Below are positions 1 to 64,000 of a stretch of 64,000 nucleotides of DNA, in pieces (position 1 is the first letter of the stretch; every line of letters starts with the position of its first letter). The stretch lies in IMG/VR virus record IMGVR_UViG_3300027895_000001, positions 1 through 64,000 of that record, one strand, 5' to 3'. The stretch comes from a virus. Made by a program: the position numbers and the translations under genes. A model generated the notes under the pieces. It saw only the letters and a program-made list of their open reading frames with translations. It was not told where the DNA came from and searched no databases.

Positions 1-153
1 CTGGCGGGATCGCTGGCTGACCAGATGGTCAAATTCCTCAGGGACGTAAAGTGCCGTGGGTGGCTCGTGATCGCGGACTCGCCGCATGCGAGGAAGTTGT
101 GTGAGGAGCGTGGGATGACGCGGGTCAAGTCTCCTGTGTATATTGCGCGATGA
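1..153 (+). CDS. 3' end of an upstream ORF (partial, hypothetical protein)
   Basis: Frame 1 is open from the window edge to TGA 151-153. The stop overlaps the next ATG (ATGA 150-153). No motif recognised. Confidence 0.4.
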   Translation: MAGSLADQMVKFLRDVKCRGWLVIADSPHARKLCEERGMTRVKSPVYIAR

Positions 154-737
154 GCGGCATCGGCACAGACATCGGCAACCTGCTCGGCGGATCGGCGGCC
201 AAGACCGACCGCAAGAACCAGCTCGCCGGATTCGGTGATCTCTCGAACCTGTTCAACTTTGGCATGACACAGGGGAAGAACTCGACCGCAGCGGCGTCGT
301 CGGAGCTGGGCCAGGCAGGCGCGTACTACTCCAAGCTGCTCAGTGGCGACCGGGCGGCTACGCTCAGCGCCGTGGCTCCAACGGTGAACGCAGCAACGCA
401 ACAGACCGACGCGGCCAAGCGCGGGATCGCGTCGAGCGGGACGGCGCGTGGTGGTGGCGTCAACTCCGCCACGCAGACGCTGGAGGATCAGAAGCGAGCG
501 CAGGTGGACTCTGCGGTCAACACGGCCAAGACAGGTGCCGCGCAGGGAGCGACGCAGGTGGGTGGCACCATGGCCTCCCAGGCGGCGAACCTGCTTGGCG
601 TGGCCAACTCGTCCGCGACCAGTCTCACGTCGCTGGCTGGAGACTCACGCAAGGAGTCGAACGCGCTGCATCAGCAATCGGCGGCGTCGGTGGGTAATCT
701 CGCCTCCGACGCGCTCGATGTCATGTTTGGGATGTGA
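150..737 (+). CDS. hypothetical virion-associated protein (Ala/Gly/Ser/Thr/Gln-rich)
   Basis: 195-aa track ORF, coupled to both neighbours. Low-complexity, Cys-free composition like phage internal-virion/ejection proteins. Function not recognisable. Confidence 0.6.
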   Translation: MSGIGTDIGNLLGGSAAKTDRKNQLAGFGDLSNLFNFGMTQGKNSTAAASSELGQAGAYYSKLLSGDRAATLSAVAPTVNAATQQTDAAKRGIASSGTARGGGVNSATQTLEDQKRAQVDSAVNTAKTGAAQGATQVGGTMASQAANLLGVANSSATSLTSLAGDSRKESNALHQQSAASVGNLASDALDVMFGM

Positions 738-741
738 CACT

Positions 742-2091
742 ATGGCTCAAGGCTCACAGACCGTTCCTCCTCCTCCGACAGGCGATCCCAACACGGACGT
801 GCAGGGCGCTGGTAATGGCGGCGGCATGGACCGATTCCGTAGCATCATCTCCCGGCTCAGCGGCGGCGGGACGCCAGCCATCGACAAGGCACTGAAGGCG
901 CATCACGATCAGGTGGTGGCGGATGCACAGCGTCACGCGGACACGGCCAAGCGGTATTACGCGATGGTAGCCAAGGCCAAGCAGGACGGCAAGGATCCGA
1001 CGACTGGGCAGCCGGTGACGCCGGAGCAGTTGCAGCAGTGGCAGCAGATGGCGGATGGTGCGTGGGCGGACTACTCTAAGATCGCCGGGAAGTCGAAGCA
1101 GGCCAAGCCGATCATCCAGCAGATGGGCGGACTGCTCAAGCACATCGCTGGGGCTGGGGGCGGAGCGCAAGGGCAGCCAGGGCAGCAGGGGACGCAGACG
1201 GTACAGCCGCCGCCACAGGGAGCACCCTCGGCGACGACGCAGCCTACCGTCCCGCCCCCACCCGGTACGAATCCATTGCAGGAGTCGGCGGCGGGAGCGG
1301 TACAGGACGCGTCCGCACGTCACGTTGCAGAGCAGTCCGACTTGGACGCTGCGTCCAAGCGCCGCCTCGACGAGAAGAAGACCGAGACGGACATCGCAGC
1401 TAAGGACCGTCAGTCGGAGCGCGAAGCTGAGATCAAGGCCCAGAGCACCGCGCGGCAGGCCGAGGACGAGGCCAAGCACAAAGCCAAGATGGCCGAGATC
1501 GACGAGGCCGCGAAGGCCAAGGCGCTGCACGCCACCTCACACACGGCCAGCAGCGATGAGGATAAATTCCAGCGGGCGCTAGAAAAGTCGGATTATGTTG
1601 CCGCCAAAAAGGTAGTAACCAAGGCACAGGATGACTATGATTCCGCCATCGACCGCCAGACCACGATGGACAAGAACGCTGCAGACATCCTCAAGGCACA
1701 ACAAGAAGGCAAGGACAACCAGCAGGCGATGCTGTCACTCGTCGCCAACCATATTGGGATGACGCTCGGCGCGCAGAAGGGCGCGCGGATCACGCGTGCG
1801 GTATGGGACGAGGCGACAGGAAGCGCTCCTTGGCTAGCTCGCATCGACGCGCACTTCGATAGCGATGGTTATCTCAAGGGCGTAGTACTCACTAACGAAC
1901 AAGTGAACCAGATGGTAGGGCTAGCGCACGACAAAGTGGGTATTTTGAAGGATCACGTCAATCGGATGCAGGATCGCTATAAAAATGAGCTAAGTGTGAA
2001 GGGTCGAGGACGCACGGTTACTACACCACCAGACGGTAGCAGCAAGAAGATCAAAGTCTCCGCCGAGGACATGGCCAATGCCGGACGTTGA
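742..2091 (+). CDS. hypothetical coiled-coil protein, possible internal virion/ejection protein
   Basis: ATG 742 lies 5 nt after the previous stop; the 448 start in the track runs as a shadow frame over ORF 150-737. Pro/Gln-rich N-part, then a long Lys/Glu/Ala-rich helical segment. Confidence 0.6.
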   Translation: MAQGSQTVPPPPTGDPNTDVQGAGNGGGMDRFRSIISRLSGGGTPAIDKALKAHHDQVVADAQRHADTAKRYYAMVAKAKQDGKDPTTGQPVTPEQLQQWQQMADGAWADYSKIAGKSKQAKPIIQQMGGLLKHIAGAGGGAQGQPGQQGTQTVQPPPQGAPSATTQPTVPPPPGTNPLQESAAGAVQDASARHVAEQSDLDAASKRRLDEKKTETDIAAKDRQSEREAEIKAQSTARQAEDEAKHKAKMAEIDEAAKAKALHATSHTASSDEDKFQRALEKSDYVAAKKVVTKAQDDYDSAIDRQTTMDKNAADILKAQQEGKDNQQAMLSLVANHIGMTLGAQKGARITRAVWDEATGSAPWLARIDAHFDSDGYLKGVVLTNEQVNQMVGLAHDKVGILKDHVNRMQDRYKNELSVKGRGRTVTTPPDGSSKKIKVSAEDMANAGR

Positions 2092-3211
2092 GGTCGAGGG
2101 ACCAGACGGCAATACGTATCAGTTCCCCGATGGGACGGATAAGAACGCTGCCATCAAGTATTTCAAGGCCAAGGGGATCGGAGTCAATAAGAACGATAGC
2201 GCGCCTACACTACCGCCCACGAAACAAGGCGCGGTCGGGGCACTGCTTAGCGATCTCAAGGGAATGCTAAAGCCTCGTGGCTACTCTCCGTATCCCGGGA
2301 TGGATCAGGAAGCCAAGTCCGAGGCTGCAGGTCACGCATACGAAGCCGATCAATCACGCAAGCAGGCTGGGTATGGGAGAGTCTACCGCGCGGTAGTTCC
2401 GTTTGCCGAGAGCATTGGCACCAACGTTGAGGGAATGGAGGACGCCGCACGTAAGGGTGATCCGGGTGCGGTGATAGGTCACGCCGTTGCACCAATCGCA
2501 GCCTATGGAGTCGCCAGAACTGGAGCTAAGGTTGGTGGTGCGGTGCTGCGCGCCTCCGACATGATTGGCATTAAGTCACGTGCTGGAGCCGCGTTCGACG
2601 CCATAGAGGGTAAGATCGGAGACGCTCCTGTAGCACACGAGCCTGTACATGCAGCGTTGGATAAGGTTTTCGATCTAGGCGATAAGGGATTCAAGGTTCC
2701 AAAGGTTGCAAAGGCGTATAGCAAGTGGATAACCGAGAGACAACGTAGCGGACATACTGAGCCTGCACCTAGTGGAGGCCGGATAGATACTGGTCCGACG
2801 ACACCGCTGACGTTCAAGGATGCACGTGACTTCTATACAGCGTTCAACGAGTCTATAGATTGGGATAAGGTGCCGGGGGGCAAGGGTGGCAAGATGGGCC
2901 GGGCAATGATGAATGCTCGCCATGAGTTAGGCATGCAGTTGCTCAAGACGGCCAACGAGCAGGGAATGGCCAAAGAATACTCACAGGCTCTAAACGACTA
3001 TCACCGCGCGATGGGATGGCAGACCAAGGCTGGTCCAGTAGGATGGCTAGCAGGAAAGATGGTCGGATATGGTGCTGGTGGCGTAATGGGACATCCGTTC
3101 GTGGGCGGTGCGATTGGGGGCAAGGTAGGACCAGGCATCGCTGGTTCGATGGTACGATCCATTACTGAAGCGGGGCGACCGAAGACGGTTCCGTCGCCGC
3201 CGGACGAGTAG
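2078..3211 (+). CDS. hypothetical protein with C-terminal glycine-zipper-like segment (possible ejection/membrane-inserting virion protein)
   Basis: 377 aa; the start overlaps the previous stop by 14 nt. The C-terminus AGPVGWLAGKMVGYGAGGVMGHPFVGGAIGGKVGPGIAG resembles glycine-zipper membrane motifs. Confidence 0.6.
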   Translation: MPDVEVEGPDGNTYQFPDGTDKNAAIKYFKAKGIGVNKNDSAPTLPPTKQGAVGALLSDLKGMLKPRGYSPYPGMDQEAKSEAAGHAYEADQSRKQAGYGRVYRAVVPFAESIGTNVEGMEDAARKGDPGAVIGHAVAPIAAYGVARTGAKVGGAVLRASDMIGIKSRAGAAFDAIEGKIGDAPVAHEPVHAALDKVFDLGDKGFKVPKVAKAYSKWITERQRSGHTEPAPSGGRIDTGPTTPLTFKDARDFYTAFNESIDWDKVPGGKGGKMGRAMMNARHELGMQLLKTANEQGMAKEYSQALNDYHRAMGWQTKAGPVGWLAGKMVGYGAGGVMGHPFVGGAIGGKVGPGIAGSMVRSITEAGRPKTVPSPPDE

Positions 3212-3377
3212 CGAACGAGACGACTCCGCACCCACGGCACTTTACCACCAGCCGATGCTCCAGCCGCTCGCGGTCGTCAGCGTCGAGCCGCATGATCTTC
3301 CACTGGGCGTCGCAGCGGTAGCACGGAGCGTCAAGCGGGACAGGATTGAGCGCGTTGTGAGGTCGAATGGTCATCAC
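3162..3377 (-). CDS. possible small zinc-ribbon protein
   Basis: CYRC...CRGC pairs. However, its 5' end overlaps the start of the divergent nuclease gene and its 3' end overlaps ORF 2078-3211, so it may be an antisense artefact. Confidence 0.3.
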   Translation of the reverse strand: MMTIRPHNALNPVPLDAPCYRCDAQWKIMRLDADDRERLEHRLVVKCRGCGVVSFATRPAATEPSSVAPLQ

Positions 3378-4401
3378 GGCATCGGATCTTCGGAACTACC
3401 AGAGTTGTCGCCGCCGCTGGCTGCTGGAGCGGTCGTGGCGCGTGGCCCGGTGGAGGCCGCAGCATCTCTTTCGTGCGTGCTTGCGTGAGGGAGTTTTTCA
3501 GCTATCAACAGGTTGCGAGATCGCCATTGTTCGAACCAACCAACGAACTCGGTTTTTATCGGAAGCTGCACGTCCGGGTTTGGACTTTGTGTCAGGCGAT
3601 CCATGGACAGTAGCGCAGGACTGGGCTGGGATGATATCGACGGTATTGACCGCACTATCTCGTCTAGTGCTGCTAACTGTTTCTCGTCCAAGTACGCTAC
3701 CTCTGATAGATGGATTATCATGGCTCCCCTCCACATGGATCGACGACTCCGGCACTCTGCACCGCTGGATCACTGCCTCGATGTGGAACGACGACGCGCT
3801 GGCGCGGGAGGCGCATGGCTGGCCGGTGATCGCCGACATGGTGATGCTCGACGCGCCGCTCCAACTCCACGTGGTCGAGATCGGCCAGCAGCGTGACGGC
3901 CGACGGTACTCCCCCTGGGCGCGGTGTTACCGTCACCCGATCATCGCAGGGCAGTTCCGCTTCCAGCGGCCCGACGGCAAGGGCGGATGGCGCAAGCTCT
4001 CCGGCGAGCAGTGGCGACCGTTGTGGTACGCCGACCAGACCAAGCCCGATCCCGAGGCGTGGTGCGACCTGATGGACGCCGACCACGTCACGCCTTCCCT
4101 TCTGCATCACATATCCATGTCGCAACCTTCGCCGCAGGCGTCACGCCGAGTACGTGCAGAGATAGCGCAATTGGCGTCAGAGATGCAAGCTGCTGCGACG
4201 CGGGCGACTCGATCGGCGGATGGGATGGCAGAGCCGATGGCGCGGGGCGCGTGTGATCCTATGGGAGGTCCGTGCCAGTGGCAAAACTGTTGCTTCGCTC
4301 CCGATCCCGACAAACTAGACATTGGCTCCCTCGGGTTGTATCAAATTCGACAGCTTCCTGAGACGACGCCGCTCGGCCTCGTGCGCTCGCTTGTGCGCTA
4401 G
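3367..4401 (+). CDS. PD-(D/E)XK nuclease, Cas4/RecB-like with Fe-S type cysteines
   Basis: N-terminal ITASDLRNYQSCRRRW is the typical start of Cas4-like nucleases, including the first Cys. C-terminal cysteine cluster CDPMGGPCQWQNCC. Confidence 0.6.
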   Translation: MVITASDLRNYQSCRRRWLLERSWRVARWRPQHLFRACLREGVFQLSTGCEIAIVRTNQRTRFLSEAARPGLDFVSGDPWTVAQDWAGMISTVLTALSRLVLLTVSRPSTLPLIDGLSWLPSTWIDDSGTLHRWITASMWNDDALAREAHGWPVIADMVMLDAPLQLHVVEIGQQRDGRRYSPWARCYRHPIIAGQFRFQRPDGKGGWRKLSGEQWRPLWYADQTKPDPEAWCDLMDADHVTPSLLHHISMSQPSPQASRRVRAEIAQLASEMQAAATRATRSADGMAEPMARGACDPMGGPCQWQNCCFAPDPDKLDIGSLGLYQIRQLPETTPLGLVRSLVR

Positions 4402-4932
4402 AACTGCCGCGTACTTTATTGGATCGGCTTGGAGCTTGGCCCAGTTTTCCTGATTCAACTTGGGATTGAGTTCCCTTCTCTGTCTCTCGTGTTCTCGCTT
4501 GCAGGTAAGACAGAATCGAGTTCCACAACTGAGACATGTATTTTCGAGTGTATAGGCGTGTCCTTGTGGACAGAAGGATAGCCGACTGCGAATCATCCCC
4601 GGAGACTGTCCTCGATGAACGTTTACTATGTGTTCTACCGACTCCAGATGATCTAGTCGAACGCATGGACGATTCCTGCAAAGGTGATCCAGTTCCAATG
4701 GAAAGGGAGGAAGATCGTTGTGTGCTACGAACCATGCTACTTCGTGACCGCGTACCGGACGTTTTATTCCGCCACCTATTGAGAGGTAAGAATATCCCTC
4801 CGAGTCTGGCTTGCCATCCAACGTCCAGCAACCATCGGTGACTATCAACTTTGCCCAGAACCGCTCCACAATGTTCGGGCTTGCTCGTAGCATATCCAAC
4901 AACCGTTGGCGAGTTTCTAAGGTTCTTCGCAT
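4315..4932 (-). CDS. HNH homing endonuclease
   Basis: HNH core DHLCRNRPCVRLDHLE plus a C-terminal CPQGH...CLSCGTRFCLTC zinc ribbon. GGAGGAGT RBS. Visibly AT-richer than the flanks. Confidence 0.85.
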   Translation of the reverse strand: MRRTLETRQRLLDMLRASPNIVERFWAKLIVTDGCWTLDGKPDSEGYSYLSIGGGIKRPVRGHEVAWFVAHNDLPPFPLELDHLCRNRPCVRLDHLESVEHIVNVHRGQSPGMIRSRLSFCPQGHAYTLENTCLSCGTRFCLTCKREHERQRRELNPKLNQENWAKLQADPIKYAAVLAHKRAHEAERRRLRKLSNLIQPEGANV

Positions 4933-4973
4933 ACTCCTCCAATATTACACGCAGACGAGCGTTCGTCGAAGGT

Positions 4974-5114
4974 TCAGGATTGTGCCGTAGCCAGCGCCAC
5001 ATGAGACTCTCCTTTCACTGACACCTCGTGCATGTCGGACCAGTTGTCCCCAGCGCAGCATTCCGCGTCGATCCACAGTCCCTCTGGCGCTATCGTGGGA
5101 TGTCGCAGGCTCAT
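4974..5114 (-). pseudogene. stranded native 3' end of the DNA polymerase gene (46-codon ORF, possibly still translated)
   Basis: Reads MSLRHPTIAPEGLWIDAECCAGDNWSDMHEV..., parallel to the polymerase C-terminus VHPTIAPDGLWIDVELNAGKNWAEMKEV (ends at 6032). GC-rich, unlike the flanking AT-rich genes. Its ATG overlaps the Lar-like stop (ATGA 5111-5114). Below the ORF-track length cutoff. Confidence 0.65.
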
Positions 5115-5536
5115 ACACCTTTGCACTCATTACACAACTCATTAGGTAGGATTACGTCGGCTCCACAGGCATCACAACTACCGTGACCAACTCTACGATT
5201 CCACCGCTCTATAAGTTGTGGTCTCCCATCATCCTTTAATGAATACTGCAAATTGGTTGACGCTGCACACATCGGGTTAGTGCACTCGATAAAGTTAGCT
5301 CCATCGTCAGCATCCTGCAGTTCAGCGCTGGAACCACAAAACGGGCAAGGCTTAAGTTCATCCATAGTGTTCTTCTTCTTCGGCACAAAAGTATGAGCCT
5401 TGCTGAAAGGCAAATGTGATATTCCTGCGTGCTCGTCCGTTGCTTCAGGATACCCACACCTCTCACATACAATAGATTTTCCATCCTTGGATAACTGGCC
5501 CTCAGTACAATAAGGCCAAGACTTTTTCATGCTCAT
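5111..5536 (-). CDS. Lar-family restriction-alleviation-domain protein with extra zinc ribbons
   Basis: KPCPFCGSSAELQ...FIECTNPMCAAS...LIERWNRR matches the Lar family pattern (CPFCG...C..C...WNRR). Start chosen at MSMKK (GGAGG 5 nt upstream, ATGA overlap with the HNH stop). Confidence 0.6.
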   Translation of the reverse strand: MSMKKSWPYCTEGQLSKDGKSIVCERCGYPEATDEHAGISHLPFSKAHTFVPKKKNTMDELKPCPFCGSSAELQDADDGANFIECTNPMCAASTNLQYSLKDDGRPQLIERWNRRVGHGSCDACGADVILPNELCNECKGV

Positions 5537-6063
5537 ACATGCCTCCACGTCTTGCGTCGTACGATACAACTAACGTTCATTCGATGGACCCCGAATATCT
5601 CAGCTAACTGAGTGTAAGTAAAGTCCCCAGTAGCGGCCATGCTACGCATCTTCAAAACTTTTCTCTCGTTTAACTTGGCATTGCCGTGCTTTGATCCCTT
5701 GTTATCGGACTTAGGTATACGCCCACGTCCTTTAGTCCAACAATCCCGCATGTTATCGCCATGTGTCCCAAGGAATAGATGGGCAGGATTGACGCAGGGA
5801 GGATTGTCACAAGAGTGCAATACCTCCATACCATCAGGTATATCTCCCTTAGTAAGCATCCAAGCTACTCTGTGAGCCAACTGAGCGGAATCCTCGTACC
5901 GGAAGCAGCCATAGAACTTATCAGGAGTCTGCGCTGATGTTTTATTGCCACGCCGCGCCGCCATCCACAACCAGCAGTCCCCCTTAGGCCCAAGTCCAGG
6001 GCTATTGTCTACCTTATCCCAGAACAGCACTTCAGGCGTTCGTGACTGCGACCATTGGGACAT
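5533..6063 (-). CDS. HNH homing endonuclease with C-terminal HTH-like tail
   Basis: HSCDNPPCVNPAHLFLGTHGDNMRD core. The tail YTQLAEIFGVHRMNVSCIVRRKTW looks like an HTH. AT-rich. The start overlaps the polymerase stop by 32 nt. Confidence 0.85.
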   Translation of the reverse strand: MSQWSQSRTPEVLFWDKVDNSPGLGPKGDCWLWMAARRGNKTSAQTPDKFYGCFRYEDSAQLAHRVAWMLTKGDIPDGMEVLHSCDNPPCVNPAHLFLGTHGDNMRDCWTKGRGRIPKSDNKGSKHGNAKLNERKVLKMRSMAATGDFTYTQLAEIFGVHRMNVSCIVRRKTWRHV

Positions 6064-8839
6064 TGATCTTAACCTCTTTCATCTCCGCCCAGTTCTTACC
6101 TGCGTTCAGTTCGACATCTATCCACAGGCCATCGGGAGCTATAGTCGGATGTACCAACACCTTACTAGGCTCAACAAGGACTGGGTAAACTTCCGCGACG
6201 TGTTGCTCCAACTCGTCCTCGCGAACAATAAATAACAAATTATCGTGAATATTATTACACAAGTTATATTTCGAGTCAAGTCCTTTATTGTGGAGCAATT
6301 TCATATGCTCTCGTATGTAGCCAAACGCAATGTTAGAGAGGTGATAGGAGATCGCTTCCTCCGCCTGATCCCCATGCGAGTAAGCAGCTTTCTTATAATC
6401 CCACCGGAAGACTTCATAGAACCTCCGCATGTGGCCGTATTCGGTGCGCTGATACTGCTGGTCATGCGCTAGTTGCTGCGCTCGCTTCTGCCACGTGAAT
6501 ATCTTGGGAAACACTTCCTCGTAATCGTCGAGGATGCTTTGCGCCTCCTTGATCGACTTAAAGAACTCCATGTAGCGTTCGAATAGGCCCTTGGCCTTGA
6601 GCCCGTTGCCGATCCCGAGCCCAGCATGTTTGATCTTGGAGTCGCGGATGTGTTTGTATTCCTCGTTCGACTTGAGCCATCGACAGCGCGCCTTGATCTC
6701 GTCGTCGGATTCGCGGACCAGATCCTGCGCCCGCCATAGCTTGAGAAAGTGGCCAGTCATGATGGAGTGCATGTCGATGCGCGCAAATCGGATATACGTC
6801 TCGTCCTCCGCGAGGAATCCGAGCGTTAGTACGTGGCACGACTTATAATCCCACTCCGCGAATAGGTAGCCGTTAGGCGCCTTAATCATACGGCGCGTGG
6901 CTCGGGCCAGCCGACCGTGCTTGGGGAAATTCTGTATGTTGGGATTGCGCGACGACAGTTGGCCGATGCCGGTGTCGAAGGTGAACGTAGTGTGGACGCA
7001 ACCGTCAGCGTGCGGGACGAACCCGTTGATATACGTCCCTCGCATCTTCCCCAGCTCGCGGTACTCGATCACGCGGAGGTAGAAGTCGTCGTCGGTGCGA
7101 TGCGCCAGTCTCACGAGTTCTTTCTTGGCCGTCGTGTCCTTGTCGTTGCCTTCGTCGTCTTGCTCGCGGGATTTGGGACGCTTGTGACCCTTAGCATCCA
7201 TGTATCGCTTGAGTTGGTCCGGCGAATTCGGATTGAAAGGCACGACACGACACCAGCGTGTAAGTCGCTCAGTGCATGGCTCGCCTGTCTCCCCGGAAAT
7301 GGCAGCAACTGAGAAAGATCGCTGCACCAATCCTGTAGTGTCTTTCGGCTTACGTATGTAACCGTAGTCATAGTTCCCTTTCTTCCCGCGCCGTGGCTCC
7401 AGTCCCAGCACTTCCTCCGGCACCCGGCGCTGCAACTCCGCGTCCAGCTCCTGTTGCGCCAAGTCGAACTCCCCGTCCAGCTTCAGCCGCTCGGCGTCGT
7501 CGACTGGGAGCCCGCGCCGCTCCATCGCCGCGAGGATCGGCCGCACCTGCTGCACCTGGCCCACGTACCCACCCACGCAGTCACCGCTGGCGTCGTAGGG
7601 GGAGTCGTAGATCCCGTCGCGCCGCAGCGCGTCGAGCAGGAACGTATACAGGCGCAGGGTCGCGTCCACGTCCACGCAGCCATAGAATTCGAGGTTGGTC
7701 GCCGCGAGGTGCTTCCACGGGAACGGGAACTGGACGAACTGCGCCGCGAACTGGAGGTGCGCGGGCAGGTCCGGCTGCCAGTGGTGGAACATCTGCAGGG
7801 TGTCGTGGACTACGCCGCGTGGTCGGAGGTCTAGTCCTTCTCGCTGGCCGCAGGCTTCTAGGACTTTGTTGTCGAAGAGCCACACATGATGTCCAACCTT
7901 CACATTGTTGCTGTGTAAGATTGACTCAGCGACCTCTCGATATCCTCCTTCCCAAGGGAAAGCGATACCTTCGCCTGTTCTAAGAGAGAACTGGATAAGC
8001 CGGATCCGAGTGTCGGTAAATCCGTCTCTAGCATCTTCATCGAGACTTGCAGATTCGTAAGTCTCGATATCGTAGCTGAAAGGGAGTCCGCTGTTGCCTT
8101 TAACTCGTAGCGAAAAAGATCGAGCCTCGTCAAGGCTAGGATGTAGCGAATATCTGAGCTGTCCATACATCTCACTCCTTTCAGGATCAATATTCCATAT
8201 CCACTCCCGGTCCCGTCCAGCAGCGACGTTGACCGCGCGCTGGAGGGTGCGGGCGAATACTCCCTGCAGGTGGGCCGCGCCACGGCGGATGAACGCGGGA
8301 TGGAATGTCGATACAGTCGGTATCTGATCCGGTCCCGGCAACACATACCCGCAGAGATGGCTCACTCCCCTAGCCTCTCCCGCCTCCCCCGTCAGCTCCC
8401 GCGTGGCCGTATCGCCAAGCGCCAGGATCGCCCGTGGCCGACGGTCGCGGATCGCGGCATCGAGGTTGGGCCGGCAGTGGGTGAGCGCCGACCACTCCCA
8501 CGGCGCGCCTGCGAGCCAGTTCTTGGCCGGGCGGCAGCGCAGGGTGTTCGTGATCGAGAATTGCTGGCGCGAGTAGCCCATCCGTTTGAAGGTGCGTTCG
8601 AGGACGGAGCCGCTGGGAGCGTAGGGGCGCAGGGGGAGTTGGTCGCGGGCCTCAAGCTCGCCGGATGCCTCTGCGACGATCATCACGCCCAGCGAGCCCG
8701 TGCCCTCGACGGCGGAGAAGTCGGTGCCCATAGAGTGACAGGGGCAGCCCTCGCAACTATTTGGTTTCTGGCGCACTGTCGTCCTCGATGAAGATCTCTG
8801 GGAAATCTCTACGAATGTGTGCCTCACCAAACGTGTCAA
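6032..8839 (-). CDS. family A DNA polymerase with N-terminal family-4 UDG-like domain and 3'-5' exonuclease region
   Basis: - UDG-like: CEGCPC, VMIVAEASGELE, FHPAFIRRG.
- Exo I-like: FSYDIETYES.
- Pol motifs: EWDYKSCHVLTLG (A-like), RDSKIKHAGLGIGNG (B-like), NNIHDNLLF (C-like).
- The start could lie downstream of 8839, since it overlaps ORF 8757-8963. Confidence 0.9.
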   Translation of the reverse strand: MTRLVRHTFVEISQRSSSRTTVRQKPNSCEGCPCHSMGTDFSAVEGTGSLGVMIVAEASGELEARDQLPLRPYAPSGSVLERTFKRMGYSRQQFSITNTLRCRPAKNWLAGAPWEWSALTHCRPNLDAAIRDRRPRAILALGDTATRELTGEAGEARGVSHLCGYVLPGPDQIPTVSTFHPAFIRRGAAHLQGVFARTLQRAVNVAAGRDREWIWNIDPERSEMYGQLRYSLHPSLDEARSFSLRVKGNSGLPFSYDIETYESASLDEDARDGFTDTRIRLIQFSLRTGEGIAFPWEGGYREVAESILHSNNVKVGHHVWLFDNKVLEACGQREGLDLRPRGVVHDTLQMFHHWQPDLPAHLQFAAQFVQFPFPWKHLAATNLEFYGCVDVDATLRLYTFLLDALRRDGIYDSPYDASGDCVGGYVGQVQQVRPILAAMERRGLPVDDAERLKLDGEFDLAQQELDAELQRRVPEEVLGLEPRRGKKGNYDYGYIRKPKDTTGLVQRSFSVAAISGETGEPCTERLTRWCRVVPFNPNSPDQLKRYMDAKGHKRPKSREQDDEGNDKDTTAKKELVRLAHRTDDDFYLRVIEYRELGKMRGTYINGFVPHADGCVHTTFTFDTGIGQLSSRNPNIQNFPKHGRLARATRRMIKAPNGYLFAEWDYKSCHVLTLGFLAEDETYIRFARIDMHSIMTGHFLKLWRAQDLVRESDDEIKARCRWLKSNEEYKHIRDSKIKHAGLGIGNGLKAKGLFERYMEFFKSIKEAQSILDDYEEVFPKIFTWQKRAQQLAHDQQYQRTEYGHMRRFYEVFRWDYKKAAYSHGDQAEEAISYHLSNIAFGYIREHMKLLHNKGLDSKYNLCNNIHDNLLFIVREDELEQHVAEVYPVLVEPSKVLVHPTIAPDGLWIDVELNAGKNWAEMKEVKINVPMVAVTNA

Positions 8840-8963
8840 TGAGGCGCTTCTTGACCGCAGGGTCGCGTCTGGCGTTCAGCACCGCCTGCCGCCGCGCCCA
8901 CGGCGTGGTCGTGCCGTAGGGGCCGATGATCTCAGGTTCCTTGGTGTCGTTGTCGTCACTCAT
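8757..8963 (-). CDS. hypothetical small acidic protein
   Basis: ATG 8963 overlaps the helicase stop (ATGA 8960-8963). 68 aa. Confidence 0.5.
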   Translation of the reverse strand: MSDDNDTKEPEIIGPYGTTTPWARRQAVLNARRDPAVKKRLIDTFGEAHIRRDFPEIFIEDDSAPETK

Positions 8964-10273
8964 AGCCACGGGGATACCCTCCTGTCCGTCGCGCATTGTG
9001 TCACGTAGCGTTCTCGCTGTCCCACGACTCTGAGTCCGCCGAGCGTCCGGCATCGGCTCATGGCGACGTAGAGCATCGCAGGCTGGCCGAAGAAGTGATC
9101 GCGGATGTCAATCTGCGCCCGGTCGAGCGAGATACCCTGCGACCGGTGCACCGTGGACGCATAGGCCAAGCGGACGGGCCAGTACTCTAGCTGGCCTTCT
9201 ACGAAGCGTCGTCTGTTAGGCATCCAGTGTGGCGACGGCAGCCATTCCCCGTGGCCGTTGGCGCGGTAGGCGGGCCATCCATCCGGCTTGCGCTTCTGTC
9301 CCACGTCGCGGATCACGCGCTCGACGCCTACCAGCTGGCCGTTGCGCACCAGCCGGACTTGCAGCGACGATCCGTACCACTCTTCGACGTGGCCTGTGTC
9401 TCCATTGGCGTACAACATGTCGCCCTCTTCGTCGTAAGAGTTCGACAGTAACATTACCAGTGCGCCCCGCTTGAGCGTCACCCGATCCGGCACCTGCTTC
9501 CATTCCCCCCGCTGCTTGCCCCAGCGGCGATTGCCGAGGGAGAACGTCGCGCCGGAAAGCCGATCCAGCGCCATCCCGTTATACCGATCCACCTGATCGT
9601 TCTTGGAGACGATGGTCGTGCCGTCGAACTGGATGTCGAGGGCAGAGTGCCACTCAAGGCCCTCCCGCGACAGCAACTCGGCGGCACCACCGCCATCTCC
9701 CACCCGTGTCAGGTTCAGCGCTTCGAGGAAGGGGCCTGCGTCCTGCCGCCACACCTTGGTGAGCCGCGTCGTGTGGGCGTCGAAGCGGTGCCACTCGTCG
9801 GACTCGAATGCCCATCGGGCCTTCACTGGCGGCAGTTGCGCGAAGTCTCCGACCAGCGTAAGGCCCAGTGGTGGCGCGGGGGACAGGAACGAATTGCACT
9901 CCAGCGCGGCGCGGACGAGGATCGACAGTTGATCGCCGTCCATCATCGACACCTCGTCGATCACGATCCGGCGGTAGTCGTCGCGCAGCTCCTTGAGCCG
10001 CCGGACGAGCGAGCCCTGGAGGTAGGCGTCGCGCAGGGAGTCGGTGTCGAAAAAACGCAAAAGCGCGTTCAGGGTAGTTGTGCCCAAATTAATTGCCGCA
10101 ATTCCTGTAGTTGCTGCAAGTATGCCAGACGTAGGGTCAGCAGCGATTCGCTCTCGCCACATCCACGTTTTCCCCGTTCCAGCAGCGCCCGAGGTAAATT
10201 CACAAGGCACTGTAGCTTCCTGAACGTTCACATCGTTTATGGTCTCGCTAGTTATATAAATATCGTCAGTCAT
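8960..10273 (-). CDS. PIF1/RecD-like superfamily 1 DNA helicase
   Basis: Walker A SGAAGTGKT, Walker B RRIVIDEVSM, and C-terminal YASTVHRSQGISLD (UvrD_C_2-like). The first ~70 codons (10060-10273) are visibly AT-richer than the rest. Confidence 0.85.
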   Translation of the reverse strand: MTDDIYITSETINDVNVQEATVPCEFTSGAAGTGKTWMWRERIAADPTSGILAATTGIAAINLGTTTLNALLRFFDTDSLRDAYLQGSLVRRLKELRDDYRRIVIDEVSMMDGDQLSILVRAALECNSFLSPAPPLGLTLVGDFAQLPPVKARWAFESDEWHRFDAHTTRLTKVWRQDAGPFLEALNLTRVGDGGGAAELLSREGLEWHSALDIQFDGTTIVSKNDQVDRYNGMALDRLSGATFSLGNRRWGKQRGEWKQVPDRVTLKRGALVMLLSNSYDEEGDMLYANGDTGHVEEWYGSSLQVRLVRNGQLVGVERVIRDVGQKRKPDGWPAYRANGHGEWLPSPHWMPNRRRFVEGQLEYWPVRLAYASTVHRSQGISLDRAQIDIRDHFFGQPAMLYVAMSRCRTLGGLRVVGQRERYVTQCATDRRVSPWL

Positions 10274-10857
10274 TGCGCTTTCCTTCGAGCGATGCCTGCT
10301 CTACGCCCTTCACTTATCATCATGCCCAATGCCGCTCCATTAGCACGAGCGGGGAATATCTTCATATAACGTAGAACGTCCTGACTTTCAGTCTTCTTGA
10401 CAATCAGATAGGGCATCAGTCGCAGCAATACCTTCTCAATTTCTGATCGCTTACTTATGTACAGAGAATTACAATCATCAGGACGAGCCGTGTATACGGC
10501 AGACTTTATCCCATTGGAAGCAAAGAAGGCTTGTATCCTTCGTAGTACAGCCAGACCTCGTGCATGGGACTGAGCGATACTAAAGTGAAATCCATATCCA
10601 CCACTAGTATTACCTCGCTTGATGATTATGGTTCCTTCACCATCGAAGAATCCCGCAACGTAGGCCCACGAGCCAGCGACGCCACAGGTAAACTCGCAGG
10701 GCACCTCAGGTTCCGATACCGCTGCTTCCACTTCGCCTTCCACGTCCAGTGATCGTAGGTCGCAGGAGTCGTCAGGCCTGCCCGCTTGCGCCGCGCCCAC
10801 TCCCGCGTTTCCTTCGCATGACATATCCGGCATATCCAGACGCGGCGTGTCTTCCAT
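10270..10857 (-). CDS. LAGLIDADG homing endonuclease fused in frame to a remnant of the helicase N-terminus
   Basis: LAGLIDADG motif YVAGFFDGEGT, preceded by EVPCEFTCGVAGS, which duplicates helicase residues VPCEFTSGAAGT. The stop overlaps the helicase ATG (ATGA 10270-10273). AAGGAG lies 9 nt before ATG 10857. Confidence 0.8.
   Translation of the reverse strand: MEDTPRLDMPDMSCEGNAGVGAAQAGRPDDSCDLRSLDVEGEVEAAVSEPEVPCEFTCGVAGSWAYVAGFFDGEGTIIIKRGNTSGGYGFHFSIAQSHARGLAVLRRIQAFFASNGIKSAVYTARPDDCNSLYISKRSEIEKVLLRLMPYLIVKKTESQDVLRYMKIFPARANGAALGMMISEGRRAGIARRKAQ
10669..10746 (-). pseudogene. stranded native 5' fragment of the helicase gene (up to the interrupted Walker A)
   Basis: DVEGEVEAAVSEPEVPCEFTCGVAGS aligns with helicase DVNVQEATVPCEFTSGAAGT. 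It is GC-rich, whereas the functional copy is AT-rich. Confidence 0.6.
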
Positions 10858-10906
10858 ACTAAGTTAGCTCCTTTGAGTAAGTGGCCCTGAGGACAACGGT
10901 CGGGCG

Positions 10907-11110
10907 CTAGAACCTCTCGTCGCGCCATGTGGCTCCACAGGACTGACATTCTATCCGGTCGCCCTTGACGACCAATACGTGTCCGGTAAGGCGACTGCAT
11001 CGGCCTTCTTTACCTGCTTGGGACAGGTCGGCAGTTCTCCCGCGATCCCAAGTCAGAGATGGCAGCTTTCTATACCTACCAGACAGTGATGGAACAGTAA
11101 CGGTGCTCAT
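10907..11110 (-). CDS. possible small zinc-ribbon protein
   Basis: Start at MSTVTV, with GGAGG 5 nt upstream. RCSRLTGHVLVVKGDRIECQSCG resembles the zinc ribbon found at the C-termini of the HNH proteins here. Confidence 0.45.
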   Translation of the reverse strand: MSTVTVPSLSGRYRKLPSLTWDRGRTADLSQAGKEGRCSRLTGHVLVVKGDRIECQSCGATWRDERF

Positions 11111-11280
11111 ATCATCCTCCATAATTACGACGAGGGACTCGGCAGGGTCGCTTTTCCCGGGTCGAAATCGCGTCGCCCCTCATCGCAGTGGCACCACACT
11201 TGGGGCAGCGGGTATGGGATTAGCCACGGTCCCGCTGCCGGTCGCGGACGGCTCGCCAGAGTGCCCACGACAACTCTAGC

Positions 11281-12036
11281 CTACTTGGCGTGCGCCGCCC
11301 CCGTCCCTCGCGTCGCCTGCGTCTCCTTGAGCGAGTAGGGAGCCACGATCCGAGCCTGCGCGCGCACCTGGCTCTTGCATGTCGGACACTGCACAATCGG
11401 GTCGTGCACGCCCGGCGTCTTGGTCGTGGGGAACCGGTGCATGCCTGCGAGAAAGGGTCGTGGAGACTTCTCGCCGTGCTTCTTGGCCGCCTCCTGACAC
11501 TGCTGGCACTCCGCCGACCACGCAGTCTCTAGGATCAGTTCCGGCTCCGACGCCAACACTGCAAGCAGCGCGTCCATGTATACCTTCTGCGAGCCCGACG
11601 CCGGCACCTTGCCGCCCAGCTTGCCGATCATCGTGGCCGCCTGTGACGTTCCCTTGCGCGCGTCCACGAGGGCCTTCACCCAGTAGTCGGTGAGCTTTAC
11701 GCCGTCGAACTCGCCACTGTGGTCGATGATCGAGTATTCGATGTTGGTAGCGAAGAACGGCGCGCCGTTGGCCATCTTGGCACGGCTGAATACGGCGTAG
11801 CGTTGCAGTTGGCCCTTGTCGTCCTTGATATCCACCTGCTTGGCCTTGGCGCGCCATTTCCCGTCCGGCAGCGGAGGCAGGACCGCATACGCGTCGGCTT
11901 CAGGGTTGATGGTGAGGATCTCCGACGTGAGGCGGGGGTCGTTGGGATCTACCAAGGTTGATGGATCGCCGCTCGTGGCTGCGGCTTGTTCCGCAGGCGC
12001 GTCAGCATACGTAACATCGCCGAAGCTACTAGACAT
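11281..12036 (-). CDS. DUF669-like protein, candidate phage ssDNA-binding protein
   Basis: LPPLPDGKWRAKAKQVDIK...beta-rich core resembles DUF669 proteins, which accompany Sak4-type ATPases. C-terminal CQQC...CPTC. The call is tentative. Confidence 0.45.
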   Translation of the reverse strand: MSSSFGDVTYADAPAEQAAATSGDPSTLVDPNDPRLTSEILTINPEADAYAVLPPLPDGKWRAKAKQVDIKDDKGQLQRYAVFSRAKMANGAPFFATNIEYSIIDHSGEFDGVKLTDYWVKALVDARKGTSQAATMIGKLGGKVPASGSQKVYMDALLAVLASEPELILETAWSAECQQCQEAAKKHGEKSPRPFLAGMHRFPTTKTPGVHDPIVQCPTCKSQVRAQARIVAPYSLKETQATRGTGAAHAK

Positions 12037-12055
12037 GATTGTTCTCCTTTTAGTG

Positions 12056-12262
12056 TTATAGATAGCGGTCCTTGATGTCCCGCAGATAGAACAGTTGCTT
12101 GGTGGTACAGTAGTTACAGTCTGTCATAGACTCGATAAAGTCCCTCTCTCGCTGCGACATTTGGTCGTTGAATTCTTCAAGCAGACGACAGATATGATGA
12201 GCCTCGCTAATACGAGACTGTTCATCACCACCAGATTCTGATGTAAGTGTGTGATAACTCAC
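12056..12262 (-). CDS. hypothetical small protein
   Basis: GTG 12262 overlaps the ATPase stop (GTGA). AT-rich; 68 aa. Confidence 0.5.
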   Translation of the reverse strand: MSYHTLTSESGGDEQSRISEAHHICRLLEEFNDQMSQRERDFIESMTDCNYCTTKQLFYLRDIKDRYL

Positions 12263-13281
12263 TTTACTACCTCTACAAGTGCGGGCTTCCCGCGACCGAG
12301 TTTCGCATCCGCGCGCTCCCGCCATCCTTTCAGTGAATCCGACTTGGCCGCCGCCAGCTCATCCAACGCGCGTAGGTACAGGTCGAATCCGTGCTCCGGC
12401 GTAGGCTCGAAGAATCCGCCGGGGAACTTCCTATCCAGTTCCCGCACCGCGCTATGGCTAACGCGTGGCTTCGCAGGGAAACACAGTCCGGTTACCGGGT
12501 CAGGATGCTTGCGGAAGTAGTAGCGGCAGTGCCGCTCGAACGTCTTGATATCTTCCTTCTCGCTCGGCTTCCCTCCCGGCCGATCAACGGTGGTCACCCG
12601 CTCCACCTGATAGTCCTGCGCGTGAATACAGTCGCCCACCCACGTGGGGATCAGCGGCGAGATCGCCTTGCCCGGCACCGCCACTCCCATGACGACCGTT
12701 CGGTCGCCCTCCTCCGTCTTTTTCTCGTGCCCAGTGAACAGGACGTAGGATACCGGCCACGATATAAAGTTCATAGTGAGGCCATAGAGCTGATTCTGCA
12801 CGAAGTTGTAGTGGCCACGGGAGTTGCCGGCGAACACTTCCTGGCGCACCTGGCCCTCGACGCGGATCGGCATCGAGAACGGAGTCGTACCCTCCTCGCC
12901 CGTCTTCAGGTTCTTATCGGCGACGTGACGCATCAGCATCGTGCCGATGGAGGTGAATCCCTCGACCGCGATCGCGCCCACGTCGGACCAGTCCACGGGA
13001 CAGAAGTCCACGCGGCTTATATCCGTCTCCTCAGGGTTGCGTGGCCAATACCCTTGCGACACCTTGCGCAGGATCGGGAGCGGGATCGTGGCCGTGTCGC
13101 AGCGGTAGGGCCGGATCATACCCGCGTCAATCTCCTCCTGCACCGGCTTCCAGCCGCCACCGTCAGCCGAGAACAGGAGCGTGGCCTTGCCTGTCTTCTC
13201 GGCGATGTAGCGCGCGAGGTGGGCGATGGCGGTCGTCTTAAAGGTGTCCGTCTCGCCGTAGATGACGCCTGAGTCAGCCAT
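12259..13281 (-). CDS. P-loop ATPase, Sak4/AAA_24-like recombination-associated protein (non-canonical Walker A)
   Basis: VIYGETDTFKTT (Walker A-like, with the second Gly replaced), GAIAVEGFTS (Walker B-like). Start chosen at MADSG (13281), overlapping the upstream stop by 8 nt. Confidence 0.6.
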   Translation of the reverse strand: MADSGVIYGETDTFKTTAIAHLARYIAEKTGKATLLFSADGGGWKPVQEEIDAGMIRPYRCDTATIPLPILRKVSQGYWPRNPEETDISRVDFCPVDWSDVGAIAVEGFTSIGTMLMRHVADKNLKTGEEGTTPFSMPIRVEGQVRQEVFAGNSRGHYNFVQNQLYGLTMNFISWPVSYVLFTGHEKKTEEGDRTVVMGVAVPGKAISPLIPTWVGDCIHAQDYQVERVTTVDRPGGKPSEKEDIKTFERHCRYYFRKHPDPVTGLCFPAKPRVSHSAVRELDRKFPGGFFEPTPEHGFDLYLRALDELAAAKSDSLKGWRERADAKLGRGKPALVEVVK

Positions 13282-13543
13282 TCGACGCCGCCGATCCGGG
13301 GAACTCGGTCGCCTTCGATGACGCACCACCTGATGAGACAACCACATGCCCTGTCGTCGTCGACCCCTTGGCGTTCGTCTGCGGCTTGCGTGTCTTCGTG
13401 GCGTCCTTGGCGCGGAGCTTCGGCGCGGCCCGCTCCAGCAGCAGGTAGTCGGAGCCCTGACCCACGACGCGGGCGTCCTGCAGGTGAGTCTTGACTTCCT
13501 CGAACAGCGCTACTTTTACATACCTCGTCCGATGCTGTGCCAT
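13274..13543 (-). CDS. hypothetical protein
   Basis: 89-aa track ORF; AAAGGA lies 9 nt before the ATG; coupled to the downstream ATPase gene. Confidence 0.55.
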   Translation of the reverse strand: MAQHRTRYVKVALFEEVKTHLQDARVVGQGSDYLLLERAAPKLRAKDATKTRKPQTNAKGSTTTGHVVVSSGGASSKATEFPGSAASNG

Positions 13544-13546
13544 AAA

Positions 13547-13720
13547 TCATTGTCCTTTCTCTACCGTTCGCAGACCGCGCTCGATCAGCCACGCCGCTTG
13601 CGCCGACAACGACCGCTTGTCCCAGTGCGCCAGCGCGCGGATGCGCCGCAGGACTTCCAAGGGGAGGGCCACGTGAACCGTCTGTGTCTTGCCTTGTCCG
13701 TTGTTGTCTGCTTTTGTCAC
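13547..13720 (-). CDS. ribbon-helix-helix (CopG/Arc-like) transcriptional regulator, GTG start, probably leaderless
   Basis: Not in the ORF track (57 aa). VTKADNNGQGKTQTVHVALPLEVLRRIRALAHWDKRSLSAQAAWLIERGLRTVEKGQ fits the beta-strand, helix, helix pattern of RHH proteins. The promoter -10 ends 7 nt before the GTG. Confidence 0.6.
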   Translation of the reverse strand: MTKADNNGQGKTQTVHVALPLEVLRRIRALAHWDKRSLSAQAAWLIERGLRTVEKGQ

Positions 13721-13727
13721 GAGAGAA

Positions 13728-13757
13728 AACTTACTCCCACTGCTACACCTGTGTCAA
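13728..13757 (-). promoter_or_regulatory. sigma70-like promoter TTGACA-18-TAAGTT
   Basis: Minus strand reads ATTTCCCTTGACA CAGGTGTAGCAGTGGGAG TAAGTT TTCTCTC GTG. It shares ATTTCCCTTGACA with the promoter at 18822-18850. Confidence 0.5.
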
Positions 13758-13780
13758 GGGAAATCTACTTGGAGATAACT

Positions 13781-14152
13781 TTATTTTGTGTAGCCTCGAC
13801 CTGGGCTGGTCTCGGTACATCCGCTCGTACTCCCACATGAGGGACAGACGTATTCCTTAGGCTGCGGACTTGGCTGCATCGTGGCTCCGCAGAGCGTGCA
13901 ACTCGGACCTTTATAGGTTACGTTGGAAACATAGTTTGTCTGTTTGGCGTTCTCTGCTACGGAGCGAGACTCTACGTGTTGTTCGAGCCATTCTTCGTGA
14001 GCAATTACAACTTGAAGCGCGGCCACTAACTTGCGCCAGTAATCGTAGCTCCTTTCAGCAGTGTCAAGATCAGCTTCAGCCTTTTGGTATCTCTCCCTAG
14101 ACTGGTCCAGTCGCTCCTTAAGCCCAGCAGTAAATTCTTCCTGATTGAACAT
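13781..14152 (-). CDS. hypothetical coiled-coil protein with C-terminal zinc ribbon
   Basis: ATG 14152 is preceded by GAGGAG; the track start at 14179 is a GTG overlapping the upstream gene. CTLC...CPSC. Confidence 0.5.
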   Translation of the reverse strand: MFNQEEFTAGLKERLDQSRERYQKAEADLDTAERSYDYWRKLVAALQVVIAHEEWLEQHVESRSVAENAKQTNYVSNVTYKGPSCTLCGATMQPSPQPKEYVCPSCGSTSGCTETSPGRGYTK

Positions 14153-14162
14153 AGGCTCCTCT

Positions 14163-14420
14163 TCACCCACAGTAGACACACTGCACCTTGCCGGGACGCA
14201 CGACCTCCATACTCATTCGTCTGCATTCAGGGCACTTTCGTGACCACACTGATCCGAATCCGTCCTCAATTGTTTCGGCAGTCTCTGGCGGCGTGGCTGT
14301 GTCCTGTAGCGGAGCCGCAGCCCCAGCCAATCGGCCTGCTATTTCTTTTGCAAAAGCGACCGCTACAAGGCGGTTCAATTCATCAAGCACATCCTCTAGT
14401 GGTCGGTTAGTCATTGCCAT
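14163..14420 (-). CDS. hypothetical protein with C-terminal zinc ribbon
   Basis: Start at MAMTNRP (ATG 14420 or 14414, GGAG upstream), overlapping the upstream stop. CPEC...CVYC. Confidence 0.5.
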   Translation of the reverse strand: MAMTNRPLEDVLDELNRLVAVAFAKEIAGRLAGAAAPLQDTATPPETAETIEDGFGSVWSRKCPECRRMSMEVVRPGKVQCVYCG

Positions 14421-14865
14421 TCTCCGGTTGTGCCTGACACTCAACTCCATCGAATTCTGCCGATTCCCAACAGTGCTGGCACAGTCTGTGGGCGACATTT
14501 TCCCGAGCGCCGCAATTACTGCAAGCCTGACACTCAACTGGTTTAGCAGCCCTAGCCTCGACTAATGTCATCTCCGAGATTTGTACTTCTGGTGAGTGGG
14601 ACAGATGCGCCTCTACGTATTCCTCGGCCTCGTCTCGACTGGATGCAAGATACTGAGGAAATCCGCTGTTAAATACGATGAAAGCCTTGATCGCTAGTTG
14701 TGGCGACTGTTGGGTGGGTTGCTCCTGACACTGCGCGAGGATTTTTGCTTCGCACTGCTCAGAACTTACTGTTTGGCCGGCAGCAGTTCCCTTAAGAAAA
14801 TAGCAAGCGAGTTCAATAGCTGCCGCCCGGATTCCCTGCTTAGTAATCAAAAGCTGGTCACTCAT
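14407..14865 (-). CDS. hypothetical protein (Cys-rich C-terminus)
   Basis: ATG 14865 overlaps the upstream stop (ATGA 14862-14865). CQACSNC...CQHC. Confidence 0.55.
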   Translation of the reverse strand: MSDQLLITKQGIRAAAIELACYFLKGTAAGQTVSSEQCEAKILAQCQEQPTQQSPQLAIKAFIVFNSGFPQYLASSRDEAEEYVEAHLSHSPEVQISEMTLVEARAAKPVECQACSNCGARENVAHRLCQHCWESAEFDGVECQAQPENGND

Positions 14866-15152
14866 AATGGCATCCATTCTTGAGCCCTCGATTTTGCCCG
14901 CCGAAAGCCATTCTCTACACGGCTGAAGTTTCCGCCGCTCCAGTAAACAGAAAGCGCCCATAGATTGGTCGGCCTAATCGCCCCAAAGATGAAAGCCTGC
15001 GCCGTCGCAGTGACGCATTCGTAGCAGCGCGGGGCAATTCTTGTCCATTTGTGCTTAGTAGGCGTGAGTTGGTCACTTTTCATTGGCGATCTCCAACATA
15101 TTGAGCAGTGCCTGTGCCTGATTAGCCATCTTTGGATCATCCTTCTGTTCAC
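14862..15152 (-). CDS. hypothetical zinc-ribbon protein
   Basis: ATG 15152 overlaps the upstream stop (ATGA 15149-15152). CSIC...CYEC. Confidence 0.5.
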   Translation of the reverse strand: MNRRMIQRWLIRHRHCSICWRSPMKSDQLTPTKHKWTRIAPRCYECVTATAQAFIFGAIRPTNLWALSVYWSGGNFSRVENGFRRAKSRAQEWMPL

Positions 15153-15385
15153 CCATGCGGCGGGTTTCTTGGAGCTTGTGAATTAGCTTCTCTCGCTCCT
15201 CCCCAGCAAGGCTTTACCGTGAGTCCTTCCGGCACAATGAATCCCTTGCCAGTCCAGATGCAGGTTGCCTTGGATTCCAGATCGCCATACATCCACGGCT
15301 GCACAATGGCATCCGGTTTCCGCCAGTAGGAACTAAGCACGCCTACGGGGTGGATGCCGCCATAACAATCTGGACAGATCGACAT
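15149..15385 (-). CDS. hypothetical protein
   Basis: 78-aa track ORF, CPDC near the N-terminus, coupled to the downstream gene. Confidence 0.5.
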   Translation of the reverse strand: MSICPDCYGGIHPVGVLSSYWRKPDAIVQPWMYGDLESKATCIWTGKGFIVPEGLTVKPCWGGAREANSQAPRNPPHG

Positions 15386-15402
15386 AGGTCACCACTTTTT
15401 AC

Positions 15403-15666
15403 TTAATTGAGAACGAGGTTTAGTTTCACAATCGTATAATCATCCCGCTGCCAATGCAGATTAACCCTAGCTTTTTCAGCATAACGAAGGCTGTTTGTGA
15501 TGGCTCTTTCCGCTAAACTACGGGATACGAAGACGGATGGCTTAGGCGAGGACCAAAGAATACCCTTCGCATTACGTCGCATTGGTGCACCGGAGCCGTC
15601 GCAAACTATACAGAATTCCGCGAGCAAAATGCCGTTACTATCTAAATATTTAGACTCAGTTTTCAT
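15403..15666 (-). CDS. hypothetical protein
   Basis: 87-aa track ORF in the AT-rich block; no motif recognised. Confidence 0.5.
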   Translation of the reverse strand: MKTESKYLDSNGILLAEFCIVCDGSGAPMRRNAKGILWSSPKPSVFVSRSLAERAITNSLRYAEKARVNLHWQRDDYTIVKLNLVLN

Positions 15667-15698
15667 TGCTCACCATTCTCCTCACAAGACTCGGGATT

Positions 15699-15962
15699 TC
15701 AGCCCGGAATGTTGGGGTCGTCGATCGGATACGATCTCCCGTCACTGCCGATAACTAAATCCCCTACAAAACCGAGGCAGTTGCAAGCGCGTCCGGTGTC
15801 TGGCGGTTTGCCGGGAGCCTCGCAGTCATAACCTAAGCAGCGAAATTCCGCTGTTGGATCGGTTGGGGCGACATTCTTCGCATCATCCAACCTGTGCCAA
15901 TCGGACGAATGCCCGCAATGCTTGCATATATCAACTCGTGGTAGTAGATCTCCCATATTCAC
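15699..15962 (-). CDS. hypothetical Cys/His-rich protein
   Basis: CKHCGHSSDWH...CLGYDC...CNC. 87 aa. Confidence 0.55.
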   Translation of the reverse strand: MNMGDLLPRVDICKHCGHSSDWHRLDDAKNVAPTDPTAEFRCLGYDCEAPGKPPDTGRACNCLGFVGDLVIGSDGRSYPIDDPNIPG

Positions 15963-16318
15963 TATTCTCCTCTCAAGATCAAACCTTTATTGTCTACGTG
16001 TCCCCTCTCTGAAGCCGCCCGCGATACCGCGTCCTTCTCCGGCGTGTGATGCGACTCTACAAGCTCGACCTCAATCATAGGGATATATAGCTGATATTCC
16101 ATCAACCCAAATGTGATTCCCCAATAGGGATCGAAATGCAGGTCTATTATGGTGACTATCTCTCCTCGCAGGCTAGGCTTCGAGGAGCCATAAGGCTGAG
16201 CGTTATAGTCGCTGATGATTCGTACCTTACGACCCTTAACGATTGCTTTCGCTTGATCGTAGGCGGTCGTAGCCTCAGTGAACAAAAGACGTACCATGTC
16301 GAATGGTTCACGATTCAT
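15962..16318 (-). CDS. hypothetical protein
   Basis: 118-aa track ORF. Its start overlaps the upstream stop (ATGA 16315-16318), and its own stop overlaps the next gene's ATG by 1 nt. Confidence 0.55.
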   Translation of the reverse strand: MNREPFDMVRLLFTEATTAYDQAKAIVKGRKVRIISDYNAQPYGSSKPSLRGEIVTIIDLHFDPYWGITFGLMEYQLYIPMIEVELVESHHTPEKDAVSRAASERGHVDNKGLILRGE

Positions 16319-16845
16319 AGTCGTACCTTTCCACCCCAGCGCGTCTTTATAACTCGCTTCTCCCGCCTTAGCCTATCCCACATACGCAGCGCCGACTCTC
16401 GCCGGATCTCAAATCCCTCTCCTATAATCCTTCGCCCCTGTTGTGCTGGAATAGTCACAGCATCTTCTACCGTCCATCCCCTTTTCAAGCGAGAAGCTAG
16501 AGTGCAGTTATCAATACCACAGCGCTGCGCCCATTCTGCTTGAGTCAAAGTCTCGCCATTGTGAGTAATCCATACATTGTCTCTACGATTGCGATGCTGC
16601 TGAATGTCAGTAGCCCAACGGCAATTACTAGGTTCGTAGTTGCCGTCATTGTTTGGATAGCGATCAATCGTCGTACCTGCTGGTCGCTTGCCCATATCAG
16701 CCAAGAACTGAAAAAAAGTATGCCATCGCTGCGCGACCGTGATTCCACGTCCTCCATAGTTGTGATAGTTCGGATGCTTGGGGTTGTAGCAACGCTGCAT
16801 CATCTGTGCCCAACTCTTATACTCTCTTGTCGCTGACCATCTCAC
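16315..16845 (-). CDS. phage homing-endonuclease-associated DNA-binding protein (family commonly annotated HNH endonuclease)
   Basis: YKSWAQMMQRCYNPKHPNYHNYGGRGITVAQRW...IDRYPNNDGNYEPSNCRWAT...AEWAQRCGI...RLKRGWTVEDA pattern. GTG 16845 with AGGAG 10 nt upstream is preferred over the track start at 16953, which would overlap the nuclease gene by 137 nt. Confidence 0.55.
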   Translation of the reverse strand: MRWSATREYKSWAQMMQRCYNPKHPNYHNYGGRGITVAQRWHTFFQFLADMGKRPAGTTIDRYPNNDGNYEPSNCRWATDIQQHRNRRDNVWITHNGETLTQAEWAQRCGIDNCTLASRLKRGWTVEDAVTIPAQQGRRIIGEGFEIRRESALRMWDRLRREKRVIKTRWGGKVRL

Positions 16846-18439
16846 TTGCTTCTTTCTCCTGAATGTGATTTGGCACACGAATTTTATACTTGCTTGATTC
16901 GAGTGGCGACTTTTGAATATCCGATCCCCCATAACATATTGGGACAAAAGCACATTCAGATGGATAAGAACATGCTCTCCGACTCATTGGAAAATGGATA
17001 TTCAGTAAATGTCGTTTCTCTCCTTCATCTTGTGCCTGTTCACATGCTACCACACTCTCAGCAACTTTTGTCTCGATACTTTCAACTTGTTCCACAAAAT
17101 CACGTAATTGGTCGTCCTGGCGGTAGACGGTCAAGGGCGCCGGGAACACCGCGTCGAGCGGGTGCGTCGTGGTGTAGCCGAGGGACTGGGCGCGGGACTT
17201 CCATCCCAGCTCGCGAGGTTCCGCGCCGGTCGTCGAGTCGTAGGCTGACATCGCCATCTGAGAGTCGTCGAGCGCGTCGATCCACCGCCGGATCGCGTCG
17301 GGGCCGTCCTCCCACACCGGACGGGCGCGCCAGTTCTGCCACGCCAGCTTCGAAGTGGATGATCCGTCGTCCTTCAGGTAATCATTAGACCAGCATTCGT
17401 CGCCTACGGTATAGGAGGATTGGCCGCGCGAGGGAGTAGAGGTTGCGACGTACTTGCGGATCAGGTGCGAGCGTTGCGACCAGACGCGGATGCCGAACCG
17501 CGCCGAGAGATCCTTGTCCTCCCAGCGGCCTCCCTTCAGCAGGTACTCGTAGCGAATGCCGAGGATGCGGGGCGAGGCGGGGAGGGCCGCGAGATACTTC
17601 TGCGTCGCAATCGGAATCTCAGCCAGATCCGGATTGTGCTTGTCTGTCCCATGTAACACCGTCCACCATTGGCCGAGTCGCCGCTCGACCTCCACTCCCT
17701 CGCTGAGTCCCTGCATGTCGTGCTCGGCGTCGCGGGCCTTGCGGATGTCCCACGTGGCGGCAGTCTTGTAGGAGAGGAGGTAGAGGGAGTTGTCGCTCCT
17801 GCTGCGCAGGAGGGCGTCAGGGCGGGACATGAACCGTAGTTGCCACGGTTGCATGATCTCTTCCTGATCGTCGTGCAACCACGATGCCAGCTCCCAGTCC
17901 CCTTCCCGCTCGACCTCCAGCACCTCGAACTCCTCCAGCAGCGGACGCAACCGACGACGGGCGTAGGCGCGCACCATCGCCTCGACCAGCGCCGACTGCT
18001 CAGCGTAGAGCCATTCGTCGTACTCCGCAGCGGCGTTGCGCTGGCGTCCCAGCAGTTCCGTCATGGCAGGGTCGTTGGCGTCCATGCCGAGGTCGCGCGC
18101 CGTCGCCAGCACCTGCGCGTCGAAGCCTGCGTCTCTGGGGTCGATCACGGCGGACATCGCAGCCTGCTCGGTCGTGTCGAGCGCGAGGGCGGAGCGGTGA
18201 GTGGAGAAGTCGGCGAGAGCCGCAGCGACGGCCACACTCTCGTCTATGATCCCAATGCCGTCCATGGTCTGCCGCAACAGAGATTCCAGTCCCTTGTGGA
18301 CCGCCCCACCGACGCATAGCGGGAGTGGCTTCTTCGGCGGTTCAAGGCCCATCCCAGCCTCGTGGTAGCGGAGCCAGCGCTCGCGGGGGCAGTGCTGGTA
18401 GGTCTCGGTGCGGGATCGGTCGGTCCATATAGTTTTCAT
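16817..18439 (-). CDS. PD-(D/E)XK nuclease, Cas4/RecB-like with Fe-S type cysteines
   Basis: N-terminal TETYQHCPRERWL, RPDALL...LYLLSYKT (D...xK core), and C-terminal CSYPSECAFVPIC. ATG 18439 overlaps the upstream stop (ATGA). Confidence 0.8.
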   Translation of the reverse strand: MKTIWTDRSRTETYQHCPRERWLRYHEAGMGLEPPKKPLPLCVGGAVHKGLESLLRQTMDGIGIIDESVAVAAALADFSTHRSALALDTTEQAAMSAVIDPRDAGFDAQVLATARDLGMDANDPAMTELLGRQRNAAAEYDEWLYAEQSALVEAMVRAYARRRLRPLLEEFEVLEVEREGDWELASWLHDDQEEIMQPWQLRFMSRPDALLRSRSDNSLYLLSYKTAATWDIRKARDAEHDMQGLSEGVEVERRLGQWWTVLHGTDKHNPDLAEIPIATQKYLAALPASPRILGIRYEYLLKGGRWEDKDLSARFGIRVWSQRSHLIRKYVATSTPSRGQSSYTVGDECWSNDYLKDDGSSTSKLAWQNWRARPVWEDGPDAIRRWIDALDDSQMAMSAYDSTTGAEPRELGWKSRAQSLGYTTTHPLDAVFPAPLTVYRQDDQLRDFVEQVESIETKVAESVVACEQAQDEGEKRHLLNIHFPMSRRACSYPSECAFVPICYGGSDIQKSPLESSKYKIRVPNHIQEKEASEMVSDKRV

Positions 18440-18774
18440 GCCGGCATGCCTTCTTCCGGCTCTGTTGGAAGTGGCGAGCCATCGTCCCACGCACTTGGTC
18501 CTTGGACCCGATCAACCATCTCCCCGACTGTTTCCTGCGTCGGAGCGTGTTCTAGCAGTTTAATAGGCTGAACATCGTCGAAATTATTTTTAGTCCTGCA
18601 AAGGGAGTTCAGGATGCCGAAAAACTTGGGCCGATCCAATTTGGCGAACAACGCTTTGTTGGACTCAGTATAGAACATCCGGCCCTCCTGAGGAGGGTAG
18701 CTATGGAACTTCAACTCGTAGCAGAACAGGCTCTCGTAGTCCGTGTCTGCCTCTACCAAGTAGAATGTTTTCAT
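18436..18774 (-). CDS. hypothetical protein, first gene of the leftward replication operon
   Basis: 112-aa track ORF; GAGG lies 7 nt before the ATG; about 40-nt leader downstream of promoter 18822-18850. Confidence 0.6.
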   Translation of the reverse strand: MKTFYLVEADTDYESLFCYELKFHSYPPQEGRMFYTESNKALFAKLDRPKFFGILNSLCRTKNNFDDVQPIKLLEHAPTQETVGEMVDRVQGPSAWDDGSPLPTEPEEGMPA

Positions 18775-18821
18775 GGGATTACCTCGATTGTGGAAATGTA
18801 GAATGCCGAGCTACGAGATGA

Positions 18822-18850
18822 GTTATACTCGCAGCCGAGAAAGTTGTCAA
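18822..18850 (-). promoter_or_regulatory. sigma70-like promoter TTGACA-17-TATAAC
   Basis: Minus strand reads GAAATTTCCC TTGACA ACTTTCTCGGCTGCGAG TATAAC. Confidence 0.6.
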
Positions 18851-18971
18851 GGGAAATTTCGCGTATCCCTACAGCGTCGTCCGCGTCTGACATGGGAGAG
18901 TAACGCGGGGGTGGGTGACGTGAGCGTAAGTGGACAGGGACCGTAAAATAATTTACACACCATCAACGATT

Positions 18972-18999
18972 TTGCTTGCATTTGATGCTACTCTATGGT
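18972..18999 (+). promoter_or_regulatory. possible rightward promoter TTGCTT-16-TATGGT
   Basis: Weak match only. It is positioned to drive the 19094 gene. Confidence 0.3.
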
Positions 19000-19042
19000 C
19001 AACATTCAGTCTGCCGTAGGGCAAATCTGAAAAAGAGGCCGA

Positions 19043-19074
19043 GAGGGCTACGGTGCCGTCACACCGTAGTCCTC
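19043..19074 (+). promoter_or_regulatory. inverted repeat / 5'-UTR hairpin (candidate operator or translational control element)
   Basis: GAGGGCTACGGTG CCGTCA CACCGTAGTCCTC: an 8-bp perfect core, extendable to 13 bp with one G-T pair. It ends 10 nt before the GGAGGG RBS of the TTG-start gene. Confidence 0.5.
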
Positions 19075-19093
19075 GACCCTTGACGGAGGGCAC

Positions 19094-20251
19094 TTGTCTA
19101 CTCTTCCGCTCGCTCTCACATCTGAAATCCTAACCATTGATCCCACTGCAGACGCATACTCCCAAGAGAAGATCCTGCACGGTTTGTGCCGCGACACCAA
19201 CGGCAAGCTCACACTGAAGCCAGAGATTGAGCGCAGGCTCCAGCCGCGGCGCCGTGGGCACGTCACCGAACTCCTGTGGTCGAACCGCGAATCCGAAGCC
19301 AACTCCCTCGCCGCATGCCGTCTCATCAACAAAGTCCTCGAAGAGTGTCCCGATGGCCACGAGGCGGTCAAGGTGCCGATATGGTGCGGCAAGCCGTTCC
19401 TTTGCGGCGACTGTGCTACACCAGGCTCACGTGTGCACAAGTTTCACTACGAGCATCCCTACCTCTACGAGTTAATGATGAACTCCGCGATCACCATCTT
19501 AAAGTTCATGATCGATCCCAGCCCCGACGGACGCGGGATCAGCTGCAGCCAGGCGCGGATCAACTTGGAGAAAGCACAGGAGAAGTTCGAACTCTTCATA
19601 CGTAACTTTGACGACAAGGATCATGGCTGGTACTTCGCCGCTGGATTCAGCTACGACGAGGACAGCCCCACGTTCTCTCGTACCAAGTTCTACGCCATCC
19701 ACATCGGACCCAAACTCCCCGGATATCCTGAGCTAGCTAAGTTGTGGCGTGCAGCAGCCGGCCCACAGGCTCGCGTTACAGCCAAGCTATTCGACGGCAA
19801 AGACGGCGACGGTCAATATGACGGCCTGAAGCTAGCCTTCAGTGGATTCGTGGACTACCACGAGGGATTGCGCGACATGGATGGCTGGCCTGCAATCGAC
19901 TACTCCGAAGCCTTCGCCAAGTACAACACGTGCAAGCCGTATGGGTACTTCTACGGGTATGGAGCGCGTGAGGAGCGAAGGCGCAAGGCCCAGCAGCCAG
20001 AGCCGCCACCAATCGTAGACTTATGCGTCGAAGGCCACGAACACGAGCACAAGACTAAGTGCGGCAAGTGTGGCAAGGATATGGTACCCAATAATCGCCT
20101 GCCGCTTATGACCGACGAGGAGTTGGATCAGAGATACGAGCGCGTCATACTCGGCCATAGTAGTAAGGCCATCTATGGCCGAGTTGGGACGACAACCTAC
20201 GGTGAACTCGGTAGCTCATCGACTCCGGCTACTGTTTCTCCTCCAAGCTGA
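19094..20251 (+). CDS. hypothetical Cys-rich protein (possible replication-initiation type protein), TTG start
   Basis: GGAGGG lies 4 nt before the TTG. VPIWCGKPFLCGDC and CVEGHEHEHKTKCGKCG metal-binding-like motifs. Function not recognised with confidence. Confidence 0.65.
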   Translation: MSTLPLALTSEILTIDPTADAYSQEKILHGLCRDTNGKLTLKPEIERRLQPRRRGHVTELLWSNRESEANSLAACRLINKVLEECPDGHEAVKVPIWCGKPFLCGDCATPGSRVHKFHYEHPYLYELMMNSAITILKFMIDPSPDGRGISCSQARINLEKAQEKFELFIRNFDDKDHGWYFAAGFSYDEDSPTFSRTKFYAIHIGPKLPGYPELAKLWRAAAGPQARVTAKLFDGKDGDGQYDGLKLAFSGFVDYHEGLRDMDGWPAIDYSEAFAKYNTCKPYGYFYGYGAREERRRKAQQPEPPPIVDLCVEGHEHEHKTKCGKCGKDMVPNNRLPLMTDEELDQRYERVILGHSSKAIYGRVGTTTYGELGSSSTPATVSPPS

Positions 20252-20312
20252 GTATTTCTCACACCTCCCACAAGAATTCCACAGCCCGTCAGGCACGCAG
20301 GTCGCGGGAGTG

Positions 20313-20762
20313 TCACTTCTCCAAGGCTACCCACGCCCTCGCTCCCTGTAGATGCTTCACGCCATCTACCACTGGCCCCACGAGGAACGCCCACGCCAGC
20401 GGCTTCCGGCGCCACGCCCACGACAACAGGCCCGGCGTCGCGGCGAGTCCCATCTGAAGGACATTGCGCGCCTCCAACGCACGGTAGGAGGGATGCGTCC
20501 CGATCAACCAGGGATTGCCTTCGACGTATCCGCTACCGTCGTGCAGGCCGTGCGTCGTTTCATGCGCGTCGTACAAGCCAGCAACGGTATCGAATGCTAC
20601 GACTCCGGCGAGTGCCCACAGAGGCTTATGGGATCGTGGCTCAGGCTGGCGCATGGATGGAGTAGCGTAGTCGCTGAATCTCACGCCAGCAGGAACGGGA
20701 GCGTCTGGGAGTTGAGCCAGTGCCGTGCCACAGAGAAGGGCGAGAGTGAGGAAGCGGGTCAT
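20313..20762 (-). CDS. secreted/membrane protein with signal peptide (DUF5658-like EGNP motif)
   Basis: MTRFLTLALLCGTALAQ signal-like N-terminus; YVEGNPWLIG motif. ATG overlaps the upstream stop (ATGA 20759-20762). Confidence 0.6.
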   Translation of the reverse strand: MTRFLTLALLCGTALAQLPDAPVPAGVRFSDYATPSMRQPEPRSHKPLWALAGVVAFDTVAGLYDAHETTHGLHDGSGYVEGNPWLIGTHPSYRALEARNVLQMGLAATPGLLSWAWRRKPLAWAFLVGPVVDGVKHLQGARAWVALEK

Positions 20763-21439
20763 ACGTGGTAATCCACGTTGACCAGCAAAGTATCGGTCGG
20801 CAAGGGTTTAATGAAGCGACGAATAAACTGTTCGCCCCAGATTTCCTCGGGCTCGTTCCAGCATATAATTCTCGCTCCAGTTCGTTCGTCCTTGTGAAGG
20901 CATTTTCCGAACCATTTGTCAGGATCAGCGGTTGGCTTGTCCAAATCTTTGCGTTCACATTCGGTGTAGGCTGGCGCTCCGAACCACCCCATGCGCTCGG
21001 CTTCGTGCCAGTGGCGGTTCGAGAGAAACGCATAGGCGAACTTGAACTTCCCCAATTCCAGCACGCGAGTGACTTCTAGAATATCGCCTCGGTGTTTCTT
21101 TAGTTGAGAGGCTACGCGCTGGCCTTTTCCTTCACACCCGTTGCAACCATTGCAGCTTTTTACCCAATCCGCTCCGAATCGCTCTAGTCCGTCCGGGCGA
21201 ACGCCAGTTCCCGCACACAGATTGCAGACCTCCATATTGATCGGGTCGGTGTATGGATCGTAACCGTCCAAACTGCCCGTAAAGCGTCCGCCGATCTGAT
21301 ACCAGTCCCAGCGGCTACCGTCACGGAACCATTCATTGCCTTCATCGAAGGGAGCCATCTCCCATGCTAGGGCCGATTCTAAGCCATTGGCCTTTATCTT
21401 GGCTTTGTCAATTGCGACGATTACGCTTGCATGACTCAT
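20759..21439 (-). CDS. hypothetical protein with DnaJ-type CxxCxGxG zinc-finger repeats
   Basis: CNLCAGTG and CNGCNGCEGKG. Start at MSHAS (GGAGG 5 nt upstream, ATGA overlap with the upstream mini-ORF). Confidence 0.65.
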   Translation of the reverse strand: MSHASVIVAIDKAKIKANGLESALAWEMAPFDEGNEWFRDGSRWDWYQIGGRFTGSLDGYDPYTDPINMEVCNLCAGTGVRPDGLERFGADWVKSCNGCNGCEGKGQRVASQLKKHRGDILEVTRVLELGKFKFAYAFLSNRHWHEAERMGWFGAPAYTECERKDLDKPTADPDKWFGKCLHKDERTGARIICWNEPEEIWGEQFIRRFIKPLPTDTLLVNVDYHV

Positions 21440-21573
21440 TTGATCCTCCAAGACTGAACAATCTCAATCACCATCCACACCGCCCACCATCCGGCAGCGG
21501 CGACCATGACCACGGCGACGAGTCCGATTACCTTGTCGAAGGTGTCGTAGGGGAGTGCGCGTCGGCGGGTCAT
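21436..21573 (-). CDS. small single-pass membrane protein (45 aa)
   Basis: Not in the track. MTRRRALPYDTFDKVIGLVAVVMVAAAGWWAVWMVIEIVQSWRIK. ATGA overlaps at both ends. Confidence 0.45.
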   Translation of the reverse strand: MTRRRALPYDTFDKVIGLVAVVMVAAAGWWAVWMVIEIVQSWRIK

Positions 21574-21722
21574 CGGCGGTCCCGCTCCATTTCGGGCTCG
21601 GACCTGTCCCAGCACGGAGTTCCTTCAATCTCAAATCCCTTCCAGTTTTGTAGCTGCTCGGCATGGGAGTGGAACAGATTGTCGATTTGCTTACGACTGT
21701 ATTCTGCGTCTGTGATCGTCAT
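21570..21722 (-). CDS. hypothetical small protein
   Basis: Start at MTITD with GAGG 7 nt upstream. 50 aa. Confidence 0.45.
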   Translation of the reverse strand: MTITDAEYSRKQIDNLFHSHAEQLQNWKGFEIEGTPCWDRSEPEMERDRR

Positions 21723-21793
21723 GGTTTCGCCTCGGTCGATTCGTATTGAACCACTCACGCCAGCACGCCATTTAGGTATGCCAGCGTCGGCGG

Positions 21794-22123
21794 TTAAATG
21801 TGCGAGGTCTGTTCTACCGCCAAAGCCTGTTGTGGTAGCTGCGTGGTATTTGCGGGAGCTTTGCCTATGATCTCTCGGAGTAAGGCCAAAGTCTCGTCCA
21901 TGCGGTTGGATTGTGTAATCGGAGCATACACTTCAAAACCATCGTCATTGGGATAGATTTGCACAGCAATGACTGGGACGCGACCAGCTCCAACCCAGAA
22001 TTCAACACTGCCTTGTTTATTCGCAGACGTTATCAAGCGCCCAGAGCGGTAATTTGCAGCGGTTAGAGCGTCTACAACTTGTTGGATATTCTCATCGTTG
22101 CGTGCTTTCTTCTCGTTTTTCAT
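21794..22123 (-). CDS. hypothetical protein
   Basis: Start at MKNEKK with GAGG upstream. 109 aa. Confidence 0.55.
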   Translation of the reverse strand: MKNEKKARNDENIQQVVDALTAANYRSGRLITSANKQGSVEFWVGAGRVPVIAVQIYPNDDGFEVYAPITQSNRMDETLALLREIIGKAPANTTQLPQQALAVEQTSHI

Positions 22124-22195
22124 TGTGACCTCGTGTGTGAGATTTAAGACTTTCAACAGGAGCACTCGCCTCGGAGCGAATGCCCGATGACGGCC

Positions 22196-22471
22196 TTAAA
22201 TCCGCCCACATGCCCAAGCTGATAGCAGCTGAGGGTTACGAGCGCTCATATCGGCGAACGTGTTACGAATTTCTTCCTTCTCTACCATACGCAGATGCGG
22301 GAAGCGAGTTAGCGTGCCATCCGGTTCGATGCGAACGTTCCCAACCTTGCCACGTTCGAAGAAATATTGATCTTTGCCAATGGTGAGAATGTTCGGATTG
22401 CCATCGGTCGCAAACATCCGACCGATTACGCCTAACATATTGGCAGCATCTTTTGTGCAACTGTAACCCAT
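22196..22471 (-). CDS. hypothetical protein
   Basis: 91-aa track ORF; GGAGGAG lies shortly before the ATG. Confidence 0.55.
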   Translation of the reverse strand: MGYSCTKDAANMLGVIGRMFATDGNPNILTIGKDQYFFERGKVGNVRIEPDGTLTRFPHLRMVEKEEIRNTFADMSARNPQLLSAWACGRI

Positions 22472-22480
22472 AACTCCTCC

Positions 22481-22753
22481 TTAATCGCACTCGAATGGCT
22501 CAACTACCCTGCGAATCACGCGGTAGCCGTCCACGTACTGAATGCTGGTTACGGCTGTAACTTGGTAATCGAGGATGGATTGGAAATCTCCCGCCCGCTG
22601 TGTGATCTGTTCTGGCGTAGGCAGATAGGAGAACGTGTAACTGGTTGATCCTTCAGTTCCTTGCCACAAGATACCGACCACATCAACACGATAGCCTGTA
22701 GACTCTGACAGCTTGCGATCCCGCGCGGCCTTGCTACGTCCCTTGAGTGTCAT
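22481..22753 (-). CDS. hypothetical protein, first gene of a leftward early operon
   Basis: 90-aa track ORF; GGAGGAAACGCTC precedes the ATG. Confidence 0.55.
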   Translation of the reverse strand: MTLKGRSKAARDRKLSESTGYRVDVVGILWQGTEGSTSYTFSYLPTPEQITQRAGDFQSILDYQVTAVTSIQYVDGYRVIRRVVEPFECD

Positions 22754-23044
22754 GAGCGTTTCCTCCGTGGCGGCCTTACCTCGCCGCGCATGTTCACTCT
22801 CTCATAACCTTACGCTCATGTCAAGCAATTTGTGAGCGTATGCGGCGCGAAAGATGGCATCAAACGTGCAAGGGAAACCGACTGACCGGTCGGTTGGGTG
22901 AAATGACGCACCCTCTATCCCTAGTAGCGTCTACGGACAGACACAACTACTAGTGGTAGTGATGATAGGGATGGTGGTAGAGTGTGGAGGAGTTGCGTCC
23001 AATCTCACGAGCGATCTCACATCCACGACCGCCGCTACTCTCTC

Positions 23045-23113
23045 GTCCCTCCCTAGGCGTAATCCCTTGTCCTGTCCCGCGTCCCAGTCCCGTGGCCCTA
23101 GGTCCCACGTCCC
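23045..23113. repeat. cluster of GTCCC pentamer repeats (C-rich on the + strand)
   Basis: GTCCC at 23045, 23074, 23081, 23087, 23102 and 23109, plus variants GTCCT at 23069 and GGCCC at 23094. Lies in a non-coding region. Confidence 0.5.
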
Positions 23114-23160
23114 ACGCCTCGGTCGCCGTGAGCACGCCGCCTACCACGCCACCCCTCGCC

Positions 23161-23189
23161 AACGTTACGCCAGGTTACCGGAACGTTAC
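23161..23189. repeat. direct repeat AACGTTAC x2, 21 bp apart
   Basis: AACGTTAC at 23161-23168 and 23182-23189, with GGTTACCGG between them. Confidence 0.5.
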
Positions 23190-23382
23190 TCCTGCGACCC
23201 ACGCCTGGGTGCCGATGCCGGCGGCCGTGTCCGAGTTGTCCGGCGAGACAGGCCCCCGACGACGGAGACGTATATCCTGTTGCCCACCTACCACTTACAC
23301 AATTTTTATAATTTTTGGGGTCGCGCCATCGCCACTCCGGCAACGCTGAGTGGGCCGTCGTCGCTGGCCATGACGATTCCAC

Positions 23383-23411
23383 TTGACGGAGACGCGGGTC
23401 TGAGGTATAAG
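23383..23411 (+). promoter_or_regulatory. sigma70-like promoter TTGACG-17-TATAAG
   Basis: The -10 ends 6 nt before ATG 23418, implying a leaderless or near-leaderless mRNA. Confidence 0.5.
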
Positions 23412-23417
23412 TGTACC

Positions 23418-23726
23418 ATGAGTACCGACCGTAGCTATCCCCGCGACGCCCTCGGCAACGAACTCTGCAAGGGCGACCTCGTGCGCGTGACCCTCCAGAC
23501 GCCCGCGCTCAACTTCCGCCTCATGCAGGTGGAACCCGCTGGGACGATCGCCATGCCAGGCGCTCCGGGTGGTGCCATGCCTCTGCGCGGCACGATGATC
23601 CTCGTGGCTACGATGCCGGTCGACTACGACGCCGGGAGCCAGATGGCGGGGATGTTCAAGCTGGTCGACCCGGACCCGGAGGCGGCGAGGGACGCGGCGG
23701 ATCGGATGAAGCTGGTGACGCAGTGA
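23418..23726 (+). CDS. hypothetical protein (first rightward late-side gene)
   Basis: ATG 23418 lies within track ORF 22953-23726. The upstream part of that ORF is repeat-rich and looks non-coding. Confidence 0.55.
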   Translation: MSTDRSYPRDALGNELCKGDLVRVTLQTPALNFRLMQVEPAGTIAMPGAPGGAMPLRGTMILVATMPVDYDAGSQMAGMFKLVDPDPEAARDAADRMKLVTQ

Positions 23727-23879
23727 CGGAATCGATCGAGTTCCAGTCTGGAAGACAGATAACGAAATGCATAATCGTCGCGGTTGTGCTTGTTGCAGCG
23801 TTCATATCTCGGCTCTTCCATTATCGGAGGAAATGGAACAATAAGTCTATAAATAAAACATAAAAAAGCAACAAACCGC

Positions 23880-23908
23880 TTGACATTTGCCGTTATACTG
23901 CCTAATAT
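23880..23908 (+). promoter_or_regulatory. near-consensus sigma70 promoter TTGACA-17-TAATAT
   Basis: TTGACA 23880-23885, a 17-nt spacer, TAATAT 23903-23908. Lies in an AT-rich island. Confidence 0.6.
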
Positions 23909-23913
23909 TAGGC
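23900..23913. promoter_or_regulatory. perfect 14-bp palindrome GCCTAATATTAGGC overlapping the -10 (candidate operator)
   Basis: Read directly from the sequence; it is centred on the -10 hexamer. Confidence 0.5.
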
Positions 23914-24146
23914 AAGGTTGAACGGCACACATACCCCAAGATAGGGAGCCGGACCGATGCGTTGAACGATCTTAAGTTCGCGTTTTGACATAAGTACAGT
24001 CTAGCGCCGAATGCCTGTGCAAATGAAACGGCACCAGTACCAATCGTCGCCATTATCATCAACAACGTGCTTACTATTCGCGACATCAGGAAGATTTTGG
24101 ATGAATGTATAGAGGACGTGAGGTCAGGAAGGTCGGAGTGGAAGAG

Positions 24147-24413
24147 ATGATCGTCGATCACGAAGAACTCATGAAGTGGGCGAAGGACGAAGCTCCAATG
24201 CTGCGACTGCCGATAAGCGAATCGAGAGGCGAGATTGGTAGGAGACCTGTGCGACTGGAGCTCACAACGGAATACGAATTCGCTGGGGACCACGTTATCG
24301 CCCGTGTCTACCTGAGAGAGCCGCGCTGCCTGCAATTAACTCACGATCCAGAGAGAACTGTCGCGCACACCAATTGTGAATGCGGCCCTCTGGCCGAACG
24401 GTGGCTGGCATGA
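24147..24413 (+). CDS. hypothetical protein
   Basis: Start at MIVDHEEL with GGAG 8 nt upstream. 88 aa. Confidence 0.5.
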   Translation: MIVDHEELMKWAKDEAPMLRLPISESRGEIGRRPVRLELTTEYEFAGDHVIARVYLREPRCLQLTHDPERTVAHTNCECGPLAERWLA

Positions 24414-24820
24414 GCAACCGCGGCATCAAGCTCGACAATTCCAAGGAGGAATCACGCATGACCACCAAGTATCTGATCGGCTGCATAGTCTGTATCATGC
24501 TCGTCGTTGGCGGAGGTATCGCCCTCGCGTCCCGCCACGCTAAGTCATCCAGCGCGTGCGTCGCCAAGGCCGACGAGCAGTGCCCCCCGGACGACGACTA
24601 CACCGCCCTCTCCGAGTTCCAGGCGCGGTGGAAGGCTCCGCAGGACCAGCTCGACCTGATGAACGGCAAGGTGACGCGGCTCATGCAGACAACGCCGCAG
24701 GGGTATCACTTCGACCTCTCTCGGGTGAAGTATGTGAAGAATGCACCGCCACCGACGCCATCCGCGCCACCTTCGACTCCGACTCCCATACCGCTGCCCA
24801 CGGAGCCGACGCGTAGGTAA
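24410..24820 (+). CDS. membrane-anchored hypothetical protein (Pro-rich C-terminus)
   Basis: ATG 24410 overlaps the upstream stop (ATGA). An alternative ATG at 24458 has a strong AAGGAGG. TM segment YLIGCIVCIMLVVGGGIALA. Confidence 0.55.
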   Translation: MSNRGIKLDNSKEESRMTTKYLIGCIVCIMLVVGGGIALASRHAKSSSACVAKADEQCPPDDDYTALSEFQARWKAPQDQLDLMNGKVTRLMQTTPQGYHFDLSRVKYVKNAPPPTPSAPPSTPTPIPLPTEPTRR

Positions 24821-25494
24821 TGACCTCCGACTTCCAATCTCCGACGCTGCCGCCCGCGCCTCCGTTCGCGCCCGCGCCGATCAACGACGAGGAGCCCTCC
24901 CCCTCCCCTGACACCTGCGAGGCTCCCGAAGCCCCCGACGCCTTCGACCGCTTCTGCGAGGCCCTCGACGACGCGCTCGACCCGGACGAGATGTCCACCT
25001 CGCTCCCGTCCCTGACCGTGTCGCAGACCTACCCGCAGTGGTGTCGGCGCTGTGGCTATGGCCGCCTCTACGGTACGTGGCTGGCGCGCACCGAGCACCC
25101 GCGCGGCTGTCCCAACTGCCACACGTCCTACTGGGACATCCCCGCCAAGACTGCTCGCGGTAAGATCCCCGACTTCCTCACCACGCAGGAGGCCGAGCGG
25201 CGCCGCCGGGAGCGCAACGACGAGCGCCGACGCTACCGCCACCTCGCGATGGTCCGGGCGCTGGCGGAGGAACTCGGCGTGTCGATCGTCGATCCGCGGA
25301 CGGAGAAGCCACCGCGACCGAGGAAGCCACGCCGCCCACCAGACAAGCCGAAGACACGGATCACGCCGCGAGTGGACACCATCGCTGCGCCGCCATCACC
25401 CGCCGTCGCAGGGCCGCCGATGCCGCCGCTGGCCTTTCGCCGCACGGTGCCGCCGCCGCCGGGGATCGAAGAGTTGGAATCGGAGAAGCCATGA
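24820..25494 (+). CDS. hypothetical Pro-rich protein with zinc ribbon
   Basis: CRRCG...CPNC. TAATG junction with the upstream gene. Confidence 0.6.
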   Translation: MTSDFQSPTLPPAPPFAPAPINDEEPSPSPDTCEAPEAPDAFDRFCEALDDALDPDEMSTSLPSLTVSQTYPQWCRRCGYGRLYGTWLARTEHPRGCPNCHTSYWDIPAKTARGKIPDFLTTQEAERRRRERNDERRRYRHLAMVRALAEELGVSIVDPRTEKPPRPRKPRRPPDKPKTRITPRVDTIAAPPSPAVAGPPMPPLAFRRTVPPPPGIEELESEKP

Positions 25495-25802
25495 TATCTC
25501 CCACCACTCCCTCTGCCGCCATCACCTCGACCCCCCGCTTCCGGGAGATCGCCGCTCGCCGCTGGGACGACTGGTCGGCGGCGACGCTCATCTGGCTGGG
25601 ACAGCACTCCCTCTCCTATAACCTCGATGCCTGCCGCTGCCTGCATCGCGAGTGGCTGGCCTCCCTCCTCGCGCGTGGCATCCCCCTGCGTGTGATCCGC
25701 CGCCTCTCACTCGACGACCCTCGGGAGTCCCGCTTGGAGTTGGAGCGCCGGGCGCAGGAGTACACTGATCGCAGACTACGACGCAGCACAAAGGAGCACT
25801 GA
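25491..25802 (+). CDS. hypothetical protein
   Basis: ATGA overlap with the upstream stop. 103 aa. Confidence 0.55.
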   Translation: MISPTTPSAAITSTPRFREIAARRWDDWSAATLIWLGQHSLSYNLDACRCLHREWLASLLARGIPLRVIRRLSLDDPRESRLELERRAQEYTDRRLRRSTKEH

Positions 25803-25804
25803 CA

Positions 25805-26329
25805 ATGTCACCCACATCACGTGAACTCGTATCGAACAAGCCACTCGCCGGAACCGAACTCGCCCAGATCATCCTCGCCGACGCCGCCCGCATCCTCGGC
25901 GACCACGGCCTGCTCGCGGGCCAGTCCGCCTACTCGCGTATCGCCTACGACCTCCGCCTGACCCTGCACCTCGACCTGCCGTCGATGCCGACCAGCGTCG
26001 ACCACGTGACCTCCCGGCCTCGCGCCACGGATGAGATCGCGTCCAACCCTTCCTTGGCGGCCATCGAGGCCGCGCCGCCACTCGCCTCGCCGCGATCCCC
26101 GGACGCGATCCTGCACGCGGTCGAAGTCTCGCGCGATATCCAATCTCCCAACCTCGCCCGCGTCGAGCACTCCCTGCCGATCGAGGTCAGCGTCACCGGG
26201 CAGGACGGCCACGCGACGGAGCGCCTCGTCACGTATCACTCGTCCGACGTGGGCATGCGGCCCGAGGAGTTCGTCGAGCCGGGGCTGCGCGACGTGACGG
26301 ACGAGGTGAGGAAGGAGCTGGGACTGTGA
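25805..26329 (+). CDS. hypothetical protein
   Basis: 174-aa track ORF, starting 2 nt after the upstream stop. Confidence 0.6.
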   Translation: MSPTSRELVSNKPLAGTELAQIILADAARILGDHGLLAGQSAYSRIAYDLRLTLHLDLPSMPTSVDHVTSRPRATDEIASNPSLAAIEAAPPLASPRSPDAILHAVEVSRDIQSPNLARVEHSLPIEVSVTGQDGHATERLVTYHSSDVGMRPEEFVEPGLRDVTDEVRKELGL

Positions 26330-26517
26330 TCCGAGTGTTGCCGAGGGCGCTCGTCCTGCTGCGCCGCATCGCCGACGCGCTCGACCGCGCCCACCCGGCC
26401 CCGCCGCGTCGTGTGCGCCGCCCGCTGGAGATGTCCGTGTCCACCAACGAGGACTTCGAGCGTGGCTACTCTGCGTCTCGCTCGCCCTTTGACGATTCCG
26501 AGGAGCCCGCGCCGTGA
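26326..26517 (+). CDS. hypothetical small protein (GTG start)
   Basis: GTGA overlaps at both ends. Confidence 0.45.
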   Translation: MIRVLPRALVLLRRIADALDRAHPAPPRRVRRPLEMSVSTNEDFERGYSASRSPFDDSEEPAP

Positions 26518-27227
26518 CCACTCCCCGCGCCCACAAGGCTCGCACCCTCGCCGCCGGCTACGCGCGCCTCGGCGTCCAGCCGAACTCCGTCCTCCTCGCG
26601 CCGAAGGTGACGCACCTCCTCTCGTCCATGCGCGGCGGCATCCCCAAAGCCATCGAATACCTGCGCGCCTCCGCCGAACCCGCCGCGCGCGCCTTCATCC
26701 TCATGTACGACGACCCCTCCCTGTCGCTGAAGATCCGCGACGCGCTCCCACTGGAAGCGTTCTGCCTCGCCGCCAAGCTCGACCCGACCGACCTGCTCGC
26801 GCCGATCACCCGCGTCGCCCACCTGCACGGTGCGATGCTGGGCGCGGTCAAGGCCGCCGAGCGCCATCCGGAGATCGTCGACGCCTCCCTCGCAGCGGCG
26901 GTCACGCCCGACGGAGTCGAGGACCGTATGGCCAACCTCAAGCACATGGGCTACCTGCCATCTCCGCGTGGCTCCTCGGTCAACGTTCAGGTGAACGCGT
27001 CCGCTACGGCCGCCGCCGCTGCGAAGTCCGACGCCGCGTCCCTGTCGACGCCGGAGGAGACGATCCGCCGGATCATCGAGCGGCGCCAGCAGGTAGCGTC
27101 ACTCACGCCAGCCGCCACGCAGCCCGCGCTCCCCGCCCCCGTGCCGGAGTCGGTGCCAGCGTTCATGCCGCGTGAGGCGCGGGAGCCGGTGACGGTGGAC
27201 GCGGACTACGAGGAGGCCGACGAATGA
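26514..27227 (+). CDS. candidate terminase small subunit (by position only)
   Basis: 237 aa, immediately upstream of the HNH + TerL pair; acidic C-terminus. No motif recognised. Confidence 0.4.
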   Translation: MTTPRAHKARTLAAGYARLGVQPNSVLLAPKVTHLLSSMRGGIPKAIEYLRASAEPAARAFILMYDDPSLSLKIRDALPLEAFCLAAKLDPTDLLAPITRVAHLHGAMLGAVKAAERHPEIVDASLAAAVTPDGVEDRMANLKHMGYLPSPRGSSVNVQVNASATAAAAAKSDAASLSTPEETIRRIIERRQQVASLTPAATQPALPAPVPESVPAFMPREAREPVTVDADYEEADE

Positions 27228-27652
27228 CGCTGGAGGAACGTTTGTGGTCGAAGGTATCTCCCGAACCAATGTCAGGCTGTTGGTTGTGGACCGGAGCTTT
27301 ATCAAGTGGATATGCAAGTCTAGGGTCGGGAGCTTACGCACATCGGGTATATTACGAACTCACGCGAGGAAAGATACCAGACGGTTTGGAATTGGATCAT
27401 AAATGTCGAGTACCTTGTTGTGTTAATCCCGATCACCTTGAACCAGTAACTCACCGTGAAAATATGCGGCGAGGTAATTTTGAGAAAGTTCGTCAACGAT
27501 TCGTCAAGTTTCGTGCCATTGGCAAATGCAAGCGTGGTCATGTTTTTGCAGAAGTAGGCAGGATGAACGCCAAGGGCAGGCTGGGGATGTGTCGAGTTTG
27601 TTACCTAATAAGTCGAGAGAAAAGCCGTGTATCACGCAGACAAAATCGCTAG
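27224..27652 (+). CDS. HNH homing endonuclease (terminase-associated position)
   Basis: LELDHKCRVPCCVNPDHLEPVTHRENMRR core plus a KCKRGH...CRVC zinc ribbon. ATGA overlap with the upstream stop. AT-rich. Confidence 0.85.
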   Translation: MTLEERLWSKVSPEPMSGCWLWTGALSSGYASLGSGAYAHRVYYELTRGKIPDGLELDHKCRVPCCVNPDHLEPVTHRENMRRGNFEKVRQRFVKFRAIGKCKRGHVFAEVGRMNAKGRLGMCRVCYLISREKSRVSRRQNR

Positions 27653-29870
27653 TCGGATAAAGAATGAGATCGAGAATGTGTTCGGCTTTACTCCAACTCG
27701 ACACACCATAGAAGAAGTGTCCGCATTTGATGAATGGCTCAAGGCTGAGGGCAAATATATTTACGACGCTAACGGCCAAGCACAATCCTGCCAAAACCTA
27801 GAGCCTTGGGAACGCCAGTGGATGCTGAACGAACGTTGCATGGTTATGGCAGATGCGATGTATGGCATCACACGCTACGGTTGGCTAATTGACGAAGAGG
27901 GAGTTATCAAGCGCTTTTGGCCTCGCGTGGCACAGTCAATCCTCTTCGGAATCATTGGCGATCTAGAGTCGCAGGATGTAGCGATAGAGATACAGGCGTT
28001 GAAGGCTCGTCAATTAGGGATCACAAGTATTATCGAGCTTCTCATCATGCTACGCATTGTCTTCAGTTATGGCGTGAACGCTGTAATTGCGAGCGCAGAC
28101 CAACAGAAGTCTCTGATGATGGCCAAGAAGCTATTCATGGCTTACGATATGCTTCCTTGCTGGCTCCGTCCACACTCTACTGCACGTGTCGAGAGTGATC
28201 GAGGCAAACTAGAGTTTGGCTACCTCAATTCGGGCGTATCTATTCAACACGGAAATCAAATGTCAGGTATTGCTCGTGGCTCTACGCCTACTATTTATCA
28301 TCTTTCGGAGGCCGCTAGTTTTTCTAACGCTAGTGAGCAGATTGAGGCGGCTTTGTTCAAAGCAGTACATCCATCACCATCAATATTTGGAATCTTAGAG
28401 TCCACTGGTGAGGGCGATACAGGCTGGTGGGCGGATACTTGGAGATTCTCCAAGGCTAACTATGCGTCGCGGCAGTCACGGTTGTTCCCGCTATTCCTTC
28501 CTTGGTTCGTTGGTCTCGACATTTACCCCAAACCTGCGTGGCTGCGTGCTCATCCAGTACCGCCATCGTTTTATGAAAACCGTCTACCTGATACCAGAGA
28601 GCATGTTACCAAGGCTGAGTTGTATGTGCGTACACACGACATGATTCGTAGGCATCTTTGTGTAGAACATAAAGAGTTGAGCAAGGAGGGCAAGAGTAAC
28701 TGGTGGTTAGATGGCACCATGCCGATCGAACAGCAGTGGTGGTGGGAGGTGGGACACGAAGAGGCGAAAGCTAAATCCCTAGAAGGTACGTGGTACCAAG
28801 AAACCGCAGGCGACGACGTAGAGGCCCTCCAACGCTCGTCCGAGTCCGTGTTCGGCTACGACGTGATGTCCCGCGTCGACCGCGACCGCACCCGCGACTA
28901 CTCCGTCTACGGCCTTAGCGGCCAGTCCATCGAGGACGACTACGAGCCCGACCCCGACGACATCGACTACCAGAAGCCGCGCATCCCTGTCCTCTACCGC
29001 AATCCTCGCGGCCCGGTCTACAACTGGGAGCTGATCCCTCTCCACTGGGACCACGCTCGCGTCGAGTCGTGGAAGAAGACGAACCCGGACGCGTTCTGGG
29101 ACTACGGCCAAGGCCGCCTGTTCGTGTGGCACCCACCCCGGCCCGGCGTCCTCTACTCCATCGGCATCGACTCCGGCGAGGGCCACGGGCAGGACTCGAC
29201 CGTCATCAACGTCTGCGAACTCGCGCCCCGCGCCGGGATGCCAGACATCCAGGCCGCCGAGTTCCGCTCCTGCTACGTGTCTCACGTCCAAGTCTACGCG
29301 TTCGTGATGGCTATCGCGGCGTGGTATGCGTCCGCCATGACCGTCGAGAACCTGCGCTGGAACCAGCCTCTCGTCGCGCCGGAGGTGGTCGCGTCCGTCG
29401 GCGACATCTGCCTCGTCCAGATGCGCCAGATGGGCTACCACAACTTCTTCCGCTTCCAGCGCTACGACAACGCCAAGTCCACCAAGTCGAACAAACTCGG
29501 CTGGTACACATTCTCATGGTCGCGCCCCATCCTGATCGGCTCGTTCATCGACACCATCGAGCAAGGCTGGTATCAACTCAACTCCCCGTGGACGCTGCAC
29601 GAGTGCGAGCACTTCGAATCCCACTCGACCGCATCCGGCAAGGTTAAGCAGGAGCACGAGGACGGCGAGCACGACGACGGGATCTTCGCCTCCGCCATAT
29701 CCATCGAGATCGTGCGCGGGCGGCAGTCGAAGACGGAGCGTTCGAAGAAGCGGTTCATGGGCGACGCGGAAGCCTCCCGCCTGCCCGCGCTCGATCTCAG
29801 CCCATGCGCCACGACCTTTCCGTCACGTGGGATCGACAACCTCATCGTGAATAACTTGGACGATCTCTAA
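27627..29870 (+). CDS. terL: terminase large subunit
   Basis: KARQLGITS resembles the lambda gpA-type deviant Walker A (KSARVGYS), and IYHLSEAA is Walker B-like. 747 aa, located between the HNH and the portal. GTG start inside the HNH 3' end. The N-terminal ~390 codons are AT-rich and the rest is GC-rich. Confidence 0.85.
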   Translation: MYHADKIASRIKNEIENVFGFTPTRHTIEEVSAFDEWLKAEGKYIYDANGQAQSCQNLEPWERQWMLNERCMVMADAMYGITRYGWLIDEEGVIKRFWPRVAQSILFGIIGDLESQDVAIEIQALKARQLGITSIIELLIMLRIVFSYGVNAVIASADQQKSLMMAKKLFMAYDMLPCWLRPHSTARVESDRGKLEFGYLNSGVSIQHGNQMSGIARGSTPTIYHLSEAASFSNASEQIEAALFKAVHPSPSIFGILESTGEGDTGWWADTWRFSKANYASRQSRLFPLFLPWFVGLDIYPKPAWLRAHPVPPSFYENRLPDTREHVTKAELYVRTHDMIRRHLCVEHKELSKEGKSNWWLDGTMPIEQQWWWEVGHEEAKAKSLEGTWYQETAGDDVEALQRSSESVFGYDVMSRVDRDRTRDYSVYGLSGQSIEDDYEPDPDDIDYQKPRIPVLYRNPRGPVYNWELIPLHWDHARVESWKKTNPDAFWDYGQGRLFVWHPPRPGVLYSIGIDSGEGHGQDSTVINVCELAPRAGMPDIQAAEFRSCYVSHVQVYAFVMAIAAWYASAMTVENLRWNQPLVAPEVVASVGDICLVQMRQMGYHNFFRFQRYDNAKSTKSNKLGWYTFSWSRPILIGSFIDTIEQGWYQLNSPWTLHECEHFESHSTASGKVKQEHEDGEHDDGIFASAISIEIVRGRQSKTERSKKRFMGDAEASRLPALDLSPCATTFPSRGIDNLIVNNLDDL

Positions 29871-29908
29871 CACTCGTGCTATCGTGTGCGACAGGGGGAC
29901 GACTGCCG

Positions 29909-30325
29909 ATGGCGATTCACCTCAAATACTTCGAGCGCTCCAATGGCGACATCCTCCTCCCACCTTCCGACGACACTCCCTGCCCCTCCGACTGCATCGC
30001 CCGCGAGGCCAACACTCTGACCGAGGTCGACGCGCTCCAGCGCCGCCTCCAGCAGGCCACCTACGCCCGCTGCCAGCGCGAACTCCAGCGCGACGAGGAA
30101 GCCTTCGCCGCAGCGCGGGAGGACGTACGATCCCGCCTCACGTCGCGCATCGCATCCTCCGCGACTTCCGAGTACGAGCGCGAATTCCTGCGCAGCTACA
30201 TCCAACTCCGCGAGGAGAAGCGCGACAAATACCGCGCGCGATTCACCTGTGACACTGCGTATCTAGAATTAAGAGAAAATGATAAACCCAGAAATGTTGA
30301 GGAACTTCTCAAGGAGTCTCTGTGA
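29909..30325 (+). CDS. hypothetical protein
   Basis: Start at MAIHLKY (GGGGGA upstream) within track ORF 29876-30325. Confidence 0.55.
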   Translation: MAIHLKYFERSNGDILLPPSDDTPCPSDCIAREANTLTEVDALQRRLQQATYARCQRELQRDEEAFAAAREDVRSRLTSRIASSATSEYEREFLRSYIQLREEKRDKYRARFTCDTAYLELRENDKPRNVEELLKESL

Positions 30326-30504
30326 ACGGAGATGTAGCGATGGGGATGTTCTTCGCGATGGAAGAAGCTATTCGTGCTCATCCACACGATGGGCTCGTTT
30401 ACGAGGATTGCTATGTGCGTGTGGTGCGTGAAAACGGAACGATAGTTATGATCGGACAGCCCTTGCGATCACCCTTCATGTATACGACAGCGGAGTCATG
30501 CTGA
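30322..30504 (+). CDS. hypothetical small protein (GTG start)
   Basis: GTGA overlap with the upstream stop; AT-rich; 60 aa. Confidence 0.4.
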   Translation: MNGDVAMGMFFAMEEAIRAHPHDGLVYEDCYVRVVRENGTIVMIGQPLRSPFMYTTAESC

Positions 30505-32534
30505 TGGGCTACGACGACCAGCGCCGCGACGGCAAGCTCTGGGAGTGGCAGTGTCCTCCCGCCGCCACCCCTGTCGAGCGCCGCCTCGGCTGGATCAACG
30601 ACAACACGGAGCAAGGAATCTCGTGGCTCAAGTCTCAGCGCGGCCACACCGACTGGCGCAAGGCCCTCGACGTGATCTCCGGCACCGTCGGCCCGCAGCC
30701 TGTCCGCTATCGCTCCACGCTCAACACGAACCACCTGAAGCGCAACATCCGTGAGGTCACCGGCGCGCTGGCCAAGCTCCGCCCTCTGTGGGGCTACTCC
30801 TCCGACAACCCCGCCTTCGCGCCCAACGCCCAACTCTTCAACCTCTACGTGCGCGCCTGGTATCTCGAAACCTTCGCCGACGTGAAAATTAAAGAGGCCC
30901 TCCAGTACGCCGCTGCGACCTGCACCGGCTGGATACGCCCGGTCTACTCGCGGGACTTCGGCGGCCAGGGCTCCGGCGCCGTCCGCCTCCTGTCCTACGG
31001 CGCGCCTTGCATCCTGCCAACGCAGCTCCCTCCCTCGGGGGACTTCCAGCAGGCCTACGCGATGACCATCCTCGACGAGATGCCGGTGTACATGGCGCAC
31101 GGGATGTTCCACGACTTTCAGGACCAACTCCGCCCGACGACCTCCCTCTACTGGTACTCGAACGAGATCCGCAAGGCCGCGCAGGGCAACCTGTGGCAGC
31201 GTATGTTCTCGTTCGGCAAGTCCACTGGCGGGACGCCCGGCGTCGGCGAGTTCATGGTGCCAATTCGCTACACCTACATCATCGATCTCACGCACAACAC
31301 GACCCAGCGGGACATCCCGATGGGCGAGTCCGGCACGTCGTGGGCGTATACGGTCAAGCCGGGCGAACTCCTCTACCCTTACCGCCGACTCCTCATCTCC
31401 TCCGAGGCCTGCGTCATGTACGACGGTCCCTCTTTCGACTGGCACGGGCGCTTCCCCGCGATCCCGTTCTCGCTCGACAAGTGGCCGTGGGAGCCTCTGG
31501 GCCTGTCGATGGTGCGCGACGGGTATGACATCCAGCAGTCGATGACCGAGATCGAGCGTGGGACGATGGACAAAGAACGCGCCAAGCTCGACCCGGCACT
31601 TGGCTACGACATCAACTCCGTTACCAAGAAGGAAGCGGCACAGTTCGACCCCATGCAGCCACGCGCGCGTGTGGGCTACGACGGCGCACAGGCGACGAAG
31701 CCGTTCGAGCCTCCCGTCGACCCTCGCATCTACGAGACCACCGACACCACGCTCAAGTTCTACGACCTCCTGAAGAACGCGATGGACGAGCAGCAAGGGA
31801 TCAAAGACGTGATGGCGCTCGCGAAAGCGCGCATGGCGGGCGACGACCTCGAAAAGCTACTCGAAGCTAACGGCCCGATCATTGAGGACATGTCCCGTGC
31901 GATGGAGCCGCCGATGCGCGAGATGGCGGACCAGATTAAGTTCGTCGTCCTGCAGTACGTCCCTCCAGCACGCATCATGCAGATCGTAGGCGAGGACGCG
32001 ATGACGCTCGAAGCGTTCGATTACAAGCCGGAGACGATGGTCCCTTCTCACCTGCCCGGCGAGGATCCCGGCACCGACGAGAGTAATCCGAAGCCGTCGA
32101 AGCATCCGCAGGGAGAGCGCGCGCGCATCTTCGCCTCCAACCTGCGCTTCATCATCACGCCACGCTCTCTGCACGAACTCACGCAGATGTCGATGCGCCT
32201 CGGCCTGATCCAACTCAAGAAGGCGGGAGTGCAGATCGACTCGCAGACCATCGCCGATGCGTGGTCGGTGCCCAACTACGGCACCATCGAAGGCTCAACG
32301 GTGCAAGAGAAGTTCCAGACGGAGCAGCGCAACAATCTCATCTTCGCGGCGCAGATGAAGGAGCTGGGAATGTCGCTCACCGAGGGCGGCCAAATGAACG
32401 CCGCTGGCGCACAGGCGGGCGGCAAGCAGCAGGAGGGACGGCCACCATCCGGCCAGCAGGCGCCGCAACTTGTGCAGAAGCCCGACGGCCGCTCTACGAT
32501 CACCGAGAGCGAGGGAGGGGGAAGAGTCGTATGA
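30498..32534 (+). CDS. portal protein (by size and position)
   Basis: 678 aa, directly downstream of terL and upstream of the scaffold/capsid genes. No specific motif claimed. Confidence 0.7.
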   Translation: MLMGYDDQRRDGKLWEWQCPPAATPVERRLGWINDNTEQGISWLKSQRGHTDWRKALDVISGTVGPQPVRYRSTLNTNHLKRNIREVTGALAKLRPLWGYSSDNPAFAPNAQLFNLYVRAWYLETFADVKIKEALQYAAATCTGWIRPVYSRDFGGQGSGAVRLLSYGAPCILPTQLPPSGDFQQAYAMTILDEMPVYMAHGMFHDFQDQLRPTTSLYWYSNEIRKAAQGNLWQRMFSFGKSTGGTPGVGEFMVPIRYTYIIDLTHNTTQRDIPMGESGTSWAYTVKPGELLYPYRRLLISSEACVMYDGPSFDWHGRFPAIPFSLDKWPWEPLGLSMVRDGYDIQQSMTEIERGTMDKERAKLDPALGYDINSVTKKEAAQFDPMQPRARVGYDGAQATKPFEPPVDPRIYETTDTTLKFYDLLKNAMDEQQGIKDVMALAKARMAGDDLEKLLEANGPIIEDMSRAMEPPMREMADQIKFVVLQYVPPARIMQIVGEDAMTLEAFDYKPETMVPSHLPGEDPGTDESNPKPSKHPQGERARIFASNLRFIITPRSLHELTQMSMRLGLIQLKKAGVQIDSQTIADAWSVPNYGTIEGSTVQEKFQTEQRNNLIFAAQMKELGMSLTEGGQMNAAGAQAGGKQQEGRPPSGQQAPQLVQKPDGRSTITESEGGGRVV

Positions 32535-32764
32535 GTACAGCATCTTCACAACCGCAATACATCCCGCTACGCGTCGACAATACACACAAACTTGTACGTA
32601 CACGGATGTTCTTCCGCGACCGCCGTGACCTCTGTCAATTCCTCGCCGATATCGTGTGCCTGATTGAAGTCGAGCACACCACCGGACGCCTCTATCTCGA
32701 CTTCTCCGAGGGCCATTTCAACTCCGCACAGCTTGACGAATCCGCCGTCATCGAACCCTCGTAA
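32531..32764 (+). CDS. hypothetical protein
   Basis: ATG 32531 overlaps the portal stop (ATGA). 77 aa. Confidence 0.5.
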   Translation: MSTASSQPQYIPLRVDNTHKLVRTRMFFRDRRDLCQFLADIVCLIEVEHTTGRLYLDFSEGHFNSAQLDESAVIEPS

Positions 32765-32775
32765 CGAAATAGTCC

Positions 32776-32805
32776 TTGACATTGTTCTCTCTTCGTGCGT
32801 TTAAT
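32776..32805 (+). promoter_or_regulatory. sigma70-like promoter TTGACA-18-TTTAAT
   Basis: TTGACA 32776-32781 and TTTAAT 32800-32805, in an AT-rich intergenic stretch. Confidence 0.5.
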
Positions 32806-32866
32806 GTGGCTGGGATTCTTTGCTGGGCCTTGGCGAGTCACGGTACTCTCTGAGGCCACCAGAAAG

Positions 32867-32904
32867 GCTCGAAGCGCAAATCACGCTTCGGGCTTTTGTC
32901 GTTT
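32867..32904 (+). terminator. intrinsic terminator-like hairpin plus T-tract
   Basis: GCTCGAAGCG CAAATCA CGCTTCGGGC (10-bp stem with one U-G pair), followed by TTTTGTCGTTT. Confidence 0.6.
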
Positions 32905-32941
32905 ATGGCGGAATTCGAATCGCACAGAAGGGAGGTCACAC

Positions 32942-33004
32942 ATGTTGAGCTTTGGTCCTGTCGCCAATCGGCGTAAGAAAGGCAAGAAAGGCCACAAGAA
33001 ATAA
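32942..33004 (+). CDS. possible 20-aa highly basic peptide
   Basis: AAGGGAGG lies 6 nt before the ATG. Reads MLSFGPVANRRKKGKKGHKK. Very short, so uncertain. Confidence 0.3.
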   Translation: MLSFGPVANRRKKGKKGHKK

Positions 33005-33132
33005 CCGCCTCCTCACCCGGTGACGATACGCTTCGAGCGTGTCTCCGCATGAGGATCAACCGAGGTCAGGGGCGGGCGACCGTACCCACCCCTTCTACTA
33101 TCCCACTACCACACGACGAGCGAGGTCCGACG

Positions 33133-33300
33133 ATGGCATACGGCAAGAAACACGGTGGCGGAGCAGGCCGCGCCAAGCTGATGGGCACCAAGATCGGCAA
33201 CCACAAAGGCGGCGGAGGCTTCAAGCTCCACTCCGACATGAAAGAATCACACGCCAAGGGCCACTCTAAGGCTCCGAAGATGGCGCGGAAGGCGGTCTAG
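33133..33300 (+). CDS. small Gly/Lys/His-rich basic protein (55 aa)
   Basis: GAGG lies 7 nt before the ATG. Reads MAYGKKHGGGAGRAKLMGTKIGNHKGGGGFKLHSDMKESHAKGHSKAPKMARKAV. Confidence 0.5.
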   Translation: MAYGKKHGGGAGRAKLMGTKIGNHKGGGGFKLHSDMKESHAKGHSKAPKMARKAV

Positions 33301-33305
33301 CCTTA

Positions 33306-33599
33306 ATGGCGACCGCACCGATGGCGACTGTGCCGCCTCCTCCAGGAGGCCAGATGCCCGATCCGCCCAAGAATGGCGCGGACGCATCTCCGGCACCGCC
33401 ACAGCCCTCGCCGCAACTGGAATCCGGGTCACGATTGGTGATCCAGACGGTACAGGCGCTACGCAAGCTGGGACAGGACTTCCCGGCGGCGCAGCCCGCG
33501 ATCACGAAGATCAACGATCTGTTGCGCGAAGTCCAGATGAAGGTCATGGCCGGATCGAAGCCGACCGAGCCAGCAGCACCGCCGGCACCGTCGGCGTAG
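33306..33599 (+). CDS. hypothetical protein (Pro-rich ends, helical centre)
   Basis: 97-aa track ORF. Confidence 0.55.
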   Translation: MATAPMATVPPPPGGQMPDPPKNGADASPAPPQPSPQLESGSRLVIQTVQALRKLGQDFPAAQPAITKINDLLREVQMKVMAGSKPTEPAAPPAPSA

Positions 33600-33608
33600 G
33601 AGGCAACA

Positions 33609-33716
33609 ATGTCACACAAGCGCGGCAAGCATTCCATGGTTCACGAGAAACAGGGACCGTTCCGCAAAAAGGTGGAATCGTCCTCGAAGAAGAACCGCAA
33701 GGGATCGAAGAAGTAA
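33609..33716 (+). CDS. possible 35-aa highly basic peptide
   Basis: AGGAGG lies 6 nt before the ATG. Reads MSHKRGKHSMVHEKQGPFRKKVESSSKKNRKGSKK. Not in the track. Confidence 0.4.
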   Translation: MSHKRGKHSMVHEKQGPFRKKVESSSKKNRKGSKK

Positions 33717-33731
33717 CGGAGGGATATCCCG

Positions 33732-34187
33732 ATGGCACCGACACTGCAATCTTACATTAACGCTACCGCTGGCCCGAACGCGGCTGACCTCTCGCCGCTC
33801 GTCACCAACGACACCTACCGCAAGGCTGTGGACCAGGAGCTGGCCGTGCGCGAAGCTGCTACCACAGCCGCGACCGCTGCCGCCGCACGCGAGGCCGACC
33901 TGTTCTCCGGCGTCCAGCCGTTCGCGTCCGCGATGGGAGCGATCCGCACGATCGCCAAACGCTTCCCCGAGACCTCGAAGCACATGGACGACGCGGCCAA
34001 GGCGGTTCAGGCTGCGATGGGCGTGGTCGCCTACAACCCGCAACCTCTGCCACAGCCGACGCCAGCAACGCCGCTGCCGTCCGCTGATTCCCGCGTCCAT
34101 GTGGCCGAGAGGCCGATTCCCGCTCCCGGCGAGCCGATCGTCGACGCCACCGGAGCGCAGCCTACCCTGAACGCACCGAAGCCGTAA
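33732..34187 (+). CDS. hypothetical head-module protein
   Basis: GGAGGG lies 8 nt before the ATG. 151 aa, Ala/Pro-rich. Confidence 0.55.
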   Translation: MAPTLQSYINATAGPNAADLSPLVTNDTYRKAVDQELAVREAATTAATAAAAREADLFSGVQPFASAMGAIRTIAKRFPETSKHMDDAAKAVQAAMGVVAYNPQPLPQPTPATPLPSADSRVHVAERPIPAPGEPIVDATGAQPTLNAPKP

Positions 34188-34199
34188 CGGAGGATCATC

Positions 34200-35033
34200 A
34201 TGGCCCAGTCATATGCCGAATTTCTAGCTGAGAATGGTGCGACACCAGACGAGATTAAGGTGCTGGATATGCCCGCCGCGCGCAAGGCGTTCGACAAGCA
34301 GCAGGCTCTCGTGGCCGCCGCGTCTGAGGAGCGCCAGAAGGCCGCCGACCTGATCCGCAAGAATCAGGAGTGGGCGACACAGGTCGAGACGCAGAACCAG
34401 ACTTACCTGAAGGAGCGCGACTCGGCGCTGGTCAAATCCGCTGCCGACGCGGCCCGCCTGACCAAGATGCAGGAACTCGGCCTGATCGAAGTCGCCGAGC
34501 GCATGGAGCCAGGCTCTACCACGCCGAAGCCCAACGAGACTCCCGCGTTCGACGCCTCCAAATACGTCGACCGTGACACCCTGATGCAGGTGGCCGAGCG
34601 TGAGGGCGACGCCATCGCTACCGCGCAGGACATCGCGTGGGAGCATGCCCAACTCTTCGGCAACGACCCCACCAAGCGCCTCAACTTCCGTGACCTCCGC
34701 AAGGAGGCCGTGGCGCGCAAGGTTCCCGTCGAGTCCCTGTGGATGGAACGCTATGGCGTCCAAGCCGCCCGCGACAAGCGCGCCGCCGACGACCGTGCGG
34801 CTCACGAGAAGAAGATCGCCGACGAGGCCATCACGCGCTACAAGTCCGAGCATCCCGAAACCAATCCCCTGATGGCGGTGCCGACGATCTCCCGCACGCC
34901 GTTCACGGGCAAGATTCCTTCCGCCACTGGCAGCGATATCCGCCAGCCGTGGCTGAAGTCCGACGCCGAGCGTGAGAACGCCCGCGTCAGTAAAGTTCTG
35001 CCGAAGTTAGAGAGTCTGGGCGCAGTCAACTAA
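34200..35033 (+). CDS. candidate scaffolding protein
   Basis: 277 aa, charged and helical (coiled-coil-like), with GGAGG RBS, upstream of the capsid gene. Confidence 0.55.
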   Translation: MAQSYAEFLAENGATPDEIKVLDMPAARKAFDKQQALVAAASEERQKAADLIRKNQEWATQVETQNQTYLKERDSALVKSAADAARLTKMQELGLIEVAERMEPGSTTPKPNETPAFDASKYVDRDTLMQVAEREGDAIATAQDIAWEHAQLFGNDPTKRLNFRDLRKEAVARKVPVESLWMERYGVQAARDKRAADDRAAHEKKIADEAITRYKSEHPETNPLMAVPTISRTPFTGKIPSATGSDIRQPWLKSDAERENARVSKVLPKLESLGAVN

Positions 35034-35581
35034 TGCGAAAGAACGAACAACGCGATTGGAAACTACCCGCTTTTGGAGAATTCTGTCCATCGCCTATTGA
35101 TTGGGCCAGAATGGCCGCTTATATCGACGGCGAAGGTAGCGTTCTTATCAACACACAGAAGCGTGGCAATGCTAGGGCTGTGGGGTTCTATCTCCGCGTT
35201 ACTGTAGCTAACACAGATGTTCGTTTGCCTGCTTGGTTGAAGGAAACCTTCGGCGGGACATATAACTTGGCTGATACTGAGGCTTATTACGCCAAGCGTA
35301 ACTGGAAGCCCGCCTATCATTGGGGAACCAGTGCACATAGGGCTGCATGGATACTTTATAACTGTTTGCCTTACTTCATTATGAAGCGAGAACAAGCAGA
35401 ACTAGGTATCACCCTTCAGGAGAATTTAAGTAGGTATCGTTTTCGAGGCAAGGGAGCAGGTCAAGTCCCTTCTCAAATCTGTGAAGAACGACGAGAGTTG
35501 AAGCGACGTTTGTTGGTGATGAAAGCGCGTGGCAGAATTCTAGAACCCGCACAAGAGAAACGAATTCAGGAGGTCTCCTAA
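35033..35581 (+). CDS. LAGLIDADG homing endonuclease (free-standing)
   Basis: MAAYIDGEGS motif. TAATG junction with the scaffold gene. AT-rich. Confidence 0.85.
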   Translation: MRKNEQRDWKLPAFGEFCPSPIDWARMAAYIDGEGSVLINTQKRGNARAVGFYLRVTVANTDVRLPAWLKETFGGTYNLADTEAYYAKRNWKPAYHWGTSAHRAAWILYNCLPYFIMKREQAELGITLQENLSRYRFRGKGAGQVPSQICEERRELKRRLLVMKARGRILEPAQEKRIQEVS

Positions 35582-35595
35582 GGGAGATTTAAGCT

Positions 35596-36852
35596 ATGAG
35601 ACTATTTTCTCGCATTGCCGACTTTGAAGGCTCAAGGTACGAACGCCCTGCGGTATCGGCTACCCTCTTGTATTCGGCGCAAGTTACTGTTTGTATTGCA
35701 CTTACCGTTGATCCGGCCTTCGACCAGCTGAGCGCAACAACTCTTGCAGACCTTAGAGAGGACGTAGTTTACGATAACTTTTTTGTGGACAGCACAACTC
35801 TCCGCAAACTGAGGTTGTCAGGCGCCCTCGATGAGTACGCCGGCGGCACCATTATGCAGACGCCGTTCCAGTTCGCCCGCGTCAACGGCGGCGCCATCGC
35901 CCCCGGCTCAGACATCACGGTGCTGCAGAAGCAGATCATCGCTGCGACCGGATTCGTGCCCAAAGAGTACGTCGAGCAGATCCCGGTCAACCTGTGGCAG
36001 GTAGGCGTTATCAACGCTGGCCCCGCCGCCAAGGTGAAGATCATCGACGCCTACATGACCAACGCGGTCCAGGCAGCCAACACCGACCTCGGCATCGACA
36101 TCTTCCGCCACGGCCAAGCCTCTGGCACCACGATCCTCCAGAACCGCACTATCTTCATCAACGGAATCTCCGAAGCGCTGAACGACGGCATCAACAACTC
36201 GTGGGACGGCAATGTCTTCACGACCTACGGCGGCCAGACGCGCAACGGCGTCGTCGGCAACACCATGAACTCGGTCCCGATCTGGGTCGGCACCTCAACC
36301 GGCGCGACTGGCCAGATCACCTACAAGCCGCTCGTCGAAGCCTACCTCAACTGCGTCCAAGAGCCGGACCTCGGTGTGTGCAACAAGGCCCTCTACGCCT
36401 ACCTCCTCGAACGCCTAGAGCCGAAGCAGCGCTACGCCGAGGAGCAGGACGTGAACATGGGCATGGTGGGCATCCGCGTGATGAACGCGCTCATCATGGT
36501 CGACAAGCTCTGTCCGTCGACGAAATACGGCACGCTGCTCCCCGCTGGGCTGTCCCAGACGACCGCAGTGAAGCCAACCACGTTCACCTCGGCCACTCTC
36601 TCGGCGACACAGAACGCGATCTCGAACCTCCCGTCCGCGGTAACCATCAACCCCGGCGAGCCATTCTTCTGGCTCCGCACCAAGGGCTGGAAGGTACGTC
36701 CCACTACGGACCCGGAGTACAACTTCAACTTCACGCCGTGGGTGCGCTCGCAGACGAACCCGGATAACGTCGTGGGCTTCTTCAAAGTGGGCATCAACAT
36801 TTATTGCGTGTCACCGCGCGACAACGCGCAGGTATACGGAGCGGGATACTAA
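35596..36852 (+). CDS. major capsid protein (by position, size, expression signals)
   Basis: 418 aa with AAGGGAG RBS, downstream of the scaffold candidate. The capsid operon ends with the terminator at 37956. The first ~80 codons are AT-richer. Confidence 0.65.
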   Translation: MRLFSRIADFEGSRYERPAVSATLLYSAQVTVCIALTVDPAFDQLSATTLADLREDVVYDNFFVDSTTLRKLRLSGALDEYAGGTIMQTPFQFARVNGGAIAPGSDITVLQKQIIAATGFVPKEYVEQIPVNLWQVGVINAGPAAKVKIIDAYMTNAVQAANTDLGIDIFRHGQASGTTILQNRTIFINGISEALNDGINNSWDGNVFTTYGGQTRNGVVGNTMNSVPIWVGTSTGATGQITYKPLVEAYLNCVQEPDLGVCNKALYAYLLERLEPKQRYAEEQDVNMGMVGIRVMNALIMVDKLCPSTKYGTLLPAGLSQTTAVKPTTFTSATLSATQNAISNLPSAVTINPGEPFFWLRTKGWKVRPTTDPEYNFNFTPWVRSQTNPDNVVGFFKVGINIYCVSPRDNAQVYGAGY

Positions 36853-36864
36853 GGAGACATCGTC

Positions 36865-37512
36865 ATGGCAGGTGGATGGTTCACAAAGCAGGCAGATTAC
36901 CTAAACGCCGCGTACCTCAACGACGTGAACGACACTCAAGTCGGCGGAGCGATCCTCTCCGTCCCTACCAGCGTCCCCTCGTCCCAAGGCCAGCAGACGC
37001 TGCCCGGCGACCGTATCATCCTCGACGATGCCACCGCGCTCGCCCTCTCCGACACGACCGTGGGCACGCTCTACGGCGGCATCTACATGTACTGCAACGT
37101 GACGTGGACCACGCAGGCGGCGGCGGTGGGCGGCATCGCCTTCTTCCGCGCGACCGACATCGGCTCCACCACGACCACGCCTTACGTGGCGTTCGGCGAC
37201 GCGCAGCCTCTGACCACCTTGCCGACGTACATCCTCGGCATCTTCATCAACGCCGTGACCAAGTCCAACTACGGTTGGGTACAGGTCGCAGGCATTGCGT
37301 CCGTCCTGTTCGACTCGACCACGACCTCGACTGTCCAAGGCAACATGGTGATCGCGAAGGCCTCGGCCGCAGTCGCGTCCACCGCCGACAACACCACCGT
37401 GACCAACCCGACCGCGCCAGTCCTGATGGCGCTGATCGGCGTCTCGGTCGGCACCTCCGCAACCTCTACCGTCAGCAAGGTAGCGATCACGAAGGCGATC
37501 TCACGGCTATAA
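36865..37512 (+). CDS. hypothetical beta-rich head protein (decoration/cement candidate)
   Basis: AAGGAG RBS; Thr/Ala/Val-rich; immediately after the capsid gene. Confidence 0.55.
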   Translation: MAGGWFTKQADYLNAAYLNDVNDTQVGGAILSVPTSVPSSQGQQTLPGDRIILDDATALALSDTTVGTLYGGIYMYCNVTWTTQAAAVGGIAFFRATDIGSTTTTPYVAFGDAQPLTTLPTYILGIFINAVTKSNYGWVQVAGIASVLFDSTTTSTVQGNMVIAKASAAVASTADNTTVTNPTAPVLMALIGVSVGTSATSTVSKVAITKAISRL

Positions 37513-37521
37513 GGAGCAACG

Positions 37522-37932
37522 ATGGCGCAGACTAACACACCGCTGTTCGGCTACCCGCAGCCGTGGGGCTCGAAGTACCAGATGATCTTCGACCATATCG
37601 GGCCGACTTCCTACGGCAACATCGGAACCTCGTCCGGTACAGGTGACATCATCAAGGCCTCCGATCTAGGCTTCGGAGGCATCGAGCAGGTGGGAGCGGC
37701 GTTTGGAGGCTTCTGTGAGTTCTACACCGCCTCTGGCAACTATCTCGTCAAGATGTTCACCGCGTCCTCCGCCACGACTCCCTCGGTCTCCCTGCCAGCG
37801 GGCAGCGCGGTCGCGCAGATCGTGCTCCAGTGGTTCACGACCGCTGCGCCCTTCGGGGCTATCTCGACGGAGGTGGCAAACGCTGCTAACCTATCCGCTG
37901 AGACATTGCGGATGATGGCCACGCTGGTCTGA
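37522..37932 (+). CDS. hypothetical structural protein
   Basis: AAGGAG RBS; 136 aa. Confidence 0.55.
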   Translation: MAQTNTPLFGYPQPWGSKYQMIFDHIGPTSYGNIGTSSGTGDIIKASDLGFGGIEQVGAAFGGFCEFYTASGNYLVKMFTASSATTPSVSLPAGSAVAQIVLQWFTTAAPFGAISTEVANAANLSAETLRMMATLV

Positions 37933-37955
37933 TTTCTACGAATGTTTCATGGGGC

Positions 37956-37987
37956 GGGGGCGGCGTCAAAACGCAGCCCCCATTTTT
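37956..37987 (+). terminator. intrinsic terminator
   Basis: GGGGGC-G-GCG TCAAAA CGC-A-GCCCCC, followed by ATTTTT. Confidence 0.65.
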
Positions 37988-38003
37988 ACAAGGGGCGGAG
38001 TGA

Positions 38004-39026
38004 ATGTCATACCTGTCAATGCGAACCGAACTCCGAGGGTCCATCCCCAAACTTCCCTTTGCCTATTCCGGCACCCTCATCAACCGCGCCTGGCGTGCCA
38101 TCCGCGAGCGTAACCTGTGGTCGTTCCTCCTGTTCAACGGCCAGTGGATTGCGCCGCCACAATACACTGGTTCCTCGGCGGCTGCGACGCAGGGCTCGGC
38201 GACGATCACTCTCAGCGCGGCCGACTCTGCCGCCATTGCGGTCCTGCTCCCGACGCAACCTTACTCCCTCATTACGCAGCGCCAGTTCCGCATCGCGTCC
38301 TCAGGCCTCTACGACATCTGGGGATATGCGCCGAATGGCGGTGGCGCTGGCATCGCGACCCTGACCCTCGATCGCTGGTGGGGCGAGGCCCCTACCACAG
38401 GCTCGGCGTTCCAGATCTACCAGTGCTACTACGTCCCTACGTTCCTGAACGCGCCACTCACCGACTTCAAGTCGTGGATATCGATCCGCGACATGGCCGA
38501 CTTCCGCGCGCTCTATACCGACCGCCTCACCCGCGCCGACCTTGACCAGCGCGACCCGCAGCGCACATGGTACGGCATCCCAACAGACGTAGTTCCCTAC
38601 GCGCCCGACGCCAATCCCGCCTCCACTACCTACAACGTGATGCGGTATGAGTTGTGGGGCGCGCCGACCTTCAACCTCAACTACCAGCTCTACGGCATCC
38701 GCCACGGCCTCGACCTCGTCAACCCCGGTGACACGATCCCGTTCGCCGTGCGCGAGGAGACAGTGCTGGCGCTCGCTCGCGTCTACGCCTACGAGTGGGC
38801 CGAGGCGAACAAGGGTGACGCGCCGCGCAACGTCGGCCCGGACTTCCGCTACCTGATGGGCGAGTCGCGCAAAGCCTACGAGGCCCTGCTGCGACAGGAC
38901 CGGATGACCGACCGCGAGCAGGTGGATAACTTCTTCACCTCCCACCGTGTCAGCGCCGACGGCGAGTTTGGCTACTTCTTCAATAGTCAGGGCGGCGTTG
39001 CGTCCCCCGGCGGAGGTGTGTGGTGA
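38004..39026 (+). CDS. hypothetical virion protein (adaptor/neck candidate)
   Basis: 340 aa, GGCGGAG RBS, first gene after the terminator. Confidence 0.6.
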   Translation: MSYLSMRTELRGSIPKLPFAYSGTLINRAWRAIRERNLWSFLLFNGQWIAPPQYTGSSAAATQGSATITLSAADSAAIAVLLPTQPYSLITQRQFRIASSGLYDIWGYAPNGGGAGIATLTLDRWWGEAPTTGSAFQIYQCYYVPTFLNAPLTDFKSWISIRDMADFRALYTDRLTRADLDQRDPQRTWYGIPTDVVPYAPDANPASTTYNVMRYELWGAPTFNLNYQLYGIRHGLDLVNPGDTIPFAVREETVLALARVYAYEWAEANKGDAPRNVGPDFRYLMGESRKAYEALLRQDRMTDREQVDNFFTSHRVSADGEFGYFFNSQGGVASPGGGVW

Positions 39027-42000
39027 TGCGCCGCCTATGGCTCCCCCTGCTCCCGCTCGCGTTCCTGCTGCTGCCTCCTCACGCCGCCGCGCAATCCGTG
39101 GGCTCGTTCCAGCAGTGGTGCGTCGCCGGCGGCCAGATGGTCGGCGTCTCCGGCATCCAGTCCGTGAACCCGTTTCAGGCGTCCTATCCGCGCTGCCAGG
39201 TCAACGTGTACCTCACAGGTACGACCACCACCGCAACGATCTACTCGACCTCCACTCTCACGCCGCTTCAGAATCCCTTCTGCGCCAACCTCGACGGCTC
39301 GTTCCTGTTCTACGCCTCGCAGTCCGGGCAGTATGACGTGGTGATGTCGAACTCCAACGCGTGCAATCCGCCGCCGACCTACGCACAACTCCCTGCGTCG
39401 TTTACGTTCTTCGACGCGGCGGTATCTGGCACGGGCGGGGGCGGTGGTGGGAACGTTCCCGTGGGACCGCAATACACCTACCCGATATCCACCGGGATCG
39501 GCTTCACGTCACAAGTGCCAGTATTCGCGGACACCGCCAACTCCAGCATCGTCGCGGACGGCACCACCGACACCTGCACCACTTTCCAAGCGTGGATCAA
39601 CGCGCACCCCGGTCAGCGCCTGATGGTGCGGAAGGTGGCTGCGGCAACGCAGGGTGGCGGGACAGCCTCGACCATCGACTACTACTCATCCTGCACGCTT
39701 CATCTGACCTACAACGGCACGGTCCTCGAAGGCGTGCCGAACGACGACTGGCAGGGCGCTCCGGTCATCCTATTCGCAGCGGGCGTCACTGGCATCCAGA
39801 TCGACCCTTCCTGCTTCGGCTGCGCGATCAAGAATATGGAGATCGCTGGCGGCGGCAAGCCGTATGCGTCCGGCCTCGCCTGCTACAACTCCAATAACAC
39901 GCTTCTGTTCCCGTTCACGGGATCTGCGGATGGCATCCTCGTCTACGGTGGCGAGCCCACAATCGAGCACACCATCGCTGAGTGCTTCACCCGCGACGCC
40001 ATCCATATCGACGGCACCAACGTGTCGTTGAACGGCTATGTGGGTCAGCCAGACTATTGGAAGGTGCTCTACGGACAGGGCAATTCCAGCCAACATAGCG
40101 GATTGTATATCCACGGCGGTGACACGAACGATGGCTCTGAGACGCTGTTCAACACGTATGGCAATGGCGGCACAGGCGTAGAGGATGACAGCACTTCTAG
40201 CACGTCTCATCGCAATACCGGGACTCAAGGCAACGGACGGGACGCAAACATCGCCGCGCAACCTGTCTCTAACCTGTCGAGCATCTCCTGCACTACCTTC
40301 ACTTGTAGCGTGGTGACGGCGGCCCCGGTAACAGGTATCCAGAGCAGTATCTGGGTCGTGATCGCCGGGACGACCAACTACAACGGCGTCCACTACGTCA
40401 CTGGCTATAACGACTCTCAACATTTCTCGTTCGCGTGGGTCGCGCCATCGGCGGCGGCTGAGACATCTGGCACGGTCGGCGTGGATGGCTCGACGCACAT
40501 GTTCGCCAACGCCGTCCGCACGGTGAGCGACGCGGCTTGCACAGGAAGTCAAACACTTCTCACCTCACAATCGGCGCAGTTCGGCAAGGATACTCAGGTC
40601 GGCGCGACGATCAACATAGCTGGCGCGGGGAGTGCGGGATCTCTCCTCTCTACCACCATCGCATCGGTAACTAACGAATACTCCGTTACGCTCGCGGTGA
40701 ACTGCGCGACTACGGTATCGTCCGCTCAAGCCAGTTTCGGTGGAGGAATCAGCCACACGCCGATCATGGCGAACGGGAACTCGACCTGGATTAGCCCGTA
40801 CTGGGAATCGAATCAGCCAACAGCCAACATGGCGGGCACCACGGTTATTATCGGCGGCAATCTTAGCACGAACGGTAGTTATGGAACGCCGTTGACGTTC
40901 CAGAGTATCTCTAGCGGCTACGGAGTTCTTACTACCCAGAATCTTGAAATCGTCGATCCGGTGAATTCTGCCGGCGGCGCGCAGGTGCAGTGCGGCCTAA
41001 ATGCCAATCAGGACTGCGGCTTCACGATCTTCAACTACAACCAGAGCGCACAGTGGAAGATGTACGCAGTTGGATCAAGCAACGACCAAGAATTCTTTAT
41101 CAGGGACGGTAGTTCCGGCGGCGTCATTCCCTTCCAAACCACGCATGGCAGCACCACTGGCATCGTTGCCGCAACCAACATCTTCCTGACCGCAGGCGTG
41201 GGCTACCAGATTCAGACGGCGAACCAGATCGCCTCGACGCTCATTGGCTCTCCGCCGTTCGTCGTGGCCAGCAACATCGCCGTGGCCAACCTGAACGCCT
41301 CACTCCTGCTGGGTGGGACGTGGGCGTCGCCGGGCGCGGCGATCGGCACAGGGACGGCAGTCGCGGGAACATTCACCGCCCTGACGGATACAGCCCTAGC
41401 CGCTGGCGTAGGGAATTGCGTACAAGTCGGCACTGGAGGACTATTCACCTATACCGCCTCTCCATGCGGCTCCAGCGGCGGCTCCGTCACGACGACAGGC
41501 TCTCCGTCGAATGGCGAGCTAACCAAGTTCACCGGAGCCAGCTCCATCTCGAACGGCAACCTCTCCGGCGACGCCACGACCTCGAACACTCTCGTCGTGA
41601 CCGTCGTTGGCCTGAACGGCACCAACCTCGGTGGCCTCGCAACCGGTCTCCTGAAGAACACGACCTCAACCGGAGTCCCGACCATCGCCGTCGCAGGTAC
41701 AGACTACGTGATCCCGTCCGGCAGCATTACCGGCAACGCCGCGACCGCGACCGCCCTCTCCGCCTACACAGGCTACAGCATCTACGGCAGCGCAGCCACG
41801 ACTGGCTCGTGGATCACGCCCACCGCCAACGGCCAATGCCTGATGTCCGGTGCCAGCAGCTACGCATCTACGATCCCTAGCTTCCAGTCCTGCCCCGGCG
41901 GCGGTGGTGGTGGTATGACGTGGCCCACCAACGCCGGGATCGCTGTCTACGCCGGCAGCAGCGCGTGGGGTCCCTCGATCACGACCCTCGTCCCTGTCCC

Positions 42001-45000
42001 TCCCGGCTCATCGCAGAGCGCGATCCAAGCACTCCTGAGCGCCGCCAGTCCCGGCGAGGAACTCCTGTTCAGCGACACCTACACCGCCTGCGGCCTGACA
42101 CTGAGCGTATCCGACGTTACGCTCTACGGCCTCAACCAAGACGGCACGTCGATCCAGTGCGCCACGGCCAGCTCCCCCGTGCTGACCGTCAGCGGCAGCG
42201 GCGATCAGGTCGACGGGATGACCTTCAAGCACATCACCAACTCTCCAACGTGCCCCGGCGGCAACGGGACTTCAACCTGCGGGGACGGCTTGCAGATCGC
42301 GGGTGGTGCGAGCCGCGCCAAGATCATCAACGTCCATACGAACTTCAACTACAACGGTATCGCTCTAGGCTACACGACCTACAGCGAGTATTCGAACTCC
42401 GTCTCCGAGTACAACAACAATCACGGCGTCGTATTCGTGATGAGTTCCTCAACTCCGAACATGCAGTGGCAGGTGAGCCGAATCCTCTCCGAGCAGAACT
42501 TGGGCAACGGATTCGACATGACCTGTCCGGCTTCGTTCAGTTCCATCCACACGCCCGGACCCTACTTCACGGGATGGACGACGACCTACGGCAACGCGGG
42601 CTACGGCTACAACTTCTCCTGCTCCGCGGCGACGGCTTCTGGCATATCCGACGTGTGGATGAGCGCGGTATTCGCCTCCACGAATAACAACAGCGGATTC
42701 AACTTTGACTTCGGCTCGAATGGTGGCCGGAACAATATCGTATCCGGCGTCTACTCGGAGCAGAACGGTGCATACACGGGTCCTGCCGGATTCGCTCAGA
42801 CCACGCAGTCGGCGAGCAACGTGGGCAGCGGAATCAATATCACCTCCGCCTGTGACAACACCACGCCTCCGTCGATCACCGGCGGCGTGACGTGGCAAAA
42901 CTCCTACTCCGGTATCACGACCGCGTGCCCCGGCACGTCGATCAGCAACATCAGCGCATTCGACAATGGCTTCGCCTCGGCCAGTCCGCAAACCGAAGCG
43001 GGCGTGACGATCAACGCCACCAACGTCCAAGTAAACGGAGGGTATCTCAAGAAGGGCACGACGGAAATCTACGGCGTCTATGTACAAAGCGGCGATACAC
43101 CAAGCATATTCACCACCTGCGACTCTTCGATCAGCGTAGGCAATTGCGTCTACTCCGGATCGCAGCCAACCAACGGCTACCAGCAGCGCTTCGGGCAGGC
43201 GCGGTACATCACCGGGACGGGCGTACCGGGCATGACGTGCACGAACGGCGACAAGTACGAGCGCACCGACGCTGGCAACTTCGCCACCGACTACAGTTGC
43301 TCGAACAACGCTTGGACAACGGGTAGTGGTGGCGGATTCACGAACCCGATGACCACGCTCGGCGACATGATTTACGAGAACGGGACGCCGACCGCGGCGC
43401 GCCTCGCTGGCAGCACATCCGCGACGATGGCGGCCTTGACGCAGACGGGTACAGGGTCGATCAGCGCGGTGCCAGCGTGGATACTCTACGTGGGTGGTGG
43501 AACGAACCCAGTAGCGGCGACTGTATCCGGCGCGGCTCAGGGGCAGATTCTGGTCTATAACTCCTCGGGTGTGCTGATAAACGCCTACTCTGGCGTCAAC
43601 GTGGATTCACAGACGGGGAACTACGCGCTATCGTGCCCACTCGACCGCTTGGGAGAGATTGAGTTCAATATCTCCGCGCCAGCGACGCTCACGCTGCCGC
43701 AAGTGGGTTCGACCGCCTGCTTGGGATCGAACATCGCGTTCGCCGTTCGCAACACAGCCTCCTCGACTGCGACGCTGACGATCACGGCCACGACCTCCAC
43801 CTTCCAGCCGGAGAACGTCGCGTCACACACAATTCTCCCCGGCGCTGGCTTGCTCGTCTACTCTGACGCCAGCAGCGGCACTGGCAACTACCACGCGCTG
43901 GAAGCTCCGGCATCGTTCGGTGGAGTCAACACTCAGACCGGCACCTATACGCTGAACGCTGGCGACCGCAACAAGATGATCCTAATGAACTGCTCCTCCA
44001 GTTGCTCGGTCATCCTGCCAGCGACTCCGCCGAACTCGTCATGGACGGCGTGGATCAGTTCCATCGGCTCGACGACGCCAACGGTATCGCTGAACGGACT
44101 GAACTACAACGGTGGTGCGTCGGCTCCGATCCTGCTCAAGTACGTACCGATTGCGGTGCGGACGGACGGATCGAACTACTTCGGCGACGCGCCACTGGTC
44201 GCCGGGACTGGTATCTCGTTCGGGAATGCCGGCAATGGCCTGACGATCAACGTGGGATCATTCCCGCTGTCCAGCCTGACAGCGATTGCAAACAATACCC
44301 TCGTTGCCAACTTCACTTCCGGGTCGGCGTCTCCGGTGGCCTACGCGATGGCCAGTTGCAGCGGCAGCAACGACGCGGAAATATACACGACCAACACTGG
44401 CCTAGGATGCGGCACCAACTTCGCCCAACTCAACGTCGTGGAGACGTTCTCAGCGTTGCAGACGTTCGGCGCGTTCGCCTCCATCGGCGCGACGGCCCAC
44501 GGCGTCCTCTTGAGCGAGAACACGGGCGCGGTAGTGGCAACCGCAGCGGGTACCTCTGGCTACCCGCTGCTGAGCGGCGGCTCAATTGCGGATGGCGCAT
44601 ACGCGCAACTCGCGATTGGCGGCATTGCGACCTCCTCGATTAACGGCACAGACACGAAGCTCCAAAGTGGCACGGGTAGCTACACCACGAGCAACATGGC
44701 CTGTGGGGACGCGAATGGTGGCGTGACTCCCTGTACCACGACTCCCACCGACATGGTGCTGGGCAATGGCGTTACCGCGACTACGCAGACGGCGGGGGAC
44801 GCCAGCACGCTTGTGGCGACTGACGCCTTCGTGGCCACTGGGATCTCGAACGCTATCGCTGCGGTCAATCCTGCCGTGGCCGTCCTTGCCGCCTCGACCG
44901 CCTCCCTGATCGGCACCTATGCCAACGGTGCCAGTGGAGTCGGGGCCACCTTCACGGTGACTGCAACCGGAGCGTTCACTCTCGATGGCGTATCCATCGG

Positions 45001-46012
45001 CACGATCGGCCAGCGCGTCCTGCTGAAGAATCAATCCTCGGCGTTTCAGAATGGTATCTACATTGCTACCGTGGTCGGCACGACTGGCATCTCGCCTGTG
45101 TTCACCCGCGCCCTCGACTACGATCAGCCATCCGATATGAACAACACGGGCTCGATCCCGGTGCAGTCGGGCACGGTGAACGCAGCGACCTCATGGCTTC
45201 AGACTTCCACAGTGAATACGGTCGGTACGGACGCGGTGACCTTTACGCAGTTCAGCGTTAGCCCGTCCAACTTGGTCACCGCAGCGTCTCCGGGTGTTGG
45301 AATTGCCCACTTCGCAGGTTCGACGCAGGCTGTAACCTCCAGCCTGATCGTGGCTGCCGACATTACCGCCAACACGATCACCTCTTCCCAAGTTAATTCA
45401 ACCGTGGTCACCGATGTAGGCAACACGACCACTACTGCCAACAAGATGGCGACAAGCACGACCACAGCGGGCCTGATTAACTTCGTTGATTTTCCTGATG
45501 TGAAAATAGTTCCGGCTGTGAACTGCGTGAATGCGGTCGCCGGGTCCGCTTGGAACACCACCCTGACTCCAGCCTGCATCGGAGGCGCTAACAATCTTGG
45601 AGGCTATCTACCGTTCGTGGATGCTTCAGTGGCTCAGTTCGAATACGAACTGCCCTTGGATTGGGATACGGCTACTCAGCCCTATATCTCCGTCCACTTT
45701 CTCTCAAATACAAACACTAGTGGCACGGTGATCTTCCAAGCTGCTGTTGCCTGCTATAAATCGGATGGGTCAACTACATCCGATCCAACGTTTAATACCG
45801 CCGATGTGATGACAACTAAGACGATGGCTACCGCTACGCGCGGCTGGTCTACCAGTGTGCAGTCAACACAGGTAACAAGTGGAAACAGTTGTGTTCCCGG
45901 CGGCACGATGCTCATCAAAATCACCCGCAATACCGATACGGCTGCGGCGGCTGTCTGGGTGACGAAGGCCGTGATTACAACTCCGAGACTGACAACGGTG
46001 CAGGCAAATTGA
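39026..46012 (+). CDS. giant tail-fibre/tailspike-like protein with two beta-helix regions and a signal-peptide-like N-terminus
   Basis: - ATG 39026: TGATG junction, GGAGG 9 nt upstream.
- N-terminus MRRLWLPLLPLAFLLLPPHAAAQ.
- Fibre-type motifs ITGNAATATAL and NPMTTLGDMIYENGTPTAARLAGS.
- Beta-helix-like stretches near aa 180-400 and 980-1350. Confidence 0.8.
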   Translation: MRRLWLPLLPLAFLLLPPHAAAQSVGSFQQWCVAGGQMVGVSGIQSVNPFQASYPRCQVNVYLTGTTTTATIYSTSTLTPLQNPFCANLDGSFLFYASQSGQYDVVMSNSNACNPPPTYAQLPASFTFFDAAVSGTGGGGGGNVPVGPQYTYPISTGIGFTSQVPVFADTANSSIVADGTTDTCTTFQAWINAHPGQRLMVRKVAAATQGGGTASTIDYYSSCTLHLTYNGTVLEGVPNDDWQGAPVILFAAGVTGIQIDPSCFGCAIKNMEIAGGGKPYASGLACYNSNNTLLFPFTGSADGILVYGGEPTIEHTIAECFTRDAIHIDGTNVSLNGYVGQPDYWKVLYGQGNSSQHSGLYIHGGDTNDGSETLFNTYGNGGTGVEDDSTSSTSHRNTGTQGNGRDANIAAQPVSNLSSISCTTFTCSVVTAAPVTGIQSSIWVVIAGTTNYNGVHYVTGYNDSQHFSFAWVAPSAAAETSGTVGVDGSTHMFANAVRTVSDAACTGSQTLLTSQSAQFGKDTQVGATINIAGAGSAGSLLSTTIASVTNEYSVTLAVNCATTVSSAQASFGGGISHTPIMANGNSTWISPYWESNQPTANMAGTTVIIGGNLSTNGSYGTPLTFQSISSGYGVLTTQNLEIVDPVNSAGGAQVQCGLNANQDCGFTIFNYNQSAQWKMYAVGSSNDQEFFIRDGSSGGVIPFQTTHGSTTGIVAATNIFLTAGVGYQIQTANQIASTLIGSPPFVVASNIAVANLNASLLLGGTWASPGAAIGTGTAVAGTFTALTDTALAAGVGNCVQVGTGGLFTYTASPCGSSGGSVTTTGSPSNGELTKFTGASSISNGNLSGDATTSNTLVVTVVGLNGTNLGGLATGLLKNTTSTGVPTIAVAGTDYVIPSGSITGNAATATALSAYTGYSIYGSAATTGSWITPTANGQCLMSGASSYASTIPSFQSCPGGGGGGMTWPTNAGIAVYAGSSAWGPSITTLVPVPPGSSQSAIQALLSAASPGEELLFSDTYTACGLTLSVSDVTLYGLNQDGTSIQCATASSPVLTVSGSGDQVDGMTFKHITNSPTCPGGNGTSTCGDGLQIAGGASRAKIINVHTNFNYNGIALGYTTYSEYSNSVSEYNNNHGVVFVMSSSTPNMQWQVSRILSEQNLGNGFDMTCPASFSSIHTPGPYFTGWTTTYGNAGYGYNFSCSAATASGISDVWMSAVFASTNNNSGFNFDFGSNGGRNNIVSGVYSEQNGAYTGPAGFAQTTQSASNVGSGINITSACDNTTPPSITGGVTWQNSYSGITTACPGTSISNISAFDNGFASASPQTEAGVTINATNVQVNGGYLKKGTTEIYGVYVQSGDTPSIFTTCDSSISVGNCVYSGSQPTNGYQQRFGQARYITGTGVPGMTCTNGDKYERTDAGNFATDYSCSNNAWTTGSGGGFTNPMTTLGDMIYENGTPTAARLAGSTSATMAALTQTGTGSISAVPAWILYVGGGTNPVAATVSGAAQGQILVYNSSGVLINAYSGVNVDSQTGNYALSCPLDRLGEIEFNISAPATLTLPQVGSTACLGSNIAFAVRNTASSTATLTITATTSTFQPENVASHTILPGAGLLVYSDASSGTGNYHALEAPASFGGVNTQTGTYTLNAGDRNKMILMNCSSSCSVILPATPPNSSWTAWISSIGSTTPTVSLNGLNYNGGASAPILLKYVPIAVRTDGSNYFGDAPLVAGTGISFGNAGNGLTINVGSFPLSSLTAIANNTLVANFTSGSASPVAYAMASCSGSNDAEIYTTNTGLGCGTNFAQLNVVETFSALQTFGAFASIGATAHGVLLSENTGAVVATAAGTSGYPLLSGGSIADGAYAQLAIGGIATSSINGTDTKLQSGTGSYTTSNMACGDANGGVTPCTTTPTDMVLGNGVTATTQTAGDASTLVATDAFVATGISNAIAAVNPAVAVLAASTASLIGTYANGASGVGATFTVTATGAFTLDGVSIGTIGQRVLLKNQSSAFQNGIYIATVVGTTGISPVFTRALDYDQPSDMNNTGSIPVQSGTVNAATSWLQTSTVNTVGTDAVTFTQFSVSPSNLVTAASPGVGIAHFAGSTQAVTSSLIVAADITANTITSSQVNSTVVTDVGNTTTTANKMATSTTTAGLINFVDFPDVKIVPAVNCVNAVAGSAWNTTLTPACIGGANNLGGYLPFVDASVAQFEYELPLDWDTATQPYISVHFLSNTNTSGTVIFQAAVACYKSDGSTTSDPTFNTADVMTTKTMATATRGWSTSVQSTQVTSGNSCVPGGTMLIKITRNTDTAAAAVWVTKAVITTPRLTTVQAN

Positions 46013-47790
46013 TGCGACGACTATTACTCATATTAGTATTGCTGTGCTCGCTGCCGTCTTGGGCAACGTGGACTAAAACTAATCAGGGGGTGTCCACTTA
46101 TACGGGCACAGGTACGACTGCTAAGTCCGCAGCGGCATTCAGTTCTGCTCTGAACAATCCCAGTCTTATTGTCGTTAGATGCTTGGCACTGGTTCCGTTT
46201 TCTACCTCAGGATCAACAACTGTATTCGCCGTTCCGACCGACACGGCTGGGAATACTTACGTGGACATTCAAGTAGGTCTAACTGGATTCGATACTACGC
46301 AGCAAACGATAGAGACGTTTTACGCTCTGAACACACATACGACGGCCAGCAATGTTGTGACGTGTCACAGCAATGCCGGTAGTCTGACATTCTTTTCTAC
46401 CATAGCCACGGAATTTACCGGTGGGGCTACCTCCGGTCCAATAGACACCAAGTTCTACAACAACGAGCAAACGTCTGGCGCGTCCGGCTCAAACTCGTTG
46501 GTACTTGGCGCTCAGTCTCAGTGGCCCCCCACTGTTAACGGGGACTTGATCGTCGCGGTATTCGGCAACGGCAACGATGGCGGCTTGAGCGCAGGCACTT
46601 CGCCGAACGCCTTTACGCAGATTTCTAATTCTGCGGGCGAGTTTGAATATTTCGTGCAGACGACCGCCGCCGCGATTCAGCCGACTGCCGGCGATACAAA
46701 CTCCAGCGATCTGTGGGGCGGCATGTGGGTGGCCTTTACTCCGAGTGGAACGTCCGCCAAACCGACCAACCAATTCAGAAATGACGTATGCACACAGGCG
46801 GACGGAACGTCGCTTTCGAATAACTGGATACTGAAGCACTGTCAACAGGTGACCAGTGATGGTCTAAACACGCTTAGTTCGCAAATGACATTGCTAACTA
46901 ATCCCACTGTTGGCGACCTCCTAGTGTGGTATAACGAAACCTTCCCACAAAACGGCAAGGTAACGACGGCGGATAGTCTCGGCAATGTGGCTACAGGCAA
47001 GGTGACCCAAACCGCTCCACACACGATTACATTTTCAAGCGGCATACCATTTTCGATGGCTGGATGCAGTTCATCCTCGGGAAGTTCTTGTGACTGGAAC
47101 GGAAAGACTATTGTAGTCAATGGATCGTCTCTGACGATCAATGCGGTCAGTTCCTTTACCAGTTTGACAGTGACCAACACGATCTCAACGAATGCTACCC
47201 CGGTGGCATATACCGGCCCCGGCCCCTCGTGCACCGATGTAGAACCTCTCCAAGCTATCAGCCTGTCTGCATGTATGGCCTTCGTACAGAATACGGGAAC
47301 GGATGTGGTAACGGTAACCACTACCGGAGTCAGCAATTTTGATGTGGGCACTGTATCAATAGAACTAGCTTATAACGGCGGGGTAGTAACCGGACTGGAT
47401 ACAGGGGCCTGCACGAATGCGAATTGTCTAGCTTCCACTACGACCAGCAACGGGACCACTGGAGTATTCTCGCAAACCATGACCTTGAGTGGGGTAGGGG
47501 AGTTGGTGATGACGGCAGGAGATGGAGTCAATGGTCCAATCGGACCCGGCAGCGGATTCTCTGGGTTGGTTATAGGATCGACCAGTGGAACTCTGTCCAA
47601 TCCCTACTGCACGGGTTCGTCTCCTTTCTGTCTGAATGGAGTAAATAGTGCCGCTAAGTCCTCGGCGTCTTCAGGGAGTTTTACCGCCAGCTTAATTGAC
47701 GCTAGTTTGGGAGATGACGTGGTGATCGAGTCTCTTGCCTTTACGGGAGCTTCAACCACTTCTCCCTACATGCCTCCGGTGGTGTATTAA
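46012..47790 (+). CDS. fibre-associated protein with signal-peptide-like N-terminus
   Basis: ATG 46012 (TGATG junction). N-terminus MRRLLLILVLLCSLPSWATW. Ser/Thr/Gly-rich and beta-type. Confidence 0.65.
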   Translation: MRRLLLILVLLCSLPSWATWTKTNQGVSTYTGTGTTAKSAAAFSSALNNPSLIVVRCLALVPFSTSGSTTVFAVPTDTAGNTYVDIQVGLTGFDTTQQTIETFYALNTHTTASNVVTCHSNAGSLTFFSTIATEFTGGATSGPIDTKFYNNEQTSGASGSNSLVLGAQSQWPPTVNGDLIVAVFGNGNDGGLSAGTSPNAFTQISNSAGEFEYFVQTTAAAIQPTAGDTNSSDLWGGMWVAFTPSGTSAKPTNQFRNDVCTQADGTSLSNNWILKHCQQVTSDGLNTLSSQMTLLTNPTVGDLLVWYNETFPQNGKVTTADSLGNVATGKVTQTAPHTITFSSGIPFSMAGCSSSSGSSCDWNGKTIVVNGSSLTINAVSSFTSLTVTNTISTNATPVAYTGPGPSCTDVEPLQAISLSACMAFVQNTGTDVVTVTTTGVSNFDVGTVSIELAYNGGVVTGLDTGACTNANCLASTTTSNGTTGVFSQTMTLSGVGELVMTAGDGVNGPIGPGSGFSGLVIGSTSGTLSNPYCTGSSPFCLNGVNSAAKSSASSGSFTASLIDASLGDDVVIESLAFTGASTTSPYMPPVVY

Positions 47791-50700
47791 ATGCGTCATC
47801 TACTCATCATCGTCGCTTTGATGGGTTCGGCGTTCGGAACCTGCCATACGGTTAGCCCGGCGGGTACTGGAACGAAATCTGGAGCAGACTGGAACAATAC
47901 AATGCAGTGGTCCGCGATTACATTTACACGCGGAGATTCTTATTATTTGCAAGTCGGAAGCTATGGGAGTCGGACGTTCTCAGTGGCAGATAGCGGCACC
48001 AGCATAATCACGATCAAGGCCGTGACATCCAGCGACAATTGCACTTCGACCGGATTCAATGCAGGTACGATGGTCGGCCAAGCGGTGTTCACGGCTCCGC
48101 TGTCGTTTGCCACGGATTATTGGGTTCTTACTGGAGTCTATCGCAGTACTGCCACAGGCAACCCAATGATCGACTGGGTGCTTGAATCCGGTTACGGATT
48201 CAAAATCAATAATCAAGTTGCGCAATCCGGCACGAGTATAAACGGCGGCAGTGGTTACAGCGGAGCCACCTGCGGAAGTCTGTCAGCATGCAGCGCGGCA
48301 GGAATGTTCGTTCACGACATCACGCTATCCTATTTGGACATCAATGGAGCACATACCAAGACGGACGCAGGGGACATCGACAACGGCATTGACTTCGAGG
48401 GTGGATCATACAACATCGACTACTCGCATATCTATCTTCACGACGCCGCTGTGCCATTCTTCTTGCGAGGCAATCACGCGGATCAAGCTGGAGGGGGCTA
48501 TTGGTTTGGAACAGGAGATAGTAACACGGTTGAATATACCTATGTCCAAAACAATTACAGTTCTCCCACTTATCACAGCGAGGCGTGTTCCTGCTCGGAA
48601 GGGCTGACCAACTTTACCTGGCGTTATAACGTGACCGACCAGATTGGCGGAGTCGGAAGCAATGGAGCCACGGCTCACCTCGGCACCGCATCCGGCGCGG
48701 ATTACAACAGTGGCAACGGCATCAATGGTCCCTGGTTCATATACGGGAACATCTTTACCTGCTCATCGACGAACGCTAATCAGAACTGCGCTGTCGGAGA
48801 CGGGGCACTGGCGATCTGGGACGCATCCTTCACGGACGGAACAGTCTATTTTCTCAACAATACCATTTATGACATTGGCCCTCATAGTCTTGAAGGCGCG
48901 TTCGGCATCGGGCTGGCATACACGACGCCTTTCACCACAATGGTGGTTGAAAACAATCTGTTCTACGACAACGATCCCATGTCGGTGATCGCCAACGGTA
49001 CGACCAGCTACAACGGAGCGACATTCAGTCCGGGAGTCACTTGGGGATACAACGCTTACTTTGATACTCCGAGTGCGGGATCGTCCGACGCGGACAGCCA
49101 TAAACAGGTGTCGGCTACAAATCCGTTCAATAATAGCGGGGCGTGTTGTTCTTTGACCTCCGATACCATGGCGGGGATCAATACAGGTAGCGTGCTTGCC
49201 GCAAATAATACGGACATGCTTGGCGTGACGCGCGGCGCGAATGGAACTATTGACCGGGGAGCATTGCAGATCTCAGGTGCCTCCCCTATCTACTCCGCGC
49301 GCACGGATCTCAACGTGGCCAAACTCGGCCCCATTGTCCCCAACGTCGGTAATCTCGTAGGCGCCGGCACGGCGGTCACGGACGACATGGGTAACAACCT
49401 TCGCACCCTGCGCCTGTCGGACGCGAACTTCGATTCCGCGTCGAATCCGAACGACAGTTACACGACGGCTGCGTCCGGCTCCGGTGACATGAACATCTTC
49501 TCGAAGCCGTTCACCTACCAGGGCCATACTCACGCGCTGATGTGCATTCAGGAGTCGGGCACACTCTCCTACTTCGTGGACGTGGACGAACTGACGCTGG
49601 CGATCACGCGACCGTATACGTCCGGCTCGGCTCACGGAGGGCTGACCGGACCAGCCGCTACCTGCTCATGGGGCCACACGAATTACAAGGCGTATTTCAT
49701 TCACGGAAATACGCTGTGCGCGTTCGACTTCACGAACTGGGTAAGTGGATCGCGGCTAACCGCGCCAAGCTGCACCGTCCTGTTCGATTTCACGGAGCAG
49801 ACGAACGGCCTACCCAACTACAATCCCGGCGTCTACAACTGTCTGCCGTCTTCCGCCTATGGCTCACCAACGTGGGTGGACGACACGTCGTCGACGAACG
49901 ACGACCAACTATTCGCGAGCGCGTGGTCCGTGTCGGGGTCGCAGGGCACGGGATTCATCTTCGCCGTCTATAAAGTCGGCTCAGGGTGTTGGGCGATCAA
50001 CACGGAGACGGGCGTCGTTACGGGAGATTGGGGCACGACAGGCACGGCCACGCTCCCGGTCGCTGGGGGGTGGTTTATTCACTCCCAGAAGCTATCCCAC
50101 AACGATACCTACGGCATCATCGACTGCACCGGCAATGGCAACGGTTGCACGGGATTGCCGTTTATAGTCCAGATTGGGACACTGAACGTCTTTGCCGCGA
50201 CGCAGACGCCGAACTCCGGTGGGCATACAGTCACCGGTAATCTGACATTTATCAATAACTACAACTCACCCATCGGCCAGCAGGCCAAAAGATCGCTCAC
50301 AAGCGTGAGCAGTCCATCGAATCTCTACGCTTCGAATCAAATCCCCAGTGGGATTGGTGTCACCTTTGATCTCCATCAGGGCTGGAATAACGTCGATGCT
50401 TTGGATTCTCTACCGTTCTTTCAAACGACGTGGCGGCCGAGTCAGGACACGGTTTGTGGTGTGGTGAGCACTTCAGGACAGAATGTAACGTTGCTTGCTG
50501 GGCATGTATTCACGACTTCGTGGACCGGATCGGTGGACATCGGTGGCCAGGCGTATACGATCTCGACGGTGCCGACCACGGGCACGATGACCACGACGAC
50601 CGCGCCACCAACGACCGCCAACACGACTTACTGCTACCCTGCCATATCCTTCGGTTGGATCATGGAGGTGCAGGCGGTGGTGCCGGGGACGGGAGTAACA

Positions 50701-50988
50701 TACCGCTTCGGCCATTGCAACAATACCGGCTCCGACGCGCGGTTCTTCACCACGCAGGAGTGCATCGGGGAGATTTCGCAGGACGGCAACCTCTATGCGT
50801 TCACCTCCGACTGGCTTGGTACGCTAGGGTCCAGTTCTGGTGGGACGACTTGCACCACAACTTCTAATTGCCGCTCGGACGTGTTCGTGACACAATTGCA
50901 GCCATTCGTCGTCGCTCCGGTAACTGGGGTGGGAGCGACAATAGCCGACAACGAATCGAAACAGATTTCACATGGAGGGACGCAATGA
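47791..50988 (+). CDS. right-handed beta-helix (pectate-lyase-fold-like) protein with signal-peptide-like N-terminus, depolymerase candidate
   Basis: N-terminus MRHLLIIVALMGSAFGTC. CHTVSPAGTGTKSGADWNN start typical of beta-helix proteins. NNTIYD / ENNLFYDN repeat-like elements. Confidence 0.7.
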   Translation: MRHLLIIVALMGSAFGTCHTVSPAGTGTKSGADWNNTMQWSAITFTRGDSYYLQVGSYGSRTFSVADSGTSIITIKAVTSSDNCTSTGFNAGTMVGQAVFTAPLSFATDYWVLTGVYRSTATGNPMIDWVLESGYGFKINNQVAQSGTSINGGSGYSGATCGSLSACSAAGMFVHDITLSYLDINGAHTKTDAGDIDNGIDFEGGSYNIDYSHIYLHDAAVPFFLRGNHADQAGGGYWFGTGDSNTVEYTYVQNNYSSPTYHSEACSCSEGLTNFTWRYNVTDQIGGVGSNGATAHLGTASGADYNSGNGINGPWFIYGNIFTCSSTNANQNCAVGDGALAIWDASFTDGTVYFLNNTIYDIGPHSLEGAFGIGLAYTTPFTTMVVENNLFYDNDPMSVIANGTTSYNGATFSPGVTWGYNAYFDTPSAGSSDADSHKQVSATNPFNNSGACCSLTSDTMAGINTGSVLAANNTDMLGVTRGANGTIDRGALQISGASPIYSARTDLNVAKLGPIVPNVGNLVGAGTAVTDDMGNNLRTLRLSDANFDSASNPNDSYTTAASGSGDMNIFSKPFTYQGHTHALMCIQESGTLSYFVDVDELTLAITRPYTSGSAHGGLTGPAATCSWGHTNYKAYFIHGNTLCAFDFTNWVSGSRLTAPSCTVLFDFTEQTNGLPNYNPGVYNCLPSSAYGSPTWVDDTSSTNDDQLFASAWSVSGSQGTGFIFAVYKVGSGCWAINTETGVVTGDWGTTGTATLPVAGGWFIHSQKLSHNDTYGIIDCTGNGNGCTGLPFIVQIGTLNVFAATQTPNSGGHTVTGNLTFINNYNSPIGQQAKRSLTSVSSPSNLYASNQIPSGIGVTFDLHQGWNNVDALDSLPFFQTTWRPSQDTVCGVVSTSGQNVTLLAGHVFTTSWTGSVDIGGQAYTISTVPTTGTMTTTTAPPTTANTTYCYPAISFGWIMEVQAVVPGTGVTYRFGHCNNTGSDARFFTTQECIGEISQDGNLYAFTSDWLGTLGSSSGGTTCTTTSNCRSDVFVTQLQPFVVAPVTGVGATIADNESKQISHGGTQ

Positions 50989-51395
50989 GACTACTTCGCG
51001 CCGTACCGCTAGTGTTTGCGTTGATGTATTCGTGCCACGCACAGAACGGGCCTTCACAGCCGTCTGTAGTGCTCACATGGACACAATCCACCACAGCAGG
51101 CGTGACCAAGAACTGTGTGTACCGAGGCACGGCTTCAGGGACGTATGTGCTGCCGGGTACGTGCATTCCTGTGGCCACAACTTATACGGACACGACTCCT
51201 ACGGCCGGGACGACTTATTACTATGCCGTCACCGCGCAAGTCTCTGGCGTTGAGAGTGCGTATTCGACTCCAGTGCAGGTAGCGGTCCCGGCGAATCCAG
51301 CCGCGCCAACGGGACTGGCTGCGCCAACGGTTGCGAAGAATGAAGAGGGCAACGGGATCGTAGTGCAGGCGAAGGTCGAATGGAAGAAACCATAA
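50985..51395 (+). CDS. fibronectin type III domain protein with signal-peptide-like N-terminus
   Basis: ATGA overlap, GGAGGG RBS. N-terminus MRLLRAVPLVFALMYSCHAQ. FN3 pattern LTWTQS...YRGTASGTY...TTYYYAVTAQVSGVESAYS. Confidence 0.65.
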   Translation: MRLLRAVPLVFALMYSCHAQNGPSQPSVVLTWTQSTTAGVTKNCVYRGTASGTYVLPGTCIPVATTYTDTTPTAGTTYYYAVTAQVSGVESAYSTPVQVAVPANPAAPTGLAAPTVAKNEEGNGIVVQAKVEWKKP

Positions 51396-51407
51396 AGGGG
51401 GATCGCG

Positions 51408-51890
51408 ATGAACTGGCACGAGATATGGTTGTGGTTATGGTTCATGCTCGGAATGTTCACCTATTGGCTGAAGCGGGCCTACTATGGCATCAATCCGCCG
51501 AATCCGGTCGCTACTGGATATCTCAACTATGTTCAGCGGTCATGGGTGCCGCTGCTCGTGCGTGCCTTCCTTGAGAGCCTTATATTCTGGATCATGTTCA
51601 CGCCCGGACTCGCCGACCAAGTGCTGGGGTATTTCGGCTGGACGAGTTACGCGTCTGTGGTGCAACTAACAACGCGAAATGCGCCCGTCGCCGCAGTGTT
51701 CGGCCATACACTCGATTCGATTACAGATTTCGCAGTGAGCAAGATCCCGTTCATCAATGGTATGTTGCCGCAGATGCCGGGGCCGCTGCCACAACAAGCC
51801 ATCGTCCAAGCGGAGATTGTGAAACAGACTACGCAGGTAACGCAACTCCAAACCACAACCACAACCGTCCCACCGGAGGCTACAAAATGA
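51408..51890 (+). CDS. multi-pass membrane protein (holin candidate)
   Basis: AAGGGGG RBS. Hydrophobic segments IWLWLWFMLGMFTYWL and WVPLLVRAFLESLIFWIMF. Confidence 0.5.
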   Translation: MNWHEIWLWLWFMLGMFTYWLKRAYYGINPPNPVATGYLNYVQRSWVPLLVRAFLESLIFWIMFTPGLADQVLGYFGWTSYASVVQLTTRNAPVAAVFGHTLDSITDFAVSKIPFINGMLPQMPGPLPQQAIVQAEIVKQTTQVTQLQTTTTTVPPEATK

Positions 51891-52042
51891 TCTCTATCAT
51901 ATTGCTCGTGTTCGCATTCGTGCTCGCATGCGTGGCGTCAAGATGGAACCCGCCAAACTGGGCGCTGGGGTGGCTGGCGTTCGCCTGCTACATCCTGAGC
52001 CTGTTGCTGGGCGGTAACGGACTGGGATCGCATTTTCACTGA
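51887..52042 (+). CDS. small two-TM membrane protein (51 aa)
   Basis: Not in the track. ATGA overlap. Reads MISIILLVFAFVLACVASRWNPPNWALGWLAFACYILSLLLGGNGLGSHFH. Confidence 0.4.
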   Translation: MISIILLVFAFVLACVASRWNPPNWALGWLAFACYILSLLLGGNGLGSHFH

Positions 52043-52046
52043 TCTA

Positions 52047-52433
52047 ATGGCGGAAACCGTCAATCAATCGAACGAAGGTTCAGTAGCTCGCATCTCAGTA
52101 CTGGAGGAGCGGGTCTCTGGCGTCAAAGAGGTTATGGATGAGAGGGATCGTCGCTATGAATCCCGCTTCACGGCGATGGACGAGAAAACCTCTTTGGCTC
52201 TTAACTCCAGCGAAAAGGCGGTTACTAAAGCTGAAGTCGCGCAGGAGAAACGCTTCGACAATACGAACGAATGGCGTGCTGCAATGCAGGACCGGGACCG
52301 GAACCAAATGCCAAGAGTCGAAATCGAACAACGATTCTCGGCCATGAAAACGCAACAGAACTGGACCATCGGGATATGTATTACTTTATTTCTCGGTATA
52401 GCAGGACTGTTAATGACCCTACTGAGGCACTAG
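52047..52433 (+). CDS. coiled-coil protein with C-terminal TM anchor
   Basis: 128 aa; C-terminus WTIGICITLFLGIAGLLMTLL. Confidence 0.55.
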   Translation: MAETVNQSNEGSVARISVLEERVSGVKEVMDERDRRYESRFTAMDEKTSLALNSSEKAVTKAEVAQEKRFDNTNEWRAAMQDRDRNQMPRVEIEQRFSAMKTQQNWTIGICITLFLGIAGLLMTLLRH

Positions 52434-52442
52434 CGCGATGAT

Positions 52443-52610
52443 ATGCCCGACACCCCAGAGCGCCGTAGCCGAGAGCGGTTGGAACTCGAACTGCGCGAAC
52501 TGGAGCACTGGCTCGTCGTGTGCAAGGGTATGGCGGAACTGAGTCAATACGTGCCGATCATCACAGGCAGGATTAACGTCTTGAAGAATACTTTGGAGAA
52601 ACTAAAATGA
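52443..52610 (+). CDS. hypothetical small helical protein
   Basis: Not in the track. Reads MPDTPERRSRERLELELRELEHW.... The stop overlaps the next ATG (ATGA 52607-52610). Confidence 0.4.
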   Translation: MPDTPERRSRERLELELRELEHWLVVCKGMAELSQYVPIITGRINVLKNTLEKLK

Positions 52611-53314
52611 GCGCACCCGCAGGAATGACCGACATTCGAGAATACATGCAGCCCGACGATTCGTGGTCGTCGGAATTTCACTTGGCCGTCGCTGGGGCTG
52701 GAGGCCAGCCGGAGTACACGATTGTCCAGAATGGCATGATCTGGGACATGAAAGGCGCGAAGGGATTTCCGTGGGATGGCAATTCCTTCGACGAGGCGTA
52801 CATCTACCAGTCGATCACGGAGGTCGATCCTACGTCGTGGACCGATCCGACTGCGTTCAAGATATTCGCCTCGAAGTCATGGCCGGGGAAAAACGGTGCA
52901 ATCGCCTGGGCTCCGCGCTATTTCCTCGAAGGCGGATTCAATCCGCCGATCATCACACCGGACTCGACATTCCGCATCTATCCTGGCAATGGAGCCGCGT
53001 TCACGACTGCCACTTTGGGCGGCCCGATTATGACTAAGGTGGAGGGTCCGTACTTGATCAACTTCGGCGGCGACCTCGGCGTCCGGAACGCGATCATACA
53101 GAGTTACTTCTGGGGGGCGGGATTTGCCAACATGGAGAAGAACTACTTCATTATGACCGCGCCGGGGCAGCCCAGCGGGCACTGCCAGTGGGAACTGTGG
53201 AAGCTAACGAACGGAGTCTATGTGTTGAGCCAAACGAGCGCGTTCAATACGATCGTGGCAGGCGGAGCTCCGGCGCTGGACTTCCCCTCCGCGATGCCGT
53301 CAATACTGCCGTAG
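52607..53314 (+). CDS. hypothetical protein
   Basis: 235-aa track ORF; no motif recognised. Confidence 0.6.
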   Translation: MSAPAGMTDIREYMQPDDSWSSEFHLAVAGAGGQPEYTIVQNGMIWDMKGAKGFPWDGNSFDEAYIYQSITEVDPTSWTDPTAFKIFASKSWPGKNGAIAWAPRYFLEGGFNPPIITPDSTFRIYPGNGAAFTTATLGGPIMTKVEGPYLINFGGDLGVRNAIIQSYFWGAGFANMEKNYFIMTAPGQPSGHCQWELWKLTNGVYVLSQTSAFNTIVAGGAPALDFPSAMPSILP

Positions 53315-53391
53315 GAGGCTTGTCCCGATTTCGTAACAAGAACAGAAGTGCCTACTTCGAGGCTCGGGAAGGGATAGAAAGGAAGGCGTGG

Positions 53392-53895
53392 ATGGTGGCC
53401 AGAGCAATCCCGGCGGTGGTAACGGGGGATGGATTATTGGGCTGGTGCTTCTGCTTGTGTATGGTGTGCTTGGTATTGTGGAGGATGTACGGAAGGAAGC
53501 TCGCCAGTTTTATAGCGAAGTTCGGAAAGCGCTTAACATTCCGCCGAAGGAGTAGCGACGGCGAAATAGTGACGGCAGGCATCTTCGTTGTCCTCGTGCT
53601 AGTCACCCTCGGGATCCGCGCCGCGCAGATGTCGAACGCTCATGTATACGAGTATTACCACGTCAAAGTGTTGCGCCAGGTCGCGCCCAACAAATGGTGG
53701 ATGTCGAAGGACGACGGCGAGTTCCTCTACACCGGATGCCCGGACTTCCCTAACGCCACGGTGATCTGGGCCGGGTACGAGGCGCGCAAGGCTCGCTGGA
53801 TGGATTTCGGATCGTGCAAGAGTATCGAACGTGCGGATTTAGGATTTTGGTGGGACCGCGACGACGAGAATAAAAACGCAAGGAGGATACAATAA
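53392..53895 (+). CDS. two-TM membrane protein
   Basis: Start at MVARAI (GGAAGG upstream) within track ORF 53188-53895. TM segments LLGWCFCLCMVCLVLW and AGIFVVLVLVTLGI. Confidence 0.5.
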   Translation: MVARAIPAVVTGDGLLGWCFCLCMVCLVLWRMYGRKLASFIAKFGKRLTFRRRSSDGEIVTAGIFVVLVLVTLGIRAAQMSNAHVYEYYHVKVLRQVAPNKWWMSKDDGEFLYTGCPDFPNATVIWAGYEARKARWMDFGSCKSIERADLGFWWDRDDENKNARRIQ

Positions 53896-54086
53896 TGCCA
53901 AACGGATCAGGACCGCCGGATAAGTTTCCACAATTCATCGACCTCTCTCAATATCCAACCCCTGCCGAACGAGCGACCGCGTTGGGCAACGCCTACGCGG
54001 AGTTCTACGCAACGTATCACTGGTGGCCGACTGTCGCTGTCGCGGTCGGGGAAGTAGTGTACCTCGGCGCGTATAAACAGCAATGA
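53895..54086 (+). CDS. small protein with C-terminal hydrophobic segment
   Basis: AGGAGG RBS; 63 aa; WWPTVAVAVGEVVYLGA. Confidence 0.5.
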   Translation: MPNGSGPPDKFPQFIDLSQYPTPAERATALGNAYAEFYATYHWWPTVAVAVGEVVYLGAYKQQ

Positions 54087-54478
54087 AGCTCGTCATCCAG
54101 CGCGACACGTTCACCGATAACTCCACCACGGGAGAGTTATCCGTCGATGGCGCGTTCCTCTGCTATACGCTGGAGCCCCGCTCGGATCAGTCGGAGGGGA
54201 AGCCGTATGCGATCCCGCAGGGTACGTATCCGGTAACGCTGGAGATGTCGGCGCACTTCAAGGAGGTAACGCCGCATCTCCAGAACGTGCCGGGATTCAC
54301 CGAGATCGAGATTCACCCCGGCAACTGGCCGTCAGATACAGAGGGGTGTACGATTGTTGGCGCGAGTCGTGGCGTCGATATGGTAGGATCATCGCGGCTG
54401 GCGTTCGGTCAGTTGATGGAGAAGTTACAGGGCCAAACAGAGATCACCGCAACTTACATTGGAGGAGCGTTACCATGA
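54083..54478 (+). CDS. DUF5675-like protein (possible cell-wall-active enzyme)
   Basis: MKLVIQRDTF...TTGELSVDG.FLCYTLE...AIPQGTYPV...VPGFTEIEIHPGN...DTEGCTIVG matches my memory of the DUF5675 pattern. ATGA overlap. Confidence 0.55.
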   Translation: MKLVIQRDTFTDNSTTGELSVDGAFLCYTLEPRSDQSEGKPYAIPQGTYPVTLEMSAHFKEVTPHLQNVPGFTEIEIHPGNWPSDTEGCTIVGASRGVDMVGSSRLAFGQLMEKLQGQTEITATYIGGALP

Positions 54479-55056
54479 AATTCAATCGCAACCTGTTCTG
54501 GAAGCTCATCGGCATCTTCGCCGTCATGGACCTGTGCATCATCATGGCTGGCTGCGGGGACTGGGAGTCTCAAGCGTCAACCATCATCTCGCTCCTTGGC
54601 CCCGCGATTCAGGCTCTGGTAGCGATTCTGGCTGCGTTCGGCGAGGGCGTATCGCCTGCCGTGATGACCCAGTTCAACAACTGGGCACAGCAGGCGCAGA
54701 CAGCGCTGGTCAATATCAAGGCGCTGATCGCGTCGTATAAGGCTGCCGCGGCGACCGCGCAACCGGGTGTCCTGAACGAGATTCAGGCCAGCTTGACAGC
54801 GCTGACGAGCGAACTAGGGCCGATCCTTACTCAGCTACACATCACCGATCCGAACTCACAGGACAAGTTCACCGCCGCAGTCGGAGCGGTGACGGCGTTC
54901 GTGGCGTCGCTGATCGCGCTCGTGCCAGCGGTATCCGCGGCCAAGAACATGGAGGCCGAGCGGAAGCTGGCGGACAAGGCCACCGAGAGCGCCAAGCAAT
55001 TCAAGTCGGACTTCAACTCGGCAGTGTCGTTCTTCGGGCCTGAGTATGAACTCTGA
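54475..55056 (+). CDS. lipoprotein with C-proximal TM segment (spanin-like candidate)
   Basis: ATGA overlap. Signal plus lipobox MKFNRNLFWKLIGIFAVMDLCIIMAGC. Helical body. Hydrophobic AAVGAVTAFVASLIALVPAVSAA. Confidence 0.6.
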   Translation: MKFNRNLFWKLIGIFAVMDLCIIMAGCGDWESQASTIISLLGPAIQALVAILAAFGEGVSPAVMTQFNNWAQQAQTALVNIKALIASYKAAAATAQPGVLNEIQASLTALTSELGPILTQLHITDPNSQDKFTAAVGAVTAFVASLIALVPAVSAAKNMEAERKLADKATESAKQFKSDFNSAVSFFGPEYEL

Positions 55057-55822
55057 ACCGTTCGTCCATCCCACGCGGGGGCCGTTGCATCTCGGACGGC
55101 CCCACGTCTCACCCCGCAACAAGCGGACGATGGCCAAGTTCGCCGTGCTACATGATTTCCTTGCGGCTCTGCCGACTGCACCAGACGCACTCGACAACTC
55201 TGCCGGGATCACGTCGTGGGGCGAGATGCTCAACGACAATCTCGGGGACTGCACCTGCGCGACCTGTGGCCACATGATTCAGGCGTGGACCGCCGACACC
55301 GGCGCGGAGGTCACCGTCCCCGACTCCGCAATCCTGACCGAGTACGAGCAGGCCTGTGGGTATAATCCCGCCGATCCCGCGACCGATCAGGGTGGAGTCA
55401 TTACCGCCGTGCTCGACTACTTCCGCGATACCGGAGTAGGAGGACACAGGATCAGCGCCCACGCCGAGGTCAACCTGACGCAACTCCGAGTGCAGCAAGC
55501 CGTATACGTGTTCGGAGCCGTTGATCTCGGCATCCAGCTCCCGGTGACCGCGCAGAATCAGGTCGGCGGCTTATGGGACATCATCGACAACGACGTGACT
55601 GGAGACGCTGCGCCGGGATCGTGGGGAGGCCACTCGGTCCCTATCGTCAAGTACGACGCCACAGGGATATGGGTCGTCACGTGGGGCGCGTTGCAACAAG
55701 CGTCATGGCCGTGGCTCATGTATTACGCCGACGAGGCCCACGCCGCTATCTCACTAGACTATACGAAGTCTCCGGTAGCGACGGACCAGCTCGTGGCGGA
55801 CCTGCAAGCGGTAGGCTCATAG
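55046..55822 (+). CDS. papain-like cysteine peptidase
   Basis: NLGDCTCATCGH (catalytic Cys context), GGHSVPIVKYD (His context) and VVTWGALQQASW resemble C1-family signatures. Confidence 0.55.
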   Translation: MNSEPFVHPTRGPLHLGRPHVSPRNKRTMAKFAVLHDFLAALPTAPDALDNSAGITSWGEMLNDNLGDCTCATCGHMIQAWTADTGAEVTVPDSAILTEYEQACGYNPADPATDQGGVITAVLDYFRDTGVGGHRISAHAEVNLTQLRVQQAVYVFGAVDLGIQLPVTAQNQVGGLWDIIDNDVTGDAAPGSWGGHSVPIVKYDATGIWVVTWGALQQASWPWLMYYADEAHAAISLDYTKSPVATDQLVADLQAVGS

Positions 55823-55833
55823 AGGAGAGGTGA

Positions 55834-57159
55834 ATGGCCTGTCCCATCACGCTCGCGATTGCAGACGCCGCGCTATCCGCGCGCCTCTACCTCCCTGCGG
55901 ACCCGAACCAGCAATTCTGGTCGCAGGCGGAGCGTCTACTCTACCTCCAAGAGGCGATCCGTGAGTGGAACGCGCTGGCGGCGTACTGGCGCGGTGACTT
56001 CCAGTTCCCTTCTCAGGCTAACGTTGCGTGGTACGACCTCACAACGGTCGTGGGGACGCTACGCCCTGTGACGCTCACTCCATCTCTCCTCTATACCATC
56101 ATTCTCTACCACCTGCTGGAACCGCCGACCGGGAGCGTGTCGGCGCAGTTCTCCGCCACCGACCTGTCCAACGCCGTCAATCAGCGGCTCAACGAACTCC
56201 TTGGCACCACGGGATGCTTCATCACGCACTCGACGATCCCCGCCGCGCCCGGCCGAACGGCGCTGGCCGCCAACACTCTGGACCTGCGCCGTCTGGCATT
56301 CATCCCCGCTATGGGATTCGGCTCTCCGTCGACGCTGTGGGAGGACGACTCCTGGGCGTGGCAGGCCTTCGAGCCCAATTACACGACCATGCCACCCGGC
56401 ATCCCCTCGACCTACGCGAGGTCGACACAGCCGGTACAGACGTTCGACGTGGACACCAACCTGAACGTCCCTGGCACCTACGAGTTGTTGACCATCGAGA
56501 ATTCGCTGGCGTCGCCTACCTCGACGATCATCCCTGACGATTGGGCGTGGGTGCTCAAGTGGGGCGCGCTGGCGGAACTCCTCGGTCGAGAGTCGAACGC
56601 CAAGGATCCGTTGCGGCAACAGTATTGCGAGCGACGGTACGCGGAGGGGATGTCGCTGCTGGCGCTGGCCCCGGCGCTGCTAGGGATGCGCGTCAACAAC
56701 GTCCCCATCGAGGTCGACGCGGTAGTGTCGTCGGACCAGTACAACACAGGATGGGAGTCGACGACTCCGACGGCTCCGACAGCGGCGCTCGTAGCGGGAT
56801 TGAACCTCGTCGCGCTGTCGCCCACGCCGGACTCCTCTCTCTACACTGTAAGCGCCACCGTCGTCGAGAACGCGCCTGTGCCATCCCTCTCAGCGGATTG
56901 CATCAACGTGACGGAAGACGTATATGAGGCGATCCTCGACGAGGCACAGCATCTCGCCATGTTCAAGTGCGGCGGAGCAGAGTTCGAGGCCACGCTCGCG
57001 ATGCACCAGCGGTTCCTGTCGCTGGCGGCGCTGTATTCCAGCCGGATCGCGGAGATGGGCGAGTTCGCCCAAACGCTGTACAAGCAGTCGCAGCGAGAGG
57101 CAGAGCGCCATCCACGATACACGGCCGACTCTCCGGCGGAGGTTACCAGTGGCGGATAG
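55834..57159 (+). CDS. hypothetical virion protein (connector/adaptor-like N-terminus)
   Basis: GGAGAGG RBS; 441 aa. Confidence 0.65.
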   Translation: MACPITLAIADAALSARLYLPADPNQQFWSQAERLLYLQEAIREWNALAAYWRGDFQFPSQANVAWYDLTTVVGTLRPVTLTPSLLYTIILYHLLEPPTGSVSAQFSATDLSNAVNQRLNELLGTTGCFITHSTIPAAPGRTALAANTLDLRRLAFIPAMGFGSPSTLWEDDSWAWQAFEPNYTTMPPGIPSTYARSTQPVQTFDVDTNLNVPGTYELLTIENSLASPTSTIIPDDWAWVLKWGALAELLGRESNAKDPLRQQYCERRYAEGMSLLALAPALLGMRVNNVPIEVDAVVSSDQYNTGWESTTPTAPTAALVAGLNLVALSPTPDSSLYTVSATVVENAPVPSLSADCINVTEDVYEAILDEAQHLAMFKCGGAEFEATLAMHQRFLSLAALYSSRIAEMGEFAQTLYKQSQREAERHPRYTADSPAEVTSGG

Positions 57160-60100
57160 CGGCCGGAACTACACGCGTCCGAACGAGGGATTCCGCTTCC
57201 GCTACGGCGGCATGAAGCTGAACGCGCCGCCAGACGCGCTCACGCCTGGCAACAAATACGTGTACGGGCGCAATATCCGGGTGGTCAATGACAGCGCTAT
57301 CGAGACTCGACCGGGGTTGGCGTCGTTCTATCCCACCAACTCCCACTCTGTTACCGACCTGCGAGCCTTCGCTGCCCTCAATACAGACAACGATCCTGTC
57401 ATCGTAGCGGTCAGCAACGACAACAACGTGTGGACGCAGGCTGGCGTCGTCGGTGCGCTGTCCGGCAGCGCAGGATTCCCCGGCGCGGCTATGATCCCGT
57501 TCCGGCCAGCGCAGTCGCCGAACCCGTGGATGTATATCGCCAATGGGAACGACTACCAGAAGTTCAGCGCGCCCGTCGCGGGAGTGGTGACGCAGCAGAA
57601 GGTGGGAATCGCGGAGCCGCAGACAGCGCCGAACGCGGCATCGACGACCACGCTCTACAATATATTCTCGCCGAATCCTTCCTACACACACGCTGGAGTG
57701 GCTGGAGCGGTGTCGAATACCGCCCGCGTCACCGATACCGTGCAATCAGTGTTCGCTGATCCCGGCGTGCCCACGACCGGGTTCGCCACCCTCGGCGTCT
57801 CCACAAGCCAAGTGTATACGAGGCAGATGGCGCTCTCCATCAGCGACACTGGCGTGTTGGTGCAGGACGTATACCCGGCGCAGCCTGTGGCTATTGGCAT
57901 CCTGGCGGTCTACTACTTCACGGGGACGACCGGACGCTGCATCGTCGTTCCGGCTAACTTGGGCGCGGGGCCGGGGAACGAGGGCCAATCCCTCTACGAG
58001 CAGAACCTCCTCGGATCGCTGCGCCGTGGAGCGCTCATCAAGTTCAGCGGTGGCTCTGAGACCTGCATCGTGTGGAGCGTCACCGAGGGGCCGGATGGGA
58101 CGGTATGCCTCGAAACGTCGACGACGGGCACGCATACTTCCGCCGAGACGTTCACTGCGCCACAGGCAATCCAAGTGAACCTCCCGGCGTCGTCGTTCAC
58201 CGTGGGCCAGTCGATCACGTCGCCGACGGTCACCTTTGCGCTGAGCGGCGCGGGGATCGGCACCGAGACCTCTACCGCAGGCCTCGGCAACCCGTTCGTA
58301 TACAGCACGGACTCGTTCCAAGAGGCCGACTACCTCCACTTCTCGATCAACGTGAGCGTGCTGACGGCGTTGAACGAGGCCAAGCTCCTGTTCGACGTGG
58401 GCGACGGGTCGTTCACCCAGAACCTCTACTACTACACGGTGCGCGTCTCCGACATCGAGGCGGGCGTGCAGAACACGCTGACCCAGCTTGGAGCGGCTCA
58501 GTTGGTCGACCAGCGCGCCACGATCGACGAGGAGACGGCGGCAGCGTCCGGCAATCAGTTGTCTACGTCGTCCAGCGCTCAGACGACGCCGGGCGACCTC
58601 CAATGGGCCGAGATCATCTTCCCGATCTCGGCGCTGACCCGCGTCGGCAACGACCAGACGAAGACGTTGCAGAATGTGAACGCGGTACAGTTCCTCGTCA
58701 ACGCCGCGTCGCTGGCCGGGACCGCGTTCTCCTACCCGATCAACATTCAGCTCGGCCCGGTCACTATCTGGGGTGGATACTCGCCGGACGTGGGACAGAG
58801 TGGCGCGCCGTATCTCTACCGCGTGCGCCCGCGGTCGTCGCTGACCGGGGCCAAGGGGAATCCGTCGCCGGAGACGCGGTACGGCGTCAACCCGCGACGC
58901 GAGCAGGTCACGCTGGCGTTGCCGTCGGCTGCGTATGACGGGCAGATTGATACGTGGGACGTGTTCCGCTACGGCGGGAGCGTCACGTCGTGGCGATGGA
59001 TCGGCCAATCGCCCACGACCTCGACCACGTTCATCGACAACTATTCCGACGAGGCGGCGCTGGCGGGCGAGGAATTGGAGTTCGACAACTACGAGCCGTG
59101 GCCGTCGATCGACGTGCCGCTAATGAACGGTCTTGCCGCACCGGTCACGGGATTCGTCGCCAGTATATGGGTGCCGACGCCCAACAACGTCCTGCGCTGG
59201 CTCCCTGGCACCGAGGTACGCATCGGCGGCACCAACGTCTACACGCTACGCTCCCGGCCCACCCTGCTCGCCACCGGGCGTGGTATTAACTACTACCAGT
59301 TCGAGTTCGTCGAGAACGCCGGGTATATCCTCACCACGAACGCTGCCGTCTACGAGCCCAACTTGGCGCGCCAGCTCCTGCCGTATATGTGGGGGCCGGA
59401 CGCCGAGGGGACCGTGTTCGCGGTCGGCGATCCGCTGCGGCCAGGGACGATCTCGTTCGCCAAGAATTACGCGCCAGACTCCGCACCCGACTCCTACGAC
59501 ATCGAGATCACGCCGCCGACCGAACCTCTGCTGGGCGGAGAGTTGCTCGACGGCCTCAGCTTCGTGGCGTCTACGGAGCGTTGGTGGGCGCTCTACCCGC
59601 AACCGTCGAATCCCACTCAACGCTACTCCTACATCCAGCAGCCGCTACCGCGAGGGCTCGCCGCACCGTGGGGCCACTGCACCGACGGCAAGACGATATG
59701 GTGGTGGGCCAAGGACGCGATTTGGGACTCGCAGAAGGGATCGCTGACCGACGCGGACCTCTACAACCTGTTCCCACATGACGGCGTGGCTGGCGTGAAC
59801 GTCACCTACAACGGGTATGAGGTGTTGGCGCCAGACTACGCCTACGCGGCCAACTTCCGTCTCGCCCATTGCAACGGCTACCTCTACGCGACCTATGTCG
59901 ACTCAACGGGGAATTGGCGCTGCCTCGTCTGTGACACCCGCACTGCCGCGTGGTCGGTGGATATCTATAACAACGGATCACCGCCGTCTGCGTTCTATCA
60001 CGTCGAGCAGCAGGGAGGTACGTTGCTGACACCGGGCCTTTCGACGTATCCGGTGCTGGTCGCTGGCGGCTCCACTGGCGGGGTGTTCATACAGAGTCCG

Positions 60101-61351
60101 TATACGAACGACGCCATCGGGCCAATCGCGGCGGCGATCATCACCGGGGAGTGGGACGGCGGGGATGTGCGCGCAGGGGAGGTGTGGGGCGACGCGTGGC
60201 TCGATTCTAATCCCTCAGCGGCGACAGGCGTGAGCGTGACTCCAATGAGCGGAGGCGTGCCGCTGGCCGCAACGACGGTAATTGCGCCGTCGGCGTCGCG
60301 AACGCAGACGCAGATATCGCTGGGCGGTGGCGTCCTCAGCGACTTCCTCGGCCTCCAGATCGCATGGACGGACAACTTCACCGCGCAAGGCGCAGCGACT
60401 CGGATCAATATATGGCAGCCCTCATTTATTCAGAAGCCAGAGACGATCACGGATCGCTACACGGACTGGTACGACGGCGGAACGGAATCGGCGAAGTATA
60501 TCCAGGGATTCCTACTCCACGCGGATACGTTCAACGCGCTACGAGGATTGCAGGTACGAGACAGCGACACTCTCACGCTGCATCCGTTCACGCCTGTCGT
60601 GCAGCACAACGGCGAGAGCATCATCGCGTATTCGTTCGTGACGCCGTTCATCGCGCACACCGTGCGGCTGGAGCCGTCGCTGGTCGGCGGGCCAATATCG
60701 ACGGAGATCCTGAGCGTAGTCAACAATCCCATATTCAACACGCAGGTTGTGGCGACGGTCGCCAACAGCGACGGATTCGCATTAGGTGCGGAGGCCACGA
60801 TCACTGAAGTAGCGCCATATGATGGCACGTTCCCGATTACCAGCGTGGGGCCGGGGTATATCGGGTGGACCGATCCCAGCCTTACCGAGTCCTACCCTAC
60901 CGAGGAAGACGGCCTCATATCCGCCATCTCGATGGGTGTACAGGTGCCGTGGCGGTTCTTTGGCGTCGAGTGGGTGTTCGAGTCGACGCCGGAGGCTGCG
61001 GAGACGTGGCAGACGCAGGGCACAGCGTTCGGCCTGCTCGGGTATATGCACGTGAAGCAGGTGAGCGCGTGCTACGCCGCGACGGAGCCGGTGACGTTGA
61101 CGGTGACCTGCTACGGTGGCCAGCAGCCCATGCCGATCACACTCCCGTCGACGGGCGGCGTCATGGCGAAGCTCACGTTCATACTGACAGCGAACAAGGG
61201 CGTTATATATTTCTTTTCTGCTACGTCTACAGCACCATTCCAACTGTTCCTAGAAAATTGGGAAATTTGGGTTGGTGGCTGGAGTCGTACAGATAATTAT
61301 CTCAGATACAGATCCCTTGGCGGGGCTACGGGAGATCAAGCGCGCATATGA
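57149..61351 (+). CDS. large virion/tail protein (1400 aa)
   Basis: GTG 57149 with GGAGG 6 nt upstream. The track start at 56924 would overlap the previous gene by 236 nt. The last ~50 codons are AT-richer. Confidence 0.7.
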   Translation: MADSGRNYTRPNEGFRFRYGGMKLNAPPDALTPGNKYVYGRNIRVVNDSAIETRPGLASFYPTNSHSVTDLRAFAALNTDNDPVIVAVSNDNNVWTQAGVVGALSGSAGFPGAAMIPFRPAQSPNPWMYIANGNDYQKFSAPVAGVVTQQKVGIAEPQTAPNAASTTTLYNIFSPNPSYTHAGVAGAVSNTARVTDTVQSVFADPGVPTTGFATLGVSTSQVYTRQMALSISDTGVLVQDVYPAQPVAIGILAVYYFTGTTGRCIVVPANLGAGPGNEGQSLYEQNLLGSLRRGALIKFSGGSETCIVWSVTEGPDGTVCLETSTTGTHTSAETFTAPQAIQVNLPASSFTVGQSITSPTVTFALSGAGIGTETSTAGLGNPFVYSTDSFQEADYLHFSINVSVLTALNEAKLLFDVGDGSFTQNLYYYTVRVSDIEAGVQNTLTQLGAAQLVDQRATIDEETAAASGNQLSTSSSAQTTPGDLQWAEIIFPISALTRVGNDQTKTLQNVNAVQFLVNAASLAGTAFSYPINIQLGPVTIWGGYSPDVGQSGAPYLYRVRPRSSLTGAKGNPSPETRYGVNPRREQVTLALPSAAYDGQIDTWDVFRYGGSVTSWRWIGQSPTTSTTFIDNYSDEAALAGEELEFDNYEPWPSIDVPLMNGLAAPVTGFVASIWVPTPNNVLRWLPGTEVRIGGTNVYTLRSRPTLLATGRGINYYQFEFVENAGYILTTNAAVYEPNLARQLLPYMWGPDAEGTVFAVGDPLRPGTISFAKNYAPDSAPDSYDIEITPPTEPLLGGELLDGLSFVASTERWWALYPQPSNPTQRYSYIQQPLPRGLAAPWGHCTDGKTIWWWAKDAIWDSQKGSLTDADLYNLFPHDGVAGVNVTYNGYEVLAPDYAYAANFRLAHCNGYLYATYVDSTGNWRCLVCDTRTAAWSVDIYNNGSPPSAFYHVEQQGGTLLTPGLSTYPVLVAGGSTGGVFIQSPYTNDAIGPIAAAIITGEWDGGDVRAGEVWGDAWLDSNPSAATGVSVTPMSGGVPLAATTVIAPSASRTQTQISLGGGVLSDFLGLQIAWTDNFTAQGAATRINIWQPSFIQKPETITDRYTDWYDGGTESAKYIQGFLLHADTFNALRGLQVRDSDTLTLHPFTPVVQHNGESIIAYSFVTPFIAHTVRLEPSLVGGPISTEILSVVNNPIFNTQVVATVANSDGFALGAEATITEVAPYDGTFPITSVGPGYIGWTDPSLTESYPTEEDGLISAISMGVQVPWRFFGVEWVFESTPEAAETWQTQGTAFGLLGYMHVKQVSACYAATEPVTLTVTCYGGQQPMPITLPSTGGVMAKLTFILTANKGVIYFFSATSTAPFQLFLENWEIWVGGWSRTDNYLRYRSLGGATGDQARI

Positions 61352-61812
61352 ATATCACAGAGAAGAAGCGTAAATACAATCTAGCCTATCTTGAGAGTCA
61401 CCGTGATGCTATAAGAGTAAGTAAGCGAGAGTGGAGGAAAGAACGCTACGCCGCTGACCCTGATTATCTCATGCGTTATTACTGGCGCAATCGAGACAGA
61501 GTGTTAGCCAAATCGAAATTGAAACTTGCACTCATAAAACGGGAGACCATAGAGGCATATGGCGGACATTGCGCGTGTTGTGGAGAAGAAAATGTTGAAT
61601 TCTTGTCTCTTGATCATATTAACAATGACGGCAACGAGCATCGTAAGACAGTGTGTTCTGGCTCTGGGTTCTACATAAAACTCAAGAACGCTGGCTTCCC
61701 CAAAGGGCAATTACAAGTGTTGTGCTTCAATTGCAATATGGCTAAGGGGATATACGGACAATGCCCACATGTGTTAGTGATACAAGAACGATTGAATCTC
61801 GTTAGCATCTGA
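61348..61812 (+). CDS. HNH homing endonuclease
   Basis: CACCG...LSLDHINNDGNEHRK...LCFNCNMAKG. ATGA overlap with the upstream stop. AT-rich. Confidence 0.85.
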   Translation: MNITEKKRKYNLAYLESHRDAIRVSKREWRKERYAADPDYLMRYYWRNRDRVLAKSKLKLALIKRETIEAYGGHCACCGEENVEFLSLDHINNDGNEHRKTVCSGSGFYIKLKNAGFPKGQLQVLCFNCNMAKGIYGQCPHVLVIQERLNLVSI

Positions 61813-61938
61813 GCCATTACGAGCGCCAAGCGGCGTTCGTGTTATGGTACACGCAGATGTTTGAGCGGGCGCAACTACAGGGAGTGCTGCTGGAGTCGCT
61901 GACGGATTTCGAGCGGGAGTGGATCGGGAGGATGTGAC

Positions 61939-63375
61939 ATGGCGACGACGACGATAGACATCACACGAGCGCTAGCCACGCCGGACCTGCGCTGGCCCTT
62001 CGAGGACGAACTACGCTGGCTGGCCGAACGTGCGGCGACCCATAAGCGGATCGTCGAAGTCGGGAGCTATCTGGGCCGCAGCACCTGTGCGTTGGCGGCC
62101 AACACCCCCGGCGAGGTGTTCGCGCTGGACGACTGGTACGGTCCACGGGACGACGCCGCTGTGCGCGATGAGGACCGCCCACACTTCTACGCGCGATTCC
62201 TCGACAACGTGAAGGGATTGCCCGTAACGCCGATTCGCTGCGATCACGCCGAGACGACGGAGCTGCGCGCCGAGTGGTTACGCGGCCCAGACGACCAGAA
62301 GCCGGATATGGTGTTCATCGACGGCTCACACGAATACGACGACGTGCGCCGGGACATCCTGGTATGGCGAGCGCGGCTGCGGCACGGCGGCCTGCTATGC
62401 GGACATGACCGCACCGAACCCGGAGTGCGGCGCGCGTTGGATGAGTTGCTGCCGGGATGGCGTTCGGGGCTAGGACACTCGTGTATATGGTGGTGGGAGG
62501 AAGGCGAGATGGCGACGGGACTGCGTAGAATGTCGGTCGAGGACCTGCGGCTGGACGGCACTCCGAACTATTACCCGAACGTGGCTGCCGCGACTCCACC
62601 TGCGCCAAGGCTGGCCACGACGTTGCCTACAGAGTGGAAGCAGGTCGGCGGCACGATGGAGGTGAAGAAGATCGGCCTCGGCGTCCTGCTGCCGACGATC
62701 ACACGGAACGGCGACGGCACCCTCCGCTATACGCCGCCGGAGTGGGGCATCGGGTTGGCGCTGCTGGCCCCTCTCGCCAACTGCTCCCATATGCTGCTCA
62801 ACATCAAGGATATGGATCGTGGCCCGGCGCGCACGGCGCTCGTGAGACAGGCGATGAGCTACGGCGCGAAGTTCGGCATGTTCATCGACGACGACGTAGT
62901 GCCGCCGCCGGATACGTTGCAGAAGTTGCAATACGTGCTGGAGAACGCGGACGACGACGTGGCCGTGTGCGCCGGGATATACACGACCAAGAGTGATCCG
63001 GCGGTGCCGCTCGTGTTTCAGGATTACGGGATCGGGCCGCACTGGCGCTGGCGTCGCGGGGAGGTATTCGAGTGTCAGGCGATCGCGACCGGATGCATGA
63101 TGATCGACCTCAGGAAGATCGCGTCGCTGCCGGAGCCGTGGTTCGTCGACGTGCACGGGGTAGAGCACGCCAAGTCACTGGGGCTGTATCGTAATGGCGC
63201 GGCGCTTCCACTAGCGGCGGAATGGACAGACGATATGTACTTCTGCTATCGGCTGAGGGAGGCCGGGTTGCGGATGATGGCGCACGGCGGCGTGCTGTGC
63301 GATCACTGGGGGCAGGACGGTAAATGTTATACCCTCGCCGCCGACTCCTACCCGATGCGAGGTAGCAATGACTAA
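61939..63375 (+). CDS. class I SAM-dependent methyltransferase :: GT-A glycosyltransferase fusion
   Basis: N-part: RIVEVGSYLGRST...DMVFIDGSHEYDDV (Methyltransf_24-like). C-part: FGMFIDDDVVPP (DxD), TDDMYFCYRLREAG (GT2-like). Confidence 0.75.
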   Translation: MATTTIDITRALATPDLRWPFEDELRWLAERAATHKRIVEVGSYLGRSTCALAANTPGEVFALDDWYGPRDDAAVRDEDRPHFYARFLDNVKGLPVTPIRCDHAETTELRAEWLRGPDDQKPDMVFIDGSHEYDDVRRDILVWRARLRHGGLLCGHDRTEPGVRRALDELLPGWRSGLGHSCIWWWEEGEMATGLRRMSVEDLRLDGTPNYYPNVAAATPPAPRLATTLPTEWKQVGGTMEVKKIGLGVLLPTITRNGDGTLRYTPPEWGIGLALLAPLANCSHMLLNIKDMDRGPARTALVRQAMSYGAKFGMFIDDDVVPPPDTLQKLQYVLENADDDVAVCAGIYTTKSDPAVPLVFQDYGIGPHWRWRRGEVFECQAIATGCMMIDLRKIASLPEPWFVDVHGVEHAKSLGLYRNGAALPLAAEWTDDMYFCYRLREAGLRMMAHGGVLCDHWGQDGKCYTLAADSYPMRGSND

Positions 63376-63673
63376 GGCGACCGCTAATCCCACGACAGGG
63401 AACCGCCACTATCCGACGCGCCAGCTCACTGGGCCGCTGCACGACGACTTCCGCATTCTCTACAATCACGTGTATGCGTTGACCGATGCGCTGGCCGCGG
63501 CGCACTCCCGGATGGCGGAGATGGAGAAGTCGCATCAGGCGTTGCAGCAGCAGGTCGCGAACGGGCCGTCGAACACGAAGATCGCGGGACTCAATGTCCG
63601 TGCGACGCCGCCGCTGAACGGCCAGAGTCTCAAGTACAACGCGGCTACGGGACAAATTGAATGGACGACGTAG
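63368..63673 (+). CDS. hypothetical protein (short coiled coil, fibre-associated?)
   Basis: GAGG RBS; overlaps the upstream stop by 8 nt; 101 aa. Confidence 0.55.
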   Translation: MTKATANPTTGNRHYPTRQLTGPLHDDFRILYNHVYALTDALAAAHSRMAEMEKSHQALQQQVANGPSNTKIAGLNVRATPPLNGQSLKYNAATGQIEWTT

Positions 63674-63707
63674 CGGGTGAGGTGTATGCTGCGGAGGAGG
63701 ATAGCTT

Positions 63708-64000
63708 ATGGCGAACTCAGTACTACAGGACAGGCAGGGACCGGATTGGCCGCTGGGCCTGATCGCATGCGCGACGCCAGGGACTCCGGTAGGTATTATG
63801 TCGCTGGTCGATCCTAGCTCCTACAACGCGCCAGAGACTGCATCGTCGTCGTCCGCATCGGGTCAGGCCCAGGGAGCTGAGTACACTGTCACCGCTTACC
63901 AGATTATATTCCAGCCCTGCCGCGCAGGCGCGTCCCACGGCCTCGCGACTCCTACAGGCAACGTATACATTTGTCGCAAGGGCGCAGCGGGGTCGGGGAA
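63708..64000 (+). CDS. 5' part of a further late ORF (partial)
   Basis: GGAGGAGG lies 7 nt before ATG 63708. The frame is open to the window end. Not in the track because it has no stop. Confidence 0.5.
   Translation, partial: MANSVLQDRQGPDWPLGLIACATPGTPVGIMSLVDPSSYNAPETASSSSASGQAQGAEYTVTAYQIIFQPCRAGASHGLATPTGNVYICRKGAAGSG

Follow-up and report, generated by a model that had tools for sequence, protein, structure and literature searches.

Behind a viral contig's DNA polymerase gene lies what appears to be a second end of the same gene, separated from the first by an HNH endonuclease gene and a small zinc-ribbon gene. How does an intact gene come to be followed by another copy of its own 3' end, and what part did the genes between the two copies play? 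The stretch analysed here, 64,000 nucleotides of viral DNA (the window), has the following features at and near this locus.

6032..8839, minus strand: DNA polymerase gene, chimeric yet intact, with a family-4 UDG domain, a 3'-5' exonuclease and a family A polymerase (ORF; Pfam UDG and DNA_pol_A); codons 1 to ~845 apparently resident, 846-935 apparently imported.
6300..6311, minus strand: upstream recombination breakpoint, codons 843-846, at the 3' limit of codons 808-845, a block with no amino acid variation.
6032..6304, minus strand: putative imported polymerase tail, 90 codons from motif C to the stop.
6236..6292, minus strand: motif C tract, codons 850-868 (KGLDSKYNLCNNIHDN), 57 nt, common to three HNH1-linked alleles.
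5533..6063, minus strand: HNH1, free-standing HNH homing-endonuclease gene, HNH_3 nuclease with a C-terminal helix-turn-helix (Pfam, PHROGs).
5111..5536, minus strand: Lar-like zinc-ribbon gene (Pfam Lar_restr_allev, E 1.7e-12; phrog_599).
5106..5117 and 5528-5539, strand unassigned: 11/12-nt direct repeat, one copy at each border of the Lar-like gene.
4974..5108, minus strand: stranded native polymerase 3' end (the remnant), the last 43 codons, LRHPTIAP...ATAQS, and the stop.
4315..4932, minus strand: HNH2, second free-standing HNH endonuclease gene (phrog_826, E 2e-34), intergenic, 3' of the native polymerase stop.
3367..4401, plus strand: orf344, a conserved convergent gene and flank marker, found directly behind the polymerase in endonuclease-free relatives.
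10669..10857, minus strand: stranded native helicase 5' end, 63 codons, reaching the Walker A motif (CGVAGS) and fused in frame to a LAGLIDADG endonuclease.
10270..10668, minus strand: LAGLIDADG endonuclease domain (Pfam LAGLIDADG_1 and LAGLIDADG_3), its stop overlapping the helicase ATG.
10050..10273, minus strand: putative imported helicase 5' end, ~74 codons with AT-rich third positions; the complete helicase gene is 8960-10273.

The second end is a true copy. Segment 5023-5103 on the minus strand is a diverged version of 6072-6152 (70% nucleotide identity); their local nucleotide alignment scored 49, against 19.2 ± 2.2 (maximum 26) in 300 shuffles, and the remnant aligned to the polymerase C-terminus by BLASTP with 20/31 identities (E=1e-13). 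In a repeat search the pair forms direct-repeat family D1, 81 nt at 70%, the copies being co-oriented and 1049 nt apart. The remnant is contained in an ORF of 46 codons (5114-4974, minus strand; translation MSLRHPTIAPEGLWIDAECCAGDNWSDMHEVSVKGESHVALATAQS), the ATG of which was created by the junction and overlaps the Lar-like stop as ATGA. It is possible that the remnant is translated through this overlap; it has no evident function. Among 27 polymerase loci, a second significant tail copy was found in one, that of the window. The preliminary description had the polymerase end, both intervening genes and the ATGA overlap correctly placed.

The polymerase has more than 100 full-length homologues, from uncultured phage contigs of ~57-66 kb. 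A stop of its own closes the polymerase ORF ahead of HNH1, and Pfam detected no intein domains in it; insertion of an intein or a group I intron is thus unlikely. True inteins do occur in polymerase relatives at other sites (codons ~387, 629-633 and 738).

According to the preliminary description, a foreign cassette with HNH and Lar-like genes and its own polymerase 3' end had displaced the native end, leaving the remnant. Our comparisons support this arrangement and redraw its limits, since the description placed the upstream boundary at the junction of the exonuclease and polymerase domains, ~7385, and the cassette size at 2.3 kb. Codon-aligned nucleotide identity to a related locus, L003, is 96-97% over codons ~796-844 and ~50% from codon 845/846 (~6305), so that the breakpoint lies inside the invariant block. 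Informative sites among the window, L003 and L021 are split 24:0 upstream of this point and 21:84 downstream (Fisher p=5e-14). In BLASTN, L028 matches the window over 8897-6300, then 5102-4474, then 4311-3181; the alignment omits 5103-6299 of the window and 5671-5818 of L028 (148 nt, ~49 codons). These comparisons show both junctions: ~49 native codons were lost, and the last 43 and the stop were kept. The gene order of L028, polymerase, HNH2 and convergent orf344 with no cassette, is presumably ancestral. From the identity collapse, the informative sites and the collinearity with L028, the imported piece of the polymerase is 90 codons (~270 bp) and the foreign tract, ~5109-6305, measures ~1.2 kb and comprises these codons, HNH1 and the Lar-like gene.

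Base composition follows the same limits. The AT-richness noted earlier holds for the last 90 polymerase codons (GC3 0.54), HNH1 (0.525) and the Lar-like gene (0.43), but not for the rest of the C-terminal half, where codons 541-845 have a GC3 of 0.74, equal to the rest of the gene; codons 1-845 together have 0.72 and the remnant 0.66. A GC scan does show a drop near 7385, but only as a local dip over codons ~480-540, in a hypervariable linker, and GC3 is 0.85-0.88 again by codons 560-600. Import of the whole polymerase domain (6032-7385) with the HNH and Lar-like genes, swapped in at the domain boundary, would account for the drop at 7385-7220 and for the shift of the best-matching relative along the gene. 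It is contradicted by the recovery of GC3 past the dip, by the identity to L003 up to codon 844, by the informative sites and by the collinearity of L028 down to 6300. Moreover, the exonuclease part (codons 22-480) and the main polymerase part (541-845) share close relatives, at identities of 0.78-0.91, with 0.90-0.91 between codons 541-845 and P0002/P0004. For the import of a whole polymerase domain, shared neighbours and an equal GC3 are the very outcome that the preliminary description had named as refuting it. We therefore reject this larger cassette, to which we assign next to no probability. Within the polymerase, variation is highest in the tail throughout the family (mean identity 0.67 versus 0.82, close relatives), which weakens any argument for import based on divergence only.

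The nucleotide identity of the remnant is 78-80% to the tails of L001-L003, 70% to the copy in the window's own polymerase and 69% to the tail of L021, and in BLASTN it aligns collinearly with the 3' end of the L028 polymerase. As the block just upstream of the breakpoint matches L003 at 96-97%, these lower values mean that the native tail and the L003 tail belonged to different lineages. Two co-oriented copies at such a spacing could also be produced by a tandem duplication within the genome, followed by divergence, with the endonuclease unrelated to the event. However, the copies are only 70% identical and each is nearer to sequences of other genomes, the upstream copy has a different base composition and is HNH1-linked in contigs other than this one, and ~49 codons are missing between breakpoint and remnant; a duplication is hardly credible on these grounds. 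The window is a metagenome contig and its upstream junction lies inside a conserved block, as expected if an assembler had joined two related phages at conserved sequence. Such a chimera would require two false joins, though, and any repeat at junction 5109-5114 is too short to mislead an assembler; an independent contig, L020, has the HNH-plus-remnant arrangement, and the design recurs at the helicase. We consider an assembly artefact very improbable.

HNH1 is physically joined to the imported tail. The HNH1 start codon is positioned 32 nt into the polymerase tail, and in L021 it is likewise within the tail. The nuclease domain matches Pfam HNH_3 (E 9e-15), with H/C/D/N columns that are invariant among four homologues, and a DNA-binding domain is indicated by weak Sigma70_r4/HTH matches at residues 132-170 and by phrog_517, an HTH DNA-binding protein, at residues 121-170. 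HNH1 and HNH2 both match PHROGs HNH endonuclease families. Homologues of HNH1 occupy the same position in L020-L023, overlapping a polymerase 3' end, so the linkage of tail and endonuclease is conserved; the gene is sporadic, being absent from the other polymerase loci examined. In L020, the same endonuclease family forms an in-frame fusion with a polymerase remnant that is shorter, GPSLAEMEEV... In L021, HNH1 occurs with no remnant at all, and L022 and L023 have none either. The imported tail is best matched by the HNH-linked tails of L021/L022 (68/88, 0.77), and its amino acid identity to 59 aligned full-length homologues is at most 0.63.

The motif C tract is the part of the tail that HNH1-linked alleles have in common. 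Its nucleotide identity is 75-79% among the window, L021 and L020, and does not exceed 67% with endonuclease-free alleles. The backgrounds upstream of it differ, the window resembling L003, L021 resembling L026/L007 and L020 resembling L004, with a switch at codons ~845-850 in each. Three HNH1-linked alleles on three polymerase backgrounds with one motif C tract suggest recurrent homing with a carried gene end. Linked alleles read TGT AAT AAT RTT CAC GAT ART TT where naive alleles read TGC AAC AAC GTN CAC GAY TCN CT. We infer from these alleles that the tract may be a cleavage-resistant variant of the HNH1 target, and the carried gene end is probably resistant to HNH1. A promoter-like site, TTGACT-17-(TGT)AATAAT (10/12), is found inside the tract at 6279-6251.

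The Lar-like gene scores 47.8 bits against PF14354 (cutoff 28.6) and is predicted to belong to the Lar restriction-alleviation family; it is absent in L020 and L021 and appears to be variable cargo of the cassette. The repeat at its borders (family D10) is suggestive by position alone, similar lengths being common by chance in the region. HNH2 has a 79% homologue at the same position in L028, is absent in L004-L007 and L015, and probably predates the cassette. The genes downstream of the polymerase vary between relatives.

A mirror-image case is apparent at the helicase, 4 kb away, where a LAGLIDADG gene accompanies a new helicase 5' end and a stranded native 5' fragment. The fragment aligns by BLASTP with 11/17 identities (E 1e-5), and 33 of 36 nucleotides across a conserved stretch are identical to L001. 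Helicase codons 1 to ~74 have 62-68% nucleotide identity to relatives, and from ~codon 75 the identity to L001, L002 and L004 is 84-89%. In the LAGLIDADG ORF, which terminates in a stop codon, N- and C-terminal splicing blocks are missing, and this argues against an intein. As a second case of the same design, this arrangement supports the cassette reading at the polymerase.

Taken from sequence comparison, the account that we consider fairly likely is that the mobile unit of HNH1 includes the last 90 polymerase codons, and that its transfer during co-infection displaced the resident gene end and left the remnant. On this account, the resident polymerase gene, then followed by HNH2 and orf344, would have been broken in or near the motif C DNA, presumably by HNH1. 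Strand invasion of the donor by the upstream broken end would have taken place in the invariant block, immediately 5' of motif C, and repair synthesis would have copied the donor polymerase tail, HNH1 and the Lar-like gene. The downstream end would then have been joined without long homology at native codon ~894/895. The polymerase that results would be chimeric but intact, with motif C DNA unlike that of endonuclease-free alleles and presumably HNH1-resistant. The direction of the event and its timing depend on composition and collinearity, as the closest donor found has ~72-79% nucleotide identity.

Gene-end replacement with a stranded remnant is known from yeast and mitochondria, and a gene-end duplication of atp6 in Allomyces was reportedly described by Paquin et al. 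in 1994. Our literature search found no description of endonuclease-carried gene-end replacement with a remnant in phages. In the WHO elements of Torulaspora and Lachancea yeasts, the homing logic of which has been shown experimentally (Coughlan et al. 2020, eLife, PMC7282813), the endonuclease gene moves with the 3' end of its target; integration swaps that end, so that the target becomes chimeric but keeps its function and the old end is shifted downstream as a fragment, with a sharp identity step at the boundary and endonuclease genes clustered behind the gene. The phage locus has the same features: HNH1 is linked to the 3' part of its presumed target gene, and the old end lies downstream in the window and, as a short remnant, in L020. 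It differs in that its nuclease is a small HNH_3 protein with a helix-turn-helix, not an intein-derived LAGLIDADG/zinc-finger protein, in having a DNA polymerase and not an aldolase as target, and in the setting of phage co-infection instead of meiosis; here the remnant is inconsistently present, and cleavage and resistance are only predicted.

In a strict element of the WHO type, the stranded fragment would be a working downstream homology arm, inherited with HNH1 at every homing, and repeated rounds would build endonuclease clusters. The order new tail, HNH1 (Lar-like gene), old tail, HNH2 places the newer unit nearest the gene, as in WHO clusters (PMC7282813), a remnant lies directly behind the HNH gene in L020 also, and, because the genes behind the polymerase differ between relatives, reliable homology on the downstream side is offered by the polymerase tail alone. 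However, the junctions are unlike, falling before LRHPTIAP with the Lar-like gene between in the window and at GPSLAEMEEV, fused to the HNH gene, in L020. The remnant is no closer to the HNH1-linked tails than to those of endonuclease-free relatives, and the HNH2 of L028 is simply inserted between genes. With L021-L023 devoid of a remnant and the second tail confined to a single locus, the displaced fragment is not a constant part of the unit, and we hold this strict form to be quite improbable.

Partial C-terminal copies also lie downstream of intact essential genes, with endonuclease ORFs between, in the mitochondria of Endoconidiophora resinifera (atp6 and cob; PMC6279837). Those cases are organellar, involve LAGLIDADG or GIY-YIG ORFs and are often degenerate, whereas here, in a phage, both endonuclease ORFs are intact. 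Free-standing phage endonucleases, for which co-conversion is a general property (PMC2988022), likewise sit beside conserved genes, and the double-strand break in an endonuclease-free genome is repaired from the donor with co-conversion of flanking coding sequence. Both of their junctions are homologous, whereas the downstream junction here is non-homologous and leaves a remnant; that review describes no stranded gene-end duplicate, and the word-stem 'duplicat' is absent from it. In genes split by mobE (Aeh1 nrdA), mobA (T4 gene 60) and seg (phage 25 gene 43), the endonuclease likewise interrupts, at a conserved site, a coding sequence that serves replication or nucleotide metabolism (PMC2988022). 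Those genes work as two polypeptides, whereas the polymerase here is not split, a full substitute end being provided by the cassette. Nuclease genes also coincide with recombination boundaries between related phages in ICP1 (Barth et al. 2023, PMC10448857), although that work is a population-level study of mosaicism, in which a term search turned up neither carried gene ends nor remnants.

A bolder proposition, which the sequences make us regard as rather unlikely, is that HNH1 and the polymerase tail form a true autonomous WHO-type element of phages, with the stranded ends serving as homology arms and the motif C changes both immunizing the polymerase and creating a promoter. If this were so, synonymous changes in motif C would make an extended -10 promoter (TTGAC-17-TGTAATAAT), and the endonuclease would be expressed from this site within the polymerase reading frame. 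In this phage family, the termini of replication genes would be rewritten over and over as one element followed another, namely HNH2, HNH1 and, at the helicase, the LAGLIDADG cassette.

The polymerase gene of the window is preceded by a helicase gene and an endonuclease ORF, and is followed by HNH1, a Lar-like gene and HNH2. The features of this region, and further candidate endonuclease genes that lie in low-GC islands, are as follows.

Features of the polymerase region and low-GC islands with candidate endonuclease genes.
10270-10857, minus strand: LAGLIDADG endonuclease ORF (Pfam)
8960-10273, minus strand: helicase, PIF1-like (Pfam)
6032-8839, minus strand: polymerase, 935 codons, a family-4 UDG fused to a family A polymerase (Pfam)
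5533-6063, minus strand: HNH1, an HNH_3 endonuclease with a C-terminal helix-turn-helix (Pfam)
5111-5536, minus strand: Lar-like gene, with a Lar_restr_allev match (Pfam)
4315-4932, minus strand: HNH2, an HNH gene with a weak Pfam match (phrog_826, E 2e-34)
16315-16953, minus strand: low-GC island, candidate endonuclease gene, unassigned
27224-27652, plus strand: low-GC island, at least one further HNH_3 gene (clear HNH_3, E 1e-15)
35033-35581, plus strand: low-GC island, LAGLIDADG-like ORF with an IDGEGS motif and without a Pfam match
61348-61812, plus strand: low-GC island, candidate endonuclease gene, unassigned

More than 100 full-length homologues of the polymerase exist, with identities of 49-81% among the matches listed; their contigs, ~57-66 kb long, belong to uncultured phages and come from soil, sediment and freshwater metagenomes. 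Megablast of region 4000-9000 against phage records gave no match, and tblastn for cultured-phage relatives gave nothing above 27% identity. The gene is a mosaic, in which the best-matching relative switches every few hundred bases. It is also a family-wide hotspot for selfish elements, and inteins are present in the polymerases of relatives at codons ~387, 629-633 and 738. Insertions of 267-350 residues, most of which start with Cys, occupy these three sites in the homologous proteins P0011, P0045, P0047, P0068, P0089, P0099 and P0104, two of them with intein or LAGLIDADG Pfam matches. Among the loci L037-L039, polymerase relatives are found on contigs binned with Terracidiphilus (Acidobacteriota) and Solirubrobacterales MAGs, and a 2.5-Mb Acidobacteriota contig holds a 61%-identical fragment of the exonuclease region only. 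These loci give a weak hint to the host.

A second copy of the polymerase 3' end, hereafter the remnant, lies behind the Lar-like gene. The 46-codon minus-strand ORF at 5114-4974, which the preliminary description had likened to the polymerase C-terminus, is present, and the similarity is well beyond chance, with a local alignment score of 49 compared with 19.2 +/- 2.2 (maximum 26) in 300 shuffles. At the nucleotide level, local alignment places 5023-5103 on 6072-6152 without meaningful gaps, and a repeat search returned the pair as a repeat family of 81 nt with 70% identity; BLASTP gave 20/31 identities (E=1e-13). Tandem duplication of the polymerase 3' end was rejected as the origin of the remnant. 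The remnant shares the DAEC motif and the tail VKGESH..A with close relatives, P0014 among them, and it is 78-80% identical in nucleotides to the tails of the related contigs L001-L003 versus 70% to the resident copy. It thus appears closer to the former, by a difference that is only modest because, across the whole family, no part of the gene varies more than the tail. The remnant (5108-4974) retains the final 43 native codons together with their stop. Long homology is absent from the downstream junction, GGTGTATGAGC/CTGCGACATCC, and the ATG of the remnant ORF is a product of this junction.

The order from which this arrangement arose can be described by comparison with L028, the contig that carries the closest HNH2 homologue (79%) in the order polymerase, HNH2 and a homologue of the convergent gene orf344. 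BLASTN aligned the two sequences in three collinear blocks.

Collinear BLASTN blocks between the window and L028.
8897-6300 of the window with 3091-5670 of L028
5102-4474 of the window with 5819-6459 of L028
4311-3181 of the window with 6499-7653 of L028

The alignment leaves out exactly 5103-6299 of the window and 148 nt (~49 codons) of L028. From this three-block collinearity we conclude that the ancestral arrangement was probably polymerase-HNH2-orf344, and that ~49 native codons were replaced by a cassette of ~1.2 kb, consisting of 90 polymerase codons, HNH1 and the Lar-like gene, with the 43 native codons and their stop left behind. HNH2 occupies the space from the native polymerase stop to orf344 and shares 87 nt at its 3' end with the latter; where relatives lack HNH2 (L004-L007, L015), the end of the convergent orf344 is close behind the polymerase stop. 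The Lar-like gene is flanked on both sides by a direct repeat (11/12 nt at 5106-5117 and 5528-5539, CAKGCTCATACA on the plus strand), which hints at a separate insertion between the HNH1 stop and the remnant, although chance repeats of this length are common in the region; the gene may equally have come with HNH1.

The decisive evidence for the upstream border came from codon-aligned nucleotide comparison. Over codons 796-844 (approximately) the window shares 96-97% of its nucleotides with L003 and ~91% with L002 and L016, and from codon 845/846 on its identity to all three drops to ~50%. The HNH-bearing contig L021 is at 73-79% identity to the window throughout the compared stretch. In the trio window/L003/L021, the informative sites are divided 24:0 (L003-like : L021-like) up to codon 843 and 21:84 after it. 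The best breakpoint is at 6300-6311 (Fisher p 5e-14), at the 3' edge of a block, codons 808-845, which is 100% conserved as protein in many relatives. The tail (codons 846-935) has an identity of at most 0.63 to each of 59 aligned full-length homologues, and 68/88 residues are identical to L021/L022. The remnant and the cassette of the preliminary description are therefore retained; its cassette size of 2.3 kb and its upstream border, placed at a GC step near 7385, are not, given the identity step at codon 845/846. The GC step corresponds to the dip at codons 480-540, a hypervariable linker over which relatives can barely be aligned. GC3 is patchy along the gene, being low at codons ~200-310 (7900-8240, minus strand), ~480-540 (7220-7400, minus strand) and 820-935; it is 0.74 over codons 541-845, equal to that of the whole gene (0.72), and 0.54 over codons 846-935. 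Import of the whole polymerase domain is ruled out by the L003-like codons 796-844 and by the exonuclease half and the main polymerase domain, which have the same close relatives (0.78-0.91 protein identity).

The polymerase tail and HNH1 recur together. The closest homologues of HNH1, on the short contigs L021-L023 (72% identity) and L020 (63%), lie directly behind a polymerase 3' end and overlap it, and in both the window and L021 the HNH start codon is inside the polymerase tail (..KINVPMV..). L021 lacks a Lar-like gene; in L020, the HNH ORF continues straight into a polymerase remnant of ~22 codons (GPSLAEMEEVAVG..). At 355-500 of L021 the usual polymerase stop is missing, and the reading frame continues for ~49 codons into the HNH gene, which is read in a different frame; one stretch of DNA thus encodes both the polymerase tail and the HNH N-terminus. 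A stricter model, in which the remnant is an inherited homology arm as in the yeast WHO elements (PMC7282813), fits the order new tail, HNH1, old tail, HNH2. This model is weakened by L021, which lacks a remnant, by the unlike junctions of the window and L020, and by the presence of a second tail in just 1 of 27 loci.

Comparison of the three HNH1-linked alleles was the most informative result on this linkage. Upstream of codon ~850 they represent three different backgrounds, with mutual identities of 0.51-0.75: the window resembles L003 (0.90), L021 resembles L026/L007 (0.88) and L020 resembles L004 (0.68). Over codons 850-868 (motif C, LCNNIHD) they are mutual best matches (0.75-0.79), and all endonuclease-free, or naive, alleles are at most 0.67 identical to them. 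The HNH1-linked signature is TGT AAT AAT RTT CAC GAT ART TT versus TGC AAC AAC GTN CAC GAY TCN CT in naive alleles. This conversion boundary, common to three lineages, argues for a recurrent replacement of the gene end that was probably initiated by the endonuclease, and we infer that the motif C DNA is the likely target of HNH1, to which the carried variant would be resistant. The best promoter-like match of the region also lies in the motif C codons; this sigma-70-like site, TTGACT-17-(TGT)AATAAT (6279-6251, minus strand; TTGACT-17-TGTAATAAT with the extended -10), may speculatively be the HNH1 promoter, in a region where the number of promoter-like sites is not above chance. Its extended -10 is retained in L021 and L020 and absent from naive alleles.

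HNH1 is 99% identical to its cluster representative, P0121. An IMG/VR search with HNH1 and the Lar-like gene gave just two distant HNH matches and zero Lar matches, alignment of HNH1 to metagenome contigs gave pattern matches of which none codes for a relative, and a PDB sequence search with HNH1 gave zero matches. An exact scan with the 23-mer motif C signature found four metagenome matches, all on unrelated low-GC contigs, and zero viral matches. Neither an endonuclease nor a remnant was found behind the polymerases P0019, P0025, P0009, P0017 and P0002, which have the most similar or divergent tails.

A mirror case is found at the helicase gene (10050-10857, minus strand). The first 63 codons of the LAGLIDADG ORF are the native start of the helicase gene as far as the Walker A motif, in frame with the endonuclease, and the junction reads ..VPCEFTCGVAGS/WAYVAGFFDGEG.. 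versus CGVAGSGKT in relatives. This stranded end matches L001 at 33/36 nt in a conserved stretch and matches the helicase with E 1e-5 (BLASTP). The ATG of the working helicase overlaps the LAGLIDADG stop. The first ~74 helicase codons are foreign, AT3-rich and only 62-68% identical to relatives, and from window ~10050 identity climbs to 84-89% with L001, L002 and L004. In a tblastx comparison of the window with itself, in which pooled E-values dominate the output, both gene-end duplicates were chosen by bit score among the matches listed. The helicase-polymerase gene pair therefore shows the design of an endonuclease, a replacement gene end and a stranded native end on both of its sides, as two cases within 6 kb.

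Homing of a free-standing endonuclease via double-strand-break repair, a pathway reviewed for phage endonucleases in PMC2988022, is the best-supported mechanism. An intein or intron was rejected as an explanation of the cassette, and an assembly chimera, in which the cassette borders would be false joins, is unlikely. By homing, the upstream side would have been resolved by homology inside the invariant block, and the downstream side would have been joined non-homologously or by microhomology, stranding the native end. A plausible reason for such a join is that donor and recipient often share no homology beyond the endonuclease, since relatives carry different genes behind the polymerase.

The logic of the polymerase cassette is the same as that of the WHO elements (PMC7282813) and of the duplicated gene ends that endonuclease ORFs flank in mitochondria (PMC6279837), and phage "intronless homing" is thereby tied to both. 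T4-like phages offer well-known cases both of co-conversion by free-standing endonucleases and of genes split by endonucleases (PMC2988022). Our literature search turned up no description, for phages, of a replacement gene end that is carried along while the native end is left stranded, which does not prove absence. For annotation, short ORFs that copy the end of a neighbouring gene are a useful marker of past endonuclease invasions, and GC steps within a gene are an unreliable marker of cassette borders. The window provides a base-resolved example of how a free-standing homing endonuclease enters the coding region of an essential phage gene, which is neither split nor killed because the endonuclease unit brings a replacement gene end. 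The predicted target of HNH1 is the motif C DNA of endonuclease-free alleles, and cassette homing accounts for the tail being, in this phage family, the region of the polymerase gene that varies most and is most mosaic.

Follow-up and report, generated by a model that had tools for sequence, protein, structure and literature searches.

Organization of the locus

All genes of the locus are on the minus strand of the window, i.e. the whole stretch of 64,000 nucleotides of viral DNA that was analyzed. A fusion ORF of 195 amino acids (10857..10270) is followed by a helicase ORF of 437 amino acids (10273..8960) and, as read from the sequence, the stop codon of the endonuclease and the ATG of the helicase overlap as ATGA. 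The features are listed below with the evidence on which they rest.

10868..10873, minus strand: Shine-Dalgarno-like AAGGAG of the native helicase start, 10 nt 5' of the ATG at 10857 (sequence)
10669..10857, minus strand: stranded native helicase 5' end, codons 1-63, i.e. acidic tail and VPCEFTCGVAGS (N-termini of homologues)
10669..10704, minus strand: old copy of the duplicated segment, VPCEFTCGVAGS (27 of 36 nt the same as in 10175..10210)
10270..10668, minus strand: predicted single-motif LAGLIDADG homing endonuclease domain, residues 64-195 and TGA at 10272..10270 (Pfam, PDB profile, AF2, Foldseek)
10281..10286, minus strand: Shine-Dalgarno-like GAAGGA, 7 nt 5' of the helicase ATG (sequence)
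10211..10273, minus strand: new donor-type helicase tail MTDDIYITSETINDVNVQEAT, 21 residues (tail alignment, GC3 of 0.43)
10175..10210, minus strand: new copy of the duplicated segment, VPCEFTSGAAGT, continuing into the intact Walker A GAAGTGKT
10052..10210, minus strand: AT-rich first ~53 helicase core codons, VPCEF...LLRFF (GC3 of 0.44, change point)
8960..10051, minus strand: GC-rich resident remainder of the PIF1-like helicase gene (Pfam, homologues, GC3 of 0.82-0.84)

The AAGGAG of the native start now serves the fusion ORF, and the GAAGGA of the helicase sits within the 3' end of the endonuclease ORF. A scan of 9800-11400 for promoters and terminators gave no signal above chance.

A predicted LAGLIDADG endonuclease without its own start codon

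Residues 65-149 of the fusion ORF match both PF00961 (LAGLIDADG_1; 28.5 bits, cut-off 23.1) and PF14528 (LAGLIDADG_3; 23.2 bits, cut-off 22.5), with the LAGLIDADG motif VAGFFDGEG at residues 67-75. W64, A68-G75, P149, L151 and K154 are invariant among 13 relatives, and the endonuclease motifs GFFDGEG and PYLIVKK are conserved. The PDB profile search gave I-MsoI as best match (1e-19), followed by I-CvuI and I-CreI. The top Foldseek match was I-CreI (6fb0_B; E = 1.8e-7, rmsd 2.0 over 112 columns), and at least the top 40 of its PDB list are I-CreI, I-CvuI and I-MsoI. In the AF2 model, the 10-residue pLDDT means are at least 90 over residues 61-170 (except 64 at 81-90), and the elements H64-74, E75-80, E89-97, H98-114, E120-124, E129-134 and H137-150 form the alpha-beta-beta-alpha-beta-beta-alpha core fold. 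From sequence and model, residues 64-195 are predicted to be a single-motif LAGLIDADG homing endonuclease of the I-CreI/I-MsoI type.

Every free-standing relative opens with M-x-x-W. In the window, no start codon is found near W64: the domain opens with WAYVAGFFDGEGTIIIKRG, M-x-x being missing, and the junction peptide of the fusion protein reads ...CGVAGSWAYVAG... Judging from its conserved motifs and predicted fold, the endonuclease looks intact though devoid of a start codon; fusion is therefore probably its route to translation. Related endonucleases from two other loci, L001 and L003, differ by a dN of 0.079 and a dS of 1.87, a comparison that indicates purifying selection on these two; dS between the window copy and either of them is saturated and gives no dN/dS for the window copy.

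The native helicase start is stranded upstream of the endonuclease

The sequence-only reading had noticed that residues 38-63 of the fusion ORF run straight into the LAGLIDADG motif and that a segment of the helicase is present twice. Both observations hold: the junction is S63|W64, and VPCEFTCGVAGS (10704..10669) is repeated in frame as VPCEFTSGAAGT (10210..10175) with 27/36 identical nucleotides. Compared with shuffled controls, the repeat has a local score of 29 as DNA (maximum of 500 shuffles 27) and, as protein, a local score of 59 that is above the mean of 1000 shuffles (32.2, sd 4.8) but below their maximum (64). The similarity of the repeat taken on its own is thus moderate, and it is homology to uninterrupted helicases that decides.

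These uninterrupted homologues start with MEDTPR...SLD.E.EV...VPCEFTCGxAGSGKT. Residues 1-63 of the fusion share 67% identity with the N-terminus of one of them, P0126 (E = 8e-17), and also match the N-termini of P0007, P0012, P0039 and P0040. Native tail alignment scores reach 106-141 (P0040, P0007, P0012, P0039, P0042, P0034) versus 14-45 for unrelated tails. At the DNA level, the upstream flank (10964..10682) aligns to the uninterrupted locus L006 (2605..2881) at 73%, and 10909..10673, start region included, is collinear with positions 68..304 of the endonuclease-free locus L008. The fusion retains, as its residues 1-63, the native N-terminus of the PIF1-like helicase; the N-termini of uninterrupted homologues are orthologous to it and continue into GKT. 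Since these homologues run on as ...GxAGS-GKT, the old copy of the window breaks exactly within Walker A (GVAGS|GKT), which bears out the earlier claim that the upstream copy ends inside the P-loop. The stranded 5' end (10669..10857) has a GC content of 0.63; in the AF2 model it is without secondary structure and for the most part of low confidence, with 10-residue pLDDT means of 49-67 over residues 1-60.

The functional helicase gene, a probable chimera

The downstream ORF matches PIF1 (PF05970, 51.5 bits), AAA_30 (PF13604, 46 bits) and also AAA_19 in Pfam, carries an intact Walker A GAAGTGKT at residues 28-35, and is 70-80% identical to more than 30 uninterrupted homologues. By these similarities it is assigned as a complete PIF1/RecD-like SF1 helicase. 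Its composition is heterogeneous. In 100-nt windows, GC is 0.42-0.55 from about 10050 to 10650 and ~0.65 on either side. A maximum likelihood GC3 change point falls at helicase codon 74 (~10051), with 0.43 before and 0.84 after, and is followed by 38 consecutive G/C-ending codons; the left step is the S63|W64 junction itself (10669|10668). Steps expected at about 10060 and about 10650 were thus both found. GC3 is 0.41 in the endonuclease, 0.43 in the new tail, 0.44 in core codons 1-54 and 0.82-0.84 in the rest of the helicase. As had been proposed, the functional copy is AT-rich like the endonuclease, and the upstream copy is GC-rich. The 437-residue helicase would be a chimera, the first 74 codons of which have a history unlike that of the remainder. 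Low-GC patches are also common elsewhere in the genome, e.g. inside polA.

The new 21-residue tail shows no kinship to the native tail or to any sampled tail (best score 31), and closes with the family-typical EAT ahead of VPCEF. Because it is unrelated to the native tail, it comes from another helicase gene and not from an in-place duplication. Nor does it share homology with the extension present at the 3' end of the L001 and L003 endonucleases. An apparent match (ATAACT.GC.AGAC) would make it the decayed remnant of such an extension from an L001-type endonuclease, but 147 of 500 shuffles did as well or better, and this origin was rejected. The protein encoded by the AT-rich tract is up to 85% identical to the GC-rich clade, i.e. 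as close as the remaining gene, and an origin in a distant low-GC phage therefore looks unlikely. Low-GC relatives (49-55% GC) were discarded as donors, their protein being only 42-50% identical versus 80-85% between the tract and the GC-rich clade.

This arrangement hardly leaves room for a group I intron or an intein that would bear the endonuclease and be removed by RNA or protein splicing to restore the helicase. As is the case in many mitochondrial introns, the LAGLIDADG ORF continues the reading frame of the coding sequence that precedes it, and the break is within Walker-A codons, which are a classic insertion point of inteins. However, the endonuclease ORF closes at a TGA and the helicase is read in another frame from its own ATG, and joining codon 63 to any downstream point would duplicate or delete VPCEF...AG, of which the downstream ORF has a second copy. 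No Rfam family was detected at E <= 1 in 8500-12000 of the window, L001 or L003, and Pfam detected no Hint domain in the fusion ORF, in which the LAGLIDADG helix begins one residue past the junction and leaves no room for splicing blocks. As there is neither an intron RNA match nor any intein feature, the term 'intron-less' used in the sequence-only reading is correct, and we consider splicing extremely improbable.

Related loci and search for a donor

The endonuclease is present in the window, L001/L002 and L003, and absent from L006, L008, L035, L036, L038-L041, L043 and L071. Relatives that are otherwise collinear therefore differ in the presence of the gene at one locus, as do carriers and non-carriers of a homing element. 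The endonucleases of L001/L002 and L003 are 56-60% identical to that of the window, and each is fused in frame to the helicase tail of its own lineage. In both cases, an AT-rich helicase core tract follows the endonuclease and ends at the same FF|DTDS as in the window. The GC3 of this tract is 0.37 in L001, 0.44 in L003 and 0.44 in the window, compared to 0.59-0.91 in nine endonuclease-free loci. The cassettes of L001/L002 and L003 have a left junction unlike that of the window, without duplication: comparison with the endonuclease-free counterparts L036 and L071 reveals a clean replacement, with left flanks 98.4% and 92% identical up to the junction. Furthermore, the same endonuclease family includes a 3'-end example, in the terminase gene of L004.

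These loci also bear on the authenticity of the structure. L002, which carries the endonuclease, and one copy of this genome both originate from soil run ERR1700733, so that an assembler could have stitched two helicase alleles of co-occurring phages. Yet a 64-kb Logan contig and a JGI contig of another sample accession share the same 3588 nt with 100% identity; the protein is also in ENA, and the structure is identical across JGI, ENA and Logan assemblies and two sample accessions. Moreover, reading frames remain open over long stretches at both junctions, the ATGA overlap is precise, and the independent loci L001 and L003 bear the same kind of block. The structure is probably no artefact, and an assembly chimera is scarcely credible.

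In-frame joints with a helicase tail in the window, L001/L002 and L003, together with the strong purifying selection on related endonucleases, could also reflect domestication of what would otherwise be a selfish element with a borrowed start codon, the helicase tail and LAGLIDADG domain serving the phage, e.g. in replisome recruitment or in competitor exclusion. But the captured segment differs between lineages and is predicted to be disordered, most phage relatives are devoid of the element, and the need of the endonuclease for a start codon explains the in-frame joints equally well. Hence, domestication appears very unlikely.

Another explanation is that the endonuclease inserted and that the ~54 neighboring helicase codons then diverged locally toward AT, with no import from a donor. 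Such divergence could be driven by mutation bias, by error-prone repair of breaks, or by selection, either for escape from cleavage or for a more open new translation start. L003 offers the main argument for such a re-spelling in place. Compared with the near-isogenic L036, its tract (core codons 0-54) shows 21 synonymous GC-to-AT changes and no AT-to-GC change, divergence declines away from the endonuclease, and residues specific to its own lineage (YAW/FAW, LLSFF) are retained. Because of these residues and one-way changes, the tract is not simply a unit travelling with the endonuclease. Similarly, the endonucleases of L001 and L003 are 88% identical whereas the adjoining helicase tracts are only 69% identical, and the tract protein is no more divergent than the remaining gene. 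A ~54-codon AT-rich tract adjoins the endonuclease in all three carrying lineages (3/3), with tracts that differ mutually more than the endonucleases do. In the window, however, a start codon, a Shine-Dalgarno sequence and a 21-residue tail unlike the native one all belong to the functional copy itself. With the native copy still present upstream, a second helicase 5' end must have been brought in. In addition, GC3 steps abruptly from 0.43 to 0.84 at one codon, whereas in-place decay is expected to taper. Divergence in place as the whole explanation is therefore rather unlikely. The earlier proposal of a donor-derived 5' end and a stranded resident end is supported by the unrelated tail and the shared GC3, with one amendment: import may not account for the whole of the AT-rich helicase tract, as that of L003 looks partly like AT-ward divergence on a resident background.

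A donor was searched for in several ways. No sampled sequence has the MTDDIYITSETINDV tail, the closest endonuclease being 57% identical. A 75-residue query spanning the new tail and core retrieved only the window's own protein and two fragments at 59%. A metagenome scan with an endonuclease profile returned only relatives at 26-41%, nearly all of them free-standing and in other contexts. Among GenBank phages, there was no DNA match and no endonuclease match, and the helicase is at most 32% identical to those of cultured phages; the phage group is uncultured.

Proposed invasion mechanism

The explanation that we consider probable is that a free-standing I-CreI-like LAGLIDADG gene invaded the 5' end of the helicase gene of a phage, without intron and without intein. 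The mobile block would extend from ~10668 to 10052 and would include (i) the endonuclease ORF, from which the first two or three codons are missing, (ii) a complete foreign helicase start, i.e. Shine-Dalgarno, ATG and 21-codon tail and (iii) the first ~54 helicase core codons, including a differently spelled Walker A. Cleavage by the enzyme would have taken place within or close to the Walker-A codons of a helicase allele that lacked the endonuclease. Homologous recombination with the donor would then have repaired the right end of the break, downstream of ...FF|DTDSLRD, and the left end (...GCTGGCTCG) would have been joined illegitimately to the start of the donor endonuclease ORF. Thereby the resident 5' end (codons 1-63) would have stayed in place. 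The joint being in frame, the endonuclease would be translated from the native ribosome-binding site and ATG of the helicase, its product carrying a disordered 63-residue helicase tail at the front, and the helicase would be translated from the imported start that overlaps the endonuclease stop (ATGA). Owing to its re-spelled Walker-A region, the carrier allele would be resistant to its own enzyme.

Cleavage would take place at the Walker-A codons, in or near GGCTCGGGCAAGACC, a site suggested by the position of the junction and by a weak pseudo-palindrome (5/9 pairs) that lies over the Walker-A codons of endonuclease-free alleles and is the best within the replaced tract. A stronger one (6/9 pairs) is found over the DEVSMMD codons, outside the replaced tract; the matches being too weak, the scan was abandoned as a means to find the target. 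Fixed differences between carrier and non-carrier alleles consist of few scattered synonymous positions (TGC to TGT, AAC to AAT), from which no clear target site emerges.

Comparison with known systems

The closest precedent is the mobile ORFs (mORFs) of fungal mitochondria that carry a foreign gene end, such as those of the hybrid atp6, atp9, cox2 and nad3 genes of Glomus sp., in which three of the four endonuclease ORFs are of the LAGLIDADG type (PMC3630166). Allomyces macrogynus, the atp6 gene of which is associated with an endonuclease ORF, is among the cases cited there (PMC3630166). As in these mORFs, a gene houses a free-standing endonuclease ORF that belongs to neither an intron nor an intein, this ORF arrives together with a foreign gene end, the native end is displaced yet kept as a duplicate, and in-phase fusions between gene and ORF occur. 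The duplicates are likewise close in protein and differ mainly at synonymous sites; in the window, the displaced copy is native (scores of 106-141) and the copy joined to the gene is divergent (tail score of at most 31, endonuclease-like GC3). However, fungal mORFs replace the 3' (carboxy-terminal) end of genes in organelle DNA, whereas here the 5' (amino-terminal) end is concerned, in a phage genome, with a break in Walker-A codons. Furthermore, the displaced native end is here fused to the N-terminus of the endonuclease, to which it would give a ribosome-binding site and a start.

In phage T4, the free-standing endonucleases SegF, SegG and MobE are GIY-YIG or HNH proteins that have their own starts and lie between genes. 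T4 intronless homing involves no duplicated gene end and no fusion, both flanks recombining homologously. Works on these three endonucleases appear in the reference lists of PMC8351571 and PMC10448857. Like them, the element described here is a free-standing endonuclease gene that adjoins an essential replication gene and is present in some related phages but not in others; cutting of alleles devoid of the endonuclease and co-conversion of the flank might be further common points. It differs from them by its LAGLIDADG type, its lack of a start, the duplicated gene end and the fusion.

Essential phage genes can also be split by an endonuclease gene, as are nrdA of Aeromonas phage Aeh1 (by mobE), T4 genes 39/60 and split gp43. 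In these genes as in ours, an endonuclease gene is found inside an essential gene that still works, with no splicing element. However, both pieces of the split genes are needed and assemble, whereas in the window the ORF downstream is complete by itself, with a redundant piece ahead of the endonuclease. LAGLIDADG ORFs of mitochondrial group I introns are fused in frame to the upstream exon. The window element would similarly borrow the translation signals of its host gene through an in-frame fusion but, unlike them, it is associated with no detected intron RNA and the downstream gene has its own start. Lastly, I-CreI, I-MsoI and I-CvuI, which are homodimeric, resemble the window enzyme by a single LAGLIDADG motif, a size of about 130 residues and, according to the model, the same fold. 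They are encoded by introns of algal chloroplast rRNA genes, whereas the window enzyme, 20-25% identical to them, is intron-less and has a foreign N-terminal extension of 63 residues.

Biological significance

Elements that bring their own replacement gene end are known from fungal mitochondria, and our data would extend this behavior to a phage and to the 5' end of a gene, a location that additionally solves the translation-start problem of the element. The locus would represent a rare preserved intermediate, in which the imported end of the invader and the resident end are both kept; since both are kept, the junction would indicate where the break was. This makes the Walker-A codons of a PIF1-like helicase a candidate target that can be tested for this LAGLIDADG enzyme, itself uncharacterised. 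For annotation, the 195-residue ORF should not be taken as a new endonuclease architecture. In phylogenetics, tracts of this kind will bias both trees and estimates of recombination when they lie in core genes of phages.

More tentatively, this could be a general strategy in a family of phage LAGLIDADG genes, namely the replacement of one end of the essential gene that is cut by a re-spelled, self-immune one, the native end being captured in frame for its start or stop signals, with no intron or intein. The fusions of the three lineages would then be independent, the terminase case of L004 would be the mirror image and the Walker-A junction would be the natural cleavage site; the accelerated, AT-ward evolution of the 54 adjoining codons would be a side effect of recurrent repair of breaks, or of an arms race over immunity in which an essential ATPase motif is involved. 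We regard this broader reading as possible but doubtful. If it is true, the window would be one snapshot of a general strategy in such a family.

Layout of the invaded helicase gene

All relevant genes of the window lie on the minus strand, where two ORFs meet:

10857..10270, minus strand: fusion ORF (195 aa)
10273..8960, minus strand: helicase ORF (437 aa), sharing an ATGA overlap with the fusion ORF

Pfam assigns LAGLIDADG_1 and LAGLIDADG_3 to residues 65-149 of the former and PIF1, AAA_30 and AAA_19 to the latter. When the fusion ORF was searched against proteins, its residues 1-63 matched the helicase P0126 (67% identity, E = 8e-17), in agreement with the sequence-only reading, which had described an upstream helicase 5' end fused in frame to a LAGLIDADG gene. 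Uninterrupted P0126 reads MEDTPGMEMPDM...DDACDLRPLDAEGEVQAAIPEPQVPCEFTCGVAGSGKT, and the helicases P0007 and P0012 are similar; the fusion ORF reads MEDTPRLDMPDM...DDSCDLRSLDVEGEVEAAVSEPEVPCEFTCGVAGS, then WAYVAGFFDGEG. Comparison of these homologues with the window therefore puts the break precisely at GVAGS/GKT in Walker A, inside the P-loop as claimed. Tail alignment scores are 106-141 in six homologues of the remnant's tail type versus 14-45 in all others. Furthermore, the DNA 5' of the fusion ORF, ribosome-binding region included, is collinear with the endonuclease-free loci L006 and L008. Judging from these sequence comparisons, the upstream copy (residues 1-63) is the native helicase start.

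The segment said to be present twice is VPCEFTCGVAGS (10704..10669), which recurs in frame as VPCEFTSGAAGT (10210..10175) with 27 of 36 nt identical. Taken alone, this repeat is only moderately above chance: its protein local score (59) compares with a mean of 32 and a maximum of 64 in 1000 shuffles. At 10650..10704 (minus strand), GVAGS of the remnant stands four residues ahead of the endonuclease's own YVAGF (CGVAGSWAYVAGFF). The V-A-G codons of the two are alike (GTC GCT GGC and GTT GCG GGA); the junction uses neither triplet, and this likeness is probably a coincidence.

Free-standing relatives of the endonuclease all begin with M-x-x-W, whose tryptophan is invariant (W64 in the fusion ORF). 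The window offers no start codon near this residue; the endonuclease has lost its own first codons. Its only plausible start is the helicase ATG at 10857, with AAGGAG 10 nt upstream. The family profile matches I-MsoI (1e-19), I-CvuI and I-CreI in the PDB, and the same three are the nearest structures to the AlphaFold model. In this model, residues 64-170 form a confident LAGLIDADG core (block means of at least 90, apart from residues 81-90 with 64), and residues 1-63 are without secondary structure and mostly of low confidence (10-residue pLDDT means of 49-67 over residues 1-60).

An intron is ruled out by the Rfam search, which returned no family at E <= 1 in window 8500-12000 or in the endonuclease-carrying loci L001 and L003. 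An intein is ruled out by the stop codon, the frame change, too little space for splicing blocks and the absence of a Hint domain. The description of the invasion as intron-less thus stands. Moreover, an identical stretch of 3588 nt of the locus occurs in contigs of different pipelines and of two sample accessions; the arrangement is probably not an assembly artefact.

An imported helicase start

GC3 along the invaded gene
Endonuclease: 0.41
New tail of the helicase (21 codons): 0.43
First 54 core codons of the helicase: 0.44
Rest of the helicase: 0.82-0.84

As had been noticed, the 5' copy heading the functional helicase is AT-rich like the endonuclease. The maximum-likelihood GC3 change point falls at codon 74 (RFF/DTD, about window 10051), after which come 38 codons in a row that end in G or C; both expected steps are likewise seen in a 100-nt GC profile. 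The new tail, MTDDIYITSETINDVNVQEAT, is unlike every sampled tail (best score 31) and closes with the family-typical EAT ahead of VPCEF; a GAAGGA of its own precedes its ATG by 7 nt. The unrelatedness of this tail, its own GAAGGA and the shared GC3 therefore indicate that the second helicase 5' end was imported and not duplicated locally, in line with the proposal that it came with the endonuclease. On these features, we regard the downstream copy as part of the invading block. Protein and metagenome searches found no donor of this block, and the protein of the AT-rich tract is as near to the GC-rich clade as the remaining helicase is. GC content varies like a mosaic along the window, from 0.44 to 0.70 over 600 nt at a time, and stays low for long at 4800-6600, 13800-16800, 27600-28800 and 45600-48600. 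With low-GC patches so frequent in this genome, a dip in GC is not diagnostic by itself.

Related cassettes in other phage lineages

The two endonucleases closest to that of the window, P0123 (L001/L002) and P0122 (L003), share 56-60% identity with it and are found at the same locus in phages of other lineages. In each of them, the acidic tail of the lineage's own helicase is fused in frame to the endonuclease: P0022 from the endonuclease-free locus L036 begins with the L003 remnant (MSFDASPDPAA...VPAPA), and P0029 from the endonuclease-free L071 with the L001 remnant. Both remnants end before VPCEF, so the duplication is absent there. Left flanks match right up to the junction (98.4% for L003 versus L036; 92% for L001 versus L071), and in both pairs similarity returns some 100-140 nt past the start of the helicase core. 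The first 54 core codons are AT-rich in L001 and L003 (GC3 0.37 and 0.44), ending at the same FF/DTDS as in the window, versus GC3 of 0.59-0.91 in nine endonuclease-free loci; over the following codons (up to 120; only 36-83 in the short contigs L001-L003), GC3 is 0.75-0.89 in all loci.

In L001 and L003, the helicase frame is open within the 3' extension of the endonuclease. A conserved ATG, with AAGGAG or GAGGGAG ahead of it, lies there 36 codons before VPCEF, and a GTG lies at a distance of 6 codons. In these cassettes (L001 1432..2357, L002, L003 158..1217), the endonuclease bears a C-terminal helix-turn-helix-like extension of about 60 residues, which the helicase frame overlaps in another frame over up to 36 codons, with a good Shine-Dalgarno sequence; two proteins may possibly be encoded in overlapping frames.

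The L001 and L003 endonucleases differ by dN 0.079 and dS 1.87, so they are maintained by selection. They are 88% identical, the AT-rich helicase tracts only 69%. The L003 tract retains residues of its own lineage, and the 21 synonymous exchanges between GC and AT that separate it from L036 all run towards AT; some of the AT-richness may therefore have developed at the locus itself once the endonuclease was in.

Proposed mechanism

We propose that the enzyme would have cleaved an allele without the endonuclease, in or close to the Walker A codons. The right end would result from homologous recombination with the donor beyond FF/DTDS. At the left end, illegitimate joining to the donor's endonuclease ORF, at its start, would have stranded codons 1-63. 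The in-frame joint would give the endonuclease the initiation signals of the helicase, which would itself be translated from the imported start with coupling via ATGA. The re-spelled Walker A region would protect against self-cleavage. In L001 and L003, the left junction is shifted upstream by some 48-66 nt relative to the window, consistent with resection that started at a break close to Walker A; the pseudo-palindrome over the Walker A codons is weak.

Other endonuclease-like genes and gene ends

A mirror-image case occurs in locus L004 (IMGVR_UViG_3300003323_000675, 2347..4414):

2347..3990: large-terminase-like ORF
3992..4414: LAGLIDADG ORF (37% identical), directly after the terminase-like ORF

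Both ORFs share their last 21 residues, ILDKVRERREQRSSRRSITGY, so the gene 3' end was duplicated and one copy fused to the endonuclease C-terminus. The DNA copies have many synonymous differences, with 82% mean column identity over windows of about 94 nt reaching upstream of the repeat.

The DNA polymerase A gene of the window (6032..8839, minus strand) has an N-terminal uracil-DNA-glycosylase-like domain (PF03167 and PF00476, taken from a precomputed table for an identical contig). The 3' end of this UDG-PolA fusion gene (6032..6600, minus strand) is overlapped over 32 nt by an HNH_3 endonuclease ORF (5533..6063, minus strand; Pfam 54 bits) with a C-terminal HTH-like tail. GC3 is about 0.5 in the last 100 or so polA codons versus about 0.77 upstream, in a gene of patchy GC3 overall (0.45-0.95); this end may be another endonuclease-associated gene-end tract. 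Three more small genes of the window are low in GC:

4315..4932, minus strand
5111..5569, minus strand
61348..61812, plus strand

They comprise a weak HNH_3-like ORF (18.9 bits, below cut-off), a Lar restriction-alleviation-like ORF (47.8 bits) and an ORF with HNH-like Cys/His motifs and no Pfam match, in a 0.44-GC island directly after a 1475-residue ORF. In L036, a 201-residue ORF (3738..4343) with an HNH-like NNGNYEVGNVRW motif and no Pfam match overlaps the helicase 3' end. Elements of this kind may favour the helicase locus as a hot spot, at its 5' as well as its 3' end.

Known systems and significance

The closest precedent is the fungal mitochondrial mobile ORF (mORF), an endonuclease ORF with a foreign carboxy-terminal gene segment, the native end being displaced yet kept; duplicate copies differ mainly at synonymous sites, and examples are Allomyces atp6 and Glomus atp6, atp9, cox2 and nad3 (PMC3630166). 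Unlike mORFs, the present case is found in a phage, the 5' end of the gene is replaced, and the displaced end would provide the translation start of the endonuclease. T4 Seg/Mob enzymes, which home without an intron, and phage genes that endonucleases have split are related in function but show neither duplication nor fusion. A full-text literature search of incomplete coverage returned no phage report of such an arrangement. The original observation is confirmed and its interpretation supported: the locus preserves a clean, natural trace of an invasion without an intron, points to a target that can be tested and extends the mitochondrial mORF principle to phages.

Follow-up and report, generated by a model that had tools for sequence, protein, structure and literature searches.

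Three conserved lysine-rich mini-genes and a newly found three-way-junction RNA in the head operon of a soil short-tailed phage

What do three very small, strongly basic open reading frames do among the head genes of a soil (Acidobacteriota-type) short-tailed phage? The question arises from a stretch of 64,000 nt (the window; positions 1 to 64,000 of IMG/VR record IMGVR_UViG_3300027895_000001), for which the original prediction, made from the sequence, placed three extremely basic ORFs with strong ribosome-binding sites between the portal and scaffold genes and suggested that they could encode packaged polycations or internal head proteins injected with the DNA. The positions, lengths and translations given there were exact: ORF1 (20 aa, 32942..33004), ORF2 (55 aa, 33133..33300) and ORF3 (35 aa, 33609..33716), all on the plus strand, have net charges (K+R-D-E) of +8, +11 and +11, respectively. 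All three are flanked by the portal gene (30498-32534) and a gene (34200..35033, plus strand) just before the capsid gene region that codes for a 277-aa scaffold-like protein, whose function is suggested by its position and conservation. The portal gene and the major capsid gene (35596-36852) were assigned by tblastn to the annotated genes of Tunturi_1/2 and by PHROG 9953. Directly 3' of ORF2 lies a gene for a 97-aa Pro-rich protein (33306..33599, plus strand), whose N-terminal part is predicted to be disordered and for which AlphaFold2 gave a helical hairpin (helices 36-58 and 60-83, pLDDT about 85); all relatives keep the order of ORF2 and this gene, even those with only 27% portal identity. 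A 151-aa protein encoded 3' of ORF3 (33732..34187, plus strand) looks by eye like a paralogue of the 97-aa protein, with which it has a ..FPE.. helix-turn motif in common. A family search with the scaffold-like protein gave no match, the capsid and portal proteins had no sequence relatives in the PDB, and a protein atlas returned only unnamed clusters, below 0.9. No prophage or host relatives were found by portal in genome contigs, and no DNA-level match was found in a phage collection.

The three mini-genes stand out by composition and by their translation signals. Their Lys fractions range from 0.20 to 0.30, and among 759 candidates (ORFs that start with ATG and code for 15-80 aa, taken from either strand of the full window) a Lys fraction of at least 0.18 was found only in ORF1-3 and their nested starts; the combination of Lys-richness, a net charge of at least +8 and a Shine-Dalgarno (SD) sequence occurred in 0 ORFs in 20 block shuffles of the window. 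Both strong ribosome-binding sites that had been predicted are present: the SD of ORF1, AAGGGAGG (32928-32935), ends 6 nt before the ATG and has the strongest anti-SD pairing of the module (-12.3 kcal/mol), and that of ORF3, AGGAGG (33598-33603), pairs with -10.2 kcal/mol, while the value for ORF2 (-8.5 kcal/mol) equals that of the capsid gene. Homologues of ORF1 and ORF2 are present in about 30 related IMG/VR contigs with 38-87% portal identity, whereas ORF3 is conserved in the closest group only (L001, L008-L011). Frame-specific purifying selection was detected on all three (pN/pS 0.11-0.40), with values of 0.12-0.16 for close pairs of ORF1 (>1 in other frames), 0.11-0.40 for ORF2 and 0.22-0.33 for ORF3 (at least 0.9 in other frames); binomial p-values for frame-0 selection ranged from about 0.1 for the weakest ORF1 pair to 3e-12 for the best. 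Pfam and PHROG searches were empty for ORF1, ORF2 and ORF3 even at E<=10, in line with the statement that they belong to no described phage family; a ribosomal-protein-like or other known family was rejected on the same grounds. ORF1-3 are thus confirmed as real genes and as compositional outliers beyond chance. Of the original proposal of polycation genes, the part that stands is that these are genuine, conserved and selected genes outside described families, while the packaged role remains tentative.

ORF1 consists of a short N-terminal motif, FGPVAN, followed by a polybasic tail. Its homologues in at least 25 related loci are 14-28 aa long, each with a conserved GAAAGGAG-type SD, and the start codon, SD and stop are kept in every relative, all length variants being intact from start to stop. 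The tails extend 7 to 19 residues past the VAN motif, and K, R, H and G are freely interchangeable within them, with acidic residues nearly absent. A frameshift or read-through fusion of ORF1 and ORF2 was rejected, as only 7 of 17 loci have an ORF2 frame that stays open back through the spacer, and the frames of the two ORFs relative to each other differ. ORF2 carries an N-terminal MAYG, a central GFKLHSDM and a basic C-terminal helix, and an alignment of its homologues showed M1, Y3, G4, G18, L32, D35, M36, A47 and K49 to be invariant; the non-basic residues among these imply a specific partner. AlphaFold2 predicted ORF2 to be disordered (pLDDT 58) apart from one short helix at 47-54. A search of 5.8 billion proteins found 33 homologues of ORF2, and one of 1.84 billion representatives found 16 clusters, all of them small; the database relatives (41-72 aa) are all annotated as 'hypothetical', and no fused 'Rosetta stone' form was present among longer proteins or the 1.84 billion representatives. 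The similarity between ORF3 and ORF1 is weak (z 2.7-4.8; hhalign probability 29%). Other lineages have a long ORF2, and the idea that ORF3 is one half of it that split off was rejected, since the likeness is limited to composition.

Beyond the range of sequence similarity, the equivalent slot still contains small basic ORFs in L005, L031 and L033 and in Tunturi_2, where it holds gp5 (43 aa) and an unannotated 22-aa Lys-rich ORF at 5167-5235 of PP885685, so that charge, not sequence, is retained. Each lineage has 2-4 small basic genes, with turnover. In two distant relatives (L034 and L037) the slot contains no small basic ORF, and the function of the mini-genes is therefore dispensable or replaceable there. 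The clade consists of soil podophages, and its only cultured relatives are Tunturi_1/2 (PP887698, PP885685), Tunturiibacter phages of podovirus type with 63-kb genomes, whose portal and capsid proteins are 31% and 30% identical, respectively, to those of the window phage. Their gene order matches (portal, tiny Lys-rich ORF, small basic gp5, Pro-rich gp6, gp7, capsid), but their mini-proteins cannot be aligned to ORF1 or ORF2.

The region upstream and downstream of ORF1 is densely packed with conserved elements. A promoter-like site (32776..32805, plus strand) consists of TTGACA, an 18-nt spacer and TTTAAT; a scan for consensus promoters did not flag it because its -10 element is non-canonical, and 13 relatives have the -35 hexamer TTGACA at a distance of 140-190 nt on the 5' side of ORF1. 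Just 5' of the ORF1 ribosome-binding site, a terminator scan identified an intrinsic terminator, T1 (32863..32907, plus strand), with a 14-bp stem followed by a T-run; the GGCTC...GGGCC stem and T-run occupy the equivalent place in 13 relatives and also in L052. Downstream of ORF1, RNAalifold and a covariance model (R1) defined a three-way-junction RNA (33005..33075, plus strand) composed of the helices P1 (33005-33013 with 33068-33075) and P2 (33015-33021 with 33059-33066) and the hairpins P3 (33025-33043) and P4 (33044-33055), with near-invariant junction strands AAAC and UCAA. The model matched once per locus at 30 loci (27-84 bits), and each member folded singly adopted the same shape; 83.5% of pairs were formed, compared with 35-51% when the structure was slid, and the covariation was matched in 0 of 500 shuffles. 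The P1 G-rich 3' strand can also pair with a downstream C-rich tract to form an alternative hairpin B (33068..33093, plus strand), which uses the same strand and so excludes P1. Hairpin B forms in 25 of 25 members (dG -9 to -20 kcal/mol), and the 5' C-tract, the G-tract and the 3' C-tract all covary together (e.g. in L052, L061 and L022). The ORF1 stop precedes P1 by 0-4 nt at all examined loci that carry the RNA. This three-way-junction RNA with its competing hairpin is newly found here and has no previous description; a search of Rfam over 32400-34000 gave no match at E<=1. About 120 pattern matches to the element in bacterial genomes correspond to the chance expectation, and none of the 80 bacterial matches listed was confirmed by the covariance model, with one marginal hit at 25.9 bits. 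The RNA is absent from the Tunturi phages. It is a candidate for a new, clade-specific cis-regulatory class for phage late genes. A conserved spacer motif was considered as a repeated phage promoter and dismissed, as it is present in a single copy in the window and once per relative.

The reading we favour, if tentatively, is that ORF1-3 are disordered polycationic micro-proteins that are made together with the head proteins and bind DNA in or at the capsid, and that translation of ORF1 in addition gates the RNA switch. A head-associated polycation role is consistent with the fixed position in the head operon, the capsid-level translation signals, the predicted disorder and the retention of charge. 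According to this proposal, ORF1-3 would be translated in amounts comparable to the capsid protein and would dock to a head component through short conserved motifs, which is FGPVAN in the case of ORF1; ORF2 would use MAYG, its basic C-terminal helix and the Leu/Asp/Met motif in its centre. Possible partners are the interior of the capsid, the scaffold and the Pro-rich protein with the helical hairpin encoded 3' of ORF2. The Lys/Arg/His-rich parts would then bind DNA phosphates inside the head or at its entrance as built-in counter-ions. The mini-proteins may be packaged in virions, and they may exit with the DNA at infection. In its second role, in cis, translation of ORF1 would gate the RNA switch with which the head operon begins: the ORF1 stop is 0-4 nt from the 5' strand of P1 and therefore a terminating ribosome must melt P1, whereupon the freed G-rich strand would form hairpin B. 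One relative, L030, has ORF1 without the RNA, and ORF3 has no such RNA downstream, which argues for a peptide function beyond the switch.

Several points speak against this polycation reading, among them that L034 and L037 have no small basic ORF in the slot. Tailed-phage DNA enters through the portal as naked duplex, and with DNA entry in this manner the polycations would need to be in the procapsid beforehand. For such loading, the head module showed no recognisable targeting signal or prohead protease, protease families being absent among the 10 head-module ORFs searched. Moreover, the dense leader (T1, ORF1 and the RNA switch) suits a regulatory ORF at least equally well. By arithmetic for the 64,580-bp genome with its 129,160 phosphates, the three proteins at the copy number of the capsid protein (about 415, assuming T=7) would neutralise only about 10% of these. 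The prevailing view is that tailed phages rely mainly on small cations and polyamines to offset the charge of their tightly packed DNA; the T4 internal proteins are the textbook exception.

Comparison with known systems gave partial likenesses. The T4 internal proteins IPI, IPII and IPIII, together with the small internal peptides, are small, basic and Lys-rich, are present at about 1000 copies in the capsid, contact DNA phosphates through their lysines and are ejected with the DNA (PMC3012670). ORF1-3 are likewise basic, Lys-rich and located among head genes, and the proposed principle is the same; however, the T4 proteins have 8-20 kDa and are partly folded, whereas ORF1-3 have 20-55 aa and are predicted to be disordered, and the N-terminal capsid-targeting sequence of the T4 proteins and its removal by a prohead protease have no recognisable counterpart in ORF1-3. 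In fact, no leader is common to the three (ORF2 starts with MAYG, ORF1 with a variable short head), and the Pfam and PHROG searches revealed no sequence similarity to the T4 proteins. Protein J of the Microviridae (phiX174, G4 and alpha3), a precedent for so small a DNA-binding protein, is an internal, highly basic protein of 26-38 aa that binds the inner surface of the coat and the genome (PMC12328618). It resembles ORF1 and ORF3 in size and in its two-part design of an anchor and a polybasic part, but belongs to tail-less ssDNA phages, unlike the tailed phage of the window. In protein J the basic part is N-terminal and the hydrophobic anchor C-terminal, and the polarity of ORF1 is the opposite, with a semi-hydrophobic motif at the N-terminus and the basic tail at the C-terminus; nor did the Pfam and PHROG searches at E<=10 place ORF1, ORF2 or ORF3 in the J family. 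The adenovirus core peptides, to which the original prediction had pointed, are mu, VII and V; these polycationic peptides condense dsDNA in an icosahedral capsid, and in its mature form mu has roughly the length of ORF1. They differ from ORF1-3 in being Arg-rich proteins of a eukaryotic virus whose precursors are cut by a viral protease, and adenovirus DNA is assembled with proteins, not pumped through a portal. In the literature on small basic packaged proteins of tailed phages, nothing was found beyond T4.

The main rival, which we consider possible but clearly less probable, is that ORF1 is chiefly a regulatory upstream ORF whose translation or peptide selects between the three-way junction and hairpin B. 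The basic peptide could bind the adjacent RNA like an arginine-rich peptide on nut-type RNA, or the position or speed of the ribosome on the polybasic tail could be decisive, and the fold chosen would determine read-through of transcription or the fate of the mRNA for the head operon. In that case ORF2 and ORF3 would be either accessory regulators that bind nucleic acids or unrelated. The invariable proximity of the ORF1 stop to P1 fits this view, as do the maintenance by covariation of two mutually exclusive helices, the conserved promoter and T1 directly upstream, the strongest SD of the module and a length of 14-28 aa, with which the peptide would still be within the ribosome exit tunnel at termination. 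The trp and his attenuators, lambda N-nut and HK022 put likewise place a short ORF or a basic peptide beside an RNA with two exclusive folds, in a promoter-proximal leader that holds a terminator and controls a long late operon, and the ORF1 stop adjoins a strand of two exclusive helices sharing a G-tract as in an attenuator. However, ORF1 has no run of codons for a single regulatory amino acid, the RNA, a three-way junction whose junction strands are invariant, is unlike boxB or put, and ORF1 is Lys- and not Arg-dominated, unlike N-nut-type peptides. The purifying selection acts on the peptide itself, while the K/R/H/G swaps and the variable tail length (7-19 residues) oppose both a single hungry-codon sensor and an arrest peptide of fixed geometry. 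No sign of peptide-RNA co-variation is seen, given that the RNA junctions are near-invariant and the N-terminal part of ORF1 is variable. Further points against a mainly regulatory ORF1 are L030, with ORF1 and no RNA; the polybasic ORF2 and ORF3, which exist without such an RNA; hairpin B, which is followed by 1-4 U in the next 8 nt and lacks a canonical U-run; and the spacing of 0-4 nt, which may reflect mere genome compaction. Translational coupling by SD sequestration was rejected, a result that also weighs against this rival: the ORF2 ribosome-binding site is equally accessible in both folds (mean unpaired probability from SD to AUG 0.54 in the three-way junction vs 0.53 in hairpin B, p=0.37, 22 loci). 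A combined proposal, that the cassette of promoter, T1, polybasic mini-ORF, RNA/hairpin and ORF2 is a new control device for late operons in which the peptide or its ribosome sets the RNA fold, with the ORF1/ORF3 family and ORF2 also serving as DNA counter-ions in the capsid, appears doubtful. Such a device would amount to N-nut or leader-peptide attenuation in miniature and in self-contained form.

It is similarly doubtful that the mini-proteins help head assembly inside the cell as unpackaged cofactors, either by chaperoning or neutralising acidic or Pro-rich head proteins (the scaffold, the portal, the 97-aa and the 151-aa protein) or by concentrating DNA at the portal. The fixed gene order, with ORF2 beside the Pro-rich protein and ORF3 beside its apparent paralogue, the invariant non-basic residues of ORF2, which point to a protein partner, and the failure to find an encapsidation targeting signal would all agree with cofactors. 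However, the neighbouring proteins are only mildly acidic (net charge -3 to +1), so that charge complementarity is weak, and in computational terms cofactors are indistinguishable from packaged proteins. Less probable again are late host-directed effectors; their targets would be the host nucleoid, ribosomes, RNA or polyphosphate, or else, like T4 IPI, they would be ejected and shield the incoming DNA from defence nucleases. Composition and disorder are compatible with such a role, and the T4 internal proteins are diverse anti-restriction cargo (PMC3012670), but ORF1-3 lack similarity to ribosomal, HU-type or known anti-defence families and lie within the structural operon, not among early or moron genes. 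Finally, that the ORFs are not genes and their Lys-richness is a by-product of purine-rich RNA signals (SD-like or unstructured tracts) is very improbable: the AAA/AAG/GGN codons are purine-rich, as is the K/E-rich mini-ORF of the most distant lineages, but the excess of synonymous changes is specific to the reading frame, every relative has kept start codon, SD and stop, the homologues stay intact despite length changes, the tails nearly lack acidic residues although GAA/GAG would preserve the purine content, and ORF2 has invariant non-basic residues.

Compared with the original prediction, the analysis adds two features next to ORF1, a conserved RNA switch directly after it and a conserved promoter-proximal terminator before it, and these open the regulatory reading of ORF1. 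Under the polycation reading, a conserved set of 15-65-aa polycations in a head operon would suggest that protein counter-ions or cargo are commoner than annotated. Mini-genes of this kind are easily missed: two of the three are smaller than the usual gene-calling cut-offs, and the 22-aa equivalent in Tunturi_2 has no annotation. Being cultured, Tunturi 1/2 make the protein question directly testable; their host is Tunturiibacter psychrotolerans.

The window covers 64,000 of the 64,580 bases of the IMG/VR virus record, which carries direct terminal repeats and is estimated to be complete. Its head module, all on the + strand, comprises the large terminase gene (27627–29870) followed by a 149-aa ORF, the portal gene (30498–32534) followed by a 77-aa ORF, the region of the three mini-ORFs, a scaffold-like gene (34200–35033, 277 aa; putatively the scaffold), a homing-endonuclease-type gene (35033–35581, PHROG 5046) and the major capsid gene (35596–36852). 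The mini-ORFs, likewise on the + strand, all lie within 775 bp: ORF1 (32942–33004, 20 aa), ORF2 (33133–33300, 55 aa) and ORF3 (33609–33716, 35 aa), with positions, translations and ribosome-binding sites exactly as given in the original prediction of three tiny basic ORFs. Both strands of the window together contain 759 small ORF candidates with an ATG start, of which only these three and their nested starts had a lysine fraction of at least 0.18; spurious ORFs in 60% G+C DNA are rich in arginine, not lysine, and 20 shuffles yielded no ORF that was Lys-rich, preceded by a Shine-Dalgarno (SD) site and strongly cationic. SD pairing within the module was strongest for ORF1 and second strongest for ORF3, while that of ORF2 equalled the capsid gene.

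A portal-based search of IMG/VR yielded 36 related loci (portal identity 27–87%). The sole cultured relatives are the Tunturiibacter (Acidobacteriota) podophages Tunturi_1 and Tunturi_2 (PMC11924767), whose annotated portal and capsid proteins share 31% and 30% identity, respectively, with those of the window. Conservation of the mini-ORFs in related phages held for the ORF1 and ORF2 families, found in virtually every relative with a portal identity of 38% or more, but not for ORF3, which was confined to the closest group. ORF1 homologues (14–28 aa) have a conserved GAAAGGAG-type SD and often a FGPVAN or VAN motif, followed by a K/R/H/G tail almost free of acidic residues. Homologues of ORF2 (33–67 aa) start with MAYG and contain a central G-[FL]-K-L-x-x-D-M motif and a basic C-terminus, with Tyr3, Gly4, Leu32, Asp35 and Met36 invariant; AlphaFold2 predicted disorder save for a short C-terminal helix (pLDDT 58). 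Codon-level constraint was evident in all three ORFs as a frame-specific synonymous excess: only in the annotated frame did synonymous substitutions predominate between close pairs, with pN/pS of 0.12–0.16 for ORF1, 0.11–0.40 for ORF2 and 0.22–0.33 for ORF3 versus at least 0.9 in both alternative frames (binomial p from about 0.1 for the weakest ORF1 pair to 3e-12). As judged from sequence, ORF1–ORF3 are polycationic, have strong SD sites inside the head operon and are all real, selected protein-coding genes that form a novel set of families. That they belong to no described family had been suspected, and neither Pfam nor PHROGs returned a match to any of them even at E ≤ 10. A search of 5.8 billion proteins retrieved 33 small 'hypothetical' homologues of ORF2, and with a profile 16 clusters were obtained from 1.84 billion representatives, each of 41–72 aa, with no fused forms; the protein atlas offered no lead, and the literature searched contained no description of arrays of tiny Lys-rich ORFs in phage head modules.

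The more distant loci L005, L031, L033 and Tunturi_2 have small basic ORFs in the equivalent slot that can no longer be aligned, and no small basic ORF was found at this slot in L034 and L037. Each lineage has two to four small basic mini-genes. Lineage-specific extra small basic ORFs of 19–49 aa occupy the same slot (L022 4629–4724, L004 8375–8524, L026 5543–5650 and L030 3275–3334), which indicates that mini-genes are gained and lost rapidly. The position of ORF1 is taken in Tunturi_2 (L038, PP885685) by an unannotated 22-aa Lys/Glu-rich ORF (5167–5235), and the basic 43-aa gp5 follows it directly; what GenBank annotates in that vicinity is an antisense gp4 instead.

The ORF1–ORF2 spacer (115–140 nt) shows strong nucleotide conservation, and RNAalifold and single-sequence folds concurred on a three-way junction (33005–33075 in the window), consisting of P1 (CCGYCCC with GGGRCGG), P2 (ACCCGG with CCG(A)GGU), the variable hairpin P3, the short hairpin P4 and the near-invariant junction strands AAAC and UCAA. 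A covariance model, whose E-values are rough by design, gave a single hit in each of 30 loci (27–84 bits) and one in the window; in its alignment 83.5% of cells were paired, compared with 35–51% in slid controls, thirteen pairs had changed on both sides, and the covariation score was reached by 0 of 500 shuffles. Rfam contained no match, and pattern-based sampling of bacterial genomes gave no confirmed copy. In all loci examined, 0–4 nt separate the ORF1 stop from the 5' strand of P1, which follows it. The G-rich 3' strand of P1 can alternatively pair with a downstream C-rich tract to form hairpin B (33068–33093; −9 to −20 kcal/mol across members), which excludes P1. Covariation links all three tracts, two C-rich and one G-rich: L052, L061 and L022 each have the same variant in all of them, so both folds are under selection. 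These comparative data identify a candidate RNA switch, previously undescribed, that starts at the ORF1 stop. Only 1–4 U occur in the 8 nt 3' of hairpin B, and accessibility of the ORF2 ribosome-binding site did not differ between the folds. Conservation of the RNA with its competing hairpin (33005–33093), accompanied by covariation, extends over about 30 contigs of related phages.

Regarding function, we tentatively favour the mini-proteins being head-associated polycations, which would bind DNA inside or at the capsid, because charge is kept where sequence is lost, each genome has several interchangeable copies, tail residues K/R/H/G interchange while acidic ones are excluded, and ORF2 has invariant docking-type residues; all copy-number arithmetic for these proteins is likewise inferred. 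The nearest working analogues are the T4 internal proteins (PMC3012670) and Microviridae protein J (PMC12328618), of which ORF1–ORF3 are not members. In the main, less likely alternative, ORF1 would chiefly serve as a regulatory upstream ORF or encode an RNA-binding peptide for the switch, which the stop-to-P1 geometry and a leader rich in terminators favour; what speaks against this as its sole role is selection on the peptide sequence, the varying length and composition of the tail, the absence of peptide–RNA co-variation and an ORF1 homologue without the RNA in L030. The latter, together with the distance of ORF3 from any RNA element, argues that the peptides act in trans, and thereby also favours the head-associated reading. 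DNA binding at the head and regulation are compatible, and the best statement joins both.

Three elements upstream of ORF1 (32776–32907) are conserved in 13 relatives: a promoter element (TTGACA), a leader (about 100 nt) and an intrinsic terminator of canonical form. A putative promoter-proximal terminator thus precedes the head operon, an arrangement reminiscent of lambda pR'-tR'. The leader also has a conserved GAGATTC motif. The ORF2-type gene always lies directly 5' of a gene for a Pro-rich protein of about 95–125 aa, whose conserved part is a helical hairpin; the 97-aa protein of the window (33306–33599) was modelled by AlphaFold2 as a disordered N-terminus and a two-helix hairpin. It shares a helix-FPE-helix motif with the 151-aa protein encoded at 33732–34187; the two look paralogous, and ORF2 and ORF3 with these partners may represent a duplicated unit of a basic mini-gene and a hairpin protein gene. 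The homing-endonuclease-type gene between the scaffold-like and capsid genes is missing from L001. Compared with the L001 homologue, the window capsid ORF carries 36 additional N-terminal residues, and a new 5' end or start for the capsid gene may thus have come with the insertion. In L001 an HNH-type ORF (8029–8532) is inserted directly after the portal gene, and its last residues are the same as the end of the window's portal protein, as though a duplicate of the 3' end of the portal gene travelled with this mobile gene.
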